Positions 1-64,000 of a stretch of 64,000 bases of DNA are shown here, one piece after another (the first letter of the stretch is position 1; each line of letters opens with the position of its first letter). The DNA comes from Thermoanaerobaculia bacterium (lineage in GTDB: Bacteria > Acidobacteriota > Thermoanaerobaculia > Gp7-AA8): positions 38,956 to 102,955 of the forward strand of contig JBBRTE010000015.1 of the NCBI GenBank assembly GCA_038244715.1, written 5' to 3'. Position numbers and translations under genes: made by a program. The notes beneath the pieces were generated by a model. The model was not told the DNA's origin and searched no databases. It saw nothing but the letters and a program-made list of their open reading frames with translations.

Positions 1-302
1 GACCAGCCGGTTGAGCGAATCGACGGCGTCGTAGAGAAGATCGGTCAGGTCCTTCGTGATCTCGATCTTCCCCATGCGCAGACGGTCGAGCATGTCCTCG
101 AGGCTGTGCGACAGCTCGGAGATCTCACCGAACCCGAGCATTCCCGCAAGTCCCTTGAGCGAGTGCACTTCCCGGAAGATCTTGTTGATGACCTCGGGCC
201 GGACGCTGGCGCCCTGCGACTCGAACTCAACGAGATCGCGCGAGAGCGTGTCGAGCAGCTCTTCGGCTTCGCCCGTGAACTCGTCCCGCGCCCGATCGTC
301 TT
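1..302 (-). CDS. cheA: CheA-like histidine kinase, N-terminal HPt (P1) domain; 5' part of a gene running off the window start
   Basis: Reverse-strand ATG at 302-300. Translation MSKEDDRARDEFTGEAEELLDTL...INKIFREVHSLKGLAGMLGF...DMLDRLRMGKIEITKDL contains the HSLKG phospho-histidine motif of CheA P1 domains. Absent from the ORF track because it has no stop inside the window. Confidence 0.6.
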
Positions 303-376
303 CCTTCGACATTGCGGGCATTGTACCGGCGAAGCACGCGTGCCGGTCGCGAACGCAGGGGTCGCCGCGACGGGCG

Positions 377-754
377 CTAGGTCACGCGCAGCAGCCTGCG
401 CAGTTTCTCGATCAGGTCGGCAGCCTGGAACGGCTTGACCAGGTACTCCTCCGCACCGAGGGCCGAGGCGCGCTTGAAGTCCTCGTCGCGCGATTCCGTG
501 GAGATCACCATGATCGGGATCGAGCGATACACGGGGTGGTTCTTGAGAAACGAGACCAGCTCGAGCCCGTTGATGTCCGGCATGTTGATGTCGGTGAGAA
601 TGGCGTCGAACTTGTGATGCGGAAGCGTCTTCAGCGCCTCGAAGCCGCTGGCCGCTTCGACGATCTCCAGTTCGTAGGCTTCGGTTCCCCCCTCGATGAT
701 CGTGGTGAGGTAGGCACGCATCGAGCTCGAGTCTTCGACGACGAGGACTTTCAA
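377..754 (-). CDS. cheY: CheY-like single-domain response regulator
   Basis: 125 aa, MKVLVVEDSSSMR...FDAILTDINMPDINGLEL...MVISTES...EYLVKPF. Has the receiver acidic pocket, the phospho-acceptor Asp in the DxxMP context and the conserved Lys. Confidence 0.85.
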   Translation of the reverse strand: MKVLVVEDSSSMRAYLTTIIEGGTEAYELEIVEAASGFEALKTLPHHKFDAILTDINMPDINGLELVSFLKNHPVYRSIPIMVISTESRDEDFKRASALGAEEYLVKPFQAADLIEKLRRLLRVT

Positions 755-2685
755 CGCTGGGCCTTTTCCGCGGCGAATACGGCGTTGCCGAACGCATAGC
801 CGGCCTGGGAGATGAAGATCTCGAGTCCTGTCATCTTGTCGATCGGAGCATGGTGCTCGGCGTTGTCGCCGTACAGAATACCAATCGTCCGCTTCGCGTG
901 CATGATCGGGAGTGCAACCACTTCAGTAGGCATCAACCCGCCTAAACCCTCGATGAGTTGCACATTGGCGGGCGTCCGCCGCATCTTCCCGCGATGGGCT
1001 CCTCCCGAGGCGGCGACGTCGCCGAGGATGGAGGGATCCGCGCGAGGGATGCGCAGGGACTTCACGAGGTCCGCCATCTCGCCGCCGCCATCCGTTGCAC
1101 CGAAGCCGGTCACCCCCGTAAAGGCATCCTCTCCGGCGATGAACAGCGCGCCACGGTCGAGGTACTGCGCCGACAGCCGCAGGATCGTGGCCGAGACCTC
1201 GCCGATGTCGTTCGGATCGGATAACTCATTGATGAGCTGCTTGAGCAGTCCGTAACTGCGGTCGACATTTTCTTTTTCGCCGCTCTCGTAGAACCGCTTG
1301 CCTGCTTCGGGGTCGAGCCCGCCGGTGAACTGCTCCCACTGCTTGAACGCACGCTCGGCGAAAAGCACCAGTTCGTCCGCGAAGAGCGTCAGCTCTTCCT
1401 CCGCCAGCCCCGGCTGCAGCCGCGCCGGCGTCGGTTTGGTGAGATAGAGGTCCGCACCACGGCGCAGCAGATCATGCCTGCGTCTCAAGTCTGCTTCCGA
1501 ATCGATGACCACGACCGGCAGCCGCGGATTTTTTCTTTTGAGCTGCTGGAGGAGGACATCGGCGTTGCCGGTCAACTCCAGGAACGTCACGAAGAACGTG
1601 TTCGCGCGAATCAGGTTCCCGATCTCGGCACGCGCGTCTTCGATGATTCCAAACTGTGCGATCTTCACGCCGCTTCGCTGGAATGCGCGCCGAGCCGCCA
1701 CGCGGATGAGCGGATTGCGCTCGAACAGCACGACATTGCGATAGGTGGCATCCGGCGATTCGACATCGAACAGACCGCCGGAAACCTTGAACTGACTCGA
1801 CGATGCGCGGGGAGCTCCGGCGGGTTCTGACGCCGGATCCTCCTCGGGTTCCGGCGCGTGCATCGGTTCCGATTTCAGCACTGGCTCTTGCGCTGGCTCG
1901 GGTTCTGGCTCGGGTGCTGGCTCGGGCTCCGTCTCGAGTTCGGGTGGCGGCAGCGGCGCGAGCGGCTGGTGGTCAGCGAGGGGTTCTTCGTCCGGTACCG
2001 GAGAAAATGTCGGACCGTCGTCGCGCGCCTCGATATTCGGGAAGGGCAGAACGTTGTCGTCCGCCACCGGCACAGGCTCCGGGCCCCTGGTCTGCCCAAG
2101 TCCGAGGTTGAGCGTCGTCGACGGCGGCTCGACCGCGGCGGAACGGAGGAGGGCGCGGCCCACCTTCAGAGATTCCTCGAGGCCGCGCAACGGCTTGAGT
2201 TTCTCTCCATCGGCCGCGCCAACGATCTTCTGCGGTGCGAAGCCACCTTCCTTGAAGATGGTGTCGGGGTCGTATTCGACGTCGAGAGGACCGACTTGGT
2301 CGCTGAGGATAAAGTTGAACTCCCCCTCGCGGCTCTGCAGGAGCGGGGCGACCACGTCCACGATCCGATCGTGAATGGCGTTGCCGAGGTCTGCGGCCGA
2401 GATGAAGTTCATTTCCACGGCCGCGGTTCCGTACGGGATCCCGCTCTCTTCCATCTGGCGCAGGCCCGGCGCCGCCGCTTCGGGCATCAGTCCGCGCGCC
2501 ACCAGATAGGTGAGCAGATCAGGGTGCTCCGGCGAGGAGGCGTTGACCACGAGCCCCTGCCGGAACAGCACTGTGTGCCGGCCTCGGCCGTCGACGATCT
2601 CGAGCACGCCGGTACGCCGGCTGAGATAGACGATCTGAACGATGTCGGTGAGTGAAAGATCTTCGAGGCGACCGAGAAGACTCAC
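751..2685 (-). CDS. DUF4388 (PATAN) domain protein with acidic Pro-rich linker, atypical receiver-like domain and C-terminal GAF-like region
   Basis: 644 aa. N-terminus MSLLGRLEDLSLTDIVQIVYLSRRTGVLEI is typical of DUF4388. PEPEPAPEPEPEPAQEP low-complexity linker. Receiver-like block VVLFERNPLIRVAARRAFQRSGVKIAQ...FVTFLELTGNAD...LPVVVIDSEAD...LYLTKP has Glu where the phospho-Asp is expected. 4-nt overlap with cheY start. Confidence 0.7.
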   Translation of the reverse strand: MSLLGRLEDLSLTDIVQIVYLSRRTGVLEIVDGRGRHTVLFRQGLVVNASSPEHPDLLTYLVARGLMPEAAAPGLRQMEESGIPYGTAAVEMNFISAADLGNAIHDRIVDVVAPLLQSREGEFNFILSDQVGPLDVEYDPDTIFKEGGFAPQKIVGAADGEKLKPLRGLEESLKVGRALLRSAAVEPPSTTLNLGLGQTRGPEPVPVADDNVLPFPNIEARDDGPTFSPVPDEEPLADHQPLAPLPPPELETEPEPAPEPEPEPAQEPVLKSEPMHAPEPEEDPASEPAGAPRASSSQFKVSGGLFDVESPDATYRNVVLFERNPLIRVAARRAFQRSGVKIAQFGIIEDARAEIGNLIRANTFFVTFLELTGNADVLLQQLKRKNPRLPVVVIDSEADLRRRHDLLRRGADLYLTKPTPARLQPGLAEEELTLFADELVLFAERAFKQWEQFTGGLDPEAGKRFYESGEKENVDRSYGLLKQLINELSDPNDIGEVSATILRLSAQYLDRGALFIAGEDAFTGVTGFGATDGGGEMADLVKSLRIPRADPSILGDVAASGGAHRGKMRRTPANVQLIEGLGGLMPTEVVALPIMHAKRTIGILYGDNAEHHAPIDKMTGLEIFISQAGYAFGNAVFAAEKAQR

Positions 2686-3095
2686 GGTGGGAGATTGTAT
2701 CGTTTCAAAATGCCATCGAGGATGCCGTTGATGAATTGGGACGACTTATCGTTCCCGAACTTCTTGGCAATCTCGATGGCCTCGTCGATGATCACCAGCT
2801 TCGGCGTCTCATCCTCGTGCAGGAATTCGTAGATGGACATCCGGATGATATTGCGGTCGACGACCGCCATCCGCGACAGGCGCCAGTTGTCGGCCTGGGC
2901 CTGGATCATCCCGTCGATGTCCACGATGTGCTCCACGGTGCCGCGGAAGATCTTCGTCGCGAATTCGCGCGTGTTGGGCTTCGACTTCTGCAGATCCTCG
3001 AACGTGTCGATGATCATGTCCGGCCCGTTTCCGGAGAGGTCGTGTTGATAGAGCATCTGCAGCGCGAGCTCCCGTGCTTTTCGACGCGCGCCCAT
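2682..3095 (-). CDS. nusB: Transcription antitermination factor NusB
   Basis: ORF 2682..3155 trimmed to the internal ATG at 3095 (MGARRKARELALQMLYQHDLSG..., classic NusB N-terminus). That ATG sits 1 nt after the ribH stop (3097-3099); ribH-nusB adjacency is conserved. Confidence 0.88.
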   Translation of the reverse strand: MGARRKARELALQMLYQHDLSGNGPDMIIDTFEDLQKSKPNTREFATKIFRGTVEHIVDIDGMIQAQADNWRLSRMAVVDRNIIRMSIYEFLHEDETPKLVIIDEAIEIAKKFGNDKSSQFINGILDGILKRYNLPP

Positions 3096-3096
3096 T

Positions 3097-3579
3097 TCAG
3101 ACGGGCCCTTCGCTGCGAAGCAGGCGCCCCAGATTTGCCATCTCGATGGCCGCAAGCGCTGCTTCCCACCCTTTGTTCCCGCTGCCGGCGGACGAGCGCG
3201 CCACCGCCTGCTCCTGCGTATTGCAGGTGATGACGCCGAACGCCACGGGGAACCGGGACTCGATAGCGATCCGGGAGAGATCGTTCGTCACCTGCGCGGA
3301 GATGAAGTCGAAGTGCGGGGTGTCGCCACGAAGCAGGCAGCCCAGCGCGACCACGGCATCGTGCCGGCCGCCATCGATCAGTCTCGCCGCGAACGTGGGA
3401 ATCTCGAACGCACCGGGAACGCGATAGATCTGAATCGCATCGTCGGAAACACCATGCCGGATGAGGCAATCAATGGCGCCTCGCAGCAGTCCATCGACGA
3501 TCTCGTCGTTGAACCGACTGGCGACAATGGCGACACGCAAACCTTCAGCGTTGTGATCGCCTTCGAAAGAGCGGGGCAT
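3097..3579 (-). CDS. ribH: 6,7-dimethyl-8-ribityllumazine synthase
   Basis: 160 aa, RVAIVASRFNDEIVDGLLRGAIDCL...FEIPTFAARL...DAVVALGCLLRGDTPHFDFI...; typical RibH length and motifs. Confidence 0.9.
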   Translation of the reverse strand: MPRSFEGDHNAEGLRVAIVASRFNDEIVDGLLRGAIDCLIRHGVSDDAIQIYRVPGAFEIPTFAARLIDGGRHDAVVALGCLLRGDTPHFDFISAQVTNDLSRIAIESRFPVAFGVITCNTQEQAVARSSAGSGNKGWEAALAAIEMANLGRLLRSEGPV

Positions 3580-3660
3580 AGCGGGCGCGGATTATATGCG
3601 CGGCGTTCGAAGGAGCCGGAACGAATACAACCCGGCCGGGCGCGGCAGTACCATTTCCTG

Positions 3661-4344
3661 ATGCGAAACAAACTGATGCTGGCCGCCGTCGCCATCCTGG
3701 CCTGCTCCGCGTGCGATCCACTCATCCGCAAATTCGAAGTCGTTCCGCAGCAGTTGCAGTGTCCCGGCAACGTCACCTTGACCTGGAAAGGTGATGCCGA
3801 CGGCCTCGACCTCGATGCCGACAAGCCGGTGAGTCCCGCCACCCCGCAGTCGCTGCTGAAAGAAGGTACGCAGAAGGAGATGGTCAGCGAGACCACGACC
3901 TTCATGGTTCACTATCCCGGTGCCGGACATCGGGAGAAAACCGTAACCGTCGCCAATCTGAATTGCGGCAATCCTGTTCCCATGCCGCAGCAGTGTTCGC
4001 CCGTCCCCCTCACGTTCAACGGCCAGTGCACGAACGCAACCATGGGCCCGTCGTACGACACGCAGGCGATCAGCGCCGCGGCTGGACCGGGGGCCATCAC
4101 GATGCTGAGCAACACAGCCAGCTTCCCCGTGCACGTCCAGCACAACGGCCAGGAAATCGCCCTCGGCGCCGGTGGTGGTCCGCTCTCTCCCATCCCGCCC
4201 AACCTCCCCGCGGCGGGCTCCTACACGATCATCGTTCCCGGACAGGCAGGCCTGCTGATCTGTCAGGGTGCGGGACCGACGAGTGGAACGACCGATGCGC
4301 CGCCGGTCACGGTTCTGGTGACGCCAACCTGTCCGAACCCGTAA
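3661..4344 (+). CDS. Putative lipoprotein, function unknown
   Basis: ORF 3313..4344 trimmed to ATG 3661 (upstream part is antisense to ribH). MRNKLMLAAVAILACSACDP gives a signal peptide plus lipobox (ILAC). Mature part is Cys/Pro/Thr-rich with no family recognised. Confidence 0.5.
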   Translation: MRNKLMLAAVAILACSACDPLIRKFEVVPQQLQCPGNVTLTWKGDADGLDLDADKPVSPATPQSLLKEGTQKEMVSETTTFMVHYPGAGHREKTVTVANLNCGNPVPMPQQCSPVPLTFNGQCTNATMGPSYDTQAISAAAGPGAITMLSNTASFPVHVQHNGQEIALGAGGGPLSPIPPNLPAAGSYTIIVPGQAGLLICQGAGPTSGTTDAPPVTVLVTPTCPNP

Positions 4345-4366
4345 GCGGCGTGTAGCGGACCAGCAC

Positions 4367-6199
4367 TCAGCGGCCGCTGGCGATCGCCGGGGCCGGGCGC
4401 ATCTGGTCGTCGCGGTCGTTGTAGAAATTCACGAGGCCTTCGTAGATCGCGTCGGCGACGCGCTGGCGATACTTCTTCGTCTTGATGAGCGCACGATCGC
4501 GCTCGTTGCCGAGGTTGCAGATCTCGAGGAGGACGCGGGTGGGAACGAGGTTGTAGCGGATCACGGCAGGCACCCACTCGCGCCCATCGCGCACGACGTT
4601 GTCGCGCACAGGGTTGAAGGGGTGCACTTTCAGCTCGCTGCTGTCGAATGCGTCGAGGATCGACTCCGCCAGGTCGCGCGACAAGCCTTCGGCAGCGAGT
4701 GACTCTTTCTCCGAGTGGCGGACGACGGGGCTCTCGCGGACTTCGGCTCGCGCCAGATACACCTGCTCACTTTTTTCGTACGAGCCGGTCACGTAACGCT
4801 GCCCCGGGATGTACGCCATCGCTCCGCGCAGCGAAGGATGGAGCGAATCGGCGTGAATGGAGACGAAGACGACCTTCTCCCGCGCTACGTGTTGTTTCAT
4901 CGCACGATGAAAGATGGAGTTGGCCAGATACCAGCGCAGGTTCACGCCGACGGCCGGATCGCCGATGACGTACTTCGGTGAGGTCAGGACGATGTGGTCG
5001 GTCTGTTCTTCGAGCTCATCGCCGTCCGGAATGTCGTAGCCGGCCTGCTTTGACTTCGTCGTCGCCGCGACGGTGGCGCCCGATTTCTTCTCGAGAATGC
5101 GCTTCAGCCGGCACATCACGTCGTACACGTAGTTCGATTCCCAGACGCCGTCATGGGTGGCGCCGACGTCGCGCCCTCCGTGGCCGGCATCGAGGATGAC
5201 GCGAACGCCGGCAAGACCTTTCGCACGCGCGCGGACGGCGAGCTTCGCGCTCTCGCGCTTGACCTGCTCGTTCGCGACGCGGGTGGGATCGTCGGGCGGG
5301 AGGTACTCCGGCAGCAGCAGGGACATCGGAATCTTCACGCGATAACCAATCGGAATCCTGGCGACGTCGTCGATGCCGTTGAACGTCACGAGACGTTCGA
5401 GGACATCGCCGACGTCTTTCGAATAGACACGGCCGGTGAATCGAATCGCCACCGATGAATAGAGTGCTTCGCCTTTTTGCAGCCGATAGACGGCAAACGG
5501 CTCGGAGCCGCTCCGGTCGTACGTCAGCGACGGTTGGCCGGGGGCGGCCACGGCTTCAGGTATCGAAACTGCCGCAGCATGAGCATCCGCGCTCGTACGC
5601 TCTTCCGAATCGTCTTCCGATTTCCGAATCTCGGCTGTTTTCGGTGCATTCCGTTCCTCCATTTCGCCGCGGCGGAATGCCGTAGCGAGAAGCTCCTTCG
5701 GGATGAGGATCACGTCACCTTTGTGGGTCGAGAGTCCCTGCGCGGGATTGGCGGCGCGGATGGCGGAGTAGTTCTCGCCGCGTCCGGTAAACCACTCCGC
5801 GATGTTCCAGAGAGACTCGCCTTCGACACCACTGTTGCCGACGACGATGTGCTTCCATCCGCTGGCGGTCTCGCTGTCGGATGGGAAGAGTGTCGACGCC
5901 ACTTCGCGCTGAAGAATGGGCCGGAGAATATTGAACGGAATGTGGACGCGCTGCTCGGGCGTGAGATTGCCGCCGGAGTGGTTGAACGCGGCGATGTCGT
6001 TCCAGCGGTCGCCGTCGCCCGTCACGCGTTTGGCAAGACGGCTCCAGGCATCGCCTTCATGCGGAGTCACCACGACATCGATGGTGTACTCCGCGGTCAG
6101 CGACGCACGCAGCTCGGGCGTGATCACCTTCCAGGAGGTCGCGGCGACGAGCGCCGCCGGAAGAAGTGCTCCAACGAGCCCCACCCACCACTTACGCAC
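4367..6199 (-). CDS. N-acetylmuramoyl-L-alanine amidase (Amidase_3, AmiC-like) with N-terminal signal peptide and LysM-like region
   Basis: 610 aa. Signal-like N-terminus MRKWWVGLVGALLPAALVAA. C-terminal VILDAGHGGRDVGA...VFVSIHADS...LLEICNLGN matches the Amidase_3 catalytic domain. Confidence 0.8.
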   Translation of the reverse strand: MRKWWVGLVGALLPAALVAATSWKVITPELRASLTAEYTIDVVVTPHEGDAWSRLAKRVTGDGDRWNDIAAFNHSGGNLTPEQRVHIPFNILRPILQREVASTLFPSDSETASGWKHIVVGNSGVEGESLWNIAEWFTGRGENYSAIRAANPAQGLSTHKGDVILIPKELLATAFRRGEMEERNAPKTAEIRKSEDDSEERTSADAHAAAVSIPEAVAAPGQPSLTYDRSGSEPFAVYRLQKGEALYSSVAIRFTGRVYSKDVGDVLERLVTFNGIDDVARIPIGYRVKIPMSLLLPEYLPPDDPTRVANEQVKRESAKLAVRARAKGLAGVRVILDAGHGGRDVGATHDGVWESNYVYDVMCRLKRILEKKSGATVAATTKSKQAGYDIPDGDELEEQTDHIVLTSPKYVIGDPAVGVNLRWYLANSIFHRAMKQHVAREKVVFVSIHADSLHPSLRGAMAYIPGQRYVTGSYEKSEQVYLARAEVRESPVVRHSEKESLAAEGLSRDLAESILDAFDSSELKVHPFNPVRDNVVRDGREWVPAVIRYNLVPTRVLLEICNLGNERDRALIKTKKYRQRVADAIYEGLVNFYNDRDDQMRPAPAIASGR

Positions 6200-6261
6200 G
6201 CCCCAAAGTGTAGCACCGGAGGCGACGCACGTAGTCCGCTGACTGCCGCACGGCTCGAAGA

Positions 6262-7656
6262 TCAGGTCCCCAGCATCCGCGGGACCGCGCGCCAGTAACC
6301 CGTCTCTCTCTCGAAGTAGCTCGCCGCCCGGAAGAGAGCGCGTTCCGAAAATTGCGGCGCCATGATCTGCAGCGACAGAGGCAGCCCCTGGCGGGAAAAG
6401 CCCGAAGGGACGGCGATCGCCGGGATGCCGACCAGATTCGCCGGCGCCGTGAAGATGTCACTGAGGTACATCGACAACGGATCGTCCGTTTTCGCGCCGA
6501 TTGGGAACGCCGGCTCGGGCGTCGTCGGCGTCAGGAGAAAATCGAACCTCCCGAACACCGCGTCGAAATCCGCACGCAGCTTCGCGCGCACCGCCTGCGC
6601 TTGACCGTAGTACGCGTCGTAGTAGCCGGAAGAAAGTGCAAACGTCCCGAGCATGATGCGGCGCTTGACCTCGTCCCCGAATCCTTCGCCGCGCGATTCC
6701 AGATAGACCTCGTGCAATGTCTTCGCGCGCGCGCTGCGATGGCCGAATCGGACGCCGTCGAACCGGGAAAGGTTCGCGCTCGCCTCCGCGTTCGCGAGGA
6801 TGTAGTAGATAGCGATGGCGTAGCCGATCGTGGGGACACTGGCCTCTTCCACGATCGCCCCGCCGCTGCGCAGGACGGCGATCGCTGCGTCGAAGTTCGC
6901 GCGCATCTCCCCCTCCAGCTGACCGACAGCTTCCCGCACGACCCCGAAGCGAAGCCCGCGGACTCCGGAATCGAGATCGGCGGCGTAGTCGTCGATCGCG
7001 TGTGCCGATGATGTTGAGTCAAGAGGATCGTGACCGGCGATGAGGCCCAGGATCTCAGCGGACTCCCTGACGGTCTTCGACACGATGCCGATCTGGTCGA
7101 CGCTGGAGCCGAAGGCCACCAGCCCGTTCCTGCTCACACGGCCGTACGTGGGCTTGAGTCCCACGACCCCGCAGAGCGCAGCCGGCTGCCGGACCGAGCC
7201 GCCCGTCTCCGAGCCGAGAGCAATGGGAACCATGCGCGCGGCGACGGCCACCGCGGAGCCGCCTGACGAACCGCCCGGAACGCGGGTTGGATCCCACGGA
7301 TTGCGCGTCGGACCGAAAGCGGAGTGCTCCGTCGATGATCCCATCGCGAATTCGTCGAGATTGGTCTTTCCAACGATGCTGCATCCCGCCGCGCGCAGAC
7401 GGCCGACCGCCGTGGCGTCGAACGGCGACACGAACCGGCCGAGGATCCTGGACGCACACGTGGTCGGCATGCCGGTCGTGACAATGTTGTCCTTCACCCC
7501 GAGAGGCATCCCGTCTTCCGAGTCGCGCGCGACGTGAAGAAACGCGTTCAGAGACGGATTCAACCGATCGATGGCCGCGAGGGAGGCGGCCACCAGCTCC
7601 CGTCCACTCGCTGCCGCACGCGCCTCATGCCAGGGAAGGTGCAGGAGGTCAGTCAC
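6262..7656 (-). CDS. gatA: Glutamyl-tRNA(Gln) amidotransferase subunit A
   Basis: 464 aa with amidase signature GGSSGGSAVAVAARMVPIALGSETGGSVRQPAALCGVVGLKPTYGRVSR; followed by gatC with an 8-nt overlap. Confidence 0.9.
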   Translation of the reverse strand: MTDLLHLPWHEARAAASGRELVAASLAAIDRLNPSLNAFLHVARDSEDGMPLGVKDNIVTTGMPTTCASRILGRFVSPFDATAVGRLRAAGCSIVGKTNLDEFAMGSSTEHSAFGPTRNPWDPTRVPGGSSGGSAVAVAARMVPIALGSETGGSVRQPAALCGVVGLKPTYGRVSRNGLVAFGSSVDQIGIVSKTVRESAEILGLIAGHDPLDSTSSAHAIDDYAADLDSGVRGLRFGVVREAVGQLEGEMRANFDAAIAVLRSGGAIVEEASVPTIGYAIAIYYILANAEASANLSRFDGVRFGHRSARAKTLHEVYLESRGEGFGDEVKRRIMLGTFALSSGYYDAYYGQAQAVRAKLRADFDAVFGRFDFLLTPTTPEPAFPIGAKTDDPLSMYLSDIFTAPANLVGIPAIAVPSGFSRQGLPLSLQIMAPQFSERALFRAASYFERETGYWRAVPRMLGT

Positions 7657-7936
7657 CGATCACCTTCGGCACGATGAAATGTCCGTCGTCGCTGAACGCC
7701 GGGGCGTTGGCGGCCACGGCGCTGCGCGCGACCGTCGGACCAGGGACATCGTCTCGCAGCGGCGTGCCGGTCGCGGCTGGAATCACGTCGACGCCGCGCA
7801 CGTCGACTTCGCGGAGCTGATCGATGTACGAGAGGATTTTCGTCATCTCCTCCGCCATTCGTTCGAGTCCCGCTTCATCGAACTCGAGATGGGCCAGAGC
7901 AGCGACGCGTCGCGCTTCGTCGCGATCGATCTTCAT
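7649..7936 (-). CDS. gatC: Asp/Glu-tRNA amidotransferase subunit C
   Basis: 95 aa, MKIDRDEARRVAALAHLEFDEAGLERMAEEMTKILSYIDQL; GatC-like and immediately upstream of and overlapping gatA. Confidence 0.8.
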   Translation of the reverse strand: MKIDRDEARRVAALAHLEFDEAGLERMAEEMTKILSYIDQLREVDVRGVDVIPAATGTPLRDDVPGPTVARSAVAANAPAFSDDGHFIVPKVIGD

Positions 7937-7946
7937 CGCCGGGAGT

Positions 7947-9626
7947 CTATGCCAGGCGTGCGTTCAGCATGTCGAGGAAGCGCTGCGTCAGTTCCGGGTC
8001 GAACTGCGTTCCGGCTCCCTGGGCCATCTTGACCGCGGCCTGGTCGAGACTTTCCGGAGCGGCATAACTGTCCGAGGCGATCATCGTCTCGTAGACATCA
8101 CAGATCTGGACGAGGCGTGTCACCGCCGGGATGGCGGTGCCCATCAGGTTGTTCGGATAGCCGAGTCCATCCCACCGTTCGTGATGGTAGAGCACGGCCC
8201 GCGCGATTTCATGTCCGAGGAGCGGCTCCACGATGGCGGCACTCACGGCGGGATGTTCCCGCAGGATCGCCAGCTCATCGGGCGAGAGGTTCTCGCGCCT
8301 GTAGAGATTGTCGTAGTCGAGCAGCCGCATGCCGACGTCATGGATGAGGGCCACGATGCGCGCCGTCTCCGCCTCCACCGGACTCAGACGCACGAACCGC
8401 GCGAATGCCTCAACCCGTGACGCGACCGCCTCGGAATGCCGGCGCAATTCGGGGTACTTCGAGAAATCGGGTTCCAGAAGCGCCACGGCAATGTTGGAGC
8501 GAATCTGCTGGAGCGCACGGCGCGACAGGGAGCTCTCGATGGCTACCTGGAGCTGACGGTGAAACACCGAGAGCAGTTCGTGGACAGCGCGTTCGGGCGC
8601 CGCGATGAACACAACGGTGAGGTAGATCCCGCGCAGGGACACCGCGACAACCGGTGCCGTGAAGACCTTGTTGATCTGTTGCTCGCGGATCGGCACCTCT
8701 TCGACGCCGAGAGGGAGCACGACGTTGGTCTTCAACAACCCGCCCGGCTCGCCGCGCTTGGTGAGCCACAGATTCAGCTTGGACTGCAGGACATTCAGCG
8801 CGTCGTCGGTGAGGGTCGACCGCGCGGCCACCTCCTGCACGCCGCCCAGATGGCCGTACGCGGAGACCATGGCCACAACGGCGCCCGGAAGCAGGAGCAA
8901 CGCCCGCAACATTTCCCGGATCGTCGCCAGGTCCGACTCGTCGATCGACTGCGGCGCGGCCGGAGGGGCAATCTGCTCCGCGTTGCTGCGCGCTTCCAGG
9001 ATCAGCGACGGAAGCCGCGGCACATGACTGGCCGGCTGCCGCTCCACAGGCCAGAGCGATGGCTTCGCCTGCGCGATCGTTGGCGGCCTTGAGGCAGGAA
9101 CCTCAGGTCCGGCATCGGTGATAGGGACGCTGACCCCGAGCACGACGGCCTTTTCCGGCGCTTCGGAAAGCGTGATGAAGTGCTGTCCGAAAACGTTCTT
9201 CTTTCTGAATTGCTCGCCGATCCGGTCGGCGATTTTCTGCGCCTTCGGCAGGTCGGACACGTCGAACAAAACCTTGCCCTGTTTGTCGCGCATGTCGATC
9301 ACGCCGACCAGGTGACCACGCAGGTAGATCGGTGCGGCCATCAGCCGGTCGCTGGCCGATTCGAACATGACCAGAGAGAACCGGGGCTCCGCGTTCAGAC
9401 CGTTCACGAAGAACGGCGTCCGCCCGCGGCCGCAACGATCGATGATCGGATCCGTCCGGTCCGCCGACGTGCGGACCGCATTGCGGAAGCCGTACTCGGT
9501 GACGAGCTCGAAGCGGCCCTGCGCGTCAAGAAGATAGAGCGCAGCCTTCGTGGCGCGAATCTCCACGGCACAGTCGTAAAGGATCTCCTTCAGTTTTGAT
9601 TGAAGTTCCTGAACCTCGGGATGCAC
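7947..9626 (-). CDS. GAF-domain-containing HD-GYP phosphodiesterase (c-di-GMP signalling)
   Basis: 559 aa. N-terminal GAF-like region. C-terminal HDVGM...HHERWDGLGYP, the HD-GYP signature. Confidence 0.85.
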   Translation of the reverse strand: MHPEVQELQSKLKEILYDCAVEIRATKAALYLLDAQGRFELVTEYGFRNAVRTSADRTDPIIDRCGRGRTPFFVNGLNAEPRFSLVMFESASDRLMAAPIYLRGHLVGVIDMRDKQGKVLFDVSDLPKAQKIADRIGEQFRKKNVFGQHFITLSEAPEKAVVLGVSVPITDAGPEVPASRPPTIAQAKPSLWPVERQPASHVPRLPSLILEARSNAEQIAPPAAPQSIDESDLATIREMLRALLLLPGAVVAMVSAYGHLGGVQEVAARSTLTDDALNVLQSKLNLWLTKRGEPGGLLKTNVVLPLGVEEVPIREQQINKVFTAPVVAVSLRGIYLTVVFIAAPERAVHELLSVFHRQLQVAIESSLSRRALQQIRSNIAVALLEPDFSKYPELRRHSEAVASRVEAFARFVRLSPVEAETARIVALIHDVGMRLLDYDNLYRRENLSPDELAILREHPAVSAAIVEPLLGHEIARAVLYHHERWDGLGYPNNLMGTAIPAVTRLVQICDVYETMIASDSYAAPESLDQAAVKMAQGAGTQFDPELTQRFLDMLNARLA

Positions 9627-9697
9627 GAGGGGAGTTTAACCCGCCGCCGTGGCCGGGCTGAACTCCGACCCTGACTCGTGCCACGGCCCGTCAGACC

Positions 9698-9925
9698 TCA
9701 GGCTCGGAGTGCAGCGATCTTATCGAGGATTTCCCGTTCCGTCGGAAACCGCCCTTCGTCGCCTTTTGAGAAGATGATTTTCTGATCGACGGTGACGACG
9801 AAAATCCCGCCGCTTCCGCGCACGATCTCACTGTCGAGGTCATGCTCGCGTTTGATCTCGGCCGCCAGACTGGAGGCTCGGGGGAGATAGTTTCAAACGC
9901 CGCAGTAGTCGATTCGAATGTGCAT
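9698..9925 (-). CDS. selW: Selenoprotein W-like (Rdx family) protein with in-frame UGA (putative selenocysteine) in the CxxU motif
   Basis: Not in the ORF track. Reverse-strand ATG at 9925-9923, in-frame TGA at 9895-9893 (codon 11), stop TGA at 9700-9698. Translation MHIRIDYCGV-U-NYLPRASSLAAEIKREHDLDSEIVRGSGGIFVVTVDQKIIFSKGDEGRFPTEREILDKIAALRA (75 aa). Aligns along its length with SelW (VxYCGxUGY...GSGGxFEVxV...LIxSKK..GxF). High GC3 is maintained after the UGA. Confidence 0.7.
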
Positions 9926-9946
9926 TTGGATGATTGTCGGTGATGG

Positions 9947-10711
9947 CTACGTCGTCTTCACGAGAATGGCCGTCACGTTGTCCAGCCCGCCGCGCTCGTT
10001 GGCCGTGTCGATGAGATCGCGGCAGGCCTTCTCCAGGTCGTCCGCGCTCGCGGTCACGAGCTTGAGGATCTCCTCTTCGGGAACCATGCCCGTGAGACCG
10101 TCCGAGCAAAGGAGGTAGACGTCGCCCGGGCGGCTGTCGATCTCGGAAGCGTCGGGATTGACGGAGAGGGCACCTCCGAGGGCGCGGGTGATGACGTTGC
10201 GGAGGGGATGCTTCTCGGCTTCGGCCTCGGTCAGCATTCCGGCCTGCACCTGCTCGAAGACCCAGGAGTGATCGTTGGTGATGCGCGAGATCTTGCCGCT
10301 ACGGATCATGTAGGCGCGCGAGTCGCCGACGTGTGCCACGGACATCTTCCCGTCATCGGCCATGCAGGCGACGACGGTCGTGCCCATGCCGCGGAGCCGG
10401 GCATCCTTGCGCATGGCTTCGAGGACGCGGGTGTTGGCCATGCGCAGGGCGGCCATCAGCCGGTTCGTCGTCCGTGTGTAGTGCTCGTCGTAGGCGTGGG
10501 GCCAGGTTCCATCATCCTCTTTCGTGTGGACGATGAACTCGGAGATGGAGTCGACGGCGATGCGGGAAGCGATCTCGCCGGCAGCGTGCCCGCCCATTCC
10601 GTCGGCGACGAGGAATAGCTTCGCTTCGTCAGCGACGAGGAACGTATCCTCGTTGTGCTGACGCTGCCGTCCGACATCTGTGAGGCCGTATGCCTTCACG
10701 TCCATTCCCAC
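9947..10711 (-). CDS. PP2C-family Ser/Thr protein phosphatase
   Basis: 254 aa, LTDVGRQRQHNEDTF...LVADGMGGHAAGEIAS...LLCSDGLTGMV...GGLDNVTAILV; PP2C metal-binding motifs. Confidence 0.85.
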   Translation of the reverse strand: MGMDVKAYGLTDVGRQRQHNEDTFLVADEAKLFLVADGMGGHAAGEIASRIAVDSISEFIVHTKEDDGTWPHAYDEHYTRTTNRLMAALRMANTRVLEAMRKDARLRGMGTTVVACMADDGKMSVAHVGDSRAYMIRSGKISRITNDHSWVFEQVQAGMLTEAEAEKHPLRNVITRALGGALSVNPDASEIDSRPGDVYLLCSDGLTGMVPEEEILKLVTASADDLEKACRDLIDTANERGGLDNVTAILVKTT

Positions 10712-11368
10712 TCAGCCCTTTTTGAAAAGGGTAAACCCCTTTCCGCCTTCCTTGGCGTCACCACGCTGTCGCAATTCGGCCAGTGCCGTACGGATTTCAA
10801 TATTGTCTGCATCCCACTTTAACGCTTCATCGAGATATCTCTCCGCCTTTGCGGTGAGGCCGGCCCGTTTGCAGATTAACCCAGCCTCCTTGAGATATGC
10901 CCCATTCATCGGCTCACGCTGGACGGCGGTCTCGATCGCCTGGACTGCCTGGCGGGCATAGGCGGGGATACGCGAGGCGGCCATGGCGAGATAGTGGAAC
11001 CCCTTGGCGTCCGTCGGATTGTGCTTCGTGGCCATGTCGAAGTTCTCGTACGCACTGCGCAGGTCTCCCTCGCGGTACGCCTTGATCCCTTTCGACAGGT
11101 ACGCTTTGCCGATCTGGGCGGGATCGCTCGCGGCGACCCGCGCACCAGGCGCGGCGACGTCGGCGTCGTGCTGCTTCCGCCGGGCGGGATTCGTCAGCAC
11201 GTTGACCGCCTCGGTCAGCGTCTGGAACTTCCGCTCGGCCGCAGTCTTGTCCGTCCCCTTGTAGCGGTCCGGATGCTGTTCCCGGGCAAGTTTGCGGAAG
11301 CGGTCGCGAATCTCCTTCTCGGAGGCAGACCGATCGACTCCGAGCAGCTCGTAGTAGTTGACCTTCAT
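10712..11368 (-). CDS. J-domain (DnaJ-like) protein with TPR repeats
   Basis: 218 aa. MKVNYYELLGVDRSASEKEIRDRFRKLAREQHPDRY is a J domain with the HPD motif. TPR-like helical repeats follow. Confidence 0.75.
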   Translation of the reverse strand: MKVNYYELLGVDRSASEKEIRDRFRKLAREQHPDRYKGTDKTAAERKFQTLTEAVNVLTNPARRKQHDADVAAPGARVAASDPAQIGKAYLSKGIKAYREGDLRSAYENFDMATKHNPTDAKGFHYLAMAASRIPAYARQAVQAIETAVQREPMNGAYLKEAGLICKRAGLTAKAERYLDEALKWDADNIEIRTALAELRQRGDAKEGGKGFTLFKKG

Positions 11369-12460
11369 TCAGGATTTTTGACTTCTCTGGGTGTACATTT
11401 TCCGGGCGAGCGAGCGGACGGTTTCGCTCACACCTTTGTCGTCCTTGAGGCTTTTCAGATCGCGTAAGGTTAATCGATTGATCAGCGGCACGACAACCCC
11501 CACGGGGCACTTCGGGTTGCGGGCGAGAGCAATGACGAAGTTGTATTTGGAAACCCACTCCCGTTTCATGCCGATGAGGCGCAGGACCTCCTCGGAAACA
11601 TTCCGCATGGTGGCGATGAGCTCGGCTTCGGCCTCGCTCATGCGCGGATTGCGCATCACCGCGCTGCACACGAGTTTGTTGTGATCCCGGACGAGGATCA
11701 CCCGCTCGGTCTTGCCGCCCTTGAACGCCAGCTTCACCTTGTCGGCGACGCCCATCAACAGAATCTGCGAGAAGACCGACAGCTTCTTCTCATCCTGTTT
11801 TTCCGTCTCGAGGAGCTGCGGCAGGGGAGCGTCGCTCTGCGGCTCCTCCCTCGCCTTCTCCAACAGGTCGGCGATCGGCTCGTCCGACAGACTGAGCATC
11901 GGCTCGTCTTCGTCCACCTCTTCCGGTTGCAGCGCGGCGAGGCGAGACTTCTTGTCGAAGAACTCCTCGCGTGTCTCCAGAGCCCTTCGGCGAACGTCCG
12001 ACGAAAGATGCGGATTGGCGAGGAGAGCGTCGAGGATCGCGGGCGAACGGAGAATGCGCGCCTGGTTGATGACGACGACTTCCTGCACCGCAGCGTCGGC
12101 CACGGCGGCCAGTTCGGTCACCAGTTCGTCGGTCACAGCGCGGTTGCGAATGAGCGCTTCGAGGATGAATGGGTCCTGACTGGCGCGCAGGAGCAGCGCC
12201 AGATGAGCCGGCGGCGCACTCTCATTGCCGGCGAACGCGTGGATATTGCGCGCCGGAACGTCGGCCAGCGATACCCGGGCTGCCGCCGAGATCTCCTCAT
12301 CCTGCCACGCGGTCAGATACGAGAAGACCGCGATCAGGTCGTCCTGAGGAAGCGGCAACAACCCGCGCGCGATCGTCTCGACGAGAGTGCGGGGCAATTG
12401 TCCCGTCTCGATCCGCTCGATGATCACATCGGCGGAGAGCTCGGCTGTAGAAGTGCTCAT
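11369..12460 (-). CDS. Hypothetical protein (helical repeat protein, no family recognised)
   Basis: 363 aa ORF with good coding character (high GC3, no internal low-complexity junk); abuts the DnaJ-like gene with no gap. Confidence 0.55.
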   Translation of the reverse strand: MSTSTAELSADVIIERIETGQLPRTLVETIARGLLPLPQDDLIAVFSYLTAWQDEEISAAARVSLADVPARNIHAFAGNESAPPAHLALLLRASQDPFILEALIRNRAVTDELVTELAAVADAAVQEVVVINQARILRSPAILDALLANPHLSSDVRRRALETREEFFDKKSRLAALQPEEVDEDEPMLSLSDEPIADLLEKAREEPQSDAPLPQLLETEKQDEKKLSVFSQILLMGVADKVKLAFKGGKTERVILVRDHNKLVCSAVMRNPRMSEAEAELIATMRNVSEEVLRLIGMKREWVSKYNFVIALARNPKCPVGVVVPLINRLTLRDLKSLKDDKGVSETVRSLARKMYTQRSQKS

Positions 12461-13350
12461 CGCGGGCTGGAGGGTTGAGTCGTTGCGTCGGTTTGCATCT
12501 TCTGCAGAAAGGCCCGATCGATCACGACGTCGTGAACTACCTGGCCGTCCTGGCCCAGGGAGGGCATCGGCAGATCGTTCAGTGTCATGGTCAGGCCGGC
12601 TGCATTGCCAATCGTTCGAAAGCGAAAGCTGTCCTTCGCATCGATCGTACGATGGTACCCGCGCCGAAGCTCGTCATTGACGACCTTCTCCCCATCCGCG
12701 TCGAGGATCAGCCAGGTCTTTTCCGTAACCTCGATGCTCAGAACCAGTTTCGCCGGAGTCCCTGTCTGAGGTTGCGTCGCAGTTGCGGACAGCGGCACCG
12801 CTACGGGCGCCGCGACCACGGGCGATGACGCCGTCGTCGTCGGGACGCGGGCTTCGACTGCGTTGCGCTCATCCGCGGCACGCGTCTCGCGCCGGTGCTT
12901 CAGGGCCCAGTAACTGACACCCGCCAACGCGATGACGACCAAGATGAGGATGTAGACATTCCGATCGACGCGGGCATACGCGGGAGGGATCCCTCTGACC
13001 GACGGATTTTTGCGCGGCAGAGGAGGAGCCTGCGGCGTGGTCAAGCGCTCGAGATGGGATGACTGCTCGATGCGATCATCTCCCACGGCGGCAAAGTTGT
13101 AGCGGTTGACCATCTCCTCCGCGTTCAACCCGAGGTATCGGGCGTACTCGCGAACGAAGCCGCGGGTGAAGACGGGAGCCGGCAGCGTCTTGTGGTCGTT
13201 GCGCTCGATTGCCTCCAGAAACCGCTTGCTGATCTTCGTGGAGTCCGCGATCTCCTTCAGAGAGATCCCGCGGATCTCGCGCTCGCGGCGCAGTTCATCG
13301 CCAAATGACGCGAGCTCCGACGATTGAGGCTGGGGATCCTGATCAGGCAT
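12457..13350 (-). CDS. rodZ: RodZ-like cytoskeleton protein (N-terminal Xre-type HTH, TM segment, C-terminal DUF4115-like domain)
   Basis: 297 aa. FGDELRREREIRGISLKEIADSTKISKRFLEAIE is an HTH. A hydrophobic segment VYILILVVIALAGVSYWAL follows, then a Pro/Thr-rich linker and a C-terminal domain. This is RodZ architecture. Confidence 0.6.
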   Translation of the reverse strand: MPDQDPQPQSSELASFGDELRREREIRGISLKEIADSTKISKRFLEAIERNDHKTLPAPVFTRGFVREYARYLGLNAEEMVNRYNFAAVGDDRIEQSSHLERLTTPQAPPLPRKNPSVRGIPPAYARVDRNVYILILVVIALAGVSYWALKHRRETRAADERNAVEARVPTTTASSPVVAAPVAVPLSATATQPQTGTPAKLVLSIEVTEKTWLILDADGEKVVNDELRRGYHRTIDAKDSFRFRTIGNAAGLTMTLNDLPMPSLGQDGQVVHDVVIDRAFLQKMQTDATTQPSSPR

Positions 13351-13370
13351 GGGACTGGTGGCCGACCATT

Positions 13371-14123
13371 CTAGTCAATTCGACCTCCGGTCGTCGTGAA
13401 AACGCCGGGCTCGATCCGCTCCACGCAACGACGCAGGTACGTCGAAGTCGCCGGGTGGTCATGAATGGTGCGCAGGTCCCGCAGTGTAAGAAACCGCAGT
13501 TGCGATGCCGCCGCGGAGCGCGGGGTCGAAGGATTCATCACCAACGCCCTGCGGATTGCATAGCGAAAGGACCATTTCCGGTCCCACGCCAGCAGCTGCA
13601 GCTTCTCCTCCGAGGCCTTTTCGGAGACTGCGAGAACCAGGAGATCCTCCTCGCGCAGAAGCTGGTTGTTCAGCAGGGCGCCGAAAACGCGGGGATCGGG
13701 GTCGAAGAGGAGCACCCGGATCAGCGCGGTGCTGCAGCGCTTGGCCGCGGTGATCTTCTCACCGAGGGAGAGCTTGTCGATCCGCAGGAGGAGCTGATTC
13801 TCGATCGCGTGGCGGACCTGGGCGGGAACTTTGACGTCGACCGACAAACGCAACAAGTCGGGCCAGAAGAGGTAGTGAACCAGCTTGACCGAGTGCACCA
13901 GAGGGGTGGCCCGGTTCTGCACGAGGCGCAGACGTACCCCGTAAAACGCAGCGAGATGTCTGCTCCGGGCAATGGTCTGACACATGTCCGGTGTGACATA
14001 GGGATTCTCCAGGATGGCGTGCGCTTCTTCCTGGACGAGCGACGCGCCGTTCTCCGCCAGAAACCGCGAAAGCTCGTCGCGCGAAAAGTTGCGGATTCGC
14101 TTGTAATCGGGAAAAGGTTGCAT
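13371..14123 (-). CDS. Hypothetical protein
   Basis: 250 aa, protein-like composition; the overlapping plus-strand 416-aa ORF is Arg-rich junk. Confidence 0.5.
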   Translation of the reverse strand: MQPFPDYKRIRNFSRDELSRFLAENGASLVQEEAHAILENPYVTPDMCQTIARSRHLAAFYGVRLRLVQNRATPLVHSVKLVHYLFWPDLLRLSVDVKVPAQVRHAIENQLLLRIDKLSLGEKITAAKRCSTALIRVLLFDPDPRVFGALLNNQLLREEDLLVLAVSEKASEEKLQLLAWDRKWSFRYAIRRALVMNPSTPRSAAASQLRFLTLRDLRTIHDHPATSTYLRRCVERIEPGVFTTTGGRID

Positions 14124-14161
14124 GAGCGCCCGAACAATTATCGTTCTGATCGGAACCGCGG

Positions 14162-15562
14162 ATGCAACGGCGGAGGTTCGTCGGACGACGAACGCAGTGC
14201 TTCGATCGAAGGTCCGCGAAGCGCCATGCTACTCTTCGCCCAATGCGCGAACGACGGTCCGCGGCGCGCGAGAGATCCGACCGCCTGTGGTACTGGCTTA
14301 TCGCCGTGCTCGTACTGGGCGCAGGCATCGTCCTCATTCCCATCATCTATACAGGAGGAGCGCTCGACGCGTTCCGCCTGCCAAAGGAAATGGCCTTCCG
14401 GGCCGAAGCGATCCTGCTGGCGGTCATCGCCGTATTTGCCGGCACCTCGCCGCATGCGAACTGGCGGAACGCTTTGGCCACACTCCCCCGCCGGGAGTGG
14501 GTTCTCCTTGCCGCCATGGCGGTCTGGAGCATCGTCACGACGCTCACGTCGCTGAACCGGCCACTCAGCGCGGCCAGCCTCGTCACCGTCGCCGCGACGC
14601 TCGTGATCTACATCGCCACGCGACTGGTGGCAGGCCGCCTGCGATTGCCGGCGCTCTACGTGGTCTTTGCAGGCGCCCTCGCAAACGCCGTGGTCGTAAC
14701 ACTGCAGGAGATCGGCCGCTGGAACGCCTTCGTTTTTCCTCCGGAGATCACCGGTCACTACAGGAGCGTGGGACTCCTTGGGAATCCGAATGACGTCGGA
14801 ACCTTCCTGGCCGGTCCGGCCGTGGTCGCGCTGATCGGGACGGTCGTCGTAAAGGGATGGCAACGCGTGACGTTCGGAGTCATCGCCGTCGTCCTGTTCA
14901 TGGGCATCGCGATGAGCCAGACGAGGACGGCCATGATCGCCTTCGTGACGGGCATCATCGTCGCTGCGCTGCTCCGTCCATGGCGCCAGGCGATGGCAGT
15001 TGCCGGAATCCTGATCATCTTCGGACTGGTTTCTCTGCGGCCGGGCACCGGCATCCGCGGGAACTTCGATCGATTGCTGGTCGGGGCGCGGAACCATGAC
15101 TACGCCATCCTCCTGTCCGAGCGCGCCGTGCCATTTCTGAGTGCCTTTGAAATGCTCAGAGCGCATCCTTTCACCGGCGTCGGACCGGGCTGCTTCAAAT
15201 ACTTCTTCATGACGACGCGGATGGATCTCGAGAAGCGCTACCCGCGGGATTGGACGCGTGGCTGGCCGATGAATTTCGGTGAGACGCACAACGATCACCT
15301 GCAGGTGGCCGCCGAGACCGGAGTGCCCGGCTATCTGTTGCTCCTGGCAGCCGGACTCCTTCTGGCGATTCCCGGGCGGCGGCGCCCTGCAGGCACGACG
15401 CTCACCTCGGAGCAGACGCTGGCCTCCGCGGCCCGTGCTCCGCTGGCGGCAACCTTCTTCGTCATCGCGCTCGCGCAGTTTCCGCTTCAACTGGCCGCGC
15501 CCCGGCTGATGTACATCACCCTCGGCGCGCTCGCCATCTCGTGGGATCGTCGCGATGCGTAA
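14162..15562 (+). CDS. O-antigen ligase (Wzy_C/WaaL) family polytopic membrane protein
   Basis: 466 aa with >10 hydrophobic segments and a central block MSQTRTAMIAFVTGIIVAAL typical of O-antigen-ligase-family proteins. The N-terminal 40 aa are Arg-rich, so the true start may be the internal ATG at 14243. Confidence 0.65.
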   Translation: MQRRRFVGRRTQCFDRRSAKRHATLRPMRERRSAARERSDRLWYWLIAVLVLGAGIVLIPIIYTGGALDAFRLPKEMAFRAEAILLAVIAVFAGTSPHANWRNALATLPRREWVLLAAMAVWSIVTTLTSLNRPLSAASLVTVAATLVIYIATRLVAGRLRLPALYVVFAGALANAVVVTLQEIGRWNAFVFPPEITGHYRSVGLLGNPNDVGTFLAGPAVVALIGTVVVKGWQRVTFGVIAVVLFMGIAMSQTRTAMIAFVTGIIVAALLRPWRQAMAVAGILIIFGLVSLRPGTGIRGNFDRLLVGARNHDYAILLSERAVPFLSAFEMLRAHPFTGVGPGCFKYFFMTTRMDLEKRYPRDWTRGWPMNFGETHNDHLQVAAETGVPGYLLLLAAGLLLAIPGRRRPAGTTLTSEQTLASAARAPLAATFFVIALAQFPLQLAAPRLMYITLGALAISWDRRDA

Positions 15563-16061
15563 TCCGATCGTGCGGTCGTTGTGCCGGCTCGTCGCGCTGG
15601 CAATGGGGGTCCTCGCGTTTCACCGGTACGCCTGGATGCCCGAGCACGCGGATCACGTCCTGAAGACGGTCAACGCGCACACCTCGATGGCCCTGCAGTG
15701 GAGCGGTGACCGGGCCATCTTCGCTGCACGGGACAATATCGATCGTCTGCAGGAGATCGCCCCGGCCTGCCGGCTTTCCGTCGCCTTCCACCTCGTGTAC
15801 GCCGCAAACGACCGCATCCTGGGACGCAGCGCCGACGCCATCGAGCACTACAGCGCGGCGCTCGCCGCCGCTCAACGTCCGGAGATCTATTTCGATCGCG
15901 GCGCTACCTATCTCGAAGCGGGCAAGCTCGACGCGGCCACTCCAGACCTCGCGCTGGCCACGCGGTTCAACCCCTACCTCCTCGACGAAGTCGACGGCGT
16001 CATGCGGGACCGCATCGCAGCATTCAATAAGTCCCTGCCGTATAATCCGCCGCCGCGCTGA
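15555..16061 (+). CDS. Hypothetical TPR-like protein with N-terminal hydrophobic segment
   Basis: 168 aa; start overlaps the upstream stop by 8 nt; TPR-like helices (YFDRGATYLEAGKLDAA). The antisense 234-aa ORF looks like junk. Confidence 0.45.
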   Translation: MRNPIVRSLCRLVALAMGVLAFHRYAWMPEHADHVLKTVNAHTSMALQWSGDRAIFAARDNIDRLQEIAPACRLSVAFHLVYAANDRILGRSADAIEHYSAALAAAQRPEIYFDRGATYLEAGKLDAATPDLALATRFNPYLLDEVDGVMRDRIAAFNKSLPYNPPPR

Positions 16062-16086
16062 GCCGCCCGCGCCTGGGGGATATCCA

Positions 16087-17082
16087 TTGAGAGTTCTGAT
16101 CACCGGAGGGTCCGGGTTCATCGGATCACACCTCGCCGACACGTACCTGAGCCGGGGAGATGAGGTTTCGATCATCGACGACCTGTCGACCGGAAGCATC
16201 GAGAACATCGCGCATCTCAAGTCGAACCCGCGCTTTCACTACACGATCGACACCGTGCAAAACATGCCGCTCCTGACGGAGCTCGCCGATGCCTGCGACG
16301 TGATCGTTCATCTCGCCGCCGCCGTCGGCGTAAAGCTGATCGTGGAGAGTCCGGTACGGACGATTGAGACAAACGTGCGCGGCACGGAAGTGCTGCTCGC
16401 CGTCGCGAACAAGAAGAAGAAGCGGGTCCTCATCGCATCGACGTCCGAGGTCTATGGGCTGAGTGCGGACGTTCCGTTTCGCGAGGATGGCAACCTCGTG
16501 ATGGGCGCGACGACGAAAGGACGCTGGAGCTACGCCTGCTCGAAGGCGATCGACGAGTTTCTCGCACTCGCCTACTGGCGCGAGAAAAAACTCCCGACCA
16601 CCGTGGTCCGCCTGTTCAACACCGTTGGACCACGGCAGACCGGCCAGTACGGAATGGTCATCCCGACGTTCGTGAAACAGGCGCTGGCCGGACAGCCGAT
16701 CACCGTCTATGGAAGCGGCGACCAGACCCGCTGCTTTGCCTACGTGGGCGACGTGGTGAAGGCACTCGTGGCATTGATGGATCGCCAGGACTCCGTCGGC
16801 GAGGTCTACAACATCGGGTCAAGCGAAGAAGTCTCGATGAATGCGCTGGCCGAGCGCATCCGCACGTTGACCAGCTCGAAATCGGAGATCGTCCACATCC
16901 CCTACAACGAGGCCTACGAGGCAGGATTCGAGGATATGCCACGCCGGGTGCCCGATACGTCCAAGATCCATGCGTTGGTCGGGTTCCGCCCGGAAACGAG
17001 ACTCGACGACATTCTCCGGAGTGTCATCGCCTATCAGTCGGGCAGACAGCCAGAGCGAGCCACGACCAGAAGCCAGACCTAA
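16087..17082 (+). CDS. NAD-dependent sugar-nucleotide epimerase/dehydratase (SDR family)
   Basis: TTG start at 16087 (no in-frame ATG upstream of the Rossmann motif). LRVLITGGSGFIGSHL...YACSKA (YxxxK catalytic motif). 331 aa. Confidence 0.8.
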   Translation: MRVLITGGSGFIGSHLADTYLSRGDEVSIIDDLSTGSIENIAHLKSNPRFHYTIDTVQNMPLLTELADACDVIVHLAAAVGVKLIVESPVRTIETNVRGTEVLLAVANKKKKRVLIASTSEVYGLSADVPFREDGNLVMGATTKGRWSYACSKAIDEFLALAYWREKKLPTTVVRLFNTVGPRQTGQYGMVIPTFVKQALAGQPITVYGSGDQTRCFAYVGDVVKALVALMDRQDSVGEVYNIGSSEEVSMNALAERIRTLTSSKSEIVHIPYNEAYEAGFEDMPRRVPDTSKIHALVGFRPETRLDDILRSVIAYQSGRQPERATTRSQT

Positions 17083-17133
17083 GTCCAGGCTTGTATCAAA
17101 TAGCTAAATAACTTAGGCTTCCGCAGTTCCGTT

Positions 17134-19050
17134 ATGCCTGATTCCGTTTTCTTGGCCGCGTCAGTCATTGGCATGACTGCGTTTGCTGCCGCCGCGATCG
17201 CAACGCCGGTCGTTCGGTCGGTGGCGCGTCGCTTCGGCGCCGTAGCCGTACCCCGGCAGGACCGCTGGCACCAGCGTCCCACCGCCATGATGGGCGGGAT
17301 CGCCATCTTTCTGTCCGTGTTCGGGGTGCTCGCGGCGATGGTGCACATGAATCGCGAAGGCTGGGTCGTCCTCGGTGCAAGCACGCTTCTGTTTCTGGTC
17401 GGGTTGATCGACGATTTTCTGAAGATCAAGCCGTATCAGAAACTCATCGGCCAGCTTGCGGGAGTGGCGGCGGTCATGTATTTCGGCCTGGTGCTGCCGT
17501 GGACGGATTCCGCGTCGCTGAACATGATCACCACGCTGGTCTGGCTGATCGGCATCACGAACGCAGTCAACATGCTGGACAACATGGACGGCCTGTCGCC
17601 CGGCATCGCCGCGATCGCCGCCACCTTTCTGGGGATCAACTTCGCGCTCAACGGACAGTACAACGAGGCGCTGATGCTGGCCGGGTTCGCGGGAGCACTG
17701 CTTGGCTTCCTGATTTACAACCACAGCCCGGCCTCGATCTTCATGGGCGACTGCGGCTCGATGTTCATCGGTTTCTTCCTGGCGTCTACGGCGCTGATGA
17801 GCGGTTCCGGTGGCGGTCGTTCCCGCAGCGTGGTGGCCGTACTGGCCGTTCCCGTCCTGGTGCTGCTGGTCCCGATCTTCGACACGACTTTCGTCACGCT
17901 CATGAGAAAGATGGCTGGCCGCGCCGCCTCGCAGGGCGGACGCGATCACACGTCCCATCGCCTGGTGGCGCTCGGCCTCAGCGAGAAGCACGCGGTGTGG
18001 ATGCTCTACACCCTCGCCGTCAGCGGCGGCGTTCTCGCCCTCGTGGCCCGTCATGCCTCGATCGATGTCAGTATCGTCGCCATCGTCGTCTTCACGGTCG
18101 CGCTCACGTTTCTCGGGATCCACCTCGGCCGCGTCCGCGTTTACGACGAGAAAGACCTGGCCGCCGCCCACGAGAAACCGCTCGTCTCGTTTCTCCTGGA
18201 CCTCTCGTACAAGCGCCGGATCTTCGAGGTGATCCTCGATGTCATCCTGATCTCTCTCGCTTACTATCTCGCGTACGCATTGAAGTTCGGACCGGCACGA
18301 CCCTCCGGCGACTGGCAGCTCTTCGCCAGCACGCTGCCGATCGTGGTGATGGTGAAGCTGGCGACGTTTCTCGCGACGGGTCTCTACCGCGGTCTTTGGC
18401 GGTACGCCAGTCTGGCCAGCGTGGTGGACTTCGGCAAGGCGACCGTCGTCGGTTCGGTCGCCACGGTCCTGACCCTCCTCTTCGCCTTTCGCTTCGATGG
18501 CTTTTCTCGCACCGTATTCGCGCTGGATGCCGTGCTGCTGATGGGAGCGCTGACTGCCAGCCGCTTCGCGTTCCGCATCCTGCGACGCGTCTTTCCGGCA
18601 CCGCACCGCCACGAGTTCCACCGCGTCCTGATCTACGGAGCGGGCGACGGCGGCGAACTGGTCTACCGCGAGATCCGCAACAACATGGAGCTCGGTGCCG
18701 TGCCGGTGGCGTTCGCCGACGACGACGCGGCCAAGAACGGCCGGCTCATCCACGGCCTCCGCGTCTATTCCACCGCGACACCGGTTGAAGAGCTCTGCCA
18801 GCGGCTCCAGATCGACCAGGTCCTGATCTCGACCACGAAGTTGTCGCAGGACCGGCTCACGGAGATCGTCGGGCAGTGCGCCGCCGCGGGCGTCGCGGTC
18901 CTGCGTGCAGGAATGAGCTTTCAGACTCTGTCACCGTCGGAATTCGGTTGGGTCTTCGGCGATGAGAACGCGACCATCGACGGTGTGTCCCTGATTGCGC
19001 AGCGTGGCACTCTCGTCCATCCACCTCGCCCAACCGCATCGGGCCACTAG
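17134..19050 (+). CDS. WecA/MraY-like polyprenyl-phosphate N-acetylhexosamine-1-phosphate transferase (GT4 PNPT) fused to a C-terminal PHPT/CapD-N-terminal-like TM + Rossmann domain
   Basis: 638 aa. The N-terminal half has PNPT motifs DDFLKIKP, NAVNMLDNMDGL and IFMGDCGSMFIGF. The C-terminal half has 4 TM helices then HRVLIYGAGDGGELVYREI, as in the non-catalytic N-terminal region of WbaP-type transferases and CapD/PglF. Confidence 0.8.
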   Translation: MPDSVFLAASVIGMTAFAAAAIATPVVRSVARRFGAVAVPRQDRWHQRPTAMMGGIAIFLSVFGVLAAMVHMNREGWVVLGASTLLFLVGLIDDFLKIKPYQKLIGQLAGVAAVMYFGLVLPWTDSASLNMITTLVWLIGITNAVNMLDNMDGLSPGIAAIAATFLGINFALNGQYNEALMLAGFAGALLGFLIYNHSPASIFMGDCGSMFIGFFLASTALMSGSGGGRSRSVVAVLAVPVLVLLVPIFDTTFVTLMRKMAGRAASQGGRDHTSHRLVALGLSEKHAVWMLYTLAVSGGVLALVARHASIDVSIVAIVVFTVALTFLGIHLGRVRVYDEKDLAAAHEKPLVSFLLDLSYKRRIFEVILDVILISLAYYLAYALKFGPARPSGDWQLFASTLPIVVMVKLATFLATGLYRGLWRYASLASVVDFGKATVVGSVATVLTLLFAFRFDGFSRTVFALDAVLLMGALTASRFAFRILRRVFPAPHRHEFHRVLIYGAGDGGELVYREIRNNMELGAVPVAFADDDAAKNGRLIHGLRVYSTATPVEELCQRLQIDQVLISTTKLSQDRLTEIVGQCAAAGVAVLRAGMSFQTLSPSEFGWVFGDENATIDGVSLIAQRGTLVHPPRPTASGH

Positions 19051-19113
19051 ATCGGATTTTGACGACACGATGCGACCCGCGTATGGTGTCGCCCGCAATT
19101 CCCACCCCACTCC

Positions 19114-19938
19114 ATGCCTGACATCACCAATGCACTGACGATCGACTTCGAAGACTGGTACCAGGGCCTCGAGATCCCGCACACCGAATGGAACCGATTC
19201 GACGACCGGATCGTCCCCGTAGGCCGGCGGCTTCTGGAGATCCTCGACCGGGCCGGAGTCAAGGCGACCTTCTTTGTCCTCGGATACGTGGCCGAGCACC
19301 ACCCCGAAATCGTTCGTGAGATCGCCGCGGCCGGCCATGAACTGGCGACGCATGGGTATTCGCACACTCTGATCTACACCCAGACGCCGGCCGTGTTCCG
19401 CGAGGAGCTCAAGCGCGCGCTGGCAGCGGTGGAACAGGTTACCGGAGTAAAGGTTCTCGGCCATCGCGCACCGTTCTTCTCGATCACGAAACGCTCGCTC
19501 TGGGCGCTCGACATCCTCGGAGATCTCGGTGTCCGGTACGACACGAGCATCTTTCCGGTGATGAACTATCGGTATGGCATCGAGGATGCTCCGCGTTGGA
19601 CCTACGATATCGATGCCGGAGGCCACGCCATCCGCGAGTTCCCGATTTCGACCTGGCGCATCCTCGGCAAGAACATTCCGATTGCCGGCGGCGCCTACTT
19701 CCGCATCTTTCCGTATGCCGTTACACGCGCTGGATTCCGCAGCATCAACCGAGGCGGCAAGCCGGCCGTCTTCTATCTGCATCCGTGGGAAATCGATCCC
19801 GGGCAACCGCGCATCGAACTTCCGCGGCGTATCGCCGCGACCCACTATTTCAACCTCAAAGCAACGGAAGGCCGCCTCGTGCGGTTGCTTCACGACTTCC
19901 GTTTCGCTCCGATGAAGGAGATTGTCAATGTCCATTGA
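19114..19938 (+). CDS. Polysaccharide deacetylase family protein (PEP-CTERM/exosortase-locus subfamily, DUF3473-type C-terminus)
   Basis: 274 aa, LTIDFEDWYQGLEI...VKATFFVLGYVAEHHPEIVREIAAAGHELATHGYSH; NodB-fold motifs plus the C-terminal extension. Confidence 0.75.
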   Translation: MPDITNALTIDFEDWYQGLEIPHTEWNRFDDRIVPVGRRLLEILDRAGVKATFFVLGYVAEHHPEIVREIAAAGHELATHGYSHTLIYTQTPAVFREELKRALAAVEQVTGVKVLGHRAPFFSITKRSLWALDILGDLGVRYDTSIFPVMNYRYGIEDAPRWTYDIDAGGHAIREFPISTWRILGKNIPIAGGAYFRIFPYAVTRAGFRSINRGGKPAVFYLHPWEIDPGQPRIELPRRIAATHYFNLKATEGRLVRLLHDFRFAPMKEIVNVH

Positions 19939-20590
19939 TCATTCCGTCGACGAAAAAGTCGCACACTATTTCCATCTCGACGCGCAGCGTTTCGACGCCA
20001 TCTACAACGACCGCAAAGGCCCGTTCGCTCGGTTCGTGGACAACGTCTGGCGCGGTGTCGTCCGGCGGCGCCTTGACCTCACCGTCGAGAAACTCGCGCC
20101 GCTGGAGGGCAAGTCCGTGCTCGATGTCGGGTGCGGTTCCGGTCGGTTCTGTTTCGCATTCGCGCAGCACGGCGCCAAACGAGTTCTGGGCGTCGATTTC
20201 GCGGAGGGCATGATCGAGCTGGCGCGCAAGTATGCGGATGAGCTGCACGTCGCGGACCGCTGCGAGTTCCGCGTCGGCCGCTTTCCCGATGCAGTCCCCG
20301 AGAAGGGATTCGATGCCTCCACCGCCCTCGGTTTTTTCGACTACATCGAAGATCCGGTCAGCATCGTCCGGGCCATGCGCGAGAAAACGAACCAGACGAT
20401 CGTGATGAGCTTCCCCAAAGCGATCGAGTGGCGCGTCCCCATCCGTCGTGCACGCTTCCTGCTCAACGGCTGCCCGTTGTTTCTCTACACGCGCGGACGC
20501 GTCGCATCCATTCTGCGGGAGGCGGGCATCGACAAGTACGACTGGATCAACCTCGATCGCGACTATCTGGTCATCGCCCACATGAAGTGA
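19922..20590 (+). CDS. Class I SAM-dependent methyltransferase
   Basis: 222 aa; VLDVGCGSGRF SAM-binding motif I; stop overlaps the next start (ATGA). Confidence 0.75.
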   Translation: MSMSIDHSVDEKVAHYFHLDAQRFDAIYNDRKGPFARFVDNVWRGVVRRRLDLTVEKLAPLEGKSVLDVGCGSGRFCFAFAQHGAKRVLGVDFAEGMIELARKYADELHVADRCEFRVGRFPDAVPEKGFDASTALGFFDYIEDPVSIVRAMREKTNQTIVMSFPKAIEWRVPIRRARFLLNGCPLFLYTRGRVASILREAGIDKYDWINLDRDYLVIAHMK

Positions 20591-21807
20591 TGGCCGCGAC
20601 CCGTCCACTCCGCGTTCTTCACATCATTACTCGTCTGATCGTCGGCGGCGCGCAGGAGAACACCCTGCTGACCTGTGAAGGTCTGGCCGCGATGCCGGAG
20701 TACGACGTCACCCTGGCCACAGGCGTCGACCGGGGACCTGAAGGCGATCTGCTCGAACGCGCAGAGAAAACCGTCCATCTGATCCTCGTGCCCGAGCTCG
20801 CACGCAACATCAACCCGATCGCCGATGTGGGCGCATTGTGGAAGCTCTATCGTCTGATACGGCGCGGGCGCTACCACATCGTCCACACGCATTCCTCAAA
20901 GGCAGGAGTCCTCGGACGGATCGCCGCATGGATGGCCGGCACACCGCTGATCGTCCACACACTGCACAGTCTCGTCTTTCATGATTACCAGCCGTGGCTC
21001 GTCAACCGCACATGGTGGCTGGTCAAGAAGATCTGTGCGCCTCTGACGGACCACTTTCTTTCCGTCTCGTCAGTCATCGTTCGAAAAGCCGTCGCGGCCG
21101 GCATCGATCGTCCCGAGAAGTTCACGACGGTCTACAGCGGGATGGAACTCGACTGGTTCCTGAATTCGAAGGCTGACGGAGCCGCCGTGCGTCGGGAGTT
21201 CGGCATTCCGGAGGACGCCCCGGTCGTCGGCAAGATCGCCCGGCTCTTTCCTCTCAAGGGGCACGACCAGCTGATGGACGCGGCGCCGGAGATCGTGCGT
21301 CGCGTTCCCAATGTGCGGTTCTTCCTCATCGGCGACGGAATCCTTTTCGACCATCTGCGCGAGCGTGCCCGGGCAGCGGGGATTCTCGACAACTTCGTCT
21401 TTGCGGGCCTGATCCAGCGCGAGCGAATCCCGGAGATGCTCGCAGCGATGGACGTCGTCGTCCATACGTCCTTGCGGGAAGGACTGGCGCGCGTCCTGCC
21501 GCAGGCACTGGCGATGGGCAAGCCGTGCGTCAGCTTCGACATCGACGGCGCACCGGAAGCAGTCCTTGACGGCGAAACGGGATACCTCGTGCGCCCCTAC
21601 GACTACGAAACGCTCGCGGACCGCATCTCCTCGCTTCTCTCCAATCCCGAGCTGCGCGCCACGATGGGCGCCAATGGACGACGCCACGTCGATCCCGCAT
21701 GGCGCACGGAAACCATGGTCGCGGACACCGCCGCGGTCTACGCGATGCTGGAGAAAAAGCACCAGGAGCGCATCGCCAAATTCGATGCCCGTAACGGCAG
21801 CATCTGA
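20590..21807 (+). CDS. Glycosyltransferase family 4 (GT-B, RfaG-like)
   Basis: ORF 20428..21807 trimmed to the ATG at 20590 that overlaps the upstream stop. C-terminal VVHTSLREGLARVLPQALAMGKPCVSFDIDGAPEAVLDGETGYLV contains the GT4 E-x7-E region. Confidence 0.8.
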   Translation: MAATRPLRVLHIITRLIVGGAQENTLLTCEGLAAMPEYDVTLATGVDRGPEGDLLERAEKTVHLILVPELARNINPIADVGALWKLYRLIRRGRYHIVHTHSSKAGVLGRIAAWMAGTPLIVHTLHSLVFHDYQPWLVNRTWWLVKKICAPLTDHFLSVSSVIVRKAVAAGIDRPEKFTTVYSGMELDWFLNSKADGAAVRREFGIPEDAPVVGKIARLFPLKGHDQLMDAAPEIVRRVPNVRFFLIGDGILFDHLRERARAAGILDNFVFAGLIQRERIPEMLAAMDVVVHTSLREGLARVLPQALAMGKPCVSFDIDGAPEAVLDGETGYLVRPYDYETLADRISSLLSNPELRATMGANGRRHVDPAWRTETMVADTAAVYAMLEKKHQERIAKFDARNGSI

Positions 21808-21833
21808 TCGATCGCCGTCGGTCACACGGTCCG

Positions 21834-22760
21834 TTACCGTGCACGTGTTCCGACGGCACACCAGAAGGGCGCCTGCGATCGGAAGGTGATTCCGGTCAAC
21901 CCAGCCTCGCGCATCATCTCGTCGATCCGGACACGGCTGAAACGCTGCTCGAGGCGGGTTCCGAATCGGTCGAGCGCATCGGTTCGCATCACGTAGAAAC
22001 TTCGCCGCCTGTAAAACGCCAGAGGGAGTGAGCTCGCCCCTCGCATTCCCACGGTTTCGCATAGACCTGCAAACCGCGCCAGAGGCCAGTAGATCAGGAC
22101 CGCAAGCACCTGACTGATGGCGTAACGCATGGGATGCGGCAGACGTGAGATGAGAAAGCGAAGTACCTCGGTGGACTTCCACAGCGCGCGATACCAAATC
22201 GGCCGATTGTCCAGCGCATAGTAAAGATAAAGGAGCAACGGAGCGCCCGGCCGCAGTTTGACGACACACGCCCGAATCGCAGACTGCGTGTCCGGGATGT
22301 GGTGCAGAACTCCGAGCGAGTACCCGAAGTCGGCGCTGTCGTCCGCCAAGGGGATCTCGTCCACGGACGCGTTGTGCATCCTCACGTTCTCGTGTCCCGC
22401 CAGCGCGCGCTGCGCAACTGCAAGCGCCGCGGCGCTGGGATCGATGCAATGCAGAGTGCCGACGCGTGGCGCGACGAACCGTGCCCACCGGCCGCTGCCA
22501 CATCCGAGGTCGAAGCCGACAGAATCAGGCGGGAGAGCGGACCAGGGAAACTCGGAAAAATAGGCCTCGAACAGCTCCTGGAGCTCCGTATCCGACAGAG
22601 ACGTCTGATCGAATCGCGTCCATTCGTCTCCGAATCCCTCCACCACCGCCAGATCGACGTTCCGTGTCACCGGGAGGTTCTCTCCAGAACGAAACGGATT
22701 TCGTAGCACGGGAAGAGATAGCAGAAATTCTCTTCCCAAAGCTCCTGTGCGTAACGACAC
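21834..22760 (-). CDS. Class I SAM-dependent methyltransferase
   Basis: 308 aa, FDLGCGSGRWARF motif I. An alternative GTG start at 22670 overlaps the upstream stop (GTGA) and is probably the true start. Confidence 0.7.
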   Translation of the reverse strand: MSLRTGALGREFLLSLPVLRNPFRSGENLPVTRNVDLAVVEGFGDEWTRFDQTSLSDTELQELFEAYFSEFPWSALPPDSVGFDLGCGSGRWARFVAPRVGTLHCIDPSAAALAVAQRALAGHENVRMHNASVDEIPLADDSADFGYSLGVLHHIPDTQSAIRACVVKLRPGAPLLLYLYYALDNRPIWYRALWKSTEVLRFLISRLPHPMRYAISQVLAVLIYWPLARFAGLCETVGMRGASSLPLAFYRRRSFYVMRTDALDRFGTRLEQRFSRVRIDEMMREAGLTGITFRSQAPFWCAVGTRAR

Positions 22761-23284
22761 GAGTTGAACACCGTTCCGATCACGCGCTTGATGCCATGCC
22801 TGAAAATGAACGGACGCGCCGACTTAAAGAGCAGATCGACGCTGCGGAGCCGGAGGTCGGTGCGGCGCACATAGCCGGGCACGCGCCGCCGGAACAGATC
22901 GTCGACGACGAGGTAGGAGAACGTGTAGAGCCCGAAGCGGTTTTTGTGCGTCGGATCCGAAGAGAAATAGGGGTGTGCGAAGTGCGGCACGATGACCTCG
23001 ATCCGGCCCTCCGCGCGGACCACGCGCGCCATCTCGCCCAGAAACACGTCCACATCCGGGACGTGCTCGAGGAAATGGCTGGAGGTGATCAGGTCCGCAG
23101 TGCCAGACGGGAAGGCTCGCAGCGCTTCCATCGCATCACCGACGATGTCGACACCGTCATACGCAATTGCATCGATGCCGATCGACGGTGAATACCGCTT
23201 GCGGGGACCACAGCCCACCTCGATCGTCAGCGGGTGATGCTGATCCAGGTTCGCAAGCACCCTCCCTTTGTCGATGAGAGACAT
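22667..23284 (-). CDS. Class I SAM-dependent methyltransferase (Methyltransf_11/23-like)
   Basis: 205 aa, TIEVGCGPRKR...GIDAIAYDGVDIVGDAMEALRAFPSGTADLITSSHFLEHV. Confidence 0.7.
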   Translation of the reverse strand: MSLIDKGRVLANLDQHHPLTIEVGCGPRKRYSPSIGIDAIAYDGVDIVGDAMEALRAFPSGTADLITSSHFLEHVPDVDVFLGEMARVVRAEGRIEVIVPHFAHPYFSSDPTHKNRFGLYTFSYLVVDDLFRRRVPGYVRRTDLRLRSVDLLFKSARPFIFRHGIKRVIGTVFNSCRYAQELWEENFCYLFPCYEIRFVLERTSR

Positions 23285-23290
23285 ATCCCG

Positions 23291-25030
23291 TTACGAGCGC
23301 GCGCTCGTGTCATCCGGCTGCCGAGGATTCGTCGTCGCCCCAGCCACCGCGATCAGCAGACAGAGTCCCATCAAGATCATTGCCCGATGGCGGAACAGCG
23401 TTCCGAAATTACTGATCGTAAAGCACAGCAGCAGCATGATCGTGGGCGTCATCACCGCCACGAGCCAGAACGATCCGTTCCGGAGCACTCCCCGCGACAG
23501 GCCACGAAAAACGTAGTAGGCCGCGGCAATGAGCAGGAAATCGAACACGAGAGTGTCGATCTCCACGATGGCCCACAGCCCACGCCCTCCACCAATGTGG
23601 ATGAGACCGAGCCACTCTCCGATCATATGGGGCAGGACAACTGCCGCGACACCGGCCACGATTCGCGCGACCGTCGAGCGCGGCATCCCCGGGACGCCGG
23701 AAGCCGGAGAACGCGAGGCTCTGCGTTTTGCAACAGTCCCAGCCGGCCTGGCCACAACCACTGGTGCGGGTGCCGGCGACTTGGACGTGGCAGCGGTGGG
23801 TGCGGGTGCCGGCGACTTGGACGTGGCAACAGTGGGTGCGGGTGGCGGAATCGCGCTGTTTTTCCCGGCGCCAGGTCCGCCCGCAGCAGCCGTTCTGACG
23901 GTTCGAGGCGGCTCCCGCGCGATCGCTTCATGGGTGAGCGAGGGCGCCTGCGACGCGCCGGGAGATTCCGTCACCGGCTTCGAATCGGAGTCTCCGTCAC
24001 CCGGCATCGCCGCCGGACCCGCTCCGCCCTCGGACGGGTCGATCCGCCGAAGGGTGCTGCCTTCCTGGATCATCGAATTGCCATGCGAGGCGTCGAATCC
24101 CGCTCGCGTCCGCAGTAAGGCAGTGGTCAGCGGCTCGGTCGTCGTAATGGTCCGCGCGCCGAGCAATCTCGCGACTTGGGGCGGGACATAGGGTCGACCC
24201 GCAAAAAGAATAACCTGAGAGAGCGCAACAAATACCGCGGCGTTGCACACTCCGGCTGCCAGGCGACGATCGCTTCGCCAGGCAGCGATGACAAAGAACG
24301 GTGCCGACGCGAACCATAGGATCAGCCCGAAATACCAACGAACGCCGACCACGGAATAGAGGACCACCGCCATCAGCAGCAGTGGCACGACGAACCGGGC
24401 CAACGGCTGACGGAGCCCGATCCACGCGTCCTGCCACATCGCGGACGCAGCCACAAACGCGGCAACCGCGAAGATGAAGAAGGGATCCTTGAGAGGCTGT
24501 GCAGACCAGAGGATCACCGCGGGAGCGAAACTCAACGCCCCTGCCGCGACGAGCGCGGATGGTCGGATGAGTCCGTCTTCCGTGCGACCCAGCCGGAGAA
24601 TCGCGGCACAGGCGCCCAGATACGCGAAGAGATTCAGGAACGCGCCGACTGCTGCTGCGCCCCCGAAGAGGAGGATGAAAACCGCGAGAACCTGCAGAAA
24701 GGCGGGGGAAGGCAGGGTCTTATCAACGAGCACCACAGCCTTCCAACCCTGTGTCAGGAGGCCCTGGGACATCACGAAGTAGAGATGGCCATCGATGGCC
24801 AGGTTCCAGAAGCCTTCCCCATCCTGAAGAGGCCGCGCAATGGGAAGGTGCAGGTAAGAAATCCAGAACATCGCCTGCGCCATGAACGCCCGGGCCACGA
24901 GACCGATCCCGATCAGCAACCCGGCACGAGCACTCCACGCCGCGAGCCGGCGCCAGATCATCCACAGCAGCCATCCCGCCCCAAACGTGAGGAACACCTG
25001 GATTGAGGCTAGGAGAAATAACCAGGGCAT
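23291..25030 (-). CDS. Polytopic membrane protein of unknown function with internal Pro/Thr-rich repeat linker
   Basis: 579 aa with multiple TM helices at both ends and a central soluble Pro/Ala/Thr/Ser-rich region containing PAPAPTVATSKSPAPAPTAATSKSPAPAP, which is encoded by a 36-bp tandem repeat. Confidence 0.55.
   Translation of the reverse strand: MPWLFLLASIQVFLTFGAGWLLWMIWRRLAAWSARAGLLIGIGLVARAFMAQAMFWISYLHLPIARPLQDGEGFWNLAIDGHLYFVMSQGLLTQGWKAVVLVDKTLPSPAFLQVLAVFILLFGGAAAVGAFLNLFAYLGACAAILRLGRTEDGLIRPSALVAAGALSFAPAVILWSAQPLKDPFFIFAVAAFVAASAMWQDAWIGLRQPLARFVVPLLLMAVVLYSVVGVRWYFGLILWFASAPFFVIAAWRSDRRLAAGVCNAAVFVALSQVILFAGRPYVPPQVARLLGARTITTTEPLTTALLRTRAGFDASHGNSMIQEGSTLRRIDPSEGGAGPAAMPGDGDSDSKPVTESPGASQAPSLTHEAIAREPPRTVRTAAAGGPGAGKNSAIPPPAPTVATSKSPAPAPTAATSKSPAPAPVVVARPAGTVAKRRASRSPASGVPGMPRSTVARIVAGVAAVVLPHMIGEWLGLIHIGGGRGLWAIVEIDTLVFDFLLIAAAYYVFRGLSRGVLRNGSFWLVAVMTPTIMLLLCFTISNFGTLFRHRAMILMGLCLLIAVAGATTNPRQPDDTSARS
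23765..23847. repeat. In-frame 36-bp tandem repeat (2.3 copies) inside the membrane-protein gene
   Basis: gcgggtgccggcgacttggacgtggcagcggtgggt at 23765-23800, repeated at 23801-23836 with 2 mismatches, then an 11-nt partial copy. Confidence 0.8.
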
Positions 25031-25122
25031 GGAAGTCGTGAGTCTATCGGTCGTATCCAGGAATCGTCAAAGCGCCATACGGACGTGAACATCGCGTAAG
25101 GGGCCCATCAGCGCGACGCAAT

Positions 25123-26394
25123 TCAGCGGGCAGCCACTGTACCAGAGTCCCCAAACGCAGAACGCCGCGTCGCCCGAACGACGACGAATCCGAAGACTAG
25201 CAGCGACGTCAACTCGGCCGCTGCAAGCGCACCCACCAGTCCCCATAACCCGAACCAGCGGATCAACAGGAACTGATACACGAGCGCGAGAGCAAGCGTC
25301 AGGACGGAGAGCCGGGCGGTCAGCGACTCGTATCGCATCGCCTGCAGGAGCACGCCAGCCAGGGTCGTACCGACGGTGATGTAGGCCGTCGCCGCATAGG
25401 CGATCACCAGAGGCATCGACTGAGGCGGGATGTGAAGAGCCGACGCGACGAAATGGCGCGCCAGGAAGAGTGCGGCGGCAGCCACCGTCAAGGCCAGCAG
25501 CGACAATCCGAGTGAATCGCGAACCACTCTGCCGAGACGACGGCGGTCCCGTTCGGCCGCGGCCACGGTGAGCGCCGGATAATTCAGCAGCGCGATCGAC
25601 AGCGGAAACAGCAGAAGAATATTCTGCAGCGCTGACGCCGCGCCGACGAGTCCGAGGTCCTGCCGTCGATAGTGCTCGACGACAAAAACGGACAGGCGCG
25701 AATAGACAACACCCAGGATCGCCTGAATGCTGAATGGCCACAGACCGGCAGCCGTCGGCATCAGATGACGGAATGCCGCCCGGTAGAGGTCCCGCCGTCC
25801 GTGCATCATCACCACCGCTTCCGCAACGCGGCCGATGACGTACGCGACGACGACGCTATGAGGACCCGGCGCAAAGCGTTGTGCAACAAACGCGAGTATG
25901 AGGAACATCGCCAGTCCGACAGTCACGGCGACACCGATGCCGCCGATCTCGCGCGTCACGATCCGGTCGCTGACACCATTCAGGCTGTAGATCGTGATCG
26001 GGCACAAAAGGCCGAGTTCGAGCGCGAACCGGATCGCCTCCGCGGGGAGGGCATGCGTAATGGCGAGCAACCCGGTCGTCAGGAGGAACAACAACGCAAG
26101 CATCAAACGGAGTGCATTGGCCGTTGCCGCAGGAGCGACACTCCCGCCCGGCGATGCGCGCACCAGGGCAAGCTCGCGCGGCAGCCAGCGCGTGCAACCC
26201 CAGTCGGTGACGATCAGGCCGACCGCGACGAAGGAGCTGGCGAAGGTATATCCGGCGAGCGCCGCCAATCCCCAGCGATGGGCGATGTAAAGCCCGATCA
26301 GAATCGGCATCCCTCCCGAGAGGCCGCGGAACGCCACGACTGGGAAGACGTGCAACAGTCGTGTGAAGCGCCTCAACTGGTCTAGGCCAGTCAC
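25123..26394 (-). CDS. wzx: Polysaccharide flippase (Wzx-like, MOP superfamily)
   Basis: ORF 25123..26697 trimmed to the GTG at 26394 that overlaps the upstream stop (GTGA). ~12 TM helices, VTGLDQLRRFTRLLHVFPVVAF..., typical Wzx-like topology. Confidence 0.7.
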   Translation of the reverse strand: MTGLDQLRRFTRLLHVFPVVAFRGLSGGMPILIGLYIAHRWGLAALAGYTFASSFVAVGLIVTDWGCTRWLPRELALVRASPGGSVAPAATANALRLMLALLFLLTTGLLAITHALPAEAIRFALELGLLCPITIYSLNGVSDRIVTREIGGIGVAVTVGLAMFLILAFVAQRFAPGPHSVVVAYVIGRVAEAVVMMHGRRDLYRAAFRHLMPTAAGLWPFSIQAILGVVYSRLSVFVVEHYRRQDLGLVGAASALQNILLLFPLSIALLNYPALTVAAAERDRRRLGRVVRDSLGLSLLALTVAAAALFLARHFVASALHIPPQSMPLVIAYAATAYITVGTTLAGVLLQAMRYESLTARLSVLTLALALVYQFLLIRWFGLWGLVGALAAAELTSLLVFGFVVVRATRRSAFGDSGTVAAR

Positions 26395-27578
26395 GCGGTC
26401 ACCGTTCGTCGGCGGCCCGCCGCCTCGAGCAACACGGCGGAGATTCCTTTGGCAAACCCCGCGACGGAGTAGTGCTCGACCGCATAACGCCGGCCGGCAT
26501 CGGCCATGAGGCGTCGTTCGCCGGAATCGCGCAGCAATCGTTCGAGAGCGGATCTCCATTCCTCGGGCGTGGTGGCCTGCAGATGGGTGACGCCCGCGAT
26601 TCCGATCTCGCGGACGATCCCGACGGGGCTGGCGACGCACGCGACCCCGGCTGCGAAATACTGAATGATCTTCAGTCCTGATTTCCCGCGCGACCACGAA
26701 TCGTCCGGGAGCGGGTAGATGCCCACATCGATCGTCTGGAAGTCGTGCACCTCACGGTCGAGGCGCCACGGCAGCAACTCGACGTCGACACCGCGCACGG
26801 CCAGGGAGGGCCGGCCCGATCCGACGACTTTCAACCGAAACGGAACCGATTGCGCGAGCGTTTCGAGCAGAGGCAGCAGCGGCTCGACATAGCGCCACGT
26901 ACTGTGCGTGCCCACCCAGCCGACGACCGGTACGTCGTGGGGAGCATCCGTTCGAGGCGTGACCGATGCCGTGTCGACGATCGTGGGCATGATCACGGCG
27001 CGCGCGCCGAGGGACTGGACATGATCGGCAATCACCTGGTTCCCGCAGATCACGGTATCGGCCCAGCGAATCAATTGATCCGTCTTGGAGGGCCACTTCA
27101 GCAGCGTGGCCAACCGGCCGTAGACAGGGCTCGTCACCGCGATCCATGTGGCATCGTCGAGGTCGAGCACGATCGGAACGCGCGCGACCCTCGATGCCAG
27201 CCATTCGATCCAGGGAGGTCCGAAGAGCATGACTTCCCGCTGCACCAGGAGGACATCCGCGCGCAGGATCCGCGGTAGTTGAAGGATCCGGCGCAGAAGC
27301 GAGACGCAAACACGGAACGAGGTCACCACCGCCTTCTTCGGATCGTAGAGATCGCGGAATGTCGCATCGGTGAGAAATGGGAAAAAGGTTACGCGGAGAC
27401 CGCCCGAGGCGAGGTGGGGCAGGAACTGGACGATGCGGAATCGGGTGGCGGCAGCGCCGAGCGGAAATGTCGATAGCGCAACGACATCGACGGATTTCCC
27501 CTCTGGCTCACTCCTCACGGCGCCCTCAACCGATAGGCGGGAAGTGCGATTCCTGGACCTGAATTTTCCAAAACCCAA
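26391..27578 (-). CDS. Glycosyltransferase family 4
   Basis: 395 aa; the track start codon is TTG. C-terminal LKIIQYFAAGVACVASPVGIVREIGIAGVTHLQATTPEEW is a GT4 donor-binding region. Confidence 0.7.
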   Translation of the reverse strand: MGFGKFRSRNRTSRLSVEGAVRSEPEGKSVDVVALSTFPLGAAATRFRIVQFLPHLASGGLRVTFFPFLTDATFRDLYDPKKAVVTSFRVCVSLLRRILQLPRILRADVLLVQREVMLFGPPWIEWLASRVARVPIVLDLDDATWIAVTSPVYGRLATLLKWPSKTDQLIRWADTVICGNQVIADHVQSLGARAVIMPTIVDTASVTPRTDAPHDVPVVGWVGTHSTWRYVEPLLPLLETLAQSVPFRLKVVGSGRPSLAVRGVDVELLPWRLDREVHDFQTIDVGIYPLPDDSWSRGKSGLKIIQYFAAGVACVASPVGIVREIGIAGVTHLQATTPEEWRSALERLLRDSGERRLMADAGRRYAVEHYSVAGFAKGISAVLLEAAGRRRTVTA

Positions 27579-27689
27579 CGATCTAAAAAATCGCGAGAAG
27601 TGTGTTCCAGGTCACGGCTGCTGGTGACATAATGGCGGACATTGCCGGCATCCAACCCGGTAACCACCAACAAACGAGGAGGCAGGACT

Positions 27690-28625
27690 ATGCAAACCAC
27701 AAGGTTGCGTTTGGGGCTTATTGCCCTTGTTATCCTGGTCACCGCGCTCGCAGCGCAGGGTCAGGCAACCCGCACTTGGGTATCCGGCGTCGGCGACGAC
27801 GTCAACCCGTGCAGCCGCACGGCACCGTGCAAAACATGGGCAGGTGCCATTTCGAAGACCGCCAGTGGCGGCATCATCGATGCGCTTGATCCAGGTGGGT
27901 TCGGAGCCCTGACCATCACGAAGCCGATGACCCTCGAAGGGAACGGCACGCTGGCCAGCACTCTCCACTCGGGAGTCAATGGCATCATCGTCAACATCAC
28001 CTCGGGCACGAACCGCAACGTCGTTCTGCGGAACATCCTCATCGATGGCAGCGGCATCACGATCGGCACGAACGGCGTCCGTTTCATCGCTGGCGACTCG
28101 CTCCTGGTCGAGGGCTGTTCCATCCATACAGACTCAGCGACCGGAATCGACTTCGAGAACGATCTCGGCATCGGCCAGCTGATCGTCCGAAATACCGTGA
28201 TCACGTCGACGACGACCGGCATCCTGATCAAGCCGCAGGCCGCTGCAAGCGCCGCTCGCGCGTCCATTCAGGATTCGCTCATCTCGGGATGCACTACAGG
28301 CATCCGAGCGGAAGACAAGGCCAACGTCAACGTCTACCAGAGCCGCGTTTCGGGGAACACCGATGGCGTTCTCTCCTTCGCAGCCGGCGGGATCGGCACA
28401 GTCGTGACGGTGAACAACTCCCAGATCGCTGGCAACAGTGGTTCGGGGTTGAAGACGCAGGGTGGCAATTCGTTCCTGCGCGTTTCCGCATCGACCATCA
28501 CCGGCAACGGTCTCGGTCTCGACCACGCGGCCGGCGGAGTACTGGAGTCCTACGTGAACAACGTGCTTTCGGGGAACACCACGAATGGCACGTTCACAGG
28601 CAACGCAGTTCCCGGCCTGCAGTAA
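27690..28625 (+). CDS. Secreted right-handed parallel beta-helix repeat protein (possible polysaccharide lyase/hydrolase)
   Basis: ORF 27642..28625 trimmed to ATG 27690, which is preceded by a GGAGG RBS. Signal peptide MQTTRLRLGLIALVILVTALAAQGQA. Periodic G/N/T/I-rich repeats (IIVNITSGTNRNVVLRNILIDGSGITIGTNGV...) typical of pectate-lyase-fold proteins. Confidence 0.75.
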   Translation: MQTTRLRLGLIALVILVTALAAQGQATRTWVSGVGDDVNPCSRTAPCKTWAGAISKTASGGIIDALDPGGFGALTITKPMTLEGNGTLASTLHSGVNGIIVNITSGTNRNVVLRNILIDGSGITIGTNGVRFIAGDSLLVEGCSIHTDSATGIDFENDLGIGQLIVRNTVITSTTTGILIKPQAAASAARASIQDSLISGCTTGIRAEDKANVNVYQSRVSGNTDGVLSFAAGGIGTVVTVNNSQIAGNSGSGLKTQGGNSFLRVSASTITGNGLGLDHAAGGVLESYVNNVLSGNTTNGTFTGNAVPGLQ

Positions 28626-28648
28626 GCGACATCAGTCCCTTCGACTGA

Positions 28649-28682
28649 AAGCCGCTCCGCCTTCGGGTGGAGCGGCTTTTTT
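28649..28682 (+). terminator. Rho-independent terminator after the beta-helix gene
   Basis: AGCCGCTCC-gccttcgggt-GGAGCGGCT, a 9-bp GC-rich stem, followed by TTTTTTC. Confidence 0.65.
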
Positions 28683-28931
28683 CTTGCGCCGCCGATCGCG
28701 CCAGGACGCTTGCCGCTCGGTCAGATCACTGAAAGTAGCCGGTGACGTCGATGATCACGTGAACCTTTCCGCTCGCGTTGAACACGGAGAGATCGTTCGG
28801 AGATGCACCGAATCCGACGATGGCACCATTGGCGACCCGCATCCAGAAGTTCGTCGTCTGACCAGATGTCACCGAGATCGATGACCCAACGGCCCCGGCC
28901 GATCGGGTTCGACGTGTCACCGGAGGTGCCG

Positions 28932-29210
28932 ATGTACGACCGACAAGTGATCGCGATCCCCGTGGGCATGGACGACACCCGCTGGCTCGTCATTCGCCGC
29001 GCGGCGGCCGGTAGCACGATCCAGGATCCGAACGATCCATTCCTGCTGAATCAGTTCGACGGGATGAGCAACGCCATCGACCACTACCCCGCGATGAGCG
29101 TGGACATGAAAGCGCGGCTGATGACGGCACCGGACGGGCGTGTCCTGGTCATCGCATTGAAGACGCCGGAGCCACCGCCGGCGAGACGGCATCCGGCGGA
29201 TCACTAGCCT
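28932..29210 (+). CDS. Small hypothetical protein (92 aa)
   Basis: ATG at 28932 preceded by GGAGG 6 nt upstream. MYDRQVIAIPVGMDDTRWLVIRRAAAGSTIQDPNDPFLLNQFDGMSNAIDHYPAMSVDMKARLMTAPDGRVLVIALK..., high GC3. Its 3' end overlaps the low-complexity tail of the convergent asnB-like gene by ~60 nt. Family not recognised. Confidence 0.35.
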
Positions 29211-31143
29211 CGTTGCGTCTGCGGTCCAGCCAGGCCTGGAACATCAGGATCGTCCAGAGGTACTGCTGCCACTCGCCACGACCGGCGACGTGCTCGGTCC
29301 ATTTATCGCGAACCAGCTCGACGTCGAAGAATCCCTCATCGCGCAGACGGCGCTCGCTCAGCAGCGACTCCGCCCACTCACGCAGAGGTCCGCGCAGCCA
29401 GGAATCCAGAGGAAGTCCGAAGCCCATCTTCGGACGGTTCGTCAGCGACTCCGGAACATAGCGCGCCAGCAGCTGCTTGAGGATCCACTTCCCGCCGCCT
29501 TCCCGAAGTTTCATCGACAACGGCAGCCGCCAGGCGAGATCGATGAGGCGATGATCGAGCAGCGGTTCGCGCGCTTCCAGACTGACCGCCATACTGGCCC
29601 GATCGACCTTGGTGAGGATGTCATCCGGAAGGTAAGAAACCTGGTCGAGGTACATCATCCGGTCGATGACGTCGGGAAGGTGCGGCCAGCCCCGGCGGTC
29701 CGTGATCGCGATCGGCAGTTCGCGAGCGCCCGGCACGACGCTCGGCCATTGCATGACCACTTCGCGGTAGAGCGCATCGGCGTCATCCGCCGTCATCGCG
29801 CGGGCCAGTTTGTGGATCCGCTCGCCGGCGCGCTCGCGCCGGAAAGCCCGCGGAACAAAACGACGCGTGGGCGACAGCAGCGTGTTCCATGTCCGGATCG
29901 GGACCGCGCGCATCGCAGCGGAGGCGATCGGTCGTGCGATTCGCGGAAGCGCCTCCACCTTGTCCCACAGGCGGCGTCCCAGGAAGTACCGGTGATAACC
30001 GCCGAAGAATTCATCCCCGCCGTCTCCGGAAAGACTGACCGTGACATGTTGCCGGGCCAGTCTTGAAACGAGGTAGGTAGGAATCTGCGACGAGTCGGCA
30101 AAGGGCTCGTCGTAGATGTCCGGCAGCATCGGGATGACGGCGAGTGCGTCGGAGGCCGTGACGTAGAGCTCCGTGTGATCGGTTCCGAGGTGATGGGCCA
30201 CCGCCGCGGCGTAATGGGCTTCGTCGTATTCGGCCTCACGAAATCCGATGCTGAAGGTTTTCACCGGCACGCTGCTCTGGGCCTGCATCAATGCGGTCAC
30301 GAGCGACGAGTCGATTCCACCGGAGAGAAACACGCCGAGCGGAACGTCCGACACCATCCGCAGCCGCACCGACTCCATCGCTACTCTCTCGAGCTCATCG
30401 ATGGCCTCGGCGTCCGTTCCGGAGAATCGATTGGCGGCGGCCCGTGTGATGACGTCGCGCAGGGACCAGTACTCGCGCTCGCTCCGCACGCCATCCGCAT
30501 CGAATGTCACGATCGTCCCCGGCCGTACTTTGAAAGCACCTTCGTAGATGCTGTACGGCGCGGGCACGTACGCGAAGCGCGTATACAACGCCAGCGCGCC
30601 GCGATTGATCGTCGTCGGGCACTCCTCGGCCACCGTCATCGCCTTCAGCTCGGAGCCAAACAGGATCGCGCGCGGCGTCGCGCTGTAGTAGAGCGGCTTC
30701 ACGCCCATGCGGTCGCGCACGAGGTGCAGCCGGCGCTCGCGGCTGTCCCAGACCGCGAATGCGAACATTCCGACAAACCGCTTGACCGTCTCGTCGAGAC
30801 CCCACGCCTCGAGCGCGGCAAGGATGACTTCCGTATCGGAATGACCGCGCCATTCCGGGGCGAGACCGGCGCGCTCCAGTTCCTTTCGGATCGACGCAAA
30901 GTTGTAGACCTCACCATTGAAGACGATCGTGTAGCGGCCGCTGACGGACTGCATTGGCTGATGTCCCGCCGGCGATACGTCGATGATCGACAGGCGGCGG
31001 AACCCGAGCGCGATTCCCGCTTCGACGTCCGACCAGACGCCGGAGTCATCGGGGCCGCGATGCGCGAGGCGGGCCGCCATCCGGGCTGCTGTCTCCGCAG
31101 CGCCGGTACCCTCTCGTCTCCAGATGCCTGCGATTCCGCACAT
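29149..31143 (-). CDS. asnB: Asparagine synthetase (glutamine-hydrolysing) family amidotransferase, EPS-locus type
   Basis: ORF 29149..31230 trimmed to ATG 31143, giving MCGIAGIWRREG with the catalytic N-terminal Cys2. SGGIDSS PP-loop ATP pyrophosphatase motif. 664 aa. Confidence 0.85.
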   Translation of the reverse strand: MCGIAGIWRREGTGAAETAARMAARLAHRGPDDSGVWSDVEAGIALGFRRLSIIDVSPAGHQPMQSVSGRYTIVFNGEVYNFASIRKELERAGLAPEWRGHSDTEVILAALEAWGLDETVKRFVGMFAFAVWDSRERRLHLVRDRMGVKPLYYSATPRAILFGSELKAMTVAEECPTTINRGALALYTRFAYVPAPYSIYEGAFKVRPGTIVTFDADGVRSEREYWSLRDVITRAAANRFSGTDAEAIDELERVAMESVRLRMVSDVPLGVFLSGGIDSSLVTALMQAQSSVPVKTFSIGFREAEYDEAHYAAAVAHHLGTDHTELYVTASDALAVIPMLPDIYDEPFADSSQIPTYLVSRLARQHVTVSLSGDGGDEFFGGYHRYFLGRRLWDKVEALPRIARPIASAAMRAVPIRTWNTLLSPTRRFVPRAFRRERAGERIHKLARAMTADDADALYREVVMQWPSVVPGARELPIAITDRRGWPHLPDVIDRMMYLDQVSYLPDDILTKVDRASMAVSLEAREPLLDHRLIDLAWRLPLSMKLREGGGKWILKQLLARYVPESLTNRPKMGFGLPLDSWLRGPLREWAESLLSERRLRDEGFFDVELVRDKWTEHVAGRGEWQQYLWTILMFQAWLDRRRNEASDPPDAVSPAVAPASSMR

Positions 31144-31147
31144 GGTT

Positions 31148-32095
31148 TCAGCGCCGGGAGGACTCGAACCACGCGATGGTCTTTGCAAGGCCGGCTTCGA
31201 ACGTGGTGGTGGCCCGGAAGCCAAACTCACGTTTCGCGCGAGTCACGTCGAGCATGCGCCGTGGCTGACCGTTCGGCCTGCTGGTGTCCCAGATGATCTC
31301 TCCGTGAAAGCCGGTCGTCCTGGCGATGATGTTCGCGAGCTCGCTGACGGCGATCTCTTCCCCGCGTCCGAGGTTCACCGGCTCCGTGCCCGAGTACTGC
31401 TCGGCAGCGGCAACGATTCCGATCGCCGCATCCTCGACGTAGAGGAACTCCCGCGTCGGCGTCCCATCGCCCCAAAGCACGACGGTGCGATCACCACGAT
31501 CCCGCGCTTCGATGAATTTGCGGATCATCGCAGGGATCACGTGGCTCGTCTCCAGATCGAAGTTGTCGCGCGGTCCATAGAGATTCACCGGCAGCAGGTA
31601 GATGCCATTGAATCCATACTCCTGCCGATACGCCTGCAGTTGCACGAGCAGCAGTTTCTTGGCCAGACCGTAGGCGGCGTTCGTCTCCTCGGGATAGCCA
31701 TTCCACAAGTCTCCTTCATGAAACGGGACAGGAGTGTTCTTCGGATACGCGCAAATCGTTCCCAGGCAGACGAGTTTCTCGACACCAGCCAGTCGTGCCT
31801 CTTCGATGAGGTGGATGCCCATGACCGCGTTCTCGTAAAAGAAGCGGCCCGGGTGAGCGCGGTTCGCTCCGATGCCTCCGACGACGGCGGCCGCGTGAAT
31901 GATCAGATTCGGCCGCGTGGTGCTCAGGTACGCGCGGACAGCTGTGGTGTCGAGAAGATCGAGCGCGGAAGCCTTCGGTGCGAAGAGAGCGGCAGGGTTG
32001 TGCAGTTCCAGGCTGCTGCGAAGGAATCCCCCCAGAAAGCCACCGCCGCCGGTGAGAAGAACACGGCGATCGTTCCAGAAGGAGGTCATCGTCAC
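31148..32095 (-). CDS. fcl: GDP-L-fucose synthase (GDP-4-keto-6-deoxymannose 3,5-epimerase/4-reductase)
   Basis: 315 aa, [12 protein letters not shown]...YGLAKK...; SDR with Fcl/WcaG layout; 4-nt overlap with gmd. Confidence 0.85.
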
Positions 32096-33159
32096 CTCGC
32101 CCTGAGGCGCGCCTCAACGGCAGCAAGCTCGAGATCGGCGTCGACCATCAGATCGACCAGCTCCGCGAATGTCGTGCGCGGCGACCAACCAAGCTTCTCC
32201 TTCGCCTTGGAAGCATCACCGAGGAGCAGTTCCACTTCGGTCGGCCTGTAGTATCCCGGGTCGATTTCCACTCTCACGGCACCCGTCCGCCGATCGATCC
32301 CACGTTCCGCGGCATTGGCACCTTCCCAGGCCAACTCGACACCCGTGCGCGCGAATGCGCGATTGCACAACTCGCGCACCATATGTGTCTGTCCGGTCGC
32401 GATGACGAAATCCTCGGGCACATCCTGTTGCAGCATCCGCCACATCGCTTCGACGTAGTCTTTGGCGTATCCCCAGTCGCGCTGCGCGTCGAGATTTCCG
32501 AGATAGAGACGGTCCTGCAGTCCGTGTTTGATGCGGCTGGCCGCGCGGGTCACCTTGCGCGAGACGAAGGTCTCGCCACGGCGTGGAGACTCGTGGTTGA
32601 ACAGAATCCCGTTGACCGCGAACAACCCGTACGCCTCGCGATAGTTGACGGTCATCCAGTACGCGTAGACCTTCGCCGCACCGTAGGGGCTGCGGGGATA
32701 AAAGGGCGTCTGCTCGGATTGCGGAGTCTCTCTCACTTTCCCGAACATCTCCGAGGAGGAGGCCTGATAGATCCGCGGGCGGATTTGAAGCTCGCGGATC
32801 GCCTCCAACAAGCGAGCCGCCCCAAGTCCGGTCACGTCGCCTGTGTATTCGGGCGTATCGAACGACACCTTCACATGGCTCTGCGCGCCGAGGTTGTAGA
32901 TCTCGTCGGGGTTGACGATGCGAAGAATGCGATTCAGGGACGAGCTGTCGTTCAGATCGCCGTAATGGAGGATGAGCCGCCGCCCTTCCTCGTGCGGATC
33001 CTGGTAGATCGCGTCGAGGCGCCCCGTGTTGAAGGACGAGGAGCGCCGGATGATGCCGTGCACCTCGTAGCCTTTTTCGATCAGGAGCTCCGCGAGATAC
33101 GAGCCATCCTGTCCGGTGATGCCCGTGATCAGCGCTTTCCTGCGTGAAGGTTCTACCAA
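32092..33159 (-). CDS. gmd: GDP-mannose 4,6-dehydratase
   Basis: 355 aa, [41 protein letters not shown]...[10 protein letters not shown]; canonical Gmd. Confidence 0.9.
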
Positions 33160-33167
33160 GCATCACC

Positions 33168-34559
33168 TCATGCGCGAACGATGTTGATCCCGGCGTTGCG
33201 GGGAACGACGTTGCGCGTGTCGATGACGAGCTTCGCGCTGGCATACAGCTTCGGATCGGCGAAGTGCGAATGCGCCGTCGAGATCAGTACCGCATCGTGG
33301 TTGGCGAATTCGTCTGCCGTACACGGGACGGAGCTGAGGCTGATGTCGTGCTTCCTCCCCCGTCGGGCCACGGGCACGTACGGATCGCAGTAAGACACGA
33401 TCGCGCCCCGTTCCTGCAGAAGCTCGATCAGTTCGAACGATGGTGACTCGCGGTCGTCGTCGATGTCCGCTTTGTACGAGAGCCCGAGGACGAGCACCTT
33501 CGCGCCGGCGATGCTCTTCCCCATCTGATTCACCGCTTCCGTCGTGCGGTCGACCACATACCTGGGCATGGAGGCGTTGATCTCGCCGGCCAGCTCGATG
33601 AAGCGCGCCCAGGTCCCGTACTCGGCGGCCTTCCACGTCAGATAAAACGGATCGAGCGGAATGCAGTGCCCCCCCAGCCCAGGGCCCGGATAGAAAGGCA
33701 TGAACCCGAAGGGCTTCGTCTTCGCTGCGGCGATGACTTCCCATACGTCGATTCCCATGCGGTCGAACACGACCTTCATCTCGTTGACGAGAGCGATGTT
33801 CACGGCCCGGAAGATGTTCTCGAGCAGCTTCGCCGACTCCGCCACCTCCGCGCTGGACACGGGAACGACGCGGTCGATCGCGGATTCGTAGAGCGCCTGC
33901 GCCGCCGTCAGTGACGGCGCATCGATGGCGCCAACGATCTTCGGGATCGTCCGGGTGTTGAAGTGCTCGTTGCCGGGATCCTCGCGCTCCGGCGAGAAGG
34001 CGAGAAAGTAGTCGCGTCCGCAGACGAGGCCCTTCGCCTCGAACCGAGTCAGCAACTCCTCGCGCGTCGTCCCCGGATAGGTCGTCGACTCCAGCACGAC
34101 TAGCTGGCCGGGACGCAACCGCTCGGCAATCCCTTCCGCGGTCATCCGGACATACCTGAGATCGGGCTCGCGATGAACGCCCAGCGGCGTAGGCACGCAG
34201 ATGATGATCACGTCGCACTGCGCGAGGCGGTCGAAATCCGTCGTCGCCGTGACGCGGTCGCTACCAAATGCCCGCCGGATCCGCTCCTCGCCGATGTGTT
34301 TGATGTAGGACTCACCGCGGTTGAGGGCGGATGTCTTGTTGACGTCGACGTCGAAACCGATGACGGAAAAGCCCTGCTCCTCGAACAGAAGCATGAGCGG
34401 AAGACCGACGTATCCAAGTCCGATGATACCCACCACAGCGGTGCGAGCGTGGACCGCCGTCAGAAGTGTATCGAGCGTTTGTGTGTCTGTCGTCGGGGCG
34501 GTCACGGGAAACTCCTCCGGGGATTGGGCTAAGACACCTGGAAGTAGTCTTTGTACCAC
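33168..34559 (-). CDS. Nucleotide-sugar dehydrogenase (UDP-N-acetyl-D-mannosamine / UDP-GlcNAc dehydrogenase-like, WecC/TviB family)
   Basis: 463 aa, [14 protein letters not shown]...[12 protein letters not shown] (catalytic Cys). An alternative GTG start at 34505 would avoid a 31-nt overlap with the upstream gene. Confidence 0.8.
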
Positions 34560-35536
34560 GATACAAAACGAGCAATTCCCTCGTCGATCGTGATGGTGGG
34601 GCGAAAGCCGACGGCCTTCTCCAGCTCGGTGACATCGGCCCGTGTGGAAACGACGTCACCCGGCTGCATCGGCAGAAGGTTCAGCTGCGCCTTCTTTCCG
34701 AGCGCCCGCTCGACGGCCCCGATGTAGTCGAGCAGGAGCACGGGGCGGTCGTTTCCGATGTTGAAAATGCGATAGGGCGCGTTGCTCCTCCCCGGGTCGG
34801 GATTCGCTCCGCTCCACTGCGGATCCCCCTCCGCACGCCGGTCCAGCACACGAATGACCCCTTCCACGACGTCGTCGACGTACGTGAAATCCCGAATCAT
34901 CCGCCCTTCATTGAACACAGGGATGGGCTCGCCGGCGATGATGCCTCGCGTGAAGCGGAAGAGCGCCATGTCCGGCCGGCCCCACGGTCCGTACACGGTG
35001 AAGAAGCGCAGGCCGGTCGAGGCGACACCGAACAGATGCGCGTATGTATGCGCCATCAGCTCGTTCGCCTTTTTCGTGGCCGCGTAGAGCGACACCGGAT
35101 GATCGACATTGTCATGCTCGGAGAACGGCTGCTTCGTATTGGCGCCGTAGACCGAGCTCGAGGACGCATAGACGAGATGCTCGACACCATGGTGCCGGCA
35201 GCCCTCGAGGATGTTCAGAAACCCGGTGATGTTGCTCTCGGTGTATGCATGGGGGTTCGTGAGGGAGTAGCGCACGCCTGCCTGGGCCGCCAGATGGACG
35301 ACGCGCTGCGGCTTGTGGCGCTCGAACAATCCGTTGATGGTTGCGGCATCGGCCACGTCGGCGAGCACGAATTCGAACCCGCTGAATTTCCGCAGAATCT
35401 CCAGCCGCGCCTGCTTGAGCGAGGGGTCGTAATAGTCGTTGAGGTTGTCGATGCCGACGATCGGTTCGCCGCGGCTCAGCAGTGCCTTCGCGACATGAAA
35501 GCCGATGAAACCGGCGGCGCCGGTTACGAAGATCAA
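34529..35536 (-). CDS. NAD-dependent sugar-nucleotide epimerase (UDP-glucuronate/GlcNAcA 4-epimerase-like, CapI/WbpP family)
   Basis: ORF 34529..35758 trimmed to the TTG at 35536, which overlaps the upstream stop. [20 protein letters not shown]...YAATKKANE (YxxxK). Confidence 0.7.
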
Positions 35537-36252
35537 AGCGTGAACCCAGCCTTCCTGCCGTCTTCGAAAAACATCTTGACGGTGTCCAGCGAATAGTCGG
35601 CCAGGTCCTTCCCGATCAGCGGCAGCTTCTTGAGGATGTCGTTCGTGACGGTGATGATGTGGCAGCCGATGGCATCGGCCTGAATGATGTTGAGCAGCTC
35701 GCGCGGACTGGCCCAGATCAGTTCCGCCTCCGGCGCCGCTTTCAGGATGCCGACGCACTCCGTCATGAGCGGAACGGGATCGCGGCCGGTATCGGCGATC
35801 CGGCCCGCGAATACGGAAACGCAGGAGGGAGCGCCGTCCTTCACCGCGTCGACGACGTTGCGCACCTGGTCGACGGTCATGATGGCTGTGATGTTCAGCT
35901 TCACGCCTTCATTCGCCAGGCGCCGCACGAGGTCATACGCTGGCTCCCGCCGCGTGTTCGTGACCGGAATCTTTACGTAGACGTTCTCGCCCCACGTCGT
36001 GATATCGCGCGCCTGCCGCTCCATCTCGTCAAACTCGTCGGAAAAGACCTCGAACGAGATGGGACGGTCGGGGATGGCCTCGACGATGCTGCGAGCGAAC
36101 GCACGATAGTCCGTGAGCCCGGCTTTGTGCATCAGCGTGGGGTTGGTCGTGAAGCCCTTGATCCACGGCTTCGCATACATCTCCAGCATTCCGGCCTTTT
36201 CAGCACCGTCTGCGAAGATCTTCACCTGCAGTTGGTCGACGGATTTCATCAT
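35533..36252 (-). CDS. tal: Transaldolase / fructose-6-phosphate aldolase family protein
   Basis: ORF 35533..36486 trimmed to ATG 36252 (ATGATGA overlap with the gmhB stop). [41 protein letters not shown]...VKIPVT (Schiff-base Lys context). 239 aa. Confidence 0.8.
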
Positions 36253-36773
36253 TGGTTTGCCAGGATCCATTCGGCAGCATCGAGGAGTGAGGTGACACGG
36301 ACAAAGGGAGCGACCGGCTGCCGCTCCGCATAGCCCTGGTCGACAAAAAGACACTGGCAACCGGCGCGCTGCCCTGCTTCCACGTCGCGCCAGCGGTCGC
36401 CGATCATGTAGGACTGCTCCAGGAGGAGACCGTGCCTGCGCGCGGCATCGAGCAATGCGCCTGGCTTCGGCTTCCGGCAGTCGCACGCGTCGCCGTCGTG
36501 ATAGCAGGCGAGGATCTCGTCGAGCGGCAATGCCTGGCGAAGGTGTGCATGGATCGCTTCGACCGCTTCCCTGGTCTGCGTTCCGCGGGCGACGTCGGGC
36601 TGGTTCGTGACGACGATGAGGCGAAAGCCGGCCTGGTGCAGTTTCCGAAGGCCGTCTTCGGCCCCGTCAGCAAGCTCGAGCGCATCGACGGAGGGCGGCG
36701 CATACGGCTTCCCATCCCGCACGACCGCGCGATTGATCACGCCGTCGCGGTCGAGAAAAACGGCGCGCCCCAC
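36249..36773 (-). CDS. gmhB: D-glycero-D-manno-heptose 1,7-bisphosphate phosphatase (HAD family)
   Basis: ORF 36249..36839 trimmed to the GTG at 36773 that overlaps the upstream TAG. VFLDRDGVIN...LIVVTNQ HAD motifs I/II. 174 aa. Confidence 0.75.
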   Translation of the reverse strand: MGRAVFLDRDGVINRAVVRDGKPYAPPSVDALELADGAEDGLRKLHQAGFRLIVVTNQPDVARGTQTREAVEAIHAHLRQALPLDEILACYHDGDACDCRKPKPGALLDAARRHGLLLEQSYMIGDRWRDVEAGQRAGCQCLFVDQGYAERQPVAPFVRVTSLLDAAEWILANQ

Positions 36774-37369
36774 TACCGGGTCGACTCCCACTTCGTCTCC
36801 GCTGCCTTCAGCGCCGGATGGGACACCAGAAGATGCCACACCACGGCCTGGAAGGCTTCGGTGTGCGGGGTCACATTCTGAGGATTTACCGTGGGGATGA
36901 TCACGCAGGCATCAGCAACCTTCGCGGTATGGCCCCCATCCCGACCGACGATTCCGCAGATCGTCGCGCCGACCTCTTTGCCGTACTCGAGAGCAGCCAC
37001 GAGGTTGGGACTTACGTTCTTCTCCAGGTTTCCACCGCCGACCGAGAGAACGAAGAGGAGGTCCGACGGCGAGAGCCGGCTGACCTTCAGCCATTCGATG
37101 AAGACCGAGGCCCACCCCTCGTCGTTCGTCCGCGCCGTCAGCTCACTGACGTTGTCCGTCGGGGCATACGCTTCGATCCCACAGATCTTGCGAAAATCGT
37201 TGACGGCGTGCGAACAGTTCGCCGCGCTGCCGCCGACGCCGAGAAGGAAGAGCCTGCCGTGGCGCGCACGCAGCTCGGACAGGAGCTGCGCCGTCTTCTC
37301 GATCGCTTCGACATCGAGCTGGCCGATGATCGCGGCAGCCTCCTGGAGGTGCTGTTCCGTATAGCGCAT
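36773..37369 (-). CDS. gmhA: Phosphoheptose isomerase (SIS domain)
   Basis: ORF 36773..37633 trimmed to ATG 37369 (MRYTEQHLQEAAAIIGQL...). GRLFLLGVGGSAANCSHAVNDF SIS motif. 198 aa. Confidence 0.8.
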   Translation of the reverse strand: MRYTEQHLQEAAAIIGQLDVEAIEKTAQLLSELRARHGRLFLLGVGGSAANCSHAVNDFRKICGIEAYAPTDNVSELTARTNDEGWASVFIEWLKVSRLSPSDLLFVLSVGGGNLEKNVSPNLVAALEYGKEVGATICGIVGRDGGHTAKVADACVIIPTVNPQNVTPHTEAFQAVVWHLLVSHPALKAAETKWESTR

Positions 37370-37395
37370 GGACGACCGGCATTGTAACCGCGCCG

Positions 37396-38376
37396 TCACG
37401 ACATGAGGACTTTCGTCCCTTCGAAGTCGAAACGGAAGCGCACTTCGTCCAGCCCCGCCTCCCGCATCGCCTGCCGCAGTCCTTTTCGATCCTCGGCGTA
37501 GAAGAGAAGGAACCCACCACCGCCCGCACCGACGAGCTTTCCTCCGATGGCGCCATTGCGGCGGCCCAGCTCGTACCACTCGTCGATCTTCGGATTGCTC
37601 ATCCCTCGGGAGCGCCGTTTCTTGTGCTCCCAATGCTCGTGCAGCAGCTCACCGAACTCCTGACAATGACCCGCCTCCAGCGCGCGCTGGCTCCGGTACC
37701 CGAGGTCCTTGACGTAGTGGAGGTTGTCGATCATCTCGGGATCGGCCTCTTCGGAACGTGTCTTCTGATCCTGCAACAGGCTGCCCGCGCTCCGGGAGAA
37801 GCCGGTGAAGAAGAGGAGGAGGTTGTCCTCCAGCTCGAAAAGCGTGTCCATGTCGATGGCGAGCGGGCGGGCGGCGACGGTACCGTCGGGATGAAAATCA
37901 AAACAGGTGACCCCGCCATACGCGGCAATGTATTGATCCTGCTTTCCGACCGGTTCGTGCAGCCGCTCGATCTCGATCTCGCAGGCCAGCCGCGCGACCT
38001 CGCTGGAATGCAGGAGCCGCCGCCGGTGGGCATAGAGCGCCTTGACGAGGGCGGTGGTGAAACTTCCCGATGATCCCAGGCCGGTGCCGGAAGGAATCTC
38101 GGCGAGCGTGGTGATCTCGATCTGCGGCGTGCGCAGATTCATCATCCGTAACGCCTCGCGCAGGATGGGATGACGCACTTCCTCGACCGTGTCGACGTTC
38201 TCGATGTCGGAGTACTTCAGCCGGATGCCGGTACCGAACGGGCGGTTGACGGTCACGTAAACGTACCGGTCGATGGCTGCGGCGATGAGAAAGCCGCCGA
38301 ATTTCTCGTAATACGACGGAAGGTCGGTCCCGCCGCCTCCCAGGCTGATGCGCAGCGGACTGCGGGTGAAGATCAT
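37396..38376 (-). CDS. hddA: GHMP-family sugar kinase, D-glycero-alpha-D-manno-heptose 7-phosphate kinase-like
   Basis: 326 aa, PLRISLGGGGTDLPSYY...PSGTGLGSSGSFTTALVKAL GHMP motifs; adjacent to gmhA and gmhB. Confidence 0.7.
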   Translation of the reverse strand: MIFTRSPLRISLGGGGTDLPSYYEKFGGFLIAAAIDRYVYVTVNRPFGTGIRLKYSDIENVDTVEEVRHPILREALRMMNLRTPQIEITTLAEIPSGTGLGSSGSFTTALVKALYAHRRRLLHSSEVARLACEIEIERLHEPVGKQDQYIAAYGGVTCFDFHPDGTVAARPLAIDMDTLFELEDNLLLFFTGFSRSAGSLLQDQKTRSEEADPEMIDNLHYVKDLGYRSQRALEAGHCQEFGELLHEHWEHKKRRSRGMSNPKIDEWYELGRRNGAIGGKLVGAGGGGFLLFYAEDRKGLRQAMREAGLDEVRFRFDFEGTKVLMS

Positions 38377-39305
38377 CGAGGTTGCTCACTCTCCCGGAGC
38401 CATGCGTACGTCGTCGTCAGACCATCGTGCAGCGACGTCGCGGGAGGAAGATTCGCCAGCGTCCGCAGGCGGCTGCCATCAAGGACGCTGCGTTCCTGCT
38501 CTCCCTCTTTCGCAGCGGCCTGGTTTGCAGGAGTGTTCACGCCGGCAACGCCCGCGAGCAGATCGTAGAGCGCGCGGATCGAAGTCTCGACGCCGGTCCC
38601 GACGTTGTAGTGTCCCTGCCATTCCGCATCGCTGGCGGCCATGTTGGCCGCGACGACGTCGCCGATGAACACAAAGTCACGCGTCTGGGCGCCGGTCCCG
38701 TTGATGGTTGCGGCCTGTCCGTCGCGCAGCCGTCCGCCGAAGATGGCGACCACTCCCGCTTCCCCATGCGCGTTCTGCCGCGGCCCGTACACGTTGGCGT
38801 AGCGAAGCGCGACGGAGGAGAGGCCGCGCACCACGCGGTAGAAATGGAGGTAGTGCTCGACCGCGAGTTTGGCACAGCCGTACGGTGAGAGCGGCGCGGT
38901 CGGGTGCGACTCATCCTGCGGCACCTTGACGGGCTCGCCGTAGATGGCCCCTCCGGTCGATGCGAAGACGAAGCGCTTCACGCCTGCGTCCGCGGCCGCC
39001 TCCAGAATCCGCAGGGAGCCGACGACATTCACATCGGCATCGGCGGCAGGATCCTCGACCGACCGGCGCACGTCCATCTGCGCGGCGTGATGGTTGATCA
39101 CGTCCGGCTTCAGTTCGCGAATGAGTGCGCCCGCGGCGGCATCGCGGATATCCACTTCATGAAAGGCCGCCTTCGCGGGGAGGTTCTTCCGTTTTCCCGT
39201 CGAGAGATCATCGAGGATCGTCACGCGCCATCCGCGTTCGAGATAGGCGTCGGCGAGGCTGGATCCGATGAATCCCGCCCCGCCGGTGACGAGCACATGC
39301 TTCAT
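38373..39305 (-). CDS. galE: UDP-glucose 4-epimerase-like NAD-dependent epimerase
   Basis: 310 aa, [22 protein letters not shown]...YGCAKLAVE (YxxxK). Confidence 0.75.
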
Positions 39306-40213
39306 GAATGTGCCGCCGTGACGGAGCGCCCCACTCTCTGACTCTGCTCGGTGAGAAGATTGAGCAGGTATTGGCCATAGGTACTCCGCGCGAGTTTGGT
39401 GGCGAGATCGCGCAGCTGCTCGGTATCGATGAGTCCGAGGTAGTGAGCCACTTCTTCAGGACAGGCGATTTTCAACCCCTGCCGGAGCTCGACCGTCTCC
39501 ACGAAGTTTGCCGCCTGCAACAGCGACTCCTGCGTCCCCGTGTCGAACCAGGCAAATCCGCGTCCAAGTTGCTCGACGCGCAGTTCGCCGATCTGGAGAT
39601 AGACGCGGTTCAGATCGGTGATCTCCAGTTCGCCACGCGCGGAGGGCGAGAGGTTTGCCGCGAAGTCGCAGACGCGCTCATCGTAAAAATAGAGACCGGT
39701 CACGGCAAAGTTCGAGCGCGGCTTGGCCGGCTTCTCTTCGATGCTGACCGCGCGGCCCTGTTCGTCGAACTCGGCGACGCCATATCGCTCCGGATCGTTC
39801 ACGCGATAGACGAAGACCGTCGCTCCGCTGTCGCCGTATGCGGCACGGCGGAGCGAGTCCGGCAATCCATGTCCATAGAAGATGTTGTCACCCAGGATGA
39901 GACAGCTCGGCTCCCCCGCCACGAAGTCCCGTCCGATCAGGAAGGCCTGCGCCAGCCCACCCGGTTCCGGCTGGGCCGCGTACTCGATGCGGATTCCCCA
40001 CTGCGATCCGCTGCCGAGCAGTTTCTGAAAGCTGGCCTGGTCCTCCGGAGTGGTGATGATCAGAAAATCCGTGATGCCGGCGAGCATGAGCGTCGTCAGC
40101 GGGTAGTAGATCATCGGCTTGTCGTACACCGGCAGCAGCTGTTTCGACATCGCCGAGGTCATCGGATAGAGCCGCGTACCGGAGCCGCCGGCGAGAATGA
40201 TTCCCTTTTTCAA
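39302..40213 (-). CDS. rmlA: Glucose-1-phosphate thymidylyltransferase (RmlA family)
   Basis: ORF trimmed to the TTG at 40213 overlapping the upstream stop (TTGA). [46 protein letters not shown]...[10 protein letters not shown]...[12 protein letters not shown]...[10 protein letters not shown]; near motif-for-motif RmlA. Confidence 0.8.
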
Positions 40214-40929
40214 ACGTCCTCCACTTCGACCGCATATCGTGTCACACGTTCCCGCGGTCCGCGACGAGCGATCGCACCGACGACCGCTCCGAAAACGAAT
40301 CCGCCCACGTGGGCCCACCAGGCCACGCCGGCCGCTTCCTGCGTCGCGTGCGCCGCAGCGATGGTCAGGAAGCCGTTGAAGAACTGCATGCCGAACCACA
40401 CGGGCAGAAAAATCACGGCGCGGATCTCGATCAGTGCCCAGTAGATGACGAATGGCATAAGCGTGACGATCCGCGCCTTCGGACGCAGCACAAGGAAGGC
40501 TCCCAGGATGCCGGCAATACTGCCGGATGCACCGATCGAGGGGATCGCCGACTGTGGAAAGAGCATCGTGTGCGTGAGGCTGCCGATGACGCCGCAGAGG
40601 ATGTAGAAGGCCAGAAATGGCATCCGTCCCAACGCATCCTCAACGGCTCCGCCGAACACCCAGAGGTAGATCATGTTTCCGATCAGGTGTACGAAGCCGC
40701 CGTGCAGGAAGAGCGACGTGAGGAGCGTGATGCTCACCTCGAACATCGTATAGCCGTGCGCGGCGGGATGAACGAGGCGCGCCGGGATGAACCCGAAGAG
40801 ATTGATGAGGGTCTCCGTCCGCTGCCCGAGCACGACCTGCGCGACGAATACGACTACGTTGGCGGCGACGAGGGCGCGCGTGACCACGGGTGTCTCGCGT
40901 GGAGGCGAGGTGTGGCGGAGGGGAATCAT
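40210..40929 (-). CDS. Rhomboid-family intramembrane serine protease
   Basis: 239 aa, 6 TM helices, [13 protein letters not shown] (catalytic Ser in GxSG) and a downstream AHxxGFxxG-type His. Confidence 0.8.
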
Positions 40930-42050
40930 CCCAGTGCCGCGGCGATCTCCCGAACGACTTCAGCCATCTGGTCGCGCGTCAGCTCGGGGAAGATCGGGAC
41001 GGCCAGCGTCTGCAGCGCCGCGCGATCCGAGTGCGGGTACGGATCACCCGCCGAGGGGACGTTCGTGAAGCACTCCTGCTGCGGCAGCGTCAGCGGGTAG
41101 TACACCTCGCATCCGATCCCGGCGCCCCTCAGGTGGTTCATCACGCGATCGCGCGTGCCGTCACCATCCGTGAAGCGGACGATGTACTGGTTGTACACGT
41201 GATGGCGCCGCGGGAGTTCGCGCGGCAGGACGATGCGGTCGGCGAGCTTCGCGTCCGCGAAGAGCTCTCCATATGTCTCCGCATTGCGCCGCCGCGCCGC
41301 GGACCACGCGTCCAGGTGTGCCAGTTTGACCTGCAGGATGGCCGCCTGGAGCGCGTCGATGCGGAAGTTCCCGCCGACGTAGCGGTGGTAGTACTTCGGC
41401 CGCATGCCGTGCACGCGGAAGTCGATGAGCTTCTGGTAGGTGTCCTCGTCTTCGCAGGTCGCCGCCCCCGCATCGCCGAAGGCACCGAGGTTCTTGGACG
41501 GAAAAAAGGAAAACGCCCCGATCGTACCGAGCACACCTGCCCTCCGCCCGTCGTACTCCGCGCCAACCGCCTGCGCGGCATCCTCCACCACGGCCAGGCT
41601 GTGCTTGGCCGCGATGCGGTTGATCTCCTCCATCGCCGCGCATTGTCCGTAGAGGTGCACCGGCATGATGGCCCGGGTATTCGACGTGATGCGCGACTCG
41701 ATCTGCTGCGGATCGATGTTGTAGTCGGCCAGGTCGATGTCGACGAACACCGGGATGGCGCCCAGCCGGTCCACGACGCCCGCCGTGGCGAAGAAGGAGT
41801 ACGCCGGGACGATGACTTCGTCGCCCGGACCGACGCCGAGGACCATCAGGGCGATGAGGAGCGCGTCGGTTCCGGAGGAGAGGCCAACCGCGTACTTGCT
41901 GTGGCAGTACGTCGCGAAGTCGCGTTCGAAATCGTCGACGCGCTTGCCGAGGATGAAGTACTGCGAGTCATAGACCTCTTCGGTGACGCGGAGGACTTCC
42001 TCGCGAATCGTGGCGTACTGCAGCTTCAGATCGAGCAGCGGAATGGGCAT
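40926..42050 (-). CDS. DegT/DnrJ/EryC1/StrS-family PLP-dependent sugar aminotransferase
   Basis: 374 aa, ...SGTDALLIAL...AIMPVHLYGQ...SFFPSKNLGAFGDAG (PLP-binding Lys). Confidence 0.85.
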   Translation of the reverse strand: MPIPLLDLKLQYATIREEVLRVTEEVYDSQYFILGKRVDDFERDFATYCHSKYAVGLSSGTDALLIALMVLGVGPGDEVIVPAYSFFATAGVVDRLGAIPVFVDIDLADYNIDPQQIESRITSNTRAIMPVHLYGQCAAMEEINRIAAKHSLAVVEDAAQAVGAEYDGRRAGVLGTIGAFSFFPSKNLGAFGDAGAATCEDEDTYQKLIDFRVHGMRPKYYHRYVGGNFRIDALQAAILQVKLAHLDAWSAARRRNAETYGELFADAKLADRIVLPRELPRRHHVYNQYIVRFTDGDGTRDRVMNHLRGAGIGCEVYYPLTLPQQECFTNVPSAGDPYPHSDRAALQTLAVPIFPELTRDQMAEVVREIAAALG

Positions 42051-42260
42051 GGCGGCCGGAGTTTATCCCAACGCTTTTGCGCTGGGCCGCGTATCTAGGC
42101 TGCAAAACGCACACGACAACGGCCGCGGCCTGCGGCTGTTCGTGTGCGTTTTTCGTGTTGATTTACCACGATTCTTTTTGATGCTGTGATCGCATAAAAT
42201 TCTAGACATTCTTTTTCGAGACTGCGTATCAACGCGCAACTGATGAAGGAGAAAACTCGA

Positions 42261-43331
42261 ATGAACCTCAAACACATCGTCACCGCAGCAGCCCTCACCC
42301 TTTTTCCACTCGCCGCCAGCGCCACCACCCTGATCATTCCCGCGTCCGGCACGGGCCCGGGCGCCAACGACAGCCACTGGCAGACCGAGCTCACGCTTCA
42401 CAACACGAGCGCCAGTGCCATCACGGCCACGCTCACGTTCCATGACCTGGTCGGGACCGGCGAGTCGTCCAGCGTCACCGTGGCGCCTCGCGCGACCGTA
42501 TCCATCGCCGACGTCGTGGCCAGCAGCTTCGGACGCACCGGCGCAACCGGCGCCATCGACGTCACCTTCGACAGCGCGTTCGCACAGAAGCTGACCGTCA
42601 GCTCGCGCACGTTCAACAAGTCCGCGAACGGTGAATTCGGACAGGACATCCCCGCCATCGACCAGAGCACGGCGCCGACAGCGGGCGGACTGACGGTCCT
42701 CAGCGGACCGTCGTCGGCAACCGACGCGCGCTTCAACTTCGGTCTCTACGCGATCGACGCCGCCTCGGTCCGCTGGGAGCTCATCCGCGCCGACGGCACC
42801 GTGGCCGCGTCGCGGGAAGTCTCCTACAACGCGGGAACGCAAGTGCAGTACAACTCCGGCGTCTCCCTGTTCTTCAACGCTTCGGCGGAGGACAGAGACA
42901 CCGTGCAGGCTTTGGTCACGAGCGGCCACGCCCTCGCCTACGGCAGCATCGTCAACAACGCCTCGGGCGATCCGACCTACGTCCCGGGCGTTCTCGCCCG
43001 CGCCGACCTCCGCGTCAACTTCCTCGGCGTTGAATTCGGGGGATCCGGGAAGATCGATATCGCCGACGCCAACCACGACGGCGTGCTCGATCGCGCGATC
43101 GACATTCCGACCGGCAAGTTCCCGGTGGGCTTCCGCGTCGTCGTGACGTCGTCAGGACCGGTGACGTTCGAACTGGTGAACGCGCCGATCGATGTGAGGC
43201 TCGTCGACAACAACGGCGGAATCGTCTGGACTCCGACGACGATCGGCGGAGGCACGACCACCACCCTCACGCTGCGGATCACCGCTGACGGCACGACGGA
43301 GATCATCACGATCCCGGTAAACGTCCGCTAG
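42261..43331 (+). CDS. Secreted hypothetical protein
   Basis: ATG at 42261 preceded by an AAGGAG RBS; signal peptide MNLKHIVTAAALTLFPLAASA; Thr/Ser/Gly-rich beta-type composition; no family recognised. Confidence 0.6.
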   Translation: MNLKHIVTAAALTLFPLAASATTLIIPASGTGPGANDSHWQTELTLHNTSASAITATLTFHDLVGTGESSSVTVAPRATVSIADVVASSFGRTGATGAIDVTFDSAFAQKLTVSSRTFNKSANGEFGQDIPAIDQSTAPTAGGLTVLSGPSSATDARFNFGLYAIDAASVRWELIRADGTVAASREVSYNAGTQVQYNSGVSLFFNASAEDRDTVQALVTSGHALAYGSIVNNASGDPTYVPGVLARADLRVNFLGVEFGGSGKIDIADANHDGVLDRAIDIPTGKFPVGFRVVVTSSGPVTFELVNAPIDVRLVDNNGGIVWTPTTIGGGTTTTLTLRITADGTTEIITIPVNVR

Positions 43332-43359
43332 GCGGATCGCAGCGCCCTCAATCCATGAA

Positions 43360-43396
43360 GCGGGCCGGAGCCACCACTCCGGCCCGCATTTTTTTT
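43360..43396. terminator. Bidirectional intrinsic terminator between convergent genes
   Basis: GCGGGCCGGAG-ccaccac-TCCGGCCCGC followed by ATTTTTTTTAA; the tyrS stop codon overlaps the U-run. Confidence 0.6.
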
Positions 43397-44585
43397 AAGC
43401 GAATGCGATTCTGGCGAACCGGCGCTTGCCGACCTTGAGCAGATAGGACTTGCCGGCGCTGGTGTCGAGCGTCGCGCGCGGGTCGCTGACTTTCGCATCG
43501 TCGACGAGCACCCCTCCCTGCGCGATGACGCGCTGCGCGTCTTTGTTCGAATCCGACAGACCCGCCGAAACGATGATCTTCGACAGCAGCTGCGGCTCGC
43601 CCGCGGAGGGAAGCGTGGTCTCCTCGATCTCAGCCGGCGCCTGACGCTCGGTGAACACGCGTCGGAAACCCTCCTCCGCTGCCTCCGCCGCCGCGCCGTC
43701 ATGGAAGTCGCGGATGATCGACTTCGCGAGCTCCCGTTTGGCCTCCATCGGATGCGAGGACGCCTTCCGTGCAGCGATCTCGGCCGGCGTGAGGTCGGTG
43801 CAGAGCGTGTAGTACTTCCACATCAACTCGTCGGAAATCGACATGATCTTGCCGAAGATCGACTGCGGGTCTTCGTGGATGCCGATGTAGTTGCCGAGGG
43901 ATTTGGACATCTTCTCGACGCCGTCGAGGCCTTCCAGGAGTGGCATCGTGATGACGACCTGCGGCTCCAGCTTGTACTCGCGCATCAGATCGCGCCCGAC
44001 CAGCAGATTGAAGAGTTGATCGGTGCCGCCCATCTCCACGTCGGCATTCAATGCGACCGAGTCGTAGCCTTGCGCCAGCGGGTAGAGCAGCTCGTGGATC
44101 GCGATCGGCTGGTGCGCGTCGAACCGTTTGCGGAAGTCGTCACGCTCGAGGATGCGCGCCAGCGTGTACTTCGCCGCCAGCTTGATCATCCCTTCTGCGC
44201 CGAGAGCGCCGAGCCACTCGGAGTTGAAACGGATCTCGGTGGTCTTCGGATCGAGGATCTTGAAGACCTGCTGTTTGTACGTCTCCGCGTTCTGCAGCAC
44301 TTCTTCCTTCGACAGCGCCGGCCGCGTGGCCTTCTTGCCTGTGGGATCGCCGATGAGGCCCGTGAAATCGCCGATCAGAAAGATGACCCGATGCCCGAGC
44401 TGCTGGAAATGCTTCATCTTGCGGATCACGACGGTGTGACCGAGGTGAATATCGGGAGCCGTGGGGTCGAACCCGACCTTGACGGTGAGCGGCTTGCCCC
44501 GGGCGAGCTTCGTCTTCAGGTCGTTGCGATCGATGAAGTCGACCGTCCCCTTGCCGAGGAAGGCGAGTTGTTCGTCGAGAGTCAT
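43395..44585 (-). CDS. tyrS: Tyrosine--tRNA ligase
   Basis: ORF trimmed to ATG 44585 ([10 protein letters not shown]...). HIGH ([10 protein letters not shown]) and KMSKS motifs present. 396 aa. Confidence 0.9.
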
Positions 44586-44683
44586 CGGGGCATTGTAGTT
44601 TGGGGTGTGTTGCCGGGTTGCCGGCCAACCAGGCAACCAGGAATTTGACACCACCACGACACGTCTCTACACTTCGCCACCCG

Positions 44684-44731
44684 ATGAACAGCCTGTTCGC
44701 CCAGCAGCACCACCATCATCACCACACCTAG
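44684..44731 (+). CDS. hisL: his operon leader peptide (6 consecutive His codons)
   Basis: atgaacagcctgttcgcccagcagcaccaccatcatcaccacacctag translates to MNSLFAQQHHHHHHT*; it lies ~100 nt upstream of hisZ and is followed by hairpins and a terminator. Confidence 0.6.
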   Translation: MNSLFAQQHHHHHHT

Positions 44732-44826
44732 GGGCGCGAACCGCCCCGATCGGACAAGGGGCGTTCAGCGAACAACGTAGCCGACTGACAAGACCTCTTC
44801 TCCGGTTTCGAGAATGAGGTTTTTTG
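44732..44826 (+). promoter_or_regulatory. Putative his attenuator: alternative GGGGCG/CGCCCC hairpins plus terminator hairpin with U-tract
   Basis: GGGGCG(44732-37) / CGCCCC(44743-48) / GGGGCG(44759-64) can pair alternately. Terminator CCTCTTCTC-cggtttc-GAGAaTGAGG (44794-44819) is followed by TTTTTT (44820-25). The GAGG of the 3' stem doubles as the RBS for the hisZ ATG at 44832. Confidence 0.5.
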
Positions 44827-44831
44827 ACTTT

Positions 44832-45716
44832 ATGGCCGCGAAATCGAGATACCCCACTGGTGTTCATCCGCTGCTGGTCGAAGAGACCGCGCGGCGGAGG
44901 CGCATCGAAGCCCGCTTCGTCGACACCTTCGAGAAGGCGAGCTTCTCGGAAGTGATCCTGCCCATCATCGACTACGTGGAGCCGTACGCGCCGCTGGTCG
45001 ACAGCGCGGCGGCGAAGCAGAGTTATCGGTTCATCGATCGGGAAGGCGACCTGGTCGCCATCCGTGCCGACTTCACGCCGATGCTCGCACGTGCCCTCTC
45101 CCCCACCCTCGACGCGGGCACGCTCCCGCTCCGCCTCTTCTACCGCGGTGACGTCATCCGCGTGGAAGCGTCACGCCTCGGCACGAACAGGGAGTTGTTC
45201 CAGATTGGCGCGGAGATCGTCGGCGACGACTCGATCGATGCGGACGTGGCGATGCTCCATCTCGCCGCCGAGCTCGGGCGTACCGACGAAAGCGAGCCCG
45301 CGGTGGTCTACAACGATGTCTCCATCGCCACGTCGCTGATCGCACAATCCGACGCCGTCCGCGAAGCACTGGCCGCCAAGCGGATGACCGCGGGCGTTCC
45401 TGCCGCGCTGCGGACCATCGTGGCGAAGCTCATCTCCGGCGAGGCCACGATCGATGACGTCGCGCCGTTCGCACCGGAGGCGGCGGCCAGGCTCTGCGCG
45501 ATCGGCGATGCGCTCGCCAGCGATTCTCTCTTTTCCCTGCACCTCGACGACATCGACGGGAGCGCCGGCTATTACACCGGCCTCCGCTTTCGCGTCTACG
45601 CAGGCCGCGCTCGAGCAAAGGTCGCTCAGGGCGGACGCTACGACACTCTCTACGAACGCTTCGGCCAGCGCGCCGCGGCCATCGGATTCACCTTCACTCT
45701 CGACGACCTGGATTGA
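44832..45716 (+). CDS. hisZ: ATP phosphoribosyltransferase regulatory subunit
   Basis: Class II aaRS-like HisZ (FRYERPQ-type region present as FRVYAGRARAKVAQGGRYD). The track start at 44814 lies inside the terminator stem, so the ATG at 44832 is preferred. Confidence 0.8.
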   Translation: MAAKSRYPTGVHPLLVEETARRRRIEARFVDTFEKASFSEVILPIIDYVEPYAPLVDSAAAKQSYRFIDREGDLVAIRADFTPMLARALSPTLDAGTLPLRLFYRGDVIRVEASRLGTNRELFQIGAEIVGDDSIDADVAMLHLAAELGRTDESEPAVVYNDVSIATSLIAQSDAVREALAAKRMTAGVPAALRTIVAKLISGEATIDDVAPFAPEAAARLCAIGDALASDSLFSLHLDDIDGSAGYYTGLRFRVYAGRARAKVAQGGRYDTLYERFGQRAAAIGFTFTLDDLD

Positions 45717-45721
45717 ACGAC

Positions 45722-46333
45722 ATGCGCATTGCCATTCCCAAAGGACGACTGCAGGACCGCGCCCTCGGCGTCTTCGCCGGAGCCGGGTACAACGTGCCCA
45801 CGGACAACGACCTCAAGACCCGCAAGCTGGTGTTCGAGCGTGATGGGATCGAGTGGATCTTCGTCAAGGACGGCGACGTACCGGTCTACGTGGAGCACGG
45901 CGCCGCCGACGCCGGCATCGCCGGACTCGATCAGATCCTCGAGCACGAGTGCACCGCCTACCAACCAGTCGAGTTCCCGTTCGGCCGCTGTCGGATGATG
46001 CTGATCGCCGCTCCCGACGCACCGCCGCTGACGAAAGTGGCGACGAAGTATCCGCGCATCACGCGCCAGTTTCTCGAGAGCCGCGGGATCCGCGCCGAGA
46101 TCGTGCCGCTCAACGGTTCGGTCGAGCTGGCCGCCGTGCTGAATCTGACCTCGCACGTGGTCGATCTCGTCGAAACGGGAGAGACCGTGCGCGTGCATCA
46201 CCTGGAGTTGCAGGATGTGATCGCGGAAATCAGTCCGCGGCTGATCGTCGGGAAGAACTTCTACCGGACGGAACAGAAGCTCGTGCGCGACATGATCACG
46301 CGCATCGAGGAGGCGATGAATGTCGCGCGTTGA
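45722..46333 (+). CDS. hisG: ATP phosphoribosyltransferase (short form)
   Basis: MRIAIPKGRLQDRALGVFAGAG...; the alternative TTG at 45713 overlaps the hisZ stop. Short HisG is consistent with the presence of HisZ. Confidence 0.88.
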   Translation: MRIAIPKGRLQDRALGVFAGAGYNVPTDNDLKTRKLVFERDGIEWIFVKDGDVPVYVEHGAADAGIAGLDQILEHECTAYQPVEFPFGRCRMMLIAAPDAPPLTKVATKYPRITRQFLESRGIRAEIVPLNGSVELAAVLNLTSHVVDLVETGETVRVHHLELQDVIAEISPRLIVGKNFYRTEQKLVRDMITRIEEAMNVAR

Positions 46334-46428
46334 GTGCCACGGCGGCGGGGTCGCCCGGTTTCGTGATCGCGCGATTGCGGCCTGTTCGCTAAGGCAAATC
46401 TGGTCTCCCATCCAGAGTGCAGCCGCCG

Positions 46429-46583
46429 ATCGTGAGGTCCTTCGCCCCCGCGCGAGCGGGGGAGAAGGTGGCCGAAGGCCGGATGAGGGGGCTCTGATCG
46501 GCGCGCAATGCCACGCCCCTCACCCGCACTCCGCTTCGCTCCGTGTCTCCCTCTCCCCGCTGTCGCGGGGCGAGGGTTGCTCG
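46429..46583. repeat. REP-like palindromic intergenic element, copy 1 (~155 bp)
   Basis: Near-identical to 46723-46877 (2 mismatches). Contains the palindromes CCCCCGCGCGAGCGGGGG and CCCCGCTGTCGCGGGG. Confidence 0.7.
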
Positions 46584-46722
46584 CGCTCAAACAGCGGGCC
46601 GGGGTTGCCTTCGACGACGTTTGGGCGTCGTCCCTTCCTGGACCAGGGAGATGCTCTGAATCGCAAGGGCTCGACGGCGGTTGAGCCTGATCGCTCGATC
46701 CATCAAGGTCTACAGGCTCTGA

Positions 46723-46877
46723 ATCGTGAGGTCCTTCGCCCCCGCCCGAGCGGGGGAGAAGGTGGCCGAAGGCCGGATGAGGGGGCTCTGATCGGCGCGC
46801 AATGCCACGCCCCTCACCCGCACTCCGCTTCGCTCCGTGTCTCCCTCGCCCCGCTGTCGCGGGGCGAGGGTTGCTCG
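46723..46877. repeat. REP-like palindromic intergenic element, copy 2
   Basis: Direct repeat of 46429-46583, 294 bp apart, between hisG and hisD. Confidence 0.7.
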
Positions 46878-46953
46878 GTGGGGAGGATTGGTGAAGAGAT
46901 CGAAAATCCCCATCGCGATTTCCAATCCGACCGATCTTTGCTCACCGTACAAG

Positions 46954-48132
46954 GAACCCACCATGCAGCCTGCTGACATCGACCTCGCGCTGAAGGATCT
47001 TGAAACCCGCCGTGGCAGCTCGAACGACAACGCCATGCGCGTCGCAACCGAGATGATCGCCGGCGTGCGCGCTCGTGGCGACGCGTTCGTCACCGAGCAG
47101 ATCCAGCGCTTCGACCGGGTCACCGTCGACCCGATTCTCATCACGCCCCGCGAGACGTCGATCGACCCCGCGATGCGCGAGGCCATCGAGACCGCCATCG
47201 AGCGCATCGACGCCTTTCATCGGCCGCAGCTTCCGCAGTCCTATCGATGGGAAGGGATGGAGCACCGCGTTCGTCCCTTGCGGCGCGTCGGGATCTACGT
47301 ACCTGGTGGCCGCGCGGTCTATCTCTCGACGCTCATCATGTGCGCGGTGCCTGCGCGCATCGCGGGCGTACGCGAACTGGTCGTGATCACGACGCCGGGC
47401 GCCGCCGCTCGCGACGAGCTCCACTACGCTTGCAAACGCCTCGGCATCACGGCGATCTACCAGTGCGGTGGCGCCGCCGGCATCGCGGCCGCCGCCCTCG
47501 GCACCGAGTCGCTGCCGCGCGTCGACAAGATCGTCGGTCCCGGCAATCAGTACGTCACGGCGGCCAAGGCGCTGCTCGTCGGAACCGTCGGTATCGACAT
47601 GACCGCCGGCCCCACGGAGCTCGTCGTCATCGCAGACGCGTCGTCGAACCTCGCATTCGTGCAGGCCGATCTCGACGCACAGGCCGAGCACGGCGACGAC
47701 TCCGCGGTCATCTGCATCTCCATCGGAAAGACACTCGATGTCCGCGCGACGCTGAATCTCACCGTCGGTTCGGTGGCCGAGGCGGCGGCGCTGGCCGACC
47801 GGATCGCGCCGGAGCATGTCTCCATCCACGCCGTCGACGCGGACCAGATTGCCGCGCACCTGGAAAATTGCGGCGCGATCTTCTGCGGTCCGTTTTCGCC
47901 GGTCGCCGCCGGCGATTACGTGGCTGGTCCGAACCACGTCCTCCCCACCGGCGGCAGTGCCCGTTTCTTCTCCCCTCTCGGCGTCTACGATTTCGTGAAG
48001 CGTTCGAATGTGATCAGCCTCACGGAGGATGCGCTCACAGCCATCGCTGACGCTGGCGAACGGATCGCCAGTTTCGAAGGGCTGCCCAGACACGCCGCCT
48101 CCATCGCGGCACGGAGGACTCATGTCGCGTGA
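46954..48132 (+). CDS. hisD: Histidinol dehydrogenase
   Basis: ORF 46837.. trimmed to ATG 46954, because upstream in-frame sequence is repeat element. ...IYVPGGRAVYLSTLIMCAVPARIAGV...AQAEHGDDS...HAVDADQ. Confidence 0.88.
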   Translation, partial: EPTMQPADIDLALKDLETRRGSSNDNAMRVATEMIAGVRARGDAFVTEQIQRFDRVTVDPILITPRETSIDPAMREAIETAIERIDAFHRPQLPQSYRWEGMEHRVRPLRRVGIYVPGGRAVYLSTLIMCAVPARIAGVRELVVITTPGAAARDELHYACKRLGITAIYQCGGAAGIAAAALGTESLPRVDKIVGPGNQYVTAAKALLVGTVGIDMTAGPTELVVIADASSNLAFVQADLDAQAEHGDDSAVICISIGKTLDVRATLNLTVGSVAEAAALADRIAPEHVSIHAVDADQIAAHLENCGAIFCGPFSPVAAGDYVAGPNHVLPTGGSARFFSPLGVYDFVKRSNVISLTEDALTAIADAGERIASFEGLPRHAASIAARRTHVA

Positions 48133-49153
48133 CGTCGTCGCAGCCATGACCGCCTACACGCTGGAGTTGCGTGAGGCGGCCATCAAGCTCAATCAGAATG
48201 AAAGCCCAACTGATTTTCCGGCGGAACTGAAGCAGCAGATCCTGGCCCGTTTCGCGGAACGGCCGTGGAACCTCTATCCCGACTTCGAGTCGATGCAGCT
48301 GCGTGGTGCGCTGGCAAAGGCCTACGGCTACTCCACGGAGAACGTCCTCGTCGGCAATGGCTCGAACGAGTTGCTGGCCGCTGCGATCCCGACGTTCGTC
48401 GGTCCGGGCACGCCGGTCGTTTACCCGAAGCCGTCGTTCGCACTCTACGAGAAGCTGATCGCCGTCGCCGGCGGCATCGCGTTACCGATCGCCATCGATC
48501 CGGCCACCGGGGAGCTCCCGCTGGACGGCATGCTCGACACGATCGCGCGCTGCGACAACCCCATCGTCATCGTCTGCTCGCCCAACAACCCGACGGGAGG
48601 CGTCCTCGCGGAGGGTGGCATCAACGCGCTGCTGGCCACCGGTTCGACGGTCCTCTTCGATCGCGCATACGGCGACTTCGCGGAAGACAGCATGCCGCAG
48701 CTGAACGATCGCCTGGTCACGTTCTCCACGTTCTCGAAGGCCTGGGGACTGGCCGGCCTGCGCGTCGGCTGGCTGGCCTCCACCGCGGCGACGTGCCGCG
48801 AGATCCGCAAGGTGAAGCTGCCCTACTCGCTGAACATCATCAGCGAAGCGGTCGCGGCGATGGCGCTCGAGAACCCCGAGATCCGCATGCGCACCGTCGC
48901 CGACACGATCGCGGAGCGTGGCCGCATGTTCGACGCGATGTCTCAGATCGACGGCGTGACGCCGTTTCCGTCGCGATCGAATTTCATCGCCTTCACTACG
49001 CGCCGCGATACAAAAACGATCTTCAACGACCTGCACGGGCGCGGAATCCTGATCCGCGACATCGGCGCCGCCGTTCCGAACGCGTTACGCGTTTCCGTCG
49101 GCACACCCGCGCAGAACGACGCATTCCTGGAGGCACTCTCATCATGCGCATAG
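48122..49153 (+). CDS. hisC: Histidinol-phosphate aminotransferase
   Basis: ATG 48122 (MSRDVVAAMTAYTL), overlapping hisD by 11 nt. ...FSKAWGLAGLRVGW (PLP Lys). Confidence 0.85.
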   Translation: MSRDVVAAMTAYTLELREAAIKLNQNESPTDFPAELKQQILARFAERPWNLYPDFESMQLRGALAKAYGYSTENVLVGNGSNELLAAAIPTFVGPGTPVVYPKPSFALYEKLIAVAGGIALPIAIDPATGELPLDGMLDTIARCDNPIVIVCSPNNPTGGVLAEGGINALLATGSTVLFDRAYGDFAEDSMPQLNDRLVTFSTFSKAWGLAGLRVGWLASTAATCREIRKVKLPYSLNIISEAVAAMALENPEIRMRTVADTIAERGRMFDAMSQIDGVTPFPSRSNFIAFTTRRDTKTIFNDLHGRGILIRDIGAAVPNALRVSVGTPAQNDAFLEALSSCA

Positions 49154-49734
49154 CCACCATCAACCGGACGACGAAGGAAACCAACGTCGCAGTCACCGTG
49201 AATCTCGACGGCGACGGATCGCACTCGCACATCGAGACACCCGTCGGCTTCCTCTCCCATATGCTCGACGTCATCGCACGGCACGGCAAGGTGGACATGG
49301 ATGTCGTCTCGACCGGCGATACGCACATCGACTACCACCACACCGTCGAAGACACCGCCCTGGTCCTCGGTGAAGCATTCGCCGAGGCCCTCGGCGACAA
49401 GCGCGGGATCCGCCGCTTCGGTCATGCCTATGTGCCACTCGACGAAGCACTGGCCCGAGTCGTGGTCGACTTCGCAGGCCGGCCCTATCTCGTCTTCGAC
49501 GTCCCCTTCGACCGCGAGATGCTGCTGATCCACAAGGATTTCCCTTTCGCTCTGGTCGAGGAGTTCTTCAAGTCGTTCGCGAACAAGTGCGCGTGCAACA
49601 TCCACGTCGATCTCATCCGCGGACGCAACGGACACCATGCGGCCGAGGCGATCTTCAAGGCGTTCGCGATCGCGCTGCGCGAGGCGAAGGCGGTCGTCGG
49701 CACGGACATCCCAAGTACCAAGGGAGTGATCTAA
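49144..49734 (+). CDS. hisB: Imidazoleglycerol-phosphate dehydratase
   Basis: ATG 49144 overlapping the hisC stop. MRIATINRTTKETNVAVTVNLDGDGSHSHIETPVGFLSHMLD...HHTVEDTALVLGEAF. Confidence 0.9.
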   Translation: MRIATINRTTKETNVAVTVNLDGDGSHSHIETPVGFLSHMLDVIARHGKVDMDVVSTGDTHIDYHHTVEDTALVLGEAFAEALGDKRGIRRFGHAYVPLDEALARVVVDFAGRPYLVFDVPFDREMLLIHKDFPFALVEEFFKSFANKCACNIHVDLIRGRNGHHAAEAIFKAFAIALREAKAVVGTDIPSTKGVI

Positions 49735-49810
49735 CCCCTTCGACAAGAACCACGACGACGTGCGTCGGGCTCTCCAGCCCGACCTTCGTGAAACCGTCGG
49801 GCTGAGACTC

Positions 49811-50413
49811 ATGAAAACGATCCTGATCGACTCTCCTGTCGCGAACGTCGCCAACATCGCGCGTGCCTTGCGCACGGCCGGGGCGGATCTCGACGTCACG
49901 CGCGACGCCAACGCCATCGCGCGCGCGCGAAAGCTCGTGCTGCCCGGCGTCGGTTCGTTCGCCGCGGCCATGCGCTGGCTGACCGAGAACCGGATCGATG
50001 GTGCCATTCGTGACGCCGTTTCCAGCGGTGCCGCGCTGCTTGGTGTTTGCGTCGGTCACCAACTTCTCTTCGACCTCTCGCATGAGATGGGCACCACGCC
50101 CGGGCTCGGCCTGCTGCGCGGAGAGGTGCGCAAGTTCGAGGGTGCGCTGCCCATCCCGCAGATTGGATGGAATCGGGTGACGGCCGCGGGTGATGCGGAG
50201 CAGGGACTCTTCGGCGGCGTCGCCGATCAGTCGTTCTACTTCGTCAACTCCTATGCAGCCGTCGACGCACCCGACGAGATCGCGCGTGCGGATTACGGCG
50301 GTTTCTTCACCGCCGCCGTGCAGCATGAGCGCGTCTTCGGTGTGCAGTTTCATCCCGAGAAATCGTCGCGGGCGGGGTTGCGCGTCCTGAGGAACTTCAT
50401 CGCATGGACGTAA
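49811..50413 (+). CDS. hisH: Imidazole glycerol phosphate synthase, glutamine amidotransferase subunit
   Basis: ATG 49811 (MKTILIDSPVANVANIARAL...). LLGVCVGHQLL with catalytic Cys; ...VQFHPEKS. Confidence 0.9.
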   Translation: MKTILIDSPVANVANIARALRTAGADLDVTRDANAIARARKLVLPGVGSFAAAMRWLTENRIDGAIRDAVSSGAALLGVCVGHQLLFDLSHEMGTTPGLGLLRGEVRKFEGALPIPQIGWNRVTAAGDAEQGLFGGVADQSFYFVNSYAAVDAPDEIARADYGGFFTAAVQHERVFGVQFHPEKSSRAGLRVLRNFIAWT

Positions 50414-51870
50414 TTCCCTCGCTCGACCTCCTCGGCGGTCAGGTGGTCCGGCTCCTTCACGGCGACTTCGCGAAGGTAACGCCGTACGGTGATCCGCAAC
50501 GAGTGCTCGACACTTTGAACGTCCCCCGGGGATCGCGTCTCCACGTCGTCGATCTCGAGGCCTCGCGAAGCGGACGGCCGGTGGAAACAGAGATCGTGCG
50601 GCGGCTGGCGACGCGCGGTCTGCGCATCCAGGCCGGCGGCGGGATTCGATCGCTGGCCGATGCACGCGCCTGGATCGATGCCGGTGCGGAGAAAGTCGTC
50701 ATCGGCACCGTCGCCGCGGATTCACCCGACGTCCTGCGCAGCATCGTCGATGCGTTGGGAGCCCGGCGCGTCGTCGCCGCGATCGACGTCCGCGACGGCA
50801 TCGTGCGTGTCGCAGGATGGGAGCGCGATGCGACCTCGTCGCTCAGTGAAGTACTGGAACGCGTCGAAGCGCTCGGAATCGCCGAGGCGTTGATCACGGA
50901 CATCCGCAAGGACGGTGCGATGCGTGGCCCGTCGTTCGCGCTCTACCGCGCGCTCCGCACCGGGCTCTCCATCATCGCCTCGGGCGGAGTGTCGACGGTC
51001 AGCGATGTGGTCTCGCTCAGCCGGATCCCTGCCGTCGGCGCGTGCGTCATCGGCCGCGCTCTGCTCGACGGCCGAGTGTCGCTCGCCGAGACGCAGGCGC
51101 GCGTGGCGACGACGAACCGCATTCCTGAACGCATCATCCCCTGTCTCGACGTGCGCGACGGACGGGTCGTGAAAGGCGTGAACTTCGTCGACATCCGCGA
51201 CGCTGGCGACCCGGTCGAGTGCGCGGTGCGCTACGAAGCGGAAGGCGCCGACGAACTGGTCATCCTCGACATCTCGGCCACCGACGCGAATCGCTCGACC
51301 GCGCTCGACATCGTCCGGCGCGTCTCGGAATCGCTCTTCATTCCTCTGACGGTGGGCGGCGGCGTGCGGTCGATCGAAGACTTTCGCGCTCTGCTGCGGG
51401 CCGGGGCGGATCGGGTGGCGATCAACACCGCTGCCATCCGGAATCCGCAAATCATCGCAGATTGTGCGACCGAGTTCGGCGTCCAGGCCGTGGTGCTGTC
51501 GTGCGACGCGAAACTCGTCGACGGACGGTTCGAAGCCATGGTCCGCGGCGGCAAAGAGTCGTCGGGTGTGGATGCCATCGAATGGTGCCGGCGCGCCGAG
51601 GAGCTGGGGACGGGCGAGATCCTGCTCACGTCGGTCGATCGCGACGGCACGAACAGCGGCTACGACATTCCGCTGCTGCGCGCGGTGACCAGTTTCGTGA
51701 AGATCGGCGTCATCGCGTCGGGCGGCGCTGGGAGCGTGGACGACTTTCGCGATGCCATCGAAGCCGGCGGCGCCCGCGCGGTGCTGGCCGCATCACTGTT
51801 TCACGATCGGCGTCTCTCGATCGGTGACGTCAAACAATTTCTGCAACAGGAAGGGATACCGGTTCGATGA
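50404..51870 (+). CDS. hisA-hisF: Fused HisA-HisF: ProFAR isomerase (N-terminal) fused to imidazole glycerol phosphate synthase cyclase subunit (C-terminal)
   Basis: Single uninterrupted 488-aa ORF. Residues ~1-235 [17 protein letters not shown]...[17 protein letters not shown] (HisA). Linker [13 protein letters not shown]. Residues ~250-488 [19 protein letters not shown]...[12 protein letters not shown] (HisF). Confidence 0.85.
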
Positions 51871-52430
51871 AACTCACCCCCGCCATCATCCAGGATGCTC
51901 GAACGGGCGAAGTCCTGACGCTCGCCTACATGAACGACGAAGCGCTGCAACGCACCCGCGAGACCGGCCAGACCTGGCTCTGGAGCCGCTCGCGCAACGA
52001 GCTGTGGCACAAGGGAGCGATGTCGGGCAACACGCAGCGCGTCATCGCCATCAGCGAAGACTGTGACCGGGATGCGTTCGTCCTCAGCGTGATCCCGAAC
52101 GGTCCCGCATGTCACACCGGCGCGCGCTCCTGCTTCACCGGGGTGCCGCCGCGCACGATCGAGCGGCTGATGCGTGTGCTCCGCGATCGCCACGAACGAC
52201 GCCCCGAGGGGTCGTACACGGCCACCCTGTTCAACGGCGGCCGAGGGCGCATTGCCAAGAAGATCGGCGAAGAAGCGACGGAAGTCGTCATCGCCTCGCT
52301 CAGCGAGACGCGCGAGCGCCTGGTCAGCGAGATCGCCGACCTGGTTTTTCACGTCAGCGTGCTGATGACGGAGGCCGGCGTCGAGTGGAGCGAGATCGAG
52401 GGCGAGCTGGACGGGCGAGCGAAGGAATAA
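51867..52430 (+). CDS. hisIE: Bifunctional phosphoribosyl-AMP cyclohydrolase / phosphoribosyl-ATP pyrophosphatase
   Basis: 187 aa. N-terminal [32 protein letters not shown]...C..G..SCF (HisI). C-terminal EGSYTATLF...[13 protein letters not shown]...ADLVFHV (HisE). Confidence 0.9.
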
Positions 52431-52450
52431 GCCGAAAGGTAGCGCCTTGC

Positions 52451-52882
52451 TTTCGCGCGAAGCGCTTCGAACGGCGGGAAAAAGGTACGCCTCCCCCTTT
52501 CGCGCGAAGCGCTTTGGACTGTGGTGGCAGGGCCACCGCTTTGGGCGGGGGATTGTGCCTGTTCCGGAAGCGTTGAATCCTTTCGCGCGAAGCGCTTTGG
52601 ACTGCGGTGGCAGGGCCACCGCTTTGGGCGGGGGATTGTGCCTGTTCCGGAAGCGTTGAATCCTTTCGCGCGAAGCGCTTTGGGCTGCGGTGGCAAGGCC
52701 ACCGCTTTGGGCGGGCGATTGTGCCTGTTCCGGAAGCGTTGAATCCTTTCGCGCGAAGCGCTTTGGACTGTGGTGGCAGGGCCACCGCTTTGGGCGGGGG
52801 ATTGTGCCTGTTCCGGAAGCGTTGAATCCTTTCGCGCGAAGCGCTTTGGACTGCGGTGGCAGGGCCACCGCTTTGGGCGGGG
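52451..52882. repeat. Tandem array of an 83-bp palindrome-containing repeat (degenerate leader copy + 4 full units + 1 partial)
   Basis: Unit cgcgcgaagcgctttggactgcggtggcagggccaccgctttgggcgggggattgtgcctgttccggaagcgttgaatccttt at 52501-52583, 52584-52666, 52667-52749 and 52750-52832, a partial copy at 52833-52882 and a degenerate copy at 52451-52500. Units are contiguous with no unique spacers. Confidence 0.85.
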
Positions 52883-52992
52883 AAAGCTTCGGCCGAGCCA
52901 AAAAAGAAGGCAGCTCCCTCCTTCCGCGCGAGCACTTTCGAAGGGCCGTGGCAAGGCCACCCCTTTTGTTACTTCGGACGAGCCTTCGCCCT

Positions 52993-53041
52993 CCCAAAGC
53001 GGTGGCCCTGCCACCGCAGTCCAAAGCGCTTCGCGCGAAAG
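52993..53041. repeat. Inverted partial copy of the 83-bp repeat unit
   Basis: cccaaagcggtggccctgccaccgcagtccaaagcgcttcgcgcgaaag is the reverse complement of the unit's first ~49 nt. Confidence 0.7.
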
Positions 53042-53105
53042 AGGTTGACGAGCCTCCTCTCGCCTGGCATTGTCCCTTCTCGGCATTTCCGCTAACGTTC
53101 CTTCC

Positions 53106-54488
53106 ATGCTGCGACGCTCGCTTCTTGCTCTCTCACTCGTTCTCGCCTTCGCTGCTCCTGCGGCGCAGCGCAACGTCGACCTCGTCATCACGCATGGAAC
53201 CGTCATTCCCATGTCCGGCCCGAACCTCGATGACGGCGCGGTGGCTATCGACAAAGGCGACATCGTCGCTGTCGGCAAGTCTTCGGATTTAACGAGACGG
53301 TTCAAGGGCCGTGAGGTCATCAACGCGCGTGGCATGGCCGTCCTCCCCGGCTTCGTCAACGCGCATACGCACGTCCCGATGACGCTCTTCCGCGGCATCG
53401 CCGACGATCTCGACCTGATGGACTGGCTGCAGCACTTCATCTTTCCGGCCGAGGCGAAAAACGTCGATCGCGACTTCGTCCGGTGGGGAACGCGCCTGGC
53501 CGCGGCGGAGATGATCGCTTCCGGCACGACGACATTCACCGACATGTACTACTTCGAGAGCGACATCGCTGCGGAAGCGAAGAAGGCGGGGTTGCGCGCG
53601 GTCGTCGGCGAAACGATGATCGACTTTCCCGCGCCCGACAGCAAGACGTGGGACGCTTCCGTCGCGTATGTGCGCGACTTCGTGAAGCGCTGGCACGGCG
53701 ACCGGCTCATCACCCCCGCCCTCGCGCCGCACGCGCCCTACACCGTCTCGCGCGCGCACCTCGAGCAGATCCGTGCGCTCGCGACGGAGTTGCACGCGCC
53801 GATCCTCATCCATGTCGCCGAGACGAAGAATGAGGGAGCGCAGATCAAGGACAACACCGGCGGCCTCTCCCCCGCCGCCTACCTCGACTCCATCGGCTTC
53901 CTCGGCCACGACGTCGTCGCGGCACATGGAGTGTGGCTGACTGCGGACGACATCAAGACCTTCGCCGCCAAACGCGTCGGCGTCGCGCACTGCCCCGAGA
54001 GCAACATGATGCTGGCCTCCGGCGTCGCTCCCGTCGTCGACATGCGCCGCGCCGGAGTCGCGCTCGGATTGGGAACTGACGGACCGGCCGGATCGAACAA
54101 CAACCTCGACATGGTCGAAGAGGCCGCCAGTGCAGCCCGATTGCAGAAGATCACTCGCGGCGATCCGAAAGCGCTCAGCGCCCGCGACGTCCTGGAGATG
54201 GCTACCCTCGGCGGCGCCCGCGCCCTCGGCATGGAGGATCGCATCGGGACCCTCGAAGCCGGCAAACGCGCCGATGTCATCGTCATCGACCTGCAACAGG
54301 CGAAAACACAGCCGGTCTATGCCGTCGAATCCGCGATCGTCTATGCCGCGTCCGGAAGCGCCGTCGTAACCACCATCTGCGACGGCAAGGTGCTGATGCG
54401 CAACCGCAAGGTCCTCACCGTCGATGTCCCCGCCGCCATCGCCAAGGCGAAGGAGTATCGCGACAAGGTTCGGAAGAGTCTGCATTAG
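53106..54488 (+). CDS. Secreted metal-dependent amidohydrolase (chlorohydrolase/aminohydrolase family)
   Basis: ATG 53106 (MLRRSLLALSLVLAFAAPAAQ signal peptide). GFVNAHTHVPMT (HxH metal motif)...HVAET...GTDGPAGSNN. Confidence 0.8.
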   Translation: MLRRSLLALSLVLAFAAPAAQRNVDLVITHGTVIPMSGPNLDDGAVAIDKGDIVAVGKSSDLTRRFKGREVINARGMAVLPGFVNAHTHVPMTLFRGIADDLDLMDWLQHFIFPAEAKNVDRDFVRWGTRLAAAEMIASGTTTFTDMYYFESDIAAEAKKAGLRAVVGETMIDFPAPDSKTWDASVAYVRDFVKRWHGDRLITPALAPHAPYTVSRAHLEQIRALATELHAPILIHVAETKNEGAQIKDNTGGLSPAAYLDSIGFLGHDVVAAHGVWLTADDIKTFAAKRVGVAHCPESNMMLASGVAPVVDMRRAGVALGLGTDGPAGSNNNLDMVEEAASAARLQKITRGDPKALSARDVLEMATLGGARALGMEDRIGTLEAGKRADVIVIDLQQAKTQPVYAVESAIVYAASGSAVVTTICDGKVLMRNRKVLTVDVPAAIAKAKEYRDKVRKSLH

Positions 54489-54514
54489 GCTCGGTCCGCG
54501 CTAAACTCCTGCCC

Positions 54515-55819
54515 ATGAAACGATTCCTCATCGCATCACTCCTCCTCGTCGCCTCCGTGGCGCAGGCCAAAGAGGTGCTTCCGTGGATCGAGAACGACTA
54601 CACCAAGGCAATCGCCCGTGCCCGCGCCGCAGACCTTCCGGTCTTCGTCGAGGCGTGGGCGCCGTGGTGACACACGTGCCGCTCCATGAGGGCCTATGTC
54701 TTCACGGACAAGACCCTTGAGCGGTACGCCGGACGGTTCGTCTGGCTCTCGATCGACACGGAAAACGCAACGAACACGGCCTTCCTGAAGGCGCATCCGA
54801 TCAGCGTCTGGCCGACGTTGCTCATCCTCGACCCGAAGGACAAGGTCGTCTTCCGTTACCCCGGCGGAGGGACGGTGGCGCAGGTCCGCAAATTGCTCGA
54901 CGATGGCGAACGCGCGGCACGCGGCTCACATGCGAAGGCCGACATCGCCTTCGTACGCGCCGATGCTCTGGCCGGAGAGGGAAAGCAGGCCGAAGCGGCG
55001 AAGGCGTTCGATGAGGCAATCGCCGCGGCGCCGAAACACTGGCCGGGCCTCGGACGCGCCTCCGAGTCGCTGGTCCTGGCGCTCGCGCAGAGCCGGGATC
55101 CGCAGCGTTGCGCCGAGCGTGCGCTCGCCCTCTACCCACGCATTCGCGGAACGGGATCAGCGGTGAACGTCGCAGGCATGGGTCTCTCGTGTGCGACGGA
55201 TCTCGACGCCGCGAAATCGTGGAATCGCTCCGAGCTCATCGCCGGCCTGGAGAAGGCGACGCGCGAAACGCTTGCCGCAGCCGACCGGATCCGGATGTCC
55301 GCCGATGATCGCTCCGGCCTCTACGAATCGCTCATCGAGGCGCGTGTCGAGGCGAAGGACGAAGCCGCCGCCCGAGCCCTCCGCGAACAACAGGCCGCGT
55401 TCCTCGAGGCAGAGGCGGCGAAGGCGAAAACACCCGACCAGCGGGCCGTCTATGATCCCCACCGCCTCACCGTCTACCTCGGACTGAAGCAGCCGGAAAA
55501 AGCGATTGCGATGCTGGAACAGTCCGAGCGCGATCTGCCGAAGGACTACAACCCGCCCGCGCGCCTCATCTCGGCGTACAAGGCAGCGAAGCGTTACGAC
55601 GACGCCATCGCCGCATCCGACCGTGCGCTCAAACTCGCGTACGGCCCGCGCAAGATCGGCATCTACCGCAACCGCGCATCGGTCTACATCGCGAAGGGTG
55701 ACAAGGACGAGGCGAAAACGACCATCGAGGAAGCGATCCGCTACGCCGAGTCGCTTCCGAAAGAGCAGCAGAGCGAAGCCCAGGTCGCGTCGATGAAGAA
55801 ACAGTTGACGACGATGTGA
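54515..55819 (+). CDS. Secreted thioredoxin-like (Thioredoxin_7/DsbD-gamma-like) + TPR protein with UxxC redox motif: putative selenoprotein (in-frame TGA at 54668-54670)
   Basis: ATG 54515: MKRFLIASLLLVASVAQA (signal) KEVLPWIENDYTKAIARARAADLPVFVEAWAPW-U-HTCRSMRAYVFTDKTLERYAGRFVWLSIDTEN...WPTLLILDPKDKVVF. TGA sits exactly where the first Cys of the WCxxC thioredoxin motif is expected. Same frame continues into the track ORF 54686..55819 (TPR-like C-terminal domain). 434 codons. Confidence 0.65.
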
Positions 55820-55827
55820 GGTCGAGG

Positions 55828-55857
55828 CCTGGTAATCCTCCCACGAGGGTTACCAGG
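55828..55857. terminator. GC-rich hairpin between convergent genes (terminator-like, no U-tract)
   Basis: CCTGGTAA-tCCTCccacGAGGg-TTACCAGG, in the 70-nt gap between convergent genes. Confidence 0.3.
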
Positions 55858-55890
55858 CACGCCCGCGAACCTGAATCGGCTTGCCGAGCC

Positions 55891-58692
55891 CTAGTGTCTC
55901 GCCGCCCGTGTCCTTGGCGGAGCGATCGCGGTCACAAGACCGGCGTTGCTGTCGACCGGACTGCCGCAGGCGCCGGTGATGCGGACCCAGTACGAGGTGT
56001 TGCCGCTGATCGCGCCGGTGACGAACGTCGCCGAGTCGGTGCCGTACGGCTTGGACGTATCGCCCTTCGCGCCCTGGAACCATTGATAGTGCAGGCCGTT
56101 CCCGGCGCCCGTTACGTGGAGGGTGGCCGCAGTGCCGATGGGGGCGGTCGTGTTCGCCGGCTGCGTGGTAATGAATGGGCTCGAGCAGCCGATCGTGACG
56201 ATGGCCGTGTTGCTGTCGGCGCTCTGCACGCTGCTGCAGTTGTTCGTGACGCGCACCCAGTACTTCGCCGTGACGGAGGGCGATTGCGTCAGTGACGCGT
56301 TCGTGGCGCCGGTGATCGGATTGGCGGTGTCGCCCTTGTCGCCGACGAACCATTGGAAGGTGAACGGAGCCGTGCCTCCCGCGACGACGGTCAGCGTCAC
56401 CGGCGCGCCCGCGTTGATCGTCGTGCTTGCCGGTTGCGCGGCGATCGTCGGCGCCGTGCAGACTGTGCCGCTCACGAAGACGACGACGCTGGCGTCCTGG
56501 CTGCCGCAGGGGGCGGTCACGCGCACCCAGAAACCGGTCGTCACGGTGGGGGAAACGAGGGTGCTCTGCGTCGCCGCGATCGGCGTGGACGTATCGCCGA
56601 CGTTCCCGCGGTACCACTGGAACGTGAATGGTCCGGTTCCGTTCGTCGTCACGTTGAGCGTGGAGGACTGTCCGTTGTTGATCGTCGAGGGAGTGGCGAC
56701 GGGCGAGCCGGAGATGGGCGCGCAGGTCACGGTCACGGTCGTCGACGCGCTGTCAAACGCCGGCGCGCACTGGCCGTTGATGCGCACCCAGTACGAGGTG
56801 GTCGCTGCCGGCGTGACCGTCAGGAACGCGCTGTTGGCGCCGATCGGACTGCTGGTGTTTGGGGACGTGCCGATGTACCACTGATACGTAAACGGCCCCG
56901 TTCCCGTGGGGCTCACCGAGAGCGAGCTCGATTGTCCCTGCGGGATGGAGGACGGCGATGCGAAGGGCGCCGAGGCGGATGGCGGGACGCAGGCGGCAAC
57001 GGTCACGGTCGTCGTCGCGCTGTCGGAGTTTGGCGTGCAGGCTCCGAAGACGCGGACCGAGTATTGCGTCGTCACGGACGGCGAAACGGTGATGACGTTG
57101 TTGCTCGTCACGCCGCCGATCGGCGCGCCGGTCGACGGCGTTCCGCCGCTGAACCACTGATAGGTCAGCGGTCCGCTACCGGTGGCGTTTTCGGTGAGCG
57201 TGCTGGATTGTCCCGAAGCGATTGACGACGGCGATGCGAGCGGCGCCTGCGCTGAGGGAGGTGTGCAAGTCGTAACGGTCACCGTTGCCGGATTGCTGTT
57301 TAGAGGGGCGCCGCAGGCGGTTACTTGAACCCAATACGTCGTTGTACTTGGCGGCGTCACGGTCAATGACGATGACGTTCCGTTTGGAGCCGTCGTCGTT
57401 GTGGTGGGTGGGGTTCCGATGTACCACTGATACGCGGCGCTCGTGCCCGCAGCGGCTACTGTGAGCGTCGTCTGGCTTCCCGAGACAATCGACTTATTGG
57501 ACGGTTGGCCGGAAATCGTCGGAGCGAAGCAGTAGTCGAAGGTCGCCGATGGGGACGCCCAACGTGTGTTCGAAAGGTAATCCGCGGGAACGCCCGTACC
57601 GGTTTTGCCCGCGTATACGGTCCGGATGGCGTCGAGGTCCCATTGCTGCAAGATCAGAACATTGATGGTCGAGTTCATGATCGCGTTGCTGGTACAAAAC
57701 GACACGCATGGGTTGCCGAACGTGTCCTGGTCCGAATGGCGTAGACCCAACGTATGACCGAGCTCGTGGGTCATTACGGCGTTAAACGTTGACTGACTCA
57801 TGCTGAAGTTCTTTCCGACGACCACGTCTACCTCGCTGGTTGATCCGCTGGTCACGTCAGAAACGCCACCGGCAGCGGCAACACCCGGCGGAAGAAGGTT
57901 TGCCGGATCATTGAAAAGTACCGCCGTGATGTGGTCCAAGGTGCTGAGACCTCCGGTCGCGTTCGGGTTGGCAACACCGAGGCGGTAGTTCACGCCAGCG
58001 CCGGCGCCATTCCAGTTGCTTGTCGCAGCACTAATCGCACTCACTCCATCGAGACCGCCCGGGACTGCGGCGTCGGGTTTCGGTGCAAATCCGGACGCGA
58101 CGCGCAACGTTTGGTCTGACTGAAGAAAGTAGTCTGAACGTGCGGGCGCACCCGACTTGGCGCTTAGGGTCTTGACGAATGCCTCAAACGCGATTGCATC
58201 CCGCACTCTCTCAACGTGGGACGCATTTCCAATCTCATCCCAACCTGAGATCGCCTCACCGATTCCGCGAGTCAGGACCTGATCGCCGGAGGGATCGACG
58301 GAATATTGGAATTGCCCCAGGCCGAAACCGTAGGTGGCCCACCCGTCCGGCGTACGCCGCAGGAATACCAGGTATTGCTTACCAGCAGCGTAGCGCGGCG
58401 ATCCAGAGATGAAGGTAACCCTATTTCCTACTGCGCCACCGGCTTCGACGAGATCGATCGTTCGCTGGTTGCCAAAGTCCCCTTTGAAGACTTCGTCCAC
58501 GGCGAGCGTTGCAATCGTCACGACGCATCCGTCGCGCGTGATCTCAGAATGGGAGGTGACAGCCGTGGCGATGACGATTGCTTCCGACCGCATCACCAGA
58601 TCTCGATCGGTGGGAACGATGTACGTGGCGGCCTGCAGGGACGTGGCAGCAGCCAGGAACGACACAATCAACAAACGGACGTGGATTTTCAA
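55891..58692 (-). CDS. Secreted zinc metalloprotease (HExxHxxGxxH, matrixin/M10-like) followed by eight tandem Ig-like repeats
   Basis: Track ORF 55891..61218 (1775 aa) trimmed to the TTG at 58692, after which comes a canonical signal peptide (M)KIHVRLLIVSFLAAATSLQA. Catalytic motif VMTHELGHTLGLRHSDQ. C-terminal half has eight ~85-aa repeats, each with a [YF]QW[YF] motif and conserved Cys pair. Confidence 0.75.
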   Translation of the reverse strand: MKIHVRLLIVSFLAAATSLQAATYIVPTDRDLVMRSEAIVIATAVTSHSEITRDGCVVTIATLAVDEVFKGDFGNQRTIDLVEAGGAVGNRVTFISGSPRYAAGKQYLVFLRRTPDGWATYGFGLGQFQYSVDPSGDQVLTRGIGEAISGWDEIGNASHVERVRDAIAFEAFVKTLSAKSGAPARSDYFLQSDQTLRVASGFAPKPDAAVPGGLDGVSAISAATSNWNGAGAGVNYRLGVANPNATGGLSTLDHITAVLFNDPANLLPPGVAAAGGVSDVTSGSTSEVDVVVGKNFSMSQSTFNAVMTHELGHTLGLRHSDQDTFGNPCVSFCTSNAIMNSTINVLILQQWDLDAIRTVYAGKTGTGVPADYLSNTRWASPSATFDYCFAPTISGQPSNKSIVSGSQTTLTVAAAGTSAAYQWYIGTPPTTTTTAPNGTSSSLTVTPPSTTTYWVQVTACGAPLNSNPATVTVTTCTPPSAQAPLASPSSIASGQSSTLTENATGSGPLTYQWFSGGTPSTGAPIGGVTSNNVITVSPSVTTQYSVRVFGACTPNSDSATTTVTVAACVPPSASAPFASPSSIPQGQSSSLSVSPTGTGPFTYQWYIGTSPNTSSPIGANSAFLTVTPAATTSYWVRINGQCAPAFDSASTTVTVTCAPISGSPVATPSTINNGQSSTLNVTTNGTGPFTFQWYRGNVGDTSTPIAATQSTLVSPTVTTGFWVRVTAPCGSQDASVVVFVSGTVCTAPTIAAQPASTTINAGAPVTLTVVAGGTAPFTFQWFVGDKGDTANPITGATNASLTQSPSVTAKYWVRVTNNCSSVQSADSNTAIVTIGCSSPFITTQPANTTAPIGTAATLHVTGAGNGLHYQWFQGAKGDTSKPYGTDSATFVTGAISGNTSYWVRITGACGSPVDSNAGLVTAIAPPRTRAARH

Positions 58693-58697
58693 TGCGA

Positions 58698-58709
58698 TCT
58701 CTCTCTCTC
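58698..58709. repeat. (TC)6 dinucleotide repeat in the ribosome-binding region of the metalloprotease gene
   Basis: tctctctctctc lies 6-17 nt upstream of the TTG start; it reads (GA)6 on the mRNA. Confidence 0.8.
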
Positions 58710-58769
58710 GGCGAATGGGATGGGGGCAAGTTATTGTACACAATGCCCGGATCGCAGTGGTGTCCTGGA

Positions 58770-61142
58770 TCACACTGCGCTCGCGAGCATGCGCCGGCGC
58801 CGGATCCCCATTCCCAAGCCCCCACCACAGAGCAACACCAGTGTTGAGAGCGAGATGGCTCGTCCGCGCACGAAGCTGTCGGGCAGATAGGTCAACCGGA
58901 TGCTGTGTCCGCCAGGAGGCACATACACGCCGATGAAGGCGGTATTCGCGAAGAAGTGCTCGACGCGGCGGTCGTCGATGTAGACGCGCCATCCGTCCCA
59001 CCGCGGCTCGGTGATGACCACCCAGGAACCGGAGGCGGTTGCGGCATCGATGACGAGATCGCCCGATTCTCGCCGCACACCGGCGATCGTGCCGCCCTCG
59101 TTGGCGCGCTCGCCCGCGGCCAGCGGAGCTTCGATCCAGGCGCGCTGGTGGAAGTCCGACGCGGCCGTCATGGCTTTGATCGTCTCGTCGAACCCCGTGC
59201 CGAACACGACTCGCACCGGCACGAACGCGCGGGGAAAGACGCGCAAATTCTCCAGGAGCTCCGCACCACGCTGTGTGGCGACGACGCGCCAGCCGGCATC
59301 CGGCGGGATGTGCTCCGAGGCGATGGCGTAACGCACGTTGAGCATGGAGAGGAATGGTTTGGAGAGATCGTCGACACGGTTGAACCAGACCGGTTGATGC
59401 TTGCACCAGGCATCGTAGGTGGCGACATAGCGCGAGAAGGTCATCGCCTCGTATCCACGAACGTCTTCCAGTTCGTAGAGCGCACTCGATCCGGGGACGA
59501 GTGCATGCGCGCGTCCGACGATGCGGAACGGTGCGCCGCCGCGCGCGATCGCGCGCAGGATCGGAATCGGCGGATAGGCCCCATACGCCGGCAACGTCGG
59601 GTAGATGTCGCGGCCGGCCATCCACCGTTGTGCGGTGAGGAGCACGAGGATGGTCATGGCCATCGTCAGACCACGGGCCCGGACCAGCAACAGCACGATC
59701 GCCGCTACCCCGAGACAGAACAACTCGCCGAAGAGGGTGTAGACGCCCCACTCCTTGCTCAGCGCCACCTGCAGGCGTTCGATCAGGAAGAGGCTTCCCG
59801 CAAGGAGGAACGTCGCTCCCGCCAGCGCGTAGCCGAGTGTACGGTCGTGCGTGCGCAGGGCGTGTTCGAGGCCGAGAACCGCCAGGACGACGAGGGAAAA
59901 CGCGGCGGCGAAACAGAATCGCTCGTTGAGCGTGATGTCGAACAACGGCAGCTTCTGCAGAAGCGCCGCAAGCGGAGTCCATGCCGCCGCACAGAGGATT
60001 CCAAAGAGCGCCAGGGCCGCGAAAAACGCGACCTCGCGCCGGCGTACGCGGGCCAGCGCGTAGAGAGCCAGCGCGACGATGATGCTGCCGGCGGCCGAGG
60101 TCTCGAGAGGATTCCAGTGGGGACTCTTGTGCAGCCACCAGCCCCCGTGAAGGTGGGGGAAGAAGTCCATCAGGATCCGGGCACGGCTCTCGTCGGCGGA
60201 GACGCCGCGCGGGACGTCGCGGTAGCCGCCGGTGCGGAACTGCTGCTCCATCGTCTGCGGCGCCGCCTCGAGCATGGGCAGGAGGTAGATCGCCGACAGC
60301 AGCAACGCGATCGCTCCGGCGGCACCCGCGCCGAGAAGTACGCGCGGGACCGCGCGCCGCACGACGAGCAACTCGACGACGCCGTAGAGCGCTCCGCAGA
60401 AGACGATATGAAAGGCCGTCTCGGGATGGCCGGCCAGGAGCAGCAGCGTGAGCACGGTCATCAATGCCGTCGCCGTACGCAGACCCGGCTCGTGCACGCA
60501 ACGGCGCGTGGTGAAGAGCACGAGCGGCAGAAACGCCCACGAGCCCCCGAGAGACCAGAGGACGAAGAAGGCCATCGATCCCGAATACATCCAGCCCGCC
60601 GCCGCGCAGAGGGCCACGGATTCGCGGCAGCCGAGCTCCCGCGCGAAGAGAAACGCGCCGAGGCCAGCCAGGAAGAAGGTGAGCGCAGCGGTGAAAGTGA
60701 TGCTGTGCGCCACCGGCAGCAGACAGGCAATCCACGTGAAGGGCGAGTACGCCGCCGGCTGCGCCGCAGCCGCAAGCTGGGTCCCGGAGAGCATGAACGG
60801 ATTCCAGAGCGGCCATCGATGATGGGCGAGCGCGAACTGCACGGCTTTCCGCCACGGGATCATCTGCGCATAGAGATCGGAGAGCATCCCGTTGTGCGGG
60901 CGCGGCATTCCGAGAGGAACGCGCATGTCGCGCAACGGTTCGGTGAGGTAGGGAAGATCGACCGGCCCGAAAACGCCCCCCGTCAGAAGTGCCTTTCCCG
61001 TGATGCACAACGGCAGCAGCAACAGCACGATCGCAGCCCCCCGCGAAACGGGCGTCAGCGTCCGCCGCGCGAGCCAGAGCAGGAGCACCGCCGTGATGAC
61101 GTACAGCAGGAATGACATGGGTCGCGGAGTGTACCTGCTCAC
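58770..61142 (-). CDS. Large polytopic membrane protein, YfhO/GT-C-like (putative glycosyltransferase)
   Basis: 790 aa. ~13 TM helices in the first ~520 aa and a C-terminal soluble domain. Topology resembles YfhO/ArnT-type GT-C enzymes. Confidence 0.6.
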   Translation of the reverse strand: MSRYTPRPMSFLLYVITAVLLLWLARRTLTPVSRGAAIVLLLLPLCITGKALLTGGVFGPVDLPYLTEPLRDMRVPLGMPRPHNGMLSDLYAQMIPWRKAVQFALAHHRWPLWNPFMLSGTQLAAAAQPAAYSPFTWIACLLPVAHSITFTAALTFFLAGLGAFLFARELGCRESVALCAAAGWMYSGSMAFFVLWSLGGSWAFLPLVLFTTRRCVHEPGLRTATALMTVLTLLLLAGHPETAFHIVFCGALYGVVELLVVRRAVPRVLLGAGAAGAIALLLSAIYLLPMLEAAPQTMEQQFRTGGYRDVPRGVSADESRARILMDFFPHLHGGWWLHKSPHWNPLETSAAGSIIVALALYALARVRRREVAFFAALALFGILCAAAWTPLAALLQKLPLFDITLNERFCFAAAFSLVVLAVLGLEHALRTHDRTLGYALAGATFLLAGSLFLIERLQVALSKEWGVYTLFGELFCLGVAAIVLLLVRARGLTMAMTILVLLTAQRWMAGRDIYPTLPAYGAYPPIPILRAIARGGAPFRIVGRAHALVPGSSALYELEDVRGYEAMTFSRYVATYDAWCKHQPVWFNRVDDLSKPFLSMLNVRYAIASEHIPPDAGWRVVATQRGAELLENLRVFPRAFVPVRVVFGTGFDETIKAMTAASDFHQRAWIEAPLAAGERANEGGTIAGVRRESGDLVIDAATASGSWVVITEPRWDGWRVYIDDRRVEHFFANTAFIGVYVPPGGHSIRLTYLPDSFVRGRAISLSTLVLLCGGGLGMGIRRRRMLASAV

Positions 61143-61272
61143 CGCGCAATCGGACGAAGTGACCGGTTGCTTTCAAGCCTCGCGTTCCAACGTCGCTTCG
61201 CACGAAACGACCAGTCATTCCGAGCCGGCGGAGCGGGCTTCCGGTGGGCGAACAACTGCGAGGAGCCCGCGA

Positions 61273-62571
61273 TCAAAACGGCTTCTCGAGCGACTCGGAC
61301 TGCGGCGTAAAGAGAGCTGCGCCATCCGCCGTGATGTGCATGTCATCCTCGAGCCGCACTCCGAACTCGCCGCGAATGTAGATGCCTGGCTCATTGCTGA
61401 ACGCCATTCCGGGCTGCGCTCGCAGCGACTTCTCCCAGCCGAACATGTTGTTCTTCACGAGGTACGGCCACTCGTGGCCGTCCATCCCGATGCCGTGTCC
61501 GAGGCGATGGGAAAAGTACTGGAAGCCGGGCCCGTAGCCGAAGCGGACGATGACCTCGCGTGCCGCGGCATCGATCGACTCGAGTGGCACGCCCGGCCGC
61601 GCGGCTTTCAACGCCGCGTCCTGCGCCTTGCGGACGATGCCGAACACCTTGTTCATCTTCTCCGTCGCCTTGCCCAGCACGAACGTCCGCGTGATGTCGG
61701 ACTGATAGCCCTCCACTGTGCAGCCGTCATCGACCATGATGATCGTGCCTTCGCGGATGGTCTGCGGCGTCGTCGATCCGTGCGGGAGGGCGGTGTATTC
61801 GCCGGTCTGCACGCTCGCCTCACCCGGGAACCCAACCCGTTTGTACGCAGCAGAGATCAGGCTCGAGACCTGGTTCTGCGTCATGCCGGGCTGAATGGCC
61901 TGATAAACCGCGTGGTAGACCTTGAGCGTGGCCGTGTTGGCAAGCTGCATCAGCTCTAGTTCGTGCGCATCCTTGATCATCCGGCAGCCGGCGGTGATCG
62001 GCGTACCGCTCACCACGCGCGCCTGCGGAGCGGCGGAGGCGATGCCGCTGCTCCAGACGAACTTCGCGTTCTCTTCGATGCCGATCGAGCCCGTGCGGAT
62101 CCCACGATCCTTGAGACCGCGGGCGACGAGCGCGTAGGGACTCTCATCTTCCTGCCACGTGCGCACGTCGGCGCGTCCGCCGCCGAAGGGTCCGAGGGCG
62201 ATCTGCTCGCGCGCGCGATCCTCTTCGAATGCGGGACAGACGACGAACGGCTCGCCCTTCGCGGGAATGACGCAGGCAAACAAGCGCTCGCCTCCCGACC
62301 AGCGGATGTTCGTGAAATAGAGGAGGGATGTGCCGCTGGTCAGCACGAGGGCATCGATCCTCCGAAGCGCCAAGAGCTGCCTAACCTTCTCGATGCGCGC
62401 ACGGCGTTCGTCGTTCGTGATCGGCCGCGCCTGGTCGCGCATCGACGTCAGCGCCGCGATCGATGCTGGAAGTGACGGCGTCGCGTCTGCCGGTCCGCGC
62501 TGCGCGAACGCGGGCATTTTCCACAGCGCCGCCAGCGCGGTCGTGGATCCGATGAATCTGCGGCGGTTCAT
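61273..62571 (-). CDS. M24-family Xaa-Pro aminopeptidase/prolidase with twin-arginine (Tat) signal
   Basis: MNRRRFIGSTTALAALW (RRxF Tat motif). Creatinase_N-like domain then the pita-bread catalytic domain with HGxGxxxHE (FSHRLGHGIGMDGHEWP). Confidence 0.8.
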   Translation of the reverse strand: MNRRRFIGSTTALAALWKMPAFAQRGPADATPSLPASIAALTSMRDQARPITNDERRARIEKVRQLLALRRIDALVLTSGTSLLYFTNIRWSGGERLFACVIPAKGEPFVVCPAFEEDRAREQIALGPFGGGRADVRTWQEDESPYALVARGLKDRGIRTGSIGIEENAKFVWSSGIASAAPQARVVSGTPITAGCRMIKDAHELELMQLANTATLKVYHAVYQAIQPGMTQNQVSSLISAAYKRVGFPGEASVQTGEYTALPHGSTTPQTIREGTIIMVDDGCTVEGYQSDITRTFVLGKATEKMNKVFGIVRKAQDAALKAARPGVPLESIDAAAREVIVRFGYGPGFQYFSHRLGHGIGMDGHEWPYLVKNNMFGWEKSLRAQPGMAFSNEPGIYIRGEFGVRLEDDMHITADGAALFTPQSESLEKPF

Positions 62572-62689
62572 ATCAGGCCTTCCTTTGAATCGGAATCTCG
62601 ACGCTCAGTTTATCGCGCGCGGGTGAGGGACAACGCACCTGCTCCGCTTCCACGTAAGATGAAGTCTCCTTAGGAACAACAGGAGCTCG

Positions 62690-64000
62690 ATGAACCTCTT
62701 TGATGCCGTAACGTTCCCTGCCGCGGTTCGGCGCATCCCGTTCCTCTTCGTTGGACTCGTCGCACTCGCCGGCGTTGCGCGCGGCGACGGCTTCCTGAAA
62801 CCGATCGGCGGTGACGGCGGCGGCCAGTTCATCGCACGCTGTCCGCCAGGCCAGAGCCTGGCCGGCGTCGAACTGCGCGCCGGCGACGACGTCGATGCCA
62901 TCCGTCCCGTCTGCGTGGTCGCATACGGAGCGAAGGAGACCAGCGTTCCTGCGCTCACGAACGGATCTGGGCTCGTACCCGTCAGTCCCGAGTCACCGGT
63001 GTTCAAGGCCCAGAAGGTGGCATCGGGCTGGTATGGCGGACCGGGTGGCGGGATCGTGCCGGTGATGTGTCCCGCGAGCACGCCGATCGTCATCGGGATG
63101 GACGTCGCGGCCGAGGGCAACAATACGGTCACCGTCAACAGCATCCATCTGTTCTGCGGACTGGCGGTGGCGACGCAGGTGACGGCATCTCTCCCTTCCG
63201 CGGTGTTCGATGGACCGACCCTCAATCAGCAACCCATCTTCGGCCTCGGCAACGGCCGCTCCGGTTCCCAGCGATGCCCGTCCGGCTCGATCGCCGTCGG
63301 CGTGCACGGTCGCGCGGGAACCTGGCTCGATTCGGTCGCGCTGATCTGCGACGTGCCGCACCTTAGCCCCAACCCGCACCCGAGCGTCGCGTTGGGCCGC
63401 GTCACCGGCACGGCTCCTGCCGGTCCTCCTATGTCGATCTGCGATCGCGCCAAAGCGGCGCGCGCACGAAACTCGCCCGCCGCTGCGTCGCTGGAAGAAC
63501 AGTGCCGTGCACAGAAGCCGTCCGTTTCCCTGGGACGCGTTGTCAGTACGGCACCTGCTGATGGACCGCCGGTATCGGTCTGCGACGCCGCAGCCGCGGC
63601 GCGCGACCGCAACTCCCCCACCGCCCCCGCACTCGCCGCGCGTTGCAAAGCGCTCGGCGGTCAACTTCCTGATGCCCCAGCCGGCTCCGATCCATCTCCC
63701 GACGAGCTTGCCGCAAAGGGCGAAGCGATCGCCGGGAGCCTTGCGCTCGCCGCGGACCTGCGCAATCGCCAGCCGGAAGGGCCGATCCGCCGCGGGTTCG
63801 ACATCGGCCTGGGCGCCGCGGAAGGGCAGACGGCGTGGGGTCCCGGCAAACAGAAGATCCTCAGTGGACTGACGGCCGGGGAACAGGAGGGCTTCAAGGT
63901 CGCGATCTCATTCGCGCTTGATCAGAATCGCAACGCGGACCTTGCGCTGGTCGGCGCAGCGATCGCGGAAGCCGATCCTGTGGTGGCTCAGGCGCGCGCG
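62690..64000 (+). CDS. Secreted Cys-rich repeat protein, 3' partial (runs off the window end)
   Basis: Not in the track (no stop). ATG 62690 preceded by an AGGAG RBS. Signal peptide MNLFDAVTFPAAVRRIPFLFVGLVALAGVARG. Three copies of a ~55-aa module (ARCPPGQSLAGVELRAGDDVDAIRPVC / VMCPASTPIVIGMDVAAEGNNTVTVNSIHLFC / QRCPSGSIAVGVHGRAGTWLDSVALIC). Two copies of SxCDxAxAARxRNSP...C. No stop through 64000. Confidence 0.55.
   Translation, partial: MNLFDAVTFPAAVRRIPFLFVGLVALAGVARGDGFLKPIGGDGGGQFIARCPPGQSLAGVELRAGDDVDAIRPVCVVAYGAKETSVPALTNGSGLVPVSPESPVFKAQKVASGWYGGPGGGIVPVMCPASTPIVIGMDVAAEGNNTVTVNSIHLFCGLAVATQVTASLPSAVFDGPTLNQQPIFGLGNGRSGSQRCPSGSIAVGVHGRAGTWLDSVALICDVPHLSPNPHPSVALGRVTGTAPAGPPMSICDRAKAARARNSPAAASLEEQCRAQKPSVSLGRVVSTAPADGPPVSVCDAAAAARDRNSPTAPALAARCKALGGQLPDAPAGSDPSPDELAAKGEAIAGSLALAADLRNRQPEGPIRRGFDIGLGAAEGQTAWGPGKQKILSGLTAGEQEGFKVAISFALDQNRNADLALVGAAIAEADPVVAQARA

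What the first reader, a model, noticed from the sequence alone, without database searches (positions are those of the whole stretch)
54515..55819. Second selenoprotein candidate: secreted thioredoxin-like/TPR protein with UxxC active site
A signal peptide (MKRFLIASLLLVASVAQA) and a thioredoxin-like N-terminal domain (PWIENDY...KAIARARAADLPVFVEAWAPW) run straight into TGA (54668-54670), followed by HTCRSMRAYVFTDK...FVWLSIDTEN...WPTLLILDPKDKVVF. This is the WCxxC-K.M..VF.D layout of DsbD-gamma/Thioredoxin_7 domains with the first Cys replaced by UGA. The same frame continues into the annotated TPR-like ORF. Without recoding the gene would be read as a TPR protein starting at 54686 with a 51-codon orphan upstream. 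Two UGA-recoded redox genes in one 64-kb window suggests the organism is a Sec user with a selenoproteome that standard annotation would miss.
Basis: partly seen in the sequence, partly recalled or inferred. Interest (0 to 1): 0.8.

Follow-up and report, generated by a model that had tools for sequence, protein, structure and literature searches.

The report
Secreted thioredoxin–TPR selenoprotein, misannotated everywhere
The in-frame TGA is a real selenocysteine codon in the active site of a secreted thioredoxin-like/TPR protein that is widespread in soil Thermoanaerobaculia, that gene callers cut short at that codon, and whose insertion signal has an unusual two-hairpin layout.

Summary
One frame runs from ATG 54515 to the stop at 55817-55819, with a single in-frame TGA at 54668-54670.

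- **Conservation:** the same codon is TGA in 78 of 80 species-level relatives (53-86% protein identity). The other two carry TGC. The signal peptide and the first half of the thioredoxin fold are conserved in frame upstream.
- **Cys forms:** they read WAPW-C-HTC where the window has WAPW-U-HTC. One of them is 81% identical and syntenic.
- **RNA structure:** two hairpins follow the UGA. They show covariation and the strongest synonymous-site constraint in the gene. All six Cys forms have damaged the first hairpin.
- **Sec use:** three related loci (other genomes) carry tRNA-Sec about 8-9 kb downstream of the homologous gene. The window also holds a SelW-like selenoprotein gene (9698-9925, minus strand). 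SelA, SelB and SelD were not found in any sequence I held.

The second hairpin has the same loop type as the SelW-like gene's canonical SECIS, but its loop sits 65 nt from the UGA instead of 21. I infer that the first hairpin acts as a spacer.

The protein is a new family within the known kind of thioredoxin-fold UxxC selenoproteins. Its function, an envelope thiol-disulfide oxidoreductase, is inferred.

The parts
54515..55819 (+). Complete recoded coding sequence: 434 codons including Sec52, with TGA stop at 55817-55819.
   Evidence: Searches show a single frame. Searches show the same frame conserved across the TGA in 80 loci. One search aligns it with full-length Cys homologues.
54515..54568 (+). 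Signal peptide, codons 1-18 (MKRFLIASLLLVASVAQA), with a predicted signal peptidase I site after AQA.
   Evidence: Read from the sequence: a K/R n-region, a hydrophobic core and an AxA motif. An N-terminal hydrophobic leader is present in all relatives. AF2 pLDDT is below 50 for residues 1-21 of the Cys homologue. Many distant members have lipobox-like leaders instead. No signal-peptide predictor was available.
54584..54835 (+). Thioredoxin_7-type thioredoxin-fold domain, residues 24-107.
54668..54670 (+). Selenocysteine codon UGA (residue 52), the first position of the U-H-T-C redox motif.
   Evidence: The aligned codon is TGA in 79 of 81 sequences (78 of 80 loci plus the window) and TGC in two. 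It is Cys in the full-length homologues P0001, P0092-94, P0108, P0110 and P0117. The wider family reads W-C-H-x-C.
54677..54679 (+). Resolving cysteine codon (Cys55, TGC) of the UxxC motif.
   Evidence: Searches show it in the window. It is invariant in the relatives.
54686..54688 (+). Internal Met58 codon, used as a false start by gene callers.
   Evidence: One search lists the 377-aa ORF. In some searches the 376-377 aa database entries begin at this Met. Met58 is an invariant residue of the thioredoxin motif C-R-S-M.
54676..54727 (+). Hairpin H1 of the SECIS region: a 52-nt imperfect hairpin whose apical loop lies 29-32 nt after the UGA.
   Evidence: The 79-nt region from the UGA to the end of H2 (54668-54746), which contains H1 and H2, folds to an MFE of -41.2 kcal/mol with z -4.8. 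In 68 distinct Sec forms, 80-89% of cells pair, against 32-50% for slid controls, with covariation at columns 30:54, 33:51 and 36:49. The outer stem is degraded in all 6 Cys forms and kept through changes on both strands in a diverged paralogue.
54728..54746 (+). Hairpin H2: GCCGGAC-(G/A)GUU(C/U)-GUCUGGC. This is the candidate SelB-binding hairpin.
   Evidence: 97% of cells pair, and 74:78 covaries as G:C or A:U. Folded alone it gives -11.8 kcal/mol with z -3.9. The gene-wide minimum of synonymous variation falls at codons 68-80, including the unusual Gly codon GGA in 69 of 75. Its loop type is the same as in the canonical SECIS of the window's SelW-like gene.
54935..55810 (+). All-helical TPR-like domain, residues 141-432, with invariant Cys199 and Cys226.

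Best explanation
**What it is.** The region 54515-55819 is one gene for an exported selenoprotein of 434 residues. It has a cleavable signal peptide, a Thioredoxin_7-type domain whose redox motif is Sec52-His-Thr-Cys55, and a TPR superhelix of about 300 residues. The UGA at 54668-54670 is decoded as selenocysteine by tRNA-Sec and SelB.

**What is shown.**
- The UGA and the reading frame on both sides of it are conserved.
- Cys replaces Sec in a minority of orthologues.
- A two-hairpin RNA structure (H1 54676-54727, H2 54728-54746) is conserved and covaries in Sec forms. H1 decays in Cys forms.
- tRNA-Sec occurs in related genomes, and the same window carries a second selenoprotein gene.

**What is inferred about recoding.** H2 carries the loop type R-G-U-Y-Y on a G+C-rich stem. 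The SelW-like gene in this window uses the same loop type at the canonical 21-nt spacing. I therefore take H2 to be the SelB-binding hairpin. H1 loops out 52 nt of constrained coding sequence, so that H2 ends up close to the UGA. I put this part at about 0.5.

**What is inferred about function.** In the cell envelope the Sec52/Cys55 pair would act as a thiol-disulfide (selenenylsulfide) oxidoreductase. The TPR domain would hold client or partner proteins. This would make it an extracytoplasmic analogue of Trx-TPR proteins.
For: **The UGA is conserved and translated.**
- The aligned codon is TGA in 78 of 80 GTDB species-representative loci, which span 53-86% protein identity, and TGC in two.
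- The upstream 51 codons are conserved as protein while their synonymous sites vary, for example Ala49 as GCA 26, GCG 26, GCC 19. They are therefore translated in this frame.
- Thioredoxin_7 spans the UGA.
- TGA is otherwise an ordinary stop codon here. This gene itself ends in TGA, as do many neighbours.

**Cys/Sec pair.**
- Full-length Cys homologues align Cys exactly with the UGA.
- One of them is 81% identical and lies in the same his-operon/amidohydrolase/Ig-protein neighbourhood.
- The wider family motif is W-C-H-x-C.

**RNA structure.**
- The region from the UGA to the end of H2 folds to -41.2 kcal/mol, z -4.8, with 0 of 200 shuffles as good.
- 87.4% of cells pair against 32-50% in slid controls, and 0 of 500 shuffles reach the covariation score.
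- The synonymous-site minimum lies at codons 68-80.
- Mean MFE is -41.7 in 79 Sec forms and -29.4 in 6 Cys forms. All six Cys forms have mutated the GAGCGG 3' strand of H1.
- H1 is kept by changes on both strands in a tandem paralogue.

**Sec trait.**
- tRNA-Sec scores 69-71 bits on RF01852 against a gathering score of 47, with discriminator G read in L036, in L022, L030 and L036.
- The SelW-like gene in the window has a conserved TGA: Rdx family at E 3.8e-17, and TGA in 69 of 69 homologues.
- Acidobacteria are known Sec users (PMC1794560).

**H2 as the SelB site.**
- SelW-like SECIS loops are AGUCU or AGUUU, 21 nt after the UGA in 69 of 69.
- H2 loops are GGUUC, AGUUC or AGUUU.
- Both fit the published loop pattern N1-G-[G|U]-N-N2 with N1 and N2 paired (PMC13188914).

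**Fold and location.**
- AF2 gives pLDDT 90.
- The thioredoxin domain is closest to exported Trx7/DsbD-gamma-like proteins.
- E. coli YbbN/CnoX is the only solved Trx+TPR architecture hit.
Against: - **Machinery not verified.** SelA, SelB and SelD were not found in any sequence I held. No tRNA-Sec lies in the window itself.
- **Canonical SECIS model not met.** Neither hairpin alone satisfies it. H1's loop usually lacks a G in its first two positions. H2's loop starts 65 nt from the UGA, outside the 16-37 nt range. No Rfam family matches, even at E 10.
- **H2 is not Sec-specific.** It is still intact in 4 of 6 Cys forms. It is either a slowly decaying relic or has another role.
- **H1 must partly melt.** A ribosome with the UGA in its A site must have unwound part of H1's outer stem, so the simple juxtaposition picture is a simplification. 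This point is an inference.
- **No direct evidence of expression, selenium content, export or activity.** The signal peptide was judged by eye.
- **No redox partner nearby.** No DsbD/CcdA-like gene is linked.
Confidence: 0.85

Rival explanations
1. The gene is a selenoprotein gene, but the SECIS is H1 alone. On this reading H1 is a long hairpin at the canonical distance with a lineage-specific, non-consensus loop. H2 is then not the SelB site. It would be a relic, an accessory stabiliser, or be conserved for some other reason.
For: H1's apical loop lies 29-32 nt after the UGA, inside the published 16-37 nt range. H1 is the element lost in every Cys form, whereas H2 survives in 4 of 6. H1 carries most of the covarying pairs.
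Against: H1's loop sequence is variable (UCAC, ACAC, UUCACC, GUUC and others) and mostly lacks the consensus G. H2 has an invariant G-U in a loop identical in type to the SelW-like SECIS of the same genome. H2 also shows the strongest synonymous constraint in the gene.
Confidence: 0.3
2. The UGA is read by a tRNA other than tRNA-Sec, so the product carries Cys or Ser at position 52 rather than Sec. Candidates are an acidobacterial allo-tRNA(UCA) opal suppressor or a selC*-type tRNA-Cys.
For: Acidobacteria carry allo-tRNAs with 8/4 and 9/3 structures that may act as nonsense suppressors. In other phyla, selC* tRNA-Cys mimics tRNA-Sec (PMC5389517). SelA and SelD were not verified.
Against: The tRNAs found next to the gene in three loci score as tRNA-Sec, well above the Rfam gathering score. 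The one read (L036) has discriminator G rather than U. A SECIS-type structure is conserved downstream, which a general suppressor would not need. TGA remains the normal stop codon of neighbouring genes. The paper reports selC* in Firmicutes, Thermodesulfobacteria, Nitrospirae and Proteobacteria, not in Acidobacteria.
Confidence: 0.04
3. The TGA terminates translation. The locus would then be a pseudogene, a sequencing error, or two genes: a 51-residue secreted peptide plus a cytoplasmic TPR protein starting at Met58.
For: This is how gene callers and public databases read it, giving 376-377 aa 'TPR repeat proteins'.
Against: The same TGA occurs in 78 of 80 species-level relatives with the frame preserved on both sides, which rules out an error or decay. 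Termination would cut a thioredoxin fold in the middle of its active site. Cys forms are single 433-437 aa proteins. No purine-rich ribosome-binding site precedes ATG 54686 (read).
Confidence: 0.02

Closest known systems
Thioredoxin-fold UxxC bacterial selenoproteins (Sec-thioredoxin PF00085, thiol:disulfide interchange protein PF13098, thiol-disulfide isomerase-like, DsbA-like, DsbG-like), as listed in PMC13188914 and PMC1794560
   Same: Both have a thioredoxin fold with Sec as the N-terminal, attacking residue of a UxxC motif. Both have Cys orthologues, a UGA within the coding region followed by an mRNA structure, and predicted envelope redox roles. The window protein passes the PF13899, PF00085 and PF13098 thresholds.
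   Different: The window protein is fused to a TPR domain of about 300 residues and has the motif W-U-H-T-C. No curated NCBIfam model reaches its cut-off. No Trx7-TPR family appears in the 2026 inventory text. The SECIS does not fit the canonical single-hairpin model. I did not compare it directly with the listed representative sequences.
Trx7/PDZ domain-containing (seleno)protein, NCBIfam NF041199
   Same: Both are Thioredoxin_7-type domains that can carry Sec, fused to a protein-binding module.
   Different: The score is 20.2 bits against a cut-off of 300. That family's motif is CxxU, with Sec in the second position. Its partner domain is PDZ, not TPR.
YbbN/CnoX chaperedoxins (PDB 3qou, 3qdn)
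   Same: Both have an N-terminal thioredoxin domain followed by a TPR domain. They are the only solved structures that Foldseek matched over both domains. CnoX combines redox protection with holdase activity (PMC8129009 and PMC6282202, abstracts).
   Different: CnoX is cytoplasmic and contains no Sec. Its thioredoxin domain is the classical type, and in E. coli the motif is SQHC. Its TPR part is much shorter (the whole chain is about 280 residues). The global TM-score is only 0.2-0.3, and no CnoX model matched by sequence.
DsbD gamma domain and stand-alone exported Thioredoxin_7 proteins (PDB 1vrs_D, 2kuc, 3f9u)
   Different: The window protein has no DsbD membrane or alpha domains (30.9 bits against 330 for the DsbD model). 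It carries Sec instead of the first Cys, and it has a TPR extension.
Canonical bacterial SECIS (E. coli fdh type; the bSECISearch consensus as summarised in PMC13188914), and the SelW-like SECIS in this same window
   Same: H2 has a 7-8 bp G+C-rich stem and a loop fitting N1-G-[G|U]-N-N2 with N1 and N2 paired. This is the same loop type as the SelW-like hairpin GCCUCC-AGUCU-GGCGGC.
   Different: The H2 loop starts 65 nt after the UGA, against 21 nt in the SelW-like gene and 16-37 nt in the consensus. A conserved 52-nt hairpin lies in between. Rfam finds nothing.

Membership tests
Bacterial selenoprotein gene (UGA recoded to Sec) | The in-frame UGA is conserved among orthologues, with the coding frame maintained on both sides. 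| tested here: met
   TGA in 78 of 80 loci plus the window. The upstream and downstream protein is conserved while synonymous sites vary.
Bacterial selenoprotein gene (UGA recoded to Sec) | Cys-containing homologues place Cys at the UGA position. | tested here: met
   The Cys forms read WAPW-C-HTC: P0001, P0092-94, P0108, P0110 and P0117, with TGC or TGT codons in L047, L064 and L082-L085. The wider family motif is W-C-H-x-C.
Bacterial selenoprotein gene (UGA recoded to Sec) | A canonical bSECIS: 3-9 nt loop, G in the first two loop positions, 16-37 nt from the UGA, MFE of -7.5 kcal/mol or lower (PMC13188914). | tested here: inconclusive
   H1 meets the spacing criterion but usually not the loop criterion. 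H2 meets the loop, stem and energy criteria, but its loop starts 65 nt from the UGA. Both hairpins are conserved and covary.
Bacterial selenoprotein gene (UGA recoded to Sec) | tRNA-Sec (selC) is present in the genome. | tested here: inconclusive
   None lies in the 64-kb window. It is present in three related loci that carry the TGA form: RF01852 at 69-71 bits against a gathering score of 47, with discriminator G read in L036. The window's own genome beyond 64 kb could not be read.
Bacterial selenoprotein gene (UGA recoded to Sec) | SelA, SelB and SelD are present. | not testable with these tools
   tblastn with the E. coli proteins found nothing in the window or in about 1.25 Mb of held loci. 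Indirect support comes from a second, classical selenoprotein gene (SelW-like) in the window.
Thioredoxin_7 (PF13899) thioredoxin-fold domain | The Pfam score is above the gathering threshold, with a thioredoxin fold and a CxxC-type motif at the N-terminus of helix 1. | tested here: met
YbbN/CnoX chaperedoxin | A cytoplasmic protein with a classical thioredoxin domain plus a short C-terminal TPR domain, recognisable by sequence or fold as YbbN. | tested here: not met
   A signal peptide is present. No CnoX/YbbN model hit in Pfam or NCBIfam. Foldseek TM-score to 3qou and 3qdn is 0.2-0.3. Only the domain order is shared.
Trx7/PDZ (seleno)protein NF041199 | The NCBIfam score reaches the cut-off, the motif is CxxU, and a PDZ domain is present. 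| tested here: not met
   20.2 bits against 300. The motif here is UxxC. No PDZ hit was found.
DsbD (protein-disulfide reductase) | A three-domain membrane protein whose C-terminal gamma domain belongs to one polypeptide with the transmembrane core. | tested here: not met
   30.9 bits against 330, and only over the gamma-domain region. The 434-residue protein has no DsbD membrane-domain match.
Thiol:disulfide interchange protein selenoprotein family (PF13098, UxxC; PMC13188914) | Homology to the family representative (WP_011366075.1) beyond the generic thioredoxin fold. | not tested
   Only the generic PF13098 hit is known: 28.8 bits against a cut-off of 27.

The most novel reading that the evidence does not exclude
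The recoding signal may be a new architectural class of bacterial SECIS. In it, the SelB-binding hairpin (H2, loop R-G-U-Y-Y) begins 57 nt after the UGA (its loop at 65 nt) rather than at the canonical distance. A conserved, covarying 52-nt 'spacer' hairpin (H1) loops out coding sequence that cannot itself encode a SECIS, and so brings H2 next to the UGA. This would explain why SECIS-based predictors and gene callers miss the whole family. It would also show that the strict UGA-SECIS spacing rule can be met in three dimensions rather than in sequence.
Probability: 0.4. Interest if true: 0.65.

Novelty: new member of a known kind. Interest (0 to 1): 0.55.

Why it matters
**Annotation.** Dozens of database entries from soil, peat and permafrost Thermoanaerobaculia and other Acidobacteriota seen here are truncated at Met58 and named 'TPR repeat protein' or 'hypothetical protein', and the family-wide total is probably far larger. 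Their catalytic domain and signal peptide are missing. Recognising the UGA restores a secreted redox enzyme.

**Selenium biology.** The gene adds a family to the selenoproteome of an abundant but uncultured soil lineage. It also marks these organisms as selenium users.

**Evolution.** The close Sec/Cys pairs offer a natural series for studying how Sec is gained or lost and how a SECIS decays afterwards. One pair is 81% identical at the same locus.

**Recoding.** If the spacer-hairpin reading is correct, the family gives a testable counter-example to the canonical UGA-to-SECIS spacing used by prediction tools.

Tried and rejected
- **Rfam.** The scan of the whole window at gathering thresholds found nothing. 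The scan of 54640-54780 at E up to 10 also found nothing.
- **tRNAs in the window.** ARAGORN found none.
My first scans used GC3 filters and produced only spurious hits. The candidates at 63226 (minus), 42398 (minus) and 36879 (plus) translate to junk. The ORF at 46320-46976 has no Pfam hit. An unfiltered CxxU/UxxC motif scan then found the SelW-like gene.
- **Sec machinery.** tblastn with E. coli SelA, SelB and SelD against all held sequence gave no hit. This is uninformative, because only about 10 kb flanks were held.
- **Genes next to tRNA-Sec in L036.** They are a prepilin peptidase, a TonB-like protein and a BFD-like ferredoxin, not sel genes.
- **Other genes using an H2-like hairpin.** A search of 2.5 Mb, counting both strands, found only a tandem paralogue in L032. 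The two extra matches to the H2 pattern in the window are chance, with no in-frame UGA context.
- **Literature.** There is no mention of a TPR-fused thioredoxin selenoprotein. No BSepDB supplement was held.
- **Libraries and restrictions.** The afdb50 fold library was unavailable. Distant truncated representatives could not be looked up as DNA under the tool's restrictions, so I did not try.
- **Readings rejected.** Pseudogene or sequencing error; two separate genes; a genome-wide UGA reassignment, because TGA is the normal stop here; and membership of CnoX, DsbD or Trx7/PDZ.
Full report
**Observation.**

The + strand frame that starts at ATG 54515 runs to the stop at 55817-55819. It has 434 codons and a single internal stop, TGA at 54668-54670, which is codon 52. 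With the TGA read as Cys, Pfam Thioredoxin_7 matches residues 24-107 (41.8 bits, cut-off 27). That match runs straight across the TGA. Several TPR models match residues 143-425.

**Is the TGA conserved and translated?**

A protein search returned 120 listed relatives.
- Only 7 are full length (433-437 aa).
- The rest cover 87% or less of the query. Most are 376-377 aa, and the three I aligned (P0002, P0020, P0064) start exactly at Met58.
- They carry names such as 'tetratricopeptide (TPR) repeat protein', 'hypothetical protein', or, tellingly, 'thiol reductase thioredoxin'.
- The full-length proteins read EAWAPW-C-HTC-RSM, so Cys sits exactly on the window's UGA.

A scan of one genome per GTDB species found 545 relatives. 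The best 80 loci are all Thermoanaerobaculia or Acidobacteriota MAGs at 53-86% identity.
- 78 of these 80 loci have TGA at the aligned codon. Two (L047, L064) have TGC.
- A signal peptide and the N-terminal half of the thioredoxin fold are conserved in the same frame upstream in every locus.
- The upstream codons vary at synonymous sites while the protein is kept, so they are translated.
- TGA is otherwise a normal stop here. This gene and many neighbours end in TGA, which excludes a genome-wide reassignment.

P0001 is a Cys form that is 81% identical to the window protein. It lies in the same neighbourhood: his operon, amidohydrolase, this gene, then an Ig-like/peptidase gene. That looks like a recent Sec-to-Cys switch.

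**Evidence for Sec usage.**

The window has no tRNA and no Rfam hit. Three related loci (L022, L030, L036) carry a tRNA with anticodon UCA about 8-9 kb downstream of the gene. It matches Rfam tRNA-Sec at 69-71 bits against a gathering score of 47. In L036, the one locus where I read it, the discriminator base is G.

- It is a 75-residue SelW-like protein at 9698-9925 on the minus strand.
- It belongs to the Rdx family (PF10262, E 3.8e-17).
- It has an in-frame TGA at 9893-9895 in a Y-C-G-V-U (CxxU) motif.
- All 69 metagenomic homologues in which I could locate the motif carry TGA there.

SelW-like CxxU proteins are an established bacterial selenoprotein family (PMC13188914). Acidobacteria are known Sec users (PMC1794560; PMC12013277). 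SelA, SelB and SelD were not found in the sequence I held, which is a real gap.

Mukai et al. (PMC5389517) report tRNA-Sec-like allo-tRNAs in Acidobacteria. I therefore keep a low-probability rival in which the UGA is read by a different tRNA.

**The recoding signal.**

Downstream of the UGA, the 79 nt from 54668 to 54746 fold into two adjacent hairpins. The MFE is -41.2 kcal/mol, z -4.8, and 0 of 200 shuffles fold as well.
- **H1 (54676-54727)** is a 52-nt imperfect hairpin.
- **H2 (54728-54746)** is GCCGGAC-(G/A)GUU(C/U)-GUCUGGC.

On 68 distinct Sec-form sequences:
- 87.4% of cells form standard pairs, against 32-50% when the 3' partners are slid.
- Columns 30:54 (GC 40, CG 18), 33:51, 36:49 and 74:78 (GC 41, AU 13) covary.
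- No shuffle out of 500 reaches the observed covariation score.

There is a caveat. The structure was derived from one of these sequences, and the region is coding.

Independent support comes from synonymous sites. Their variability is lowest in the whole gene at codons 68-80, at 0.26-0.28 against about 0.58 typically.
- Ala72 is GCC in 74 of 74.
- Gly73 is the otherwise rare GGA in 69 of 75, and the remaining 6 are GGG, which still pairs.
- Arg74 is CGG in 44 of 44.
- Val76 is GTC in 74 of 75.

RNAalifold on its own recovers the H1 outer stem and H2. A diverged tandem paralogue in L032 keeps the TGA and H2. It also keeps H1, through changes on both strands.

**Sec forms against Cys forms.**

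I compared six Cys forms (L047, L064, L082-L085) with 79 Sec forms.
- Every Cys form has mutated the GAGCGG 3' strand of the H1 outer stem. The amino acids change from LERY to LSQY, LGKY, LDKY, LQPY or LDRY.
- The mean MFE drops from -41.7 to -29.4 kcal/mol.
- H2 is still perfect in four of the six and is degraded only in the two most diverged.

H1 is therefore tied to the Sec state. H2 is either a slower-decaying relic or has another role, and this remains unexplained.

**Which hairpin binds SelB?**

The published consensus (PMC13188914) asks for three things:
- a 3-9 nt loop;
- a G in the first two loop positions, usually as N1-G-[G|U]-N-N2 with N1 and N2 paired;
- 16-37 nt between the UGA and the loop.

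H1 has the right distance at 29-32 nt. Its loop is variable, however, and it usually lacks the G. H2 has exactly the consensus loop, and N1 and N2 covary. Its loop starts 65 nt from the UGA.

The SelW-like gene in the same window supplies the lineage's own standard. Its SECIS is GCCUCC-AGU(C/U)U-GGCGGC, 21 nt from the UGA in 69 of 69 homologues. H2 loops are GGUUC (42), AGUUC (14) and AGUUU (13), and AGUUU is shared by both families.

My inference is that H2 is the SelB site. When H1 closes, it removes 50-52 nt from the path, so that about 12-14 single-strand-equivalent nucleotides plus a helix end separate the UGA from the H2 loop. I rate this at about 0.5. The rival, that H1 alone is the SECIS, is listed separately. 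A ribosome sitting on the UGA must already have opened part of H1, so the real geometry needs experiment.

**The protein.**

- **Model.** AF2 on the Cys homologue P0001 gives pLDDT 90 and pTM 0.85. The N-terminal 21 residues are unstructured, residues 26-136 form a thioredoxin fold, and residues 141-432 are all helical.
- **TPR part.** It resembles peptide-binding TPR superhelices.
- **Whole architecture.** The only solved structures matched over both domains are E. coli and Salmonella YbbN/CnoX, at a low TM-score of 0.2-0.3.
- **Family membership.** No NCBIfam model reaches its cut-off. The nearest selenoprotein models are far below theirs: TsoB at 28 bits against 805, and Trx7/PDZ at 20 bits against 300.
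- **Wider family.** It has 477 clusters at 50% identity with E up to 1e-30. Full-length members carry W-C-H-x-C. About 41 of the best 150 representatives begin at the Met58 equivalent, so they are probably Sec forms. Many distant members have lipobox-like leaders.

From this I infer an envelope thiol-disulfide (selenenylsulfide) oxidoreductase whose TPR domain holds clients or partners. No redox partner gene is linked.

**Novelty and verdict.**

This is a new family within a very well-known kind. Thioredoxin-fold UxxC proteins are the commonest type of bacterial selenoprotein, and more than 100 families are already catalogued (PMC13188914; PMC13326102). I found no description of a Trx7-TPR selenoprotein. 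Broad homology-based catalogues may still already hold it under a generic thioredoxin-like heading.

The more unusual element is the two-hairpin signal, with a consensus-type loop at a non-canonical distance. That is a hypothesis worth testing rather than a result.

Noticed in passing
window 9698-9925 (minus strand); TGA at 9893-9895; SECIS hairpin 9861-9877: This is a second selenoprotein gene: a 75-residue SelW-like/Rdx protein (PF10262, E 3.8e-17) with a YCGV-U motif. All 69 metagenome homologues keep the TGA. They also keep a nearly invariant hairpin, GCCUCC-AGU(C/U)U-GGCGGC, 21 nt after it. Standard ORF lists miss the gene entirely.
   Followed up: yes
L022 19410-19507 (minus), L030 20572-20669 (minus), L036 19447-19543 (plus): tRNA-Sec genes lie about 8-9 kb downstream of the Trx-TPR gene in three different species-level genomes, which suggests loose linkage. 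The closest relatives of the window (L001-L015) show no tRNA-Sec within 10 kb. In the window, the equivalent position would fall at or just beyond its 3' end.
   Followed up: partly
L032, TGA at 7242 (paralogue about 7090-8380) next to the main copy at 8403-9692: A tandem paralogue of the Trx-TPR gene has its own in-frame TGA (motif W-U-H-S-C). Its H2 is identical in type, and its H1 is kept by changes on both strands.
   Followed up: partly
L082 8563-9900: In the syntenic locus of the 81%-identical Cys-form relative, an IS110-family transposase sits between the amidohydrolase and the Trx-TPR gene. This is the one close relative that has switched from TGA to TGC.
   Followed up: no
window 55828-55835 / 55850-55857: An inverted repeat, CCTGGTAA...TTACCAGG, lies just after the gene's stop, between it and the convergent 1775-codon ORF. 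It has no T-run, so the terminator scan did not report it.
   Followed up: no
window 55891-61218 (minus strand): A very long ORF of 1775 aa carries C-terminal Ig-like domains (Ig_7, Ig_3) and a weak metallopeptidase (HEXXH-type) signal. Related proteins lie downstream of the Trx-TPR gene in 38 of the held loci. This may be only synteny, or the protein may be an envelope client.
   Followed up: partly
window 46333-46837: About 500 nt between hisG and hisD has no convincing gene. The ORFs at 46320-46976 (plus) and 46710-47207 (minus) have no Pfam hit. In L082, hisG and hisD overlap directly.
   Followed up: partly
residues Cys199 and Cys226 of the protein (window 55109-55111 and 55190-55192): Two cysteines in the TPR domain are invariant across all aligned Sec and Cys forms. 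They may form a structural disulfide in an exported protein, or act as a second redox site.
   Followed up: no
L084 3291-3811 (minus strand): Next to a Cys-form homologue, two short adjacent genes were called (84 aa with an ArsC-family hit, and 88 aa) that share one base at 3557. I judged them to be in different frames, so this is probably not a TGA-split gene, but I did not check the DNA.
   Followed up: no
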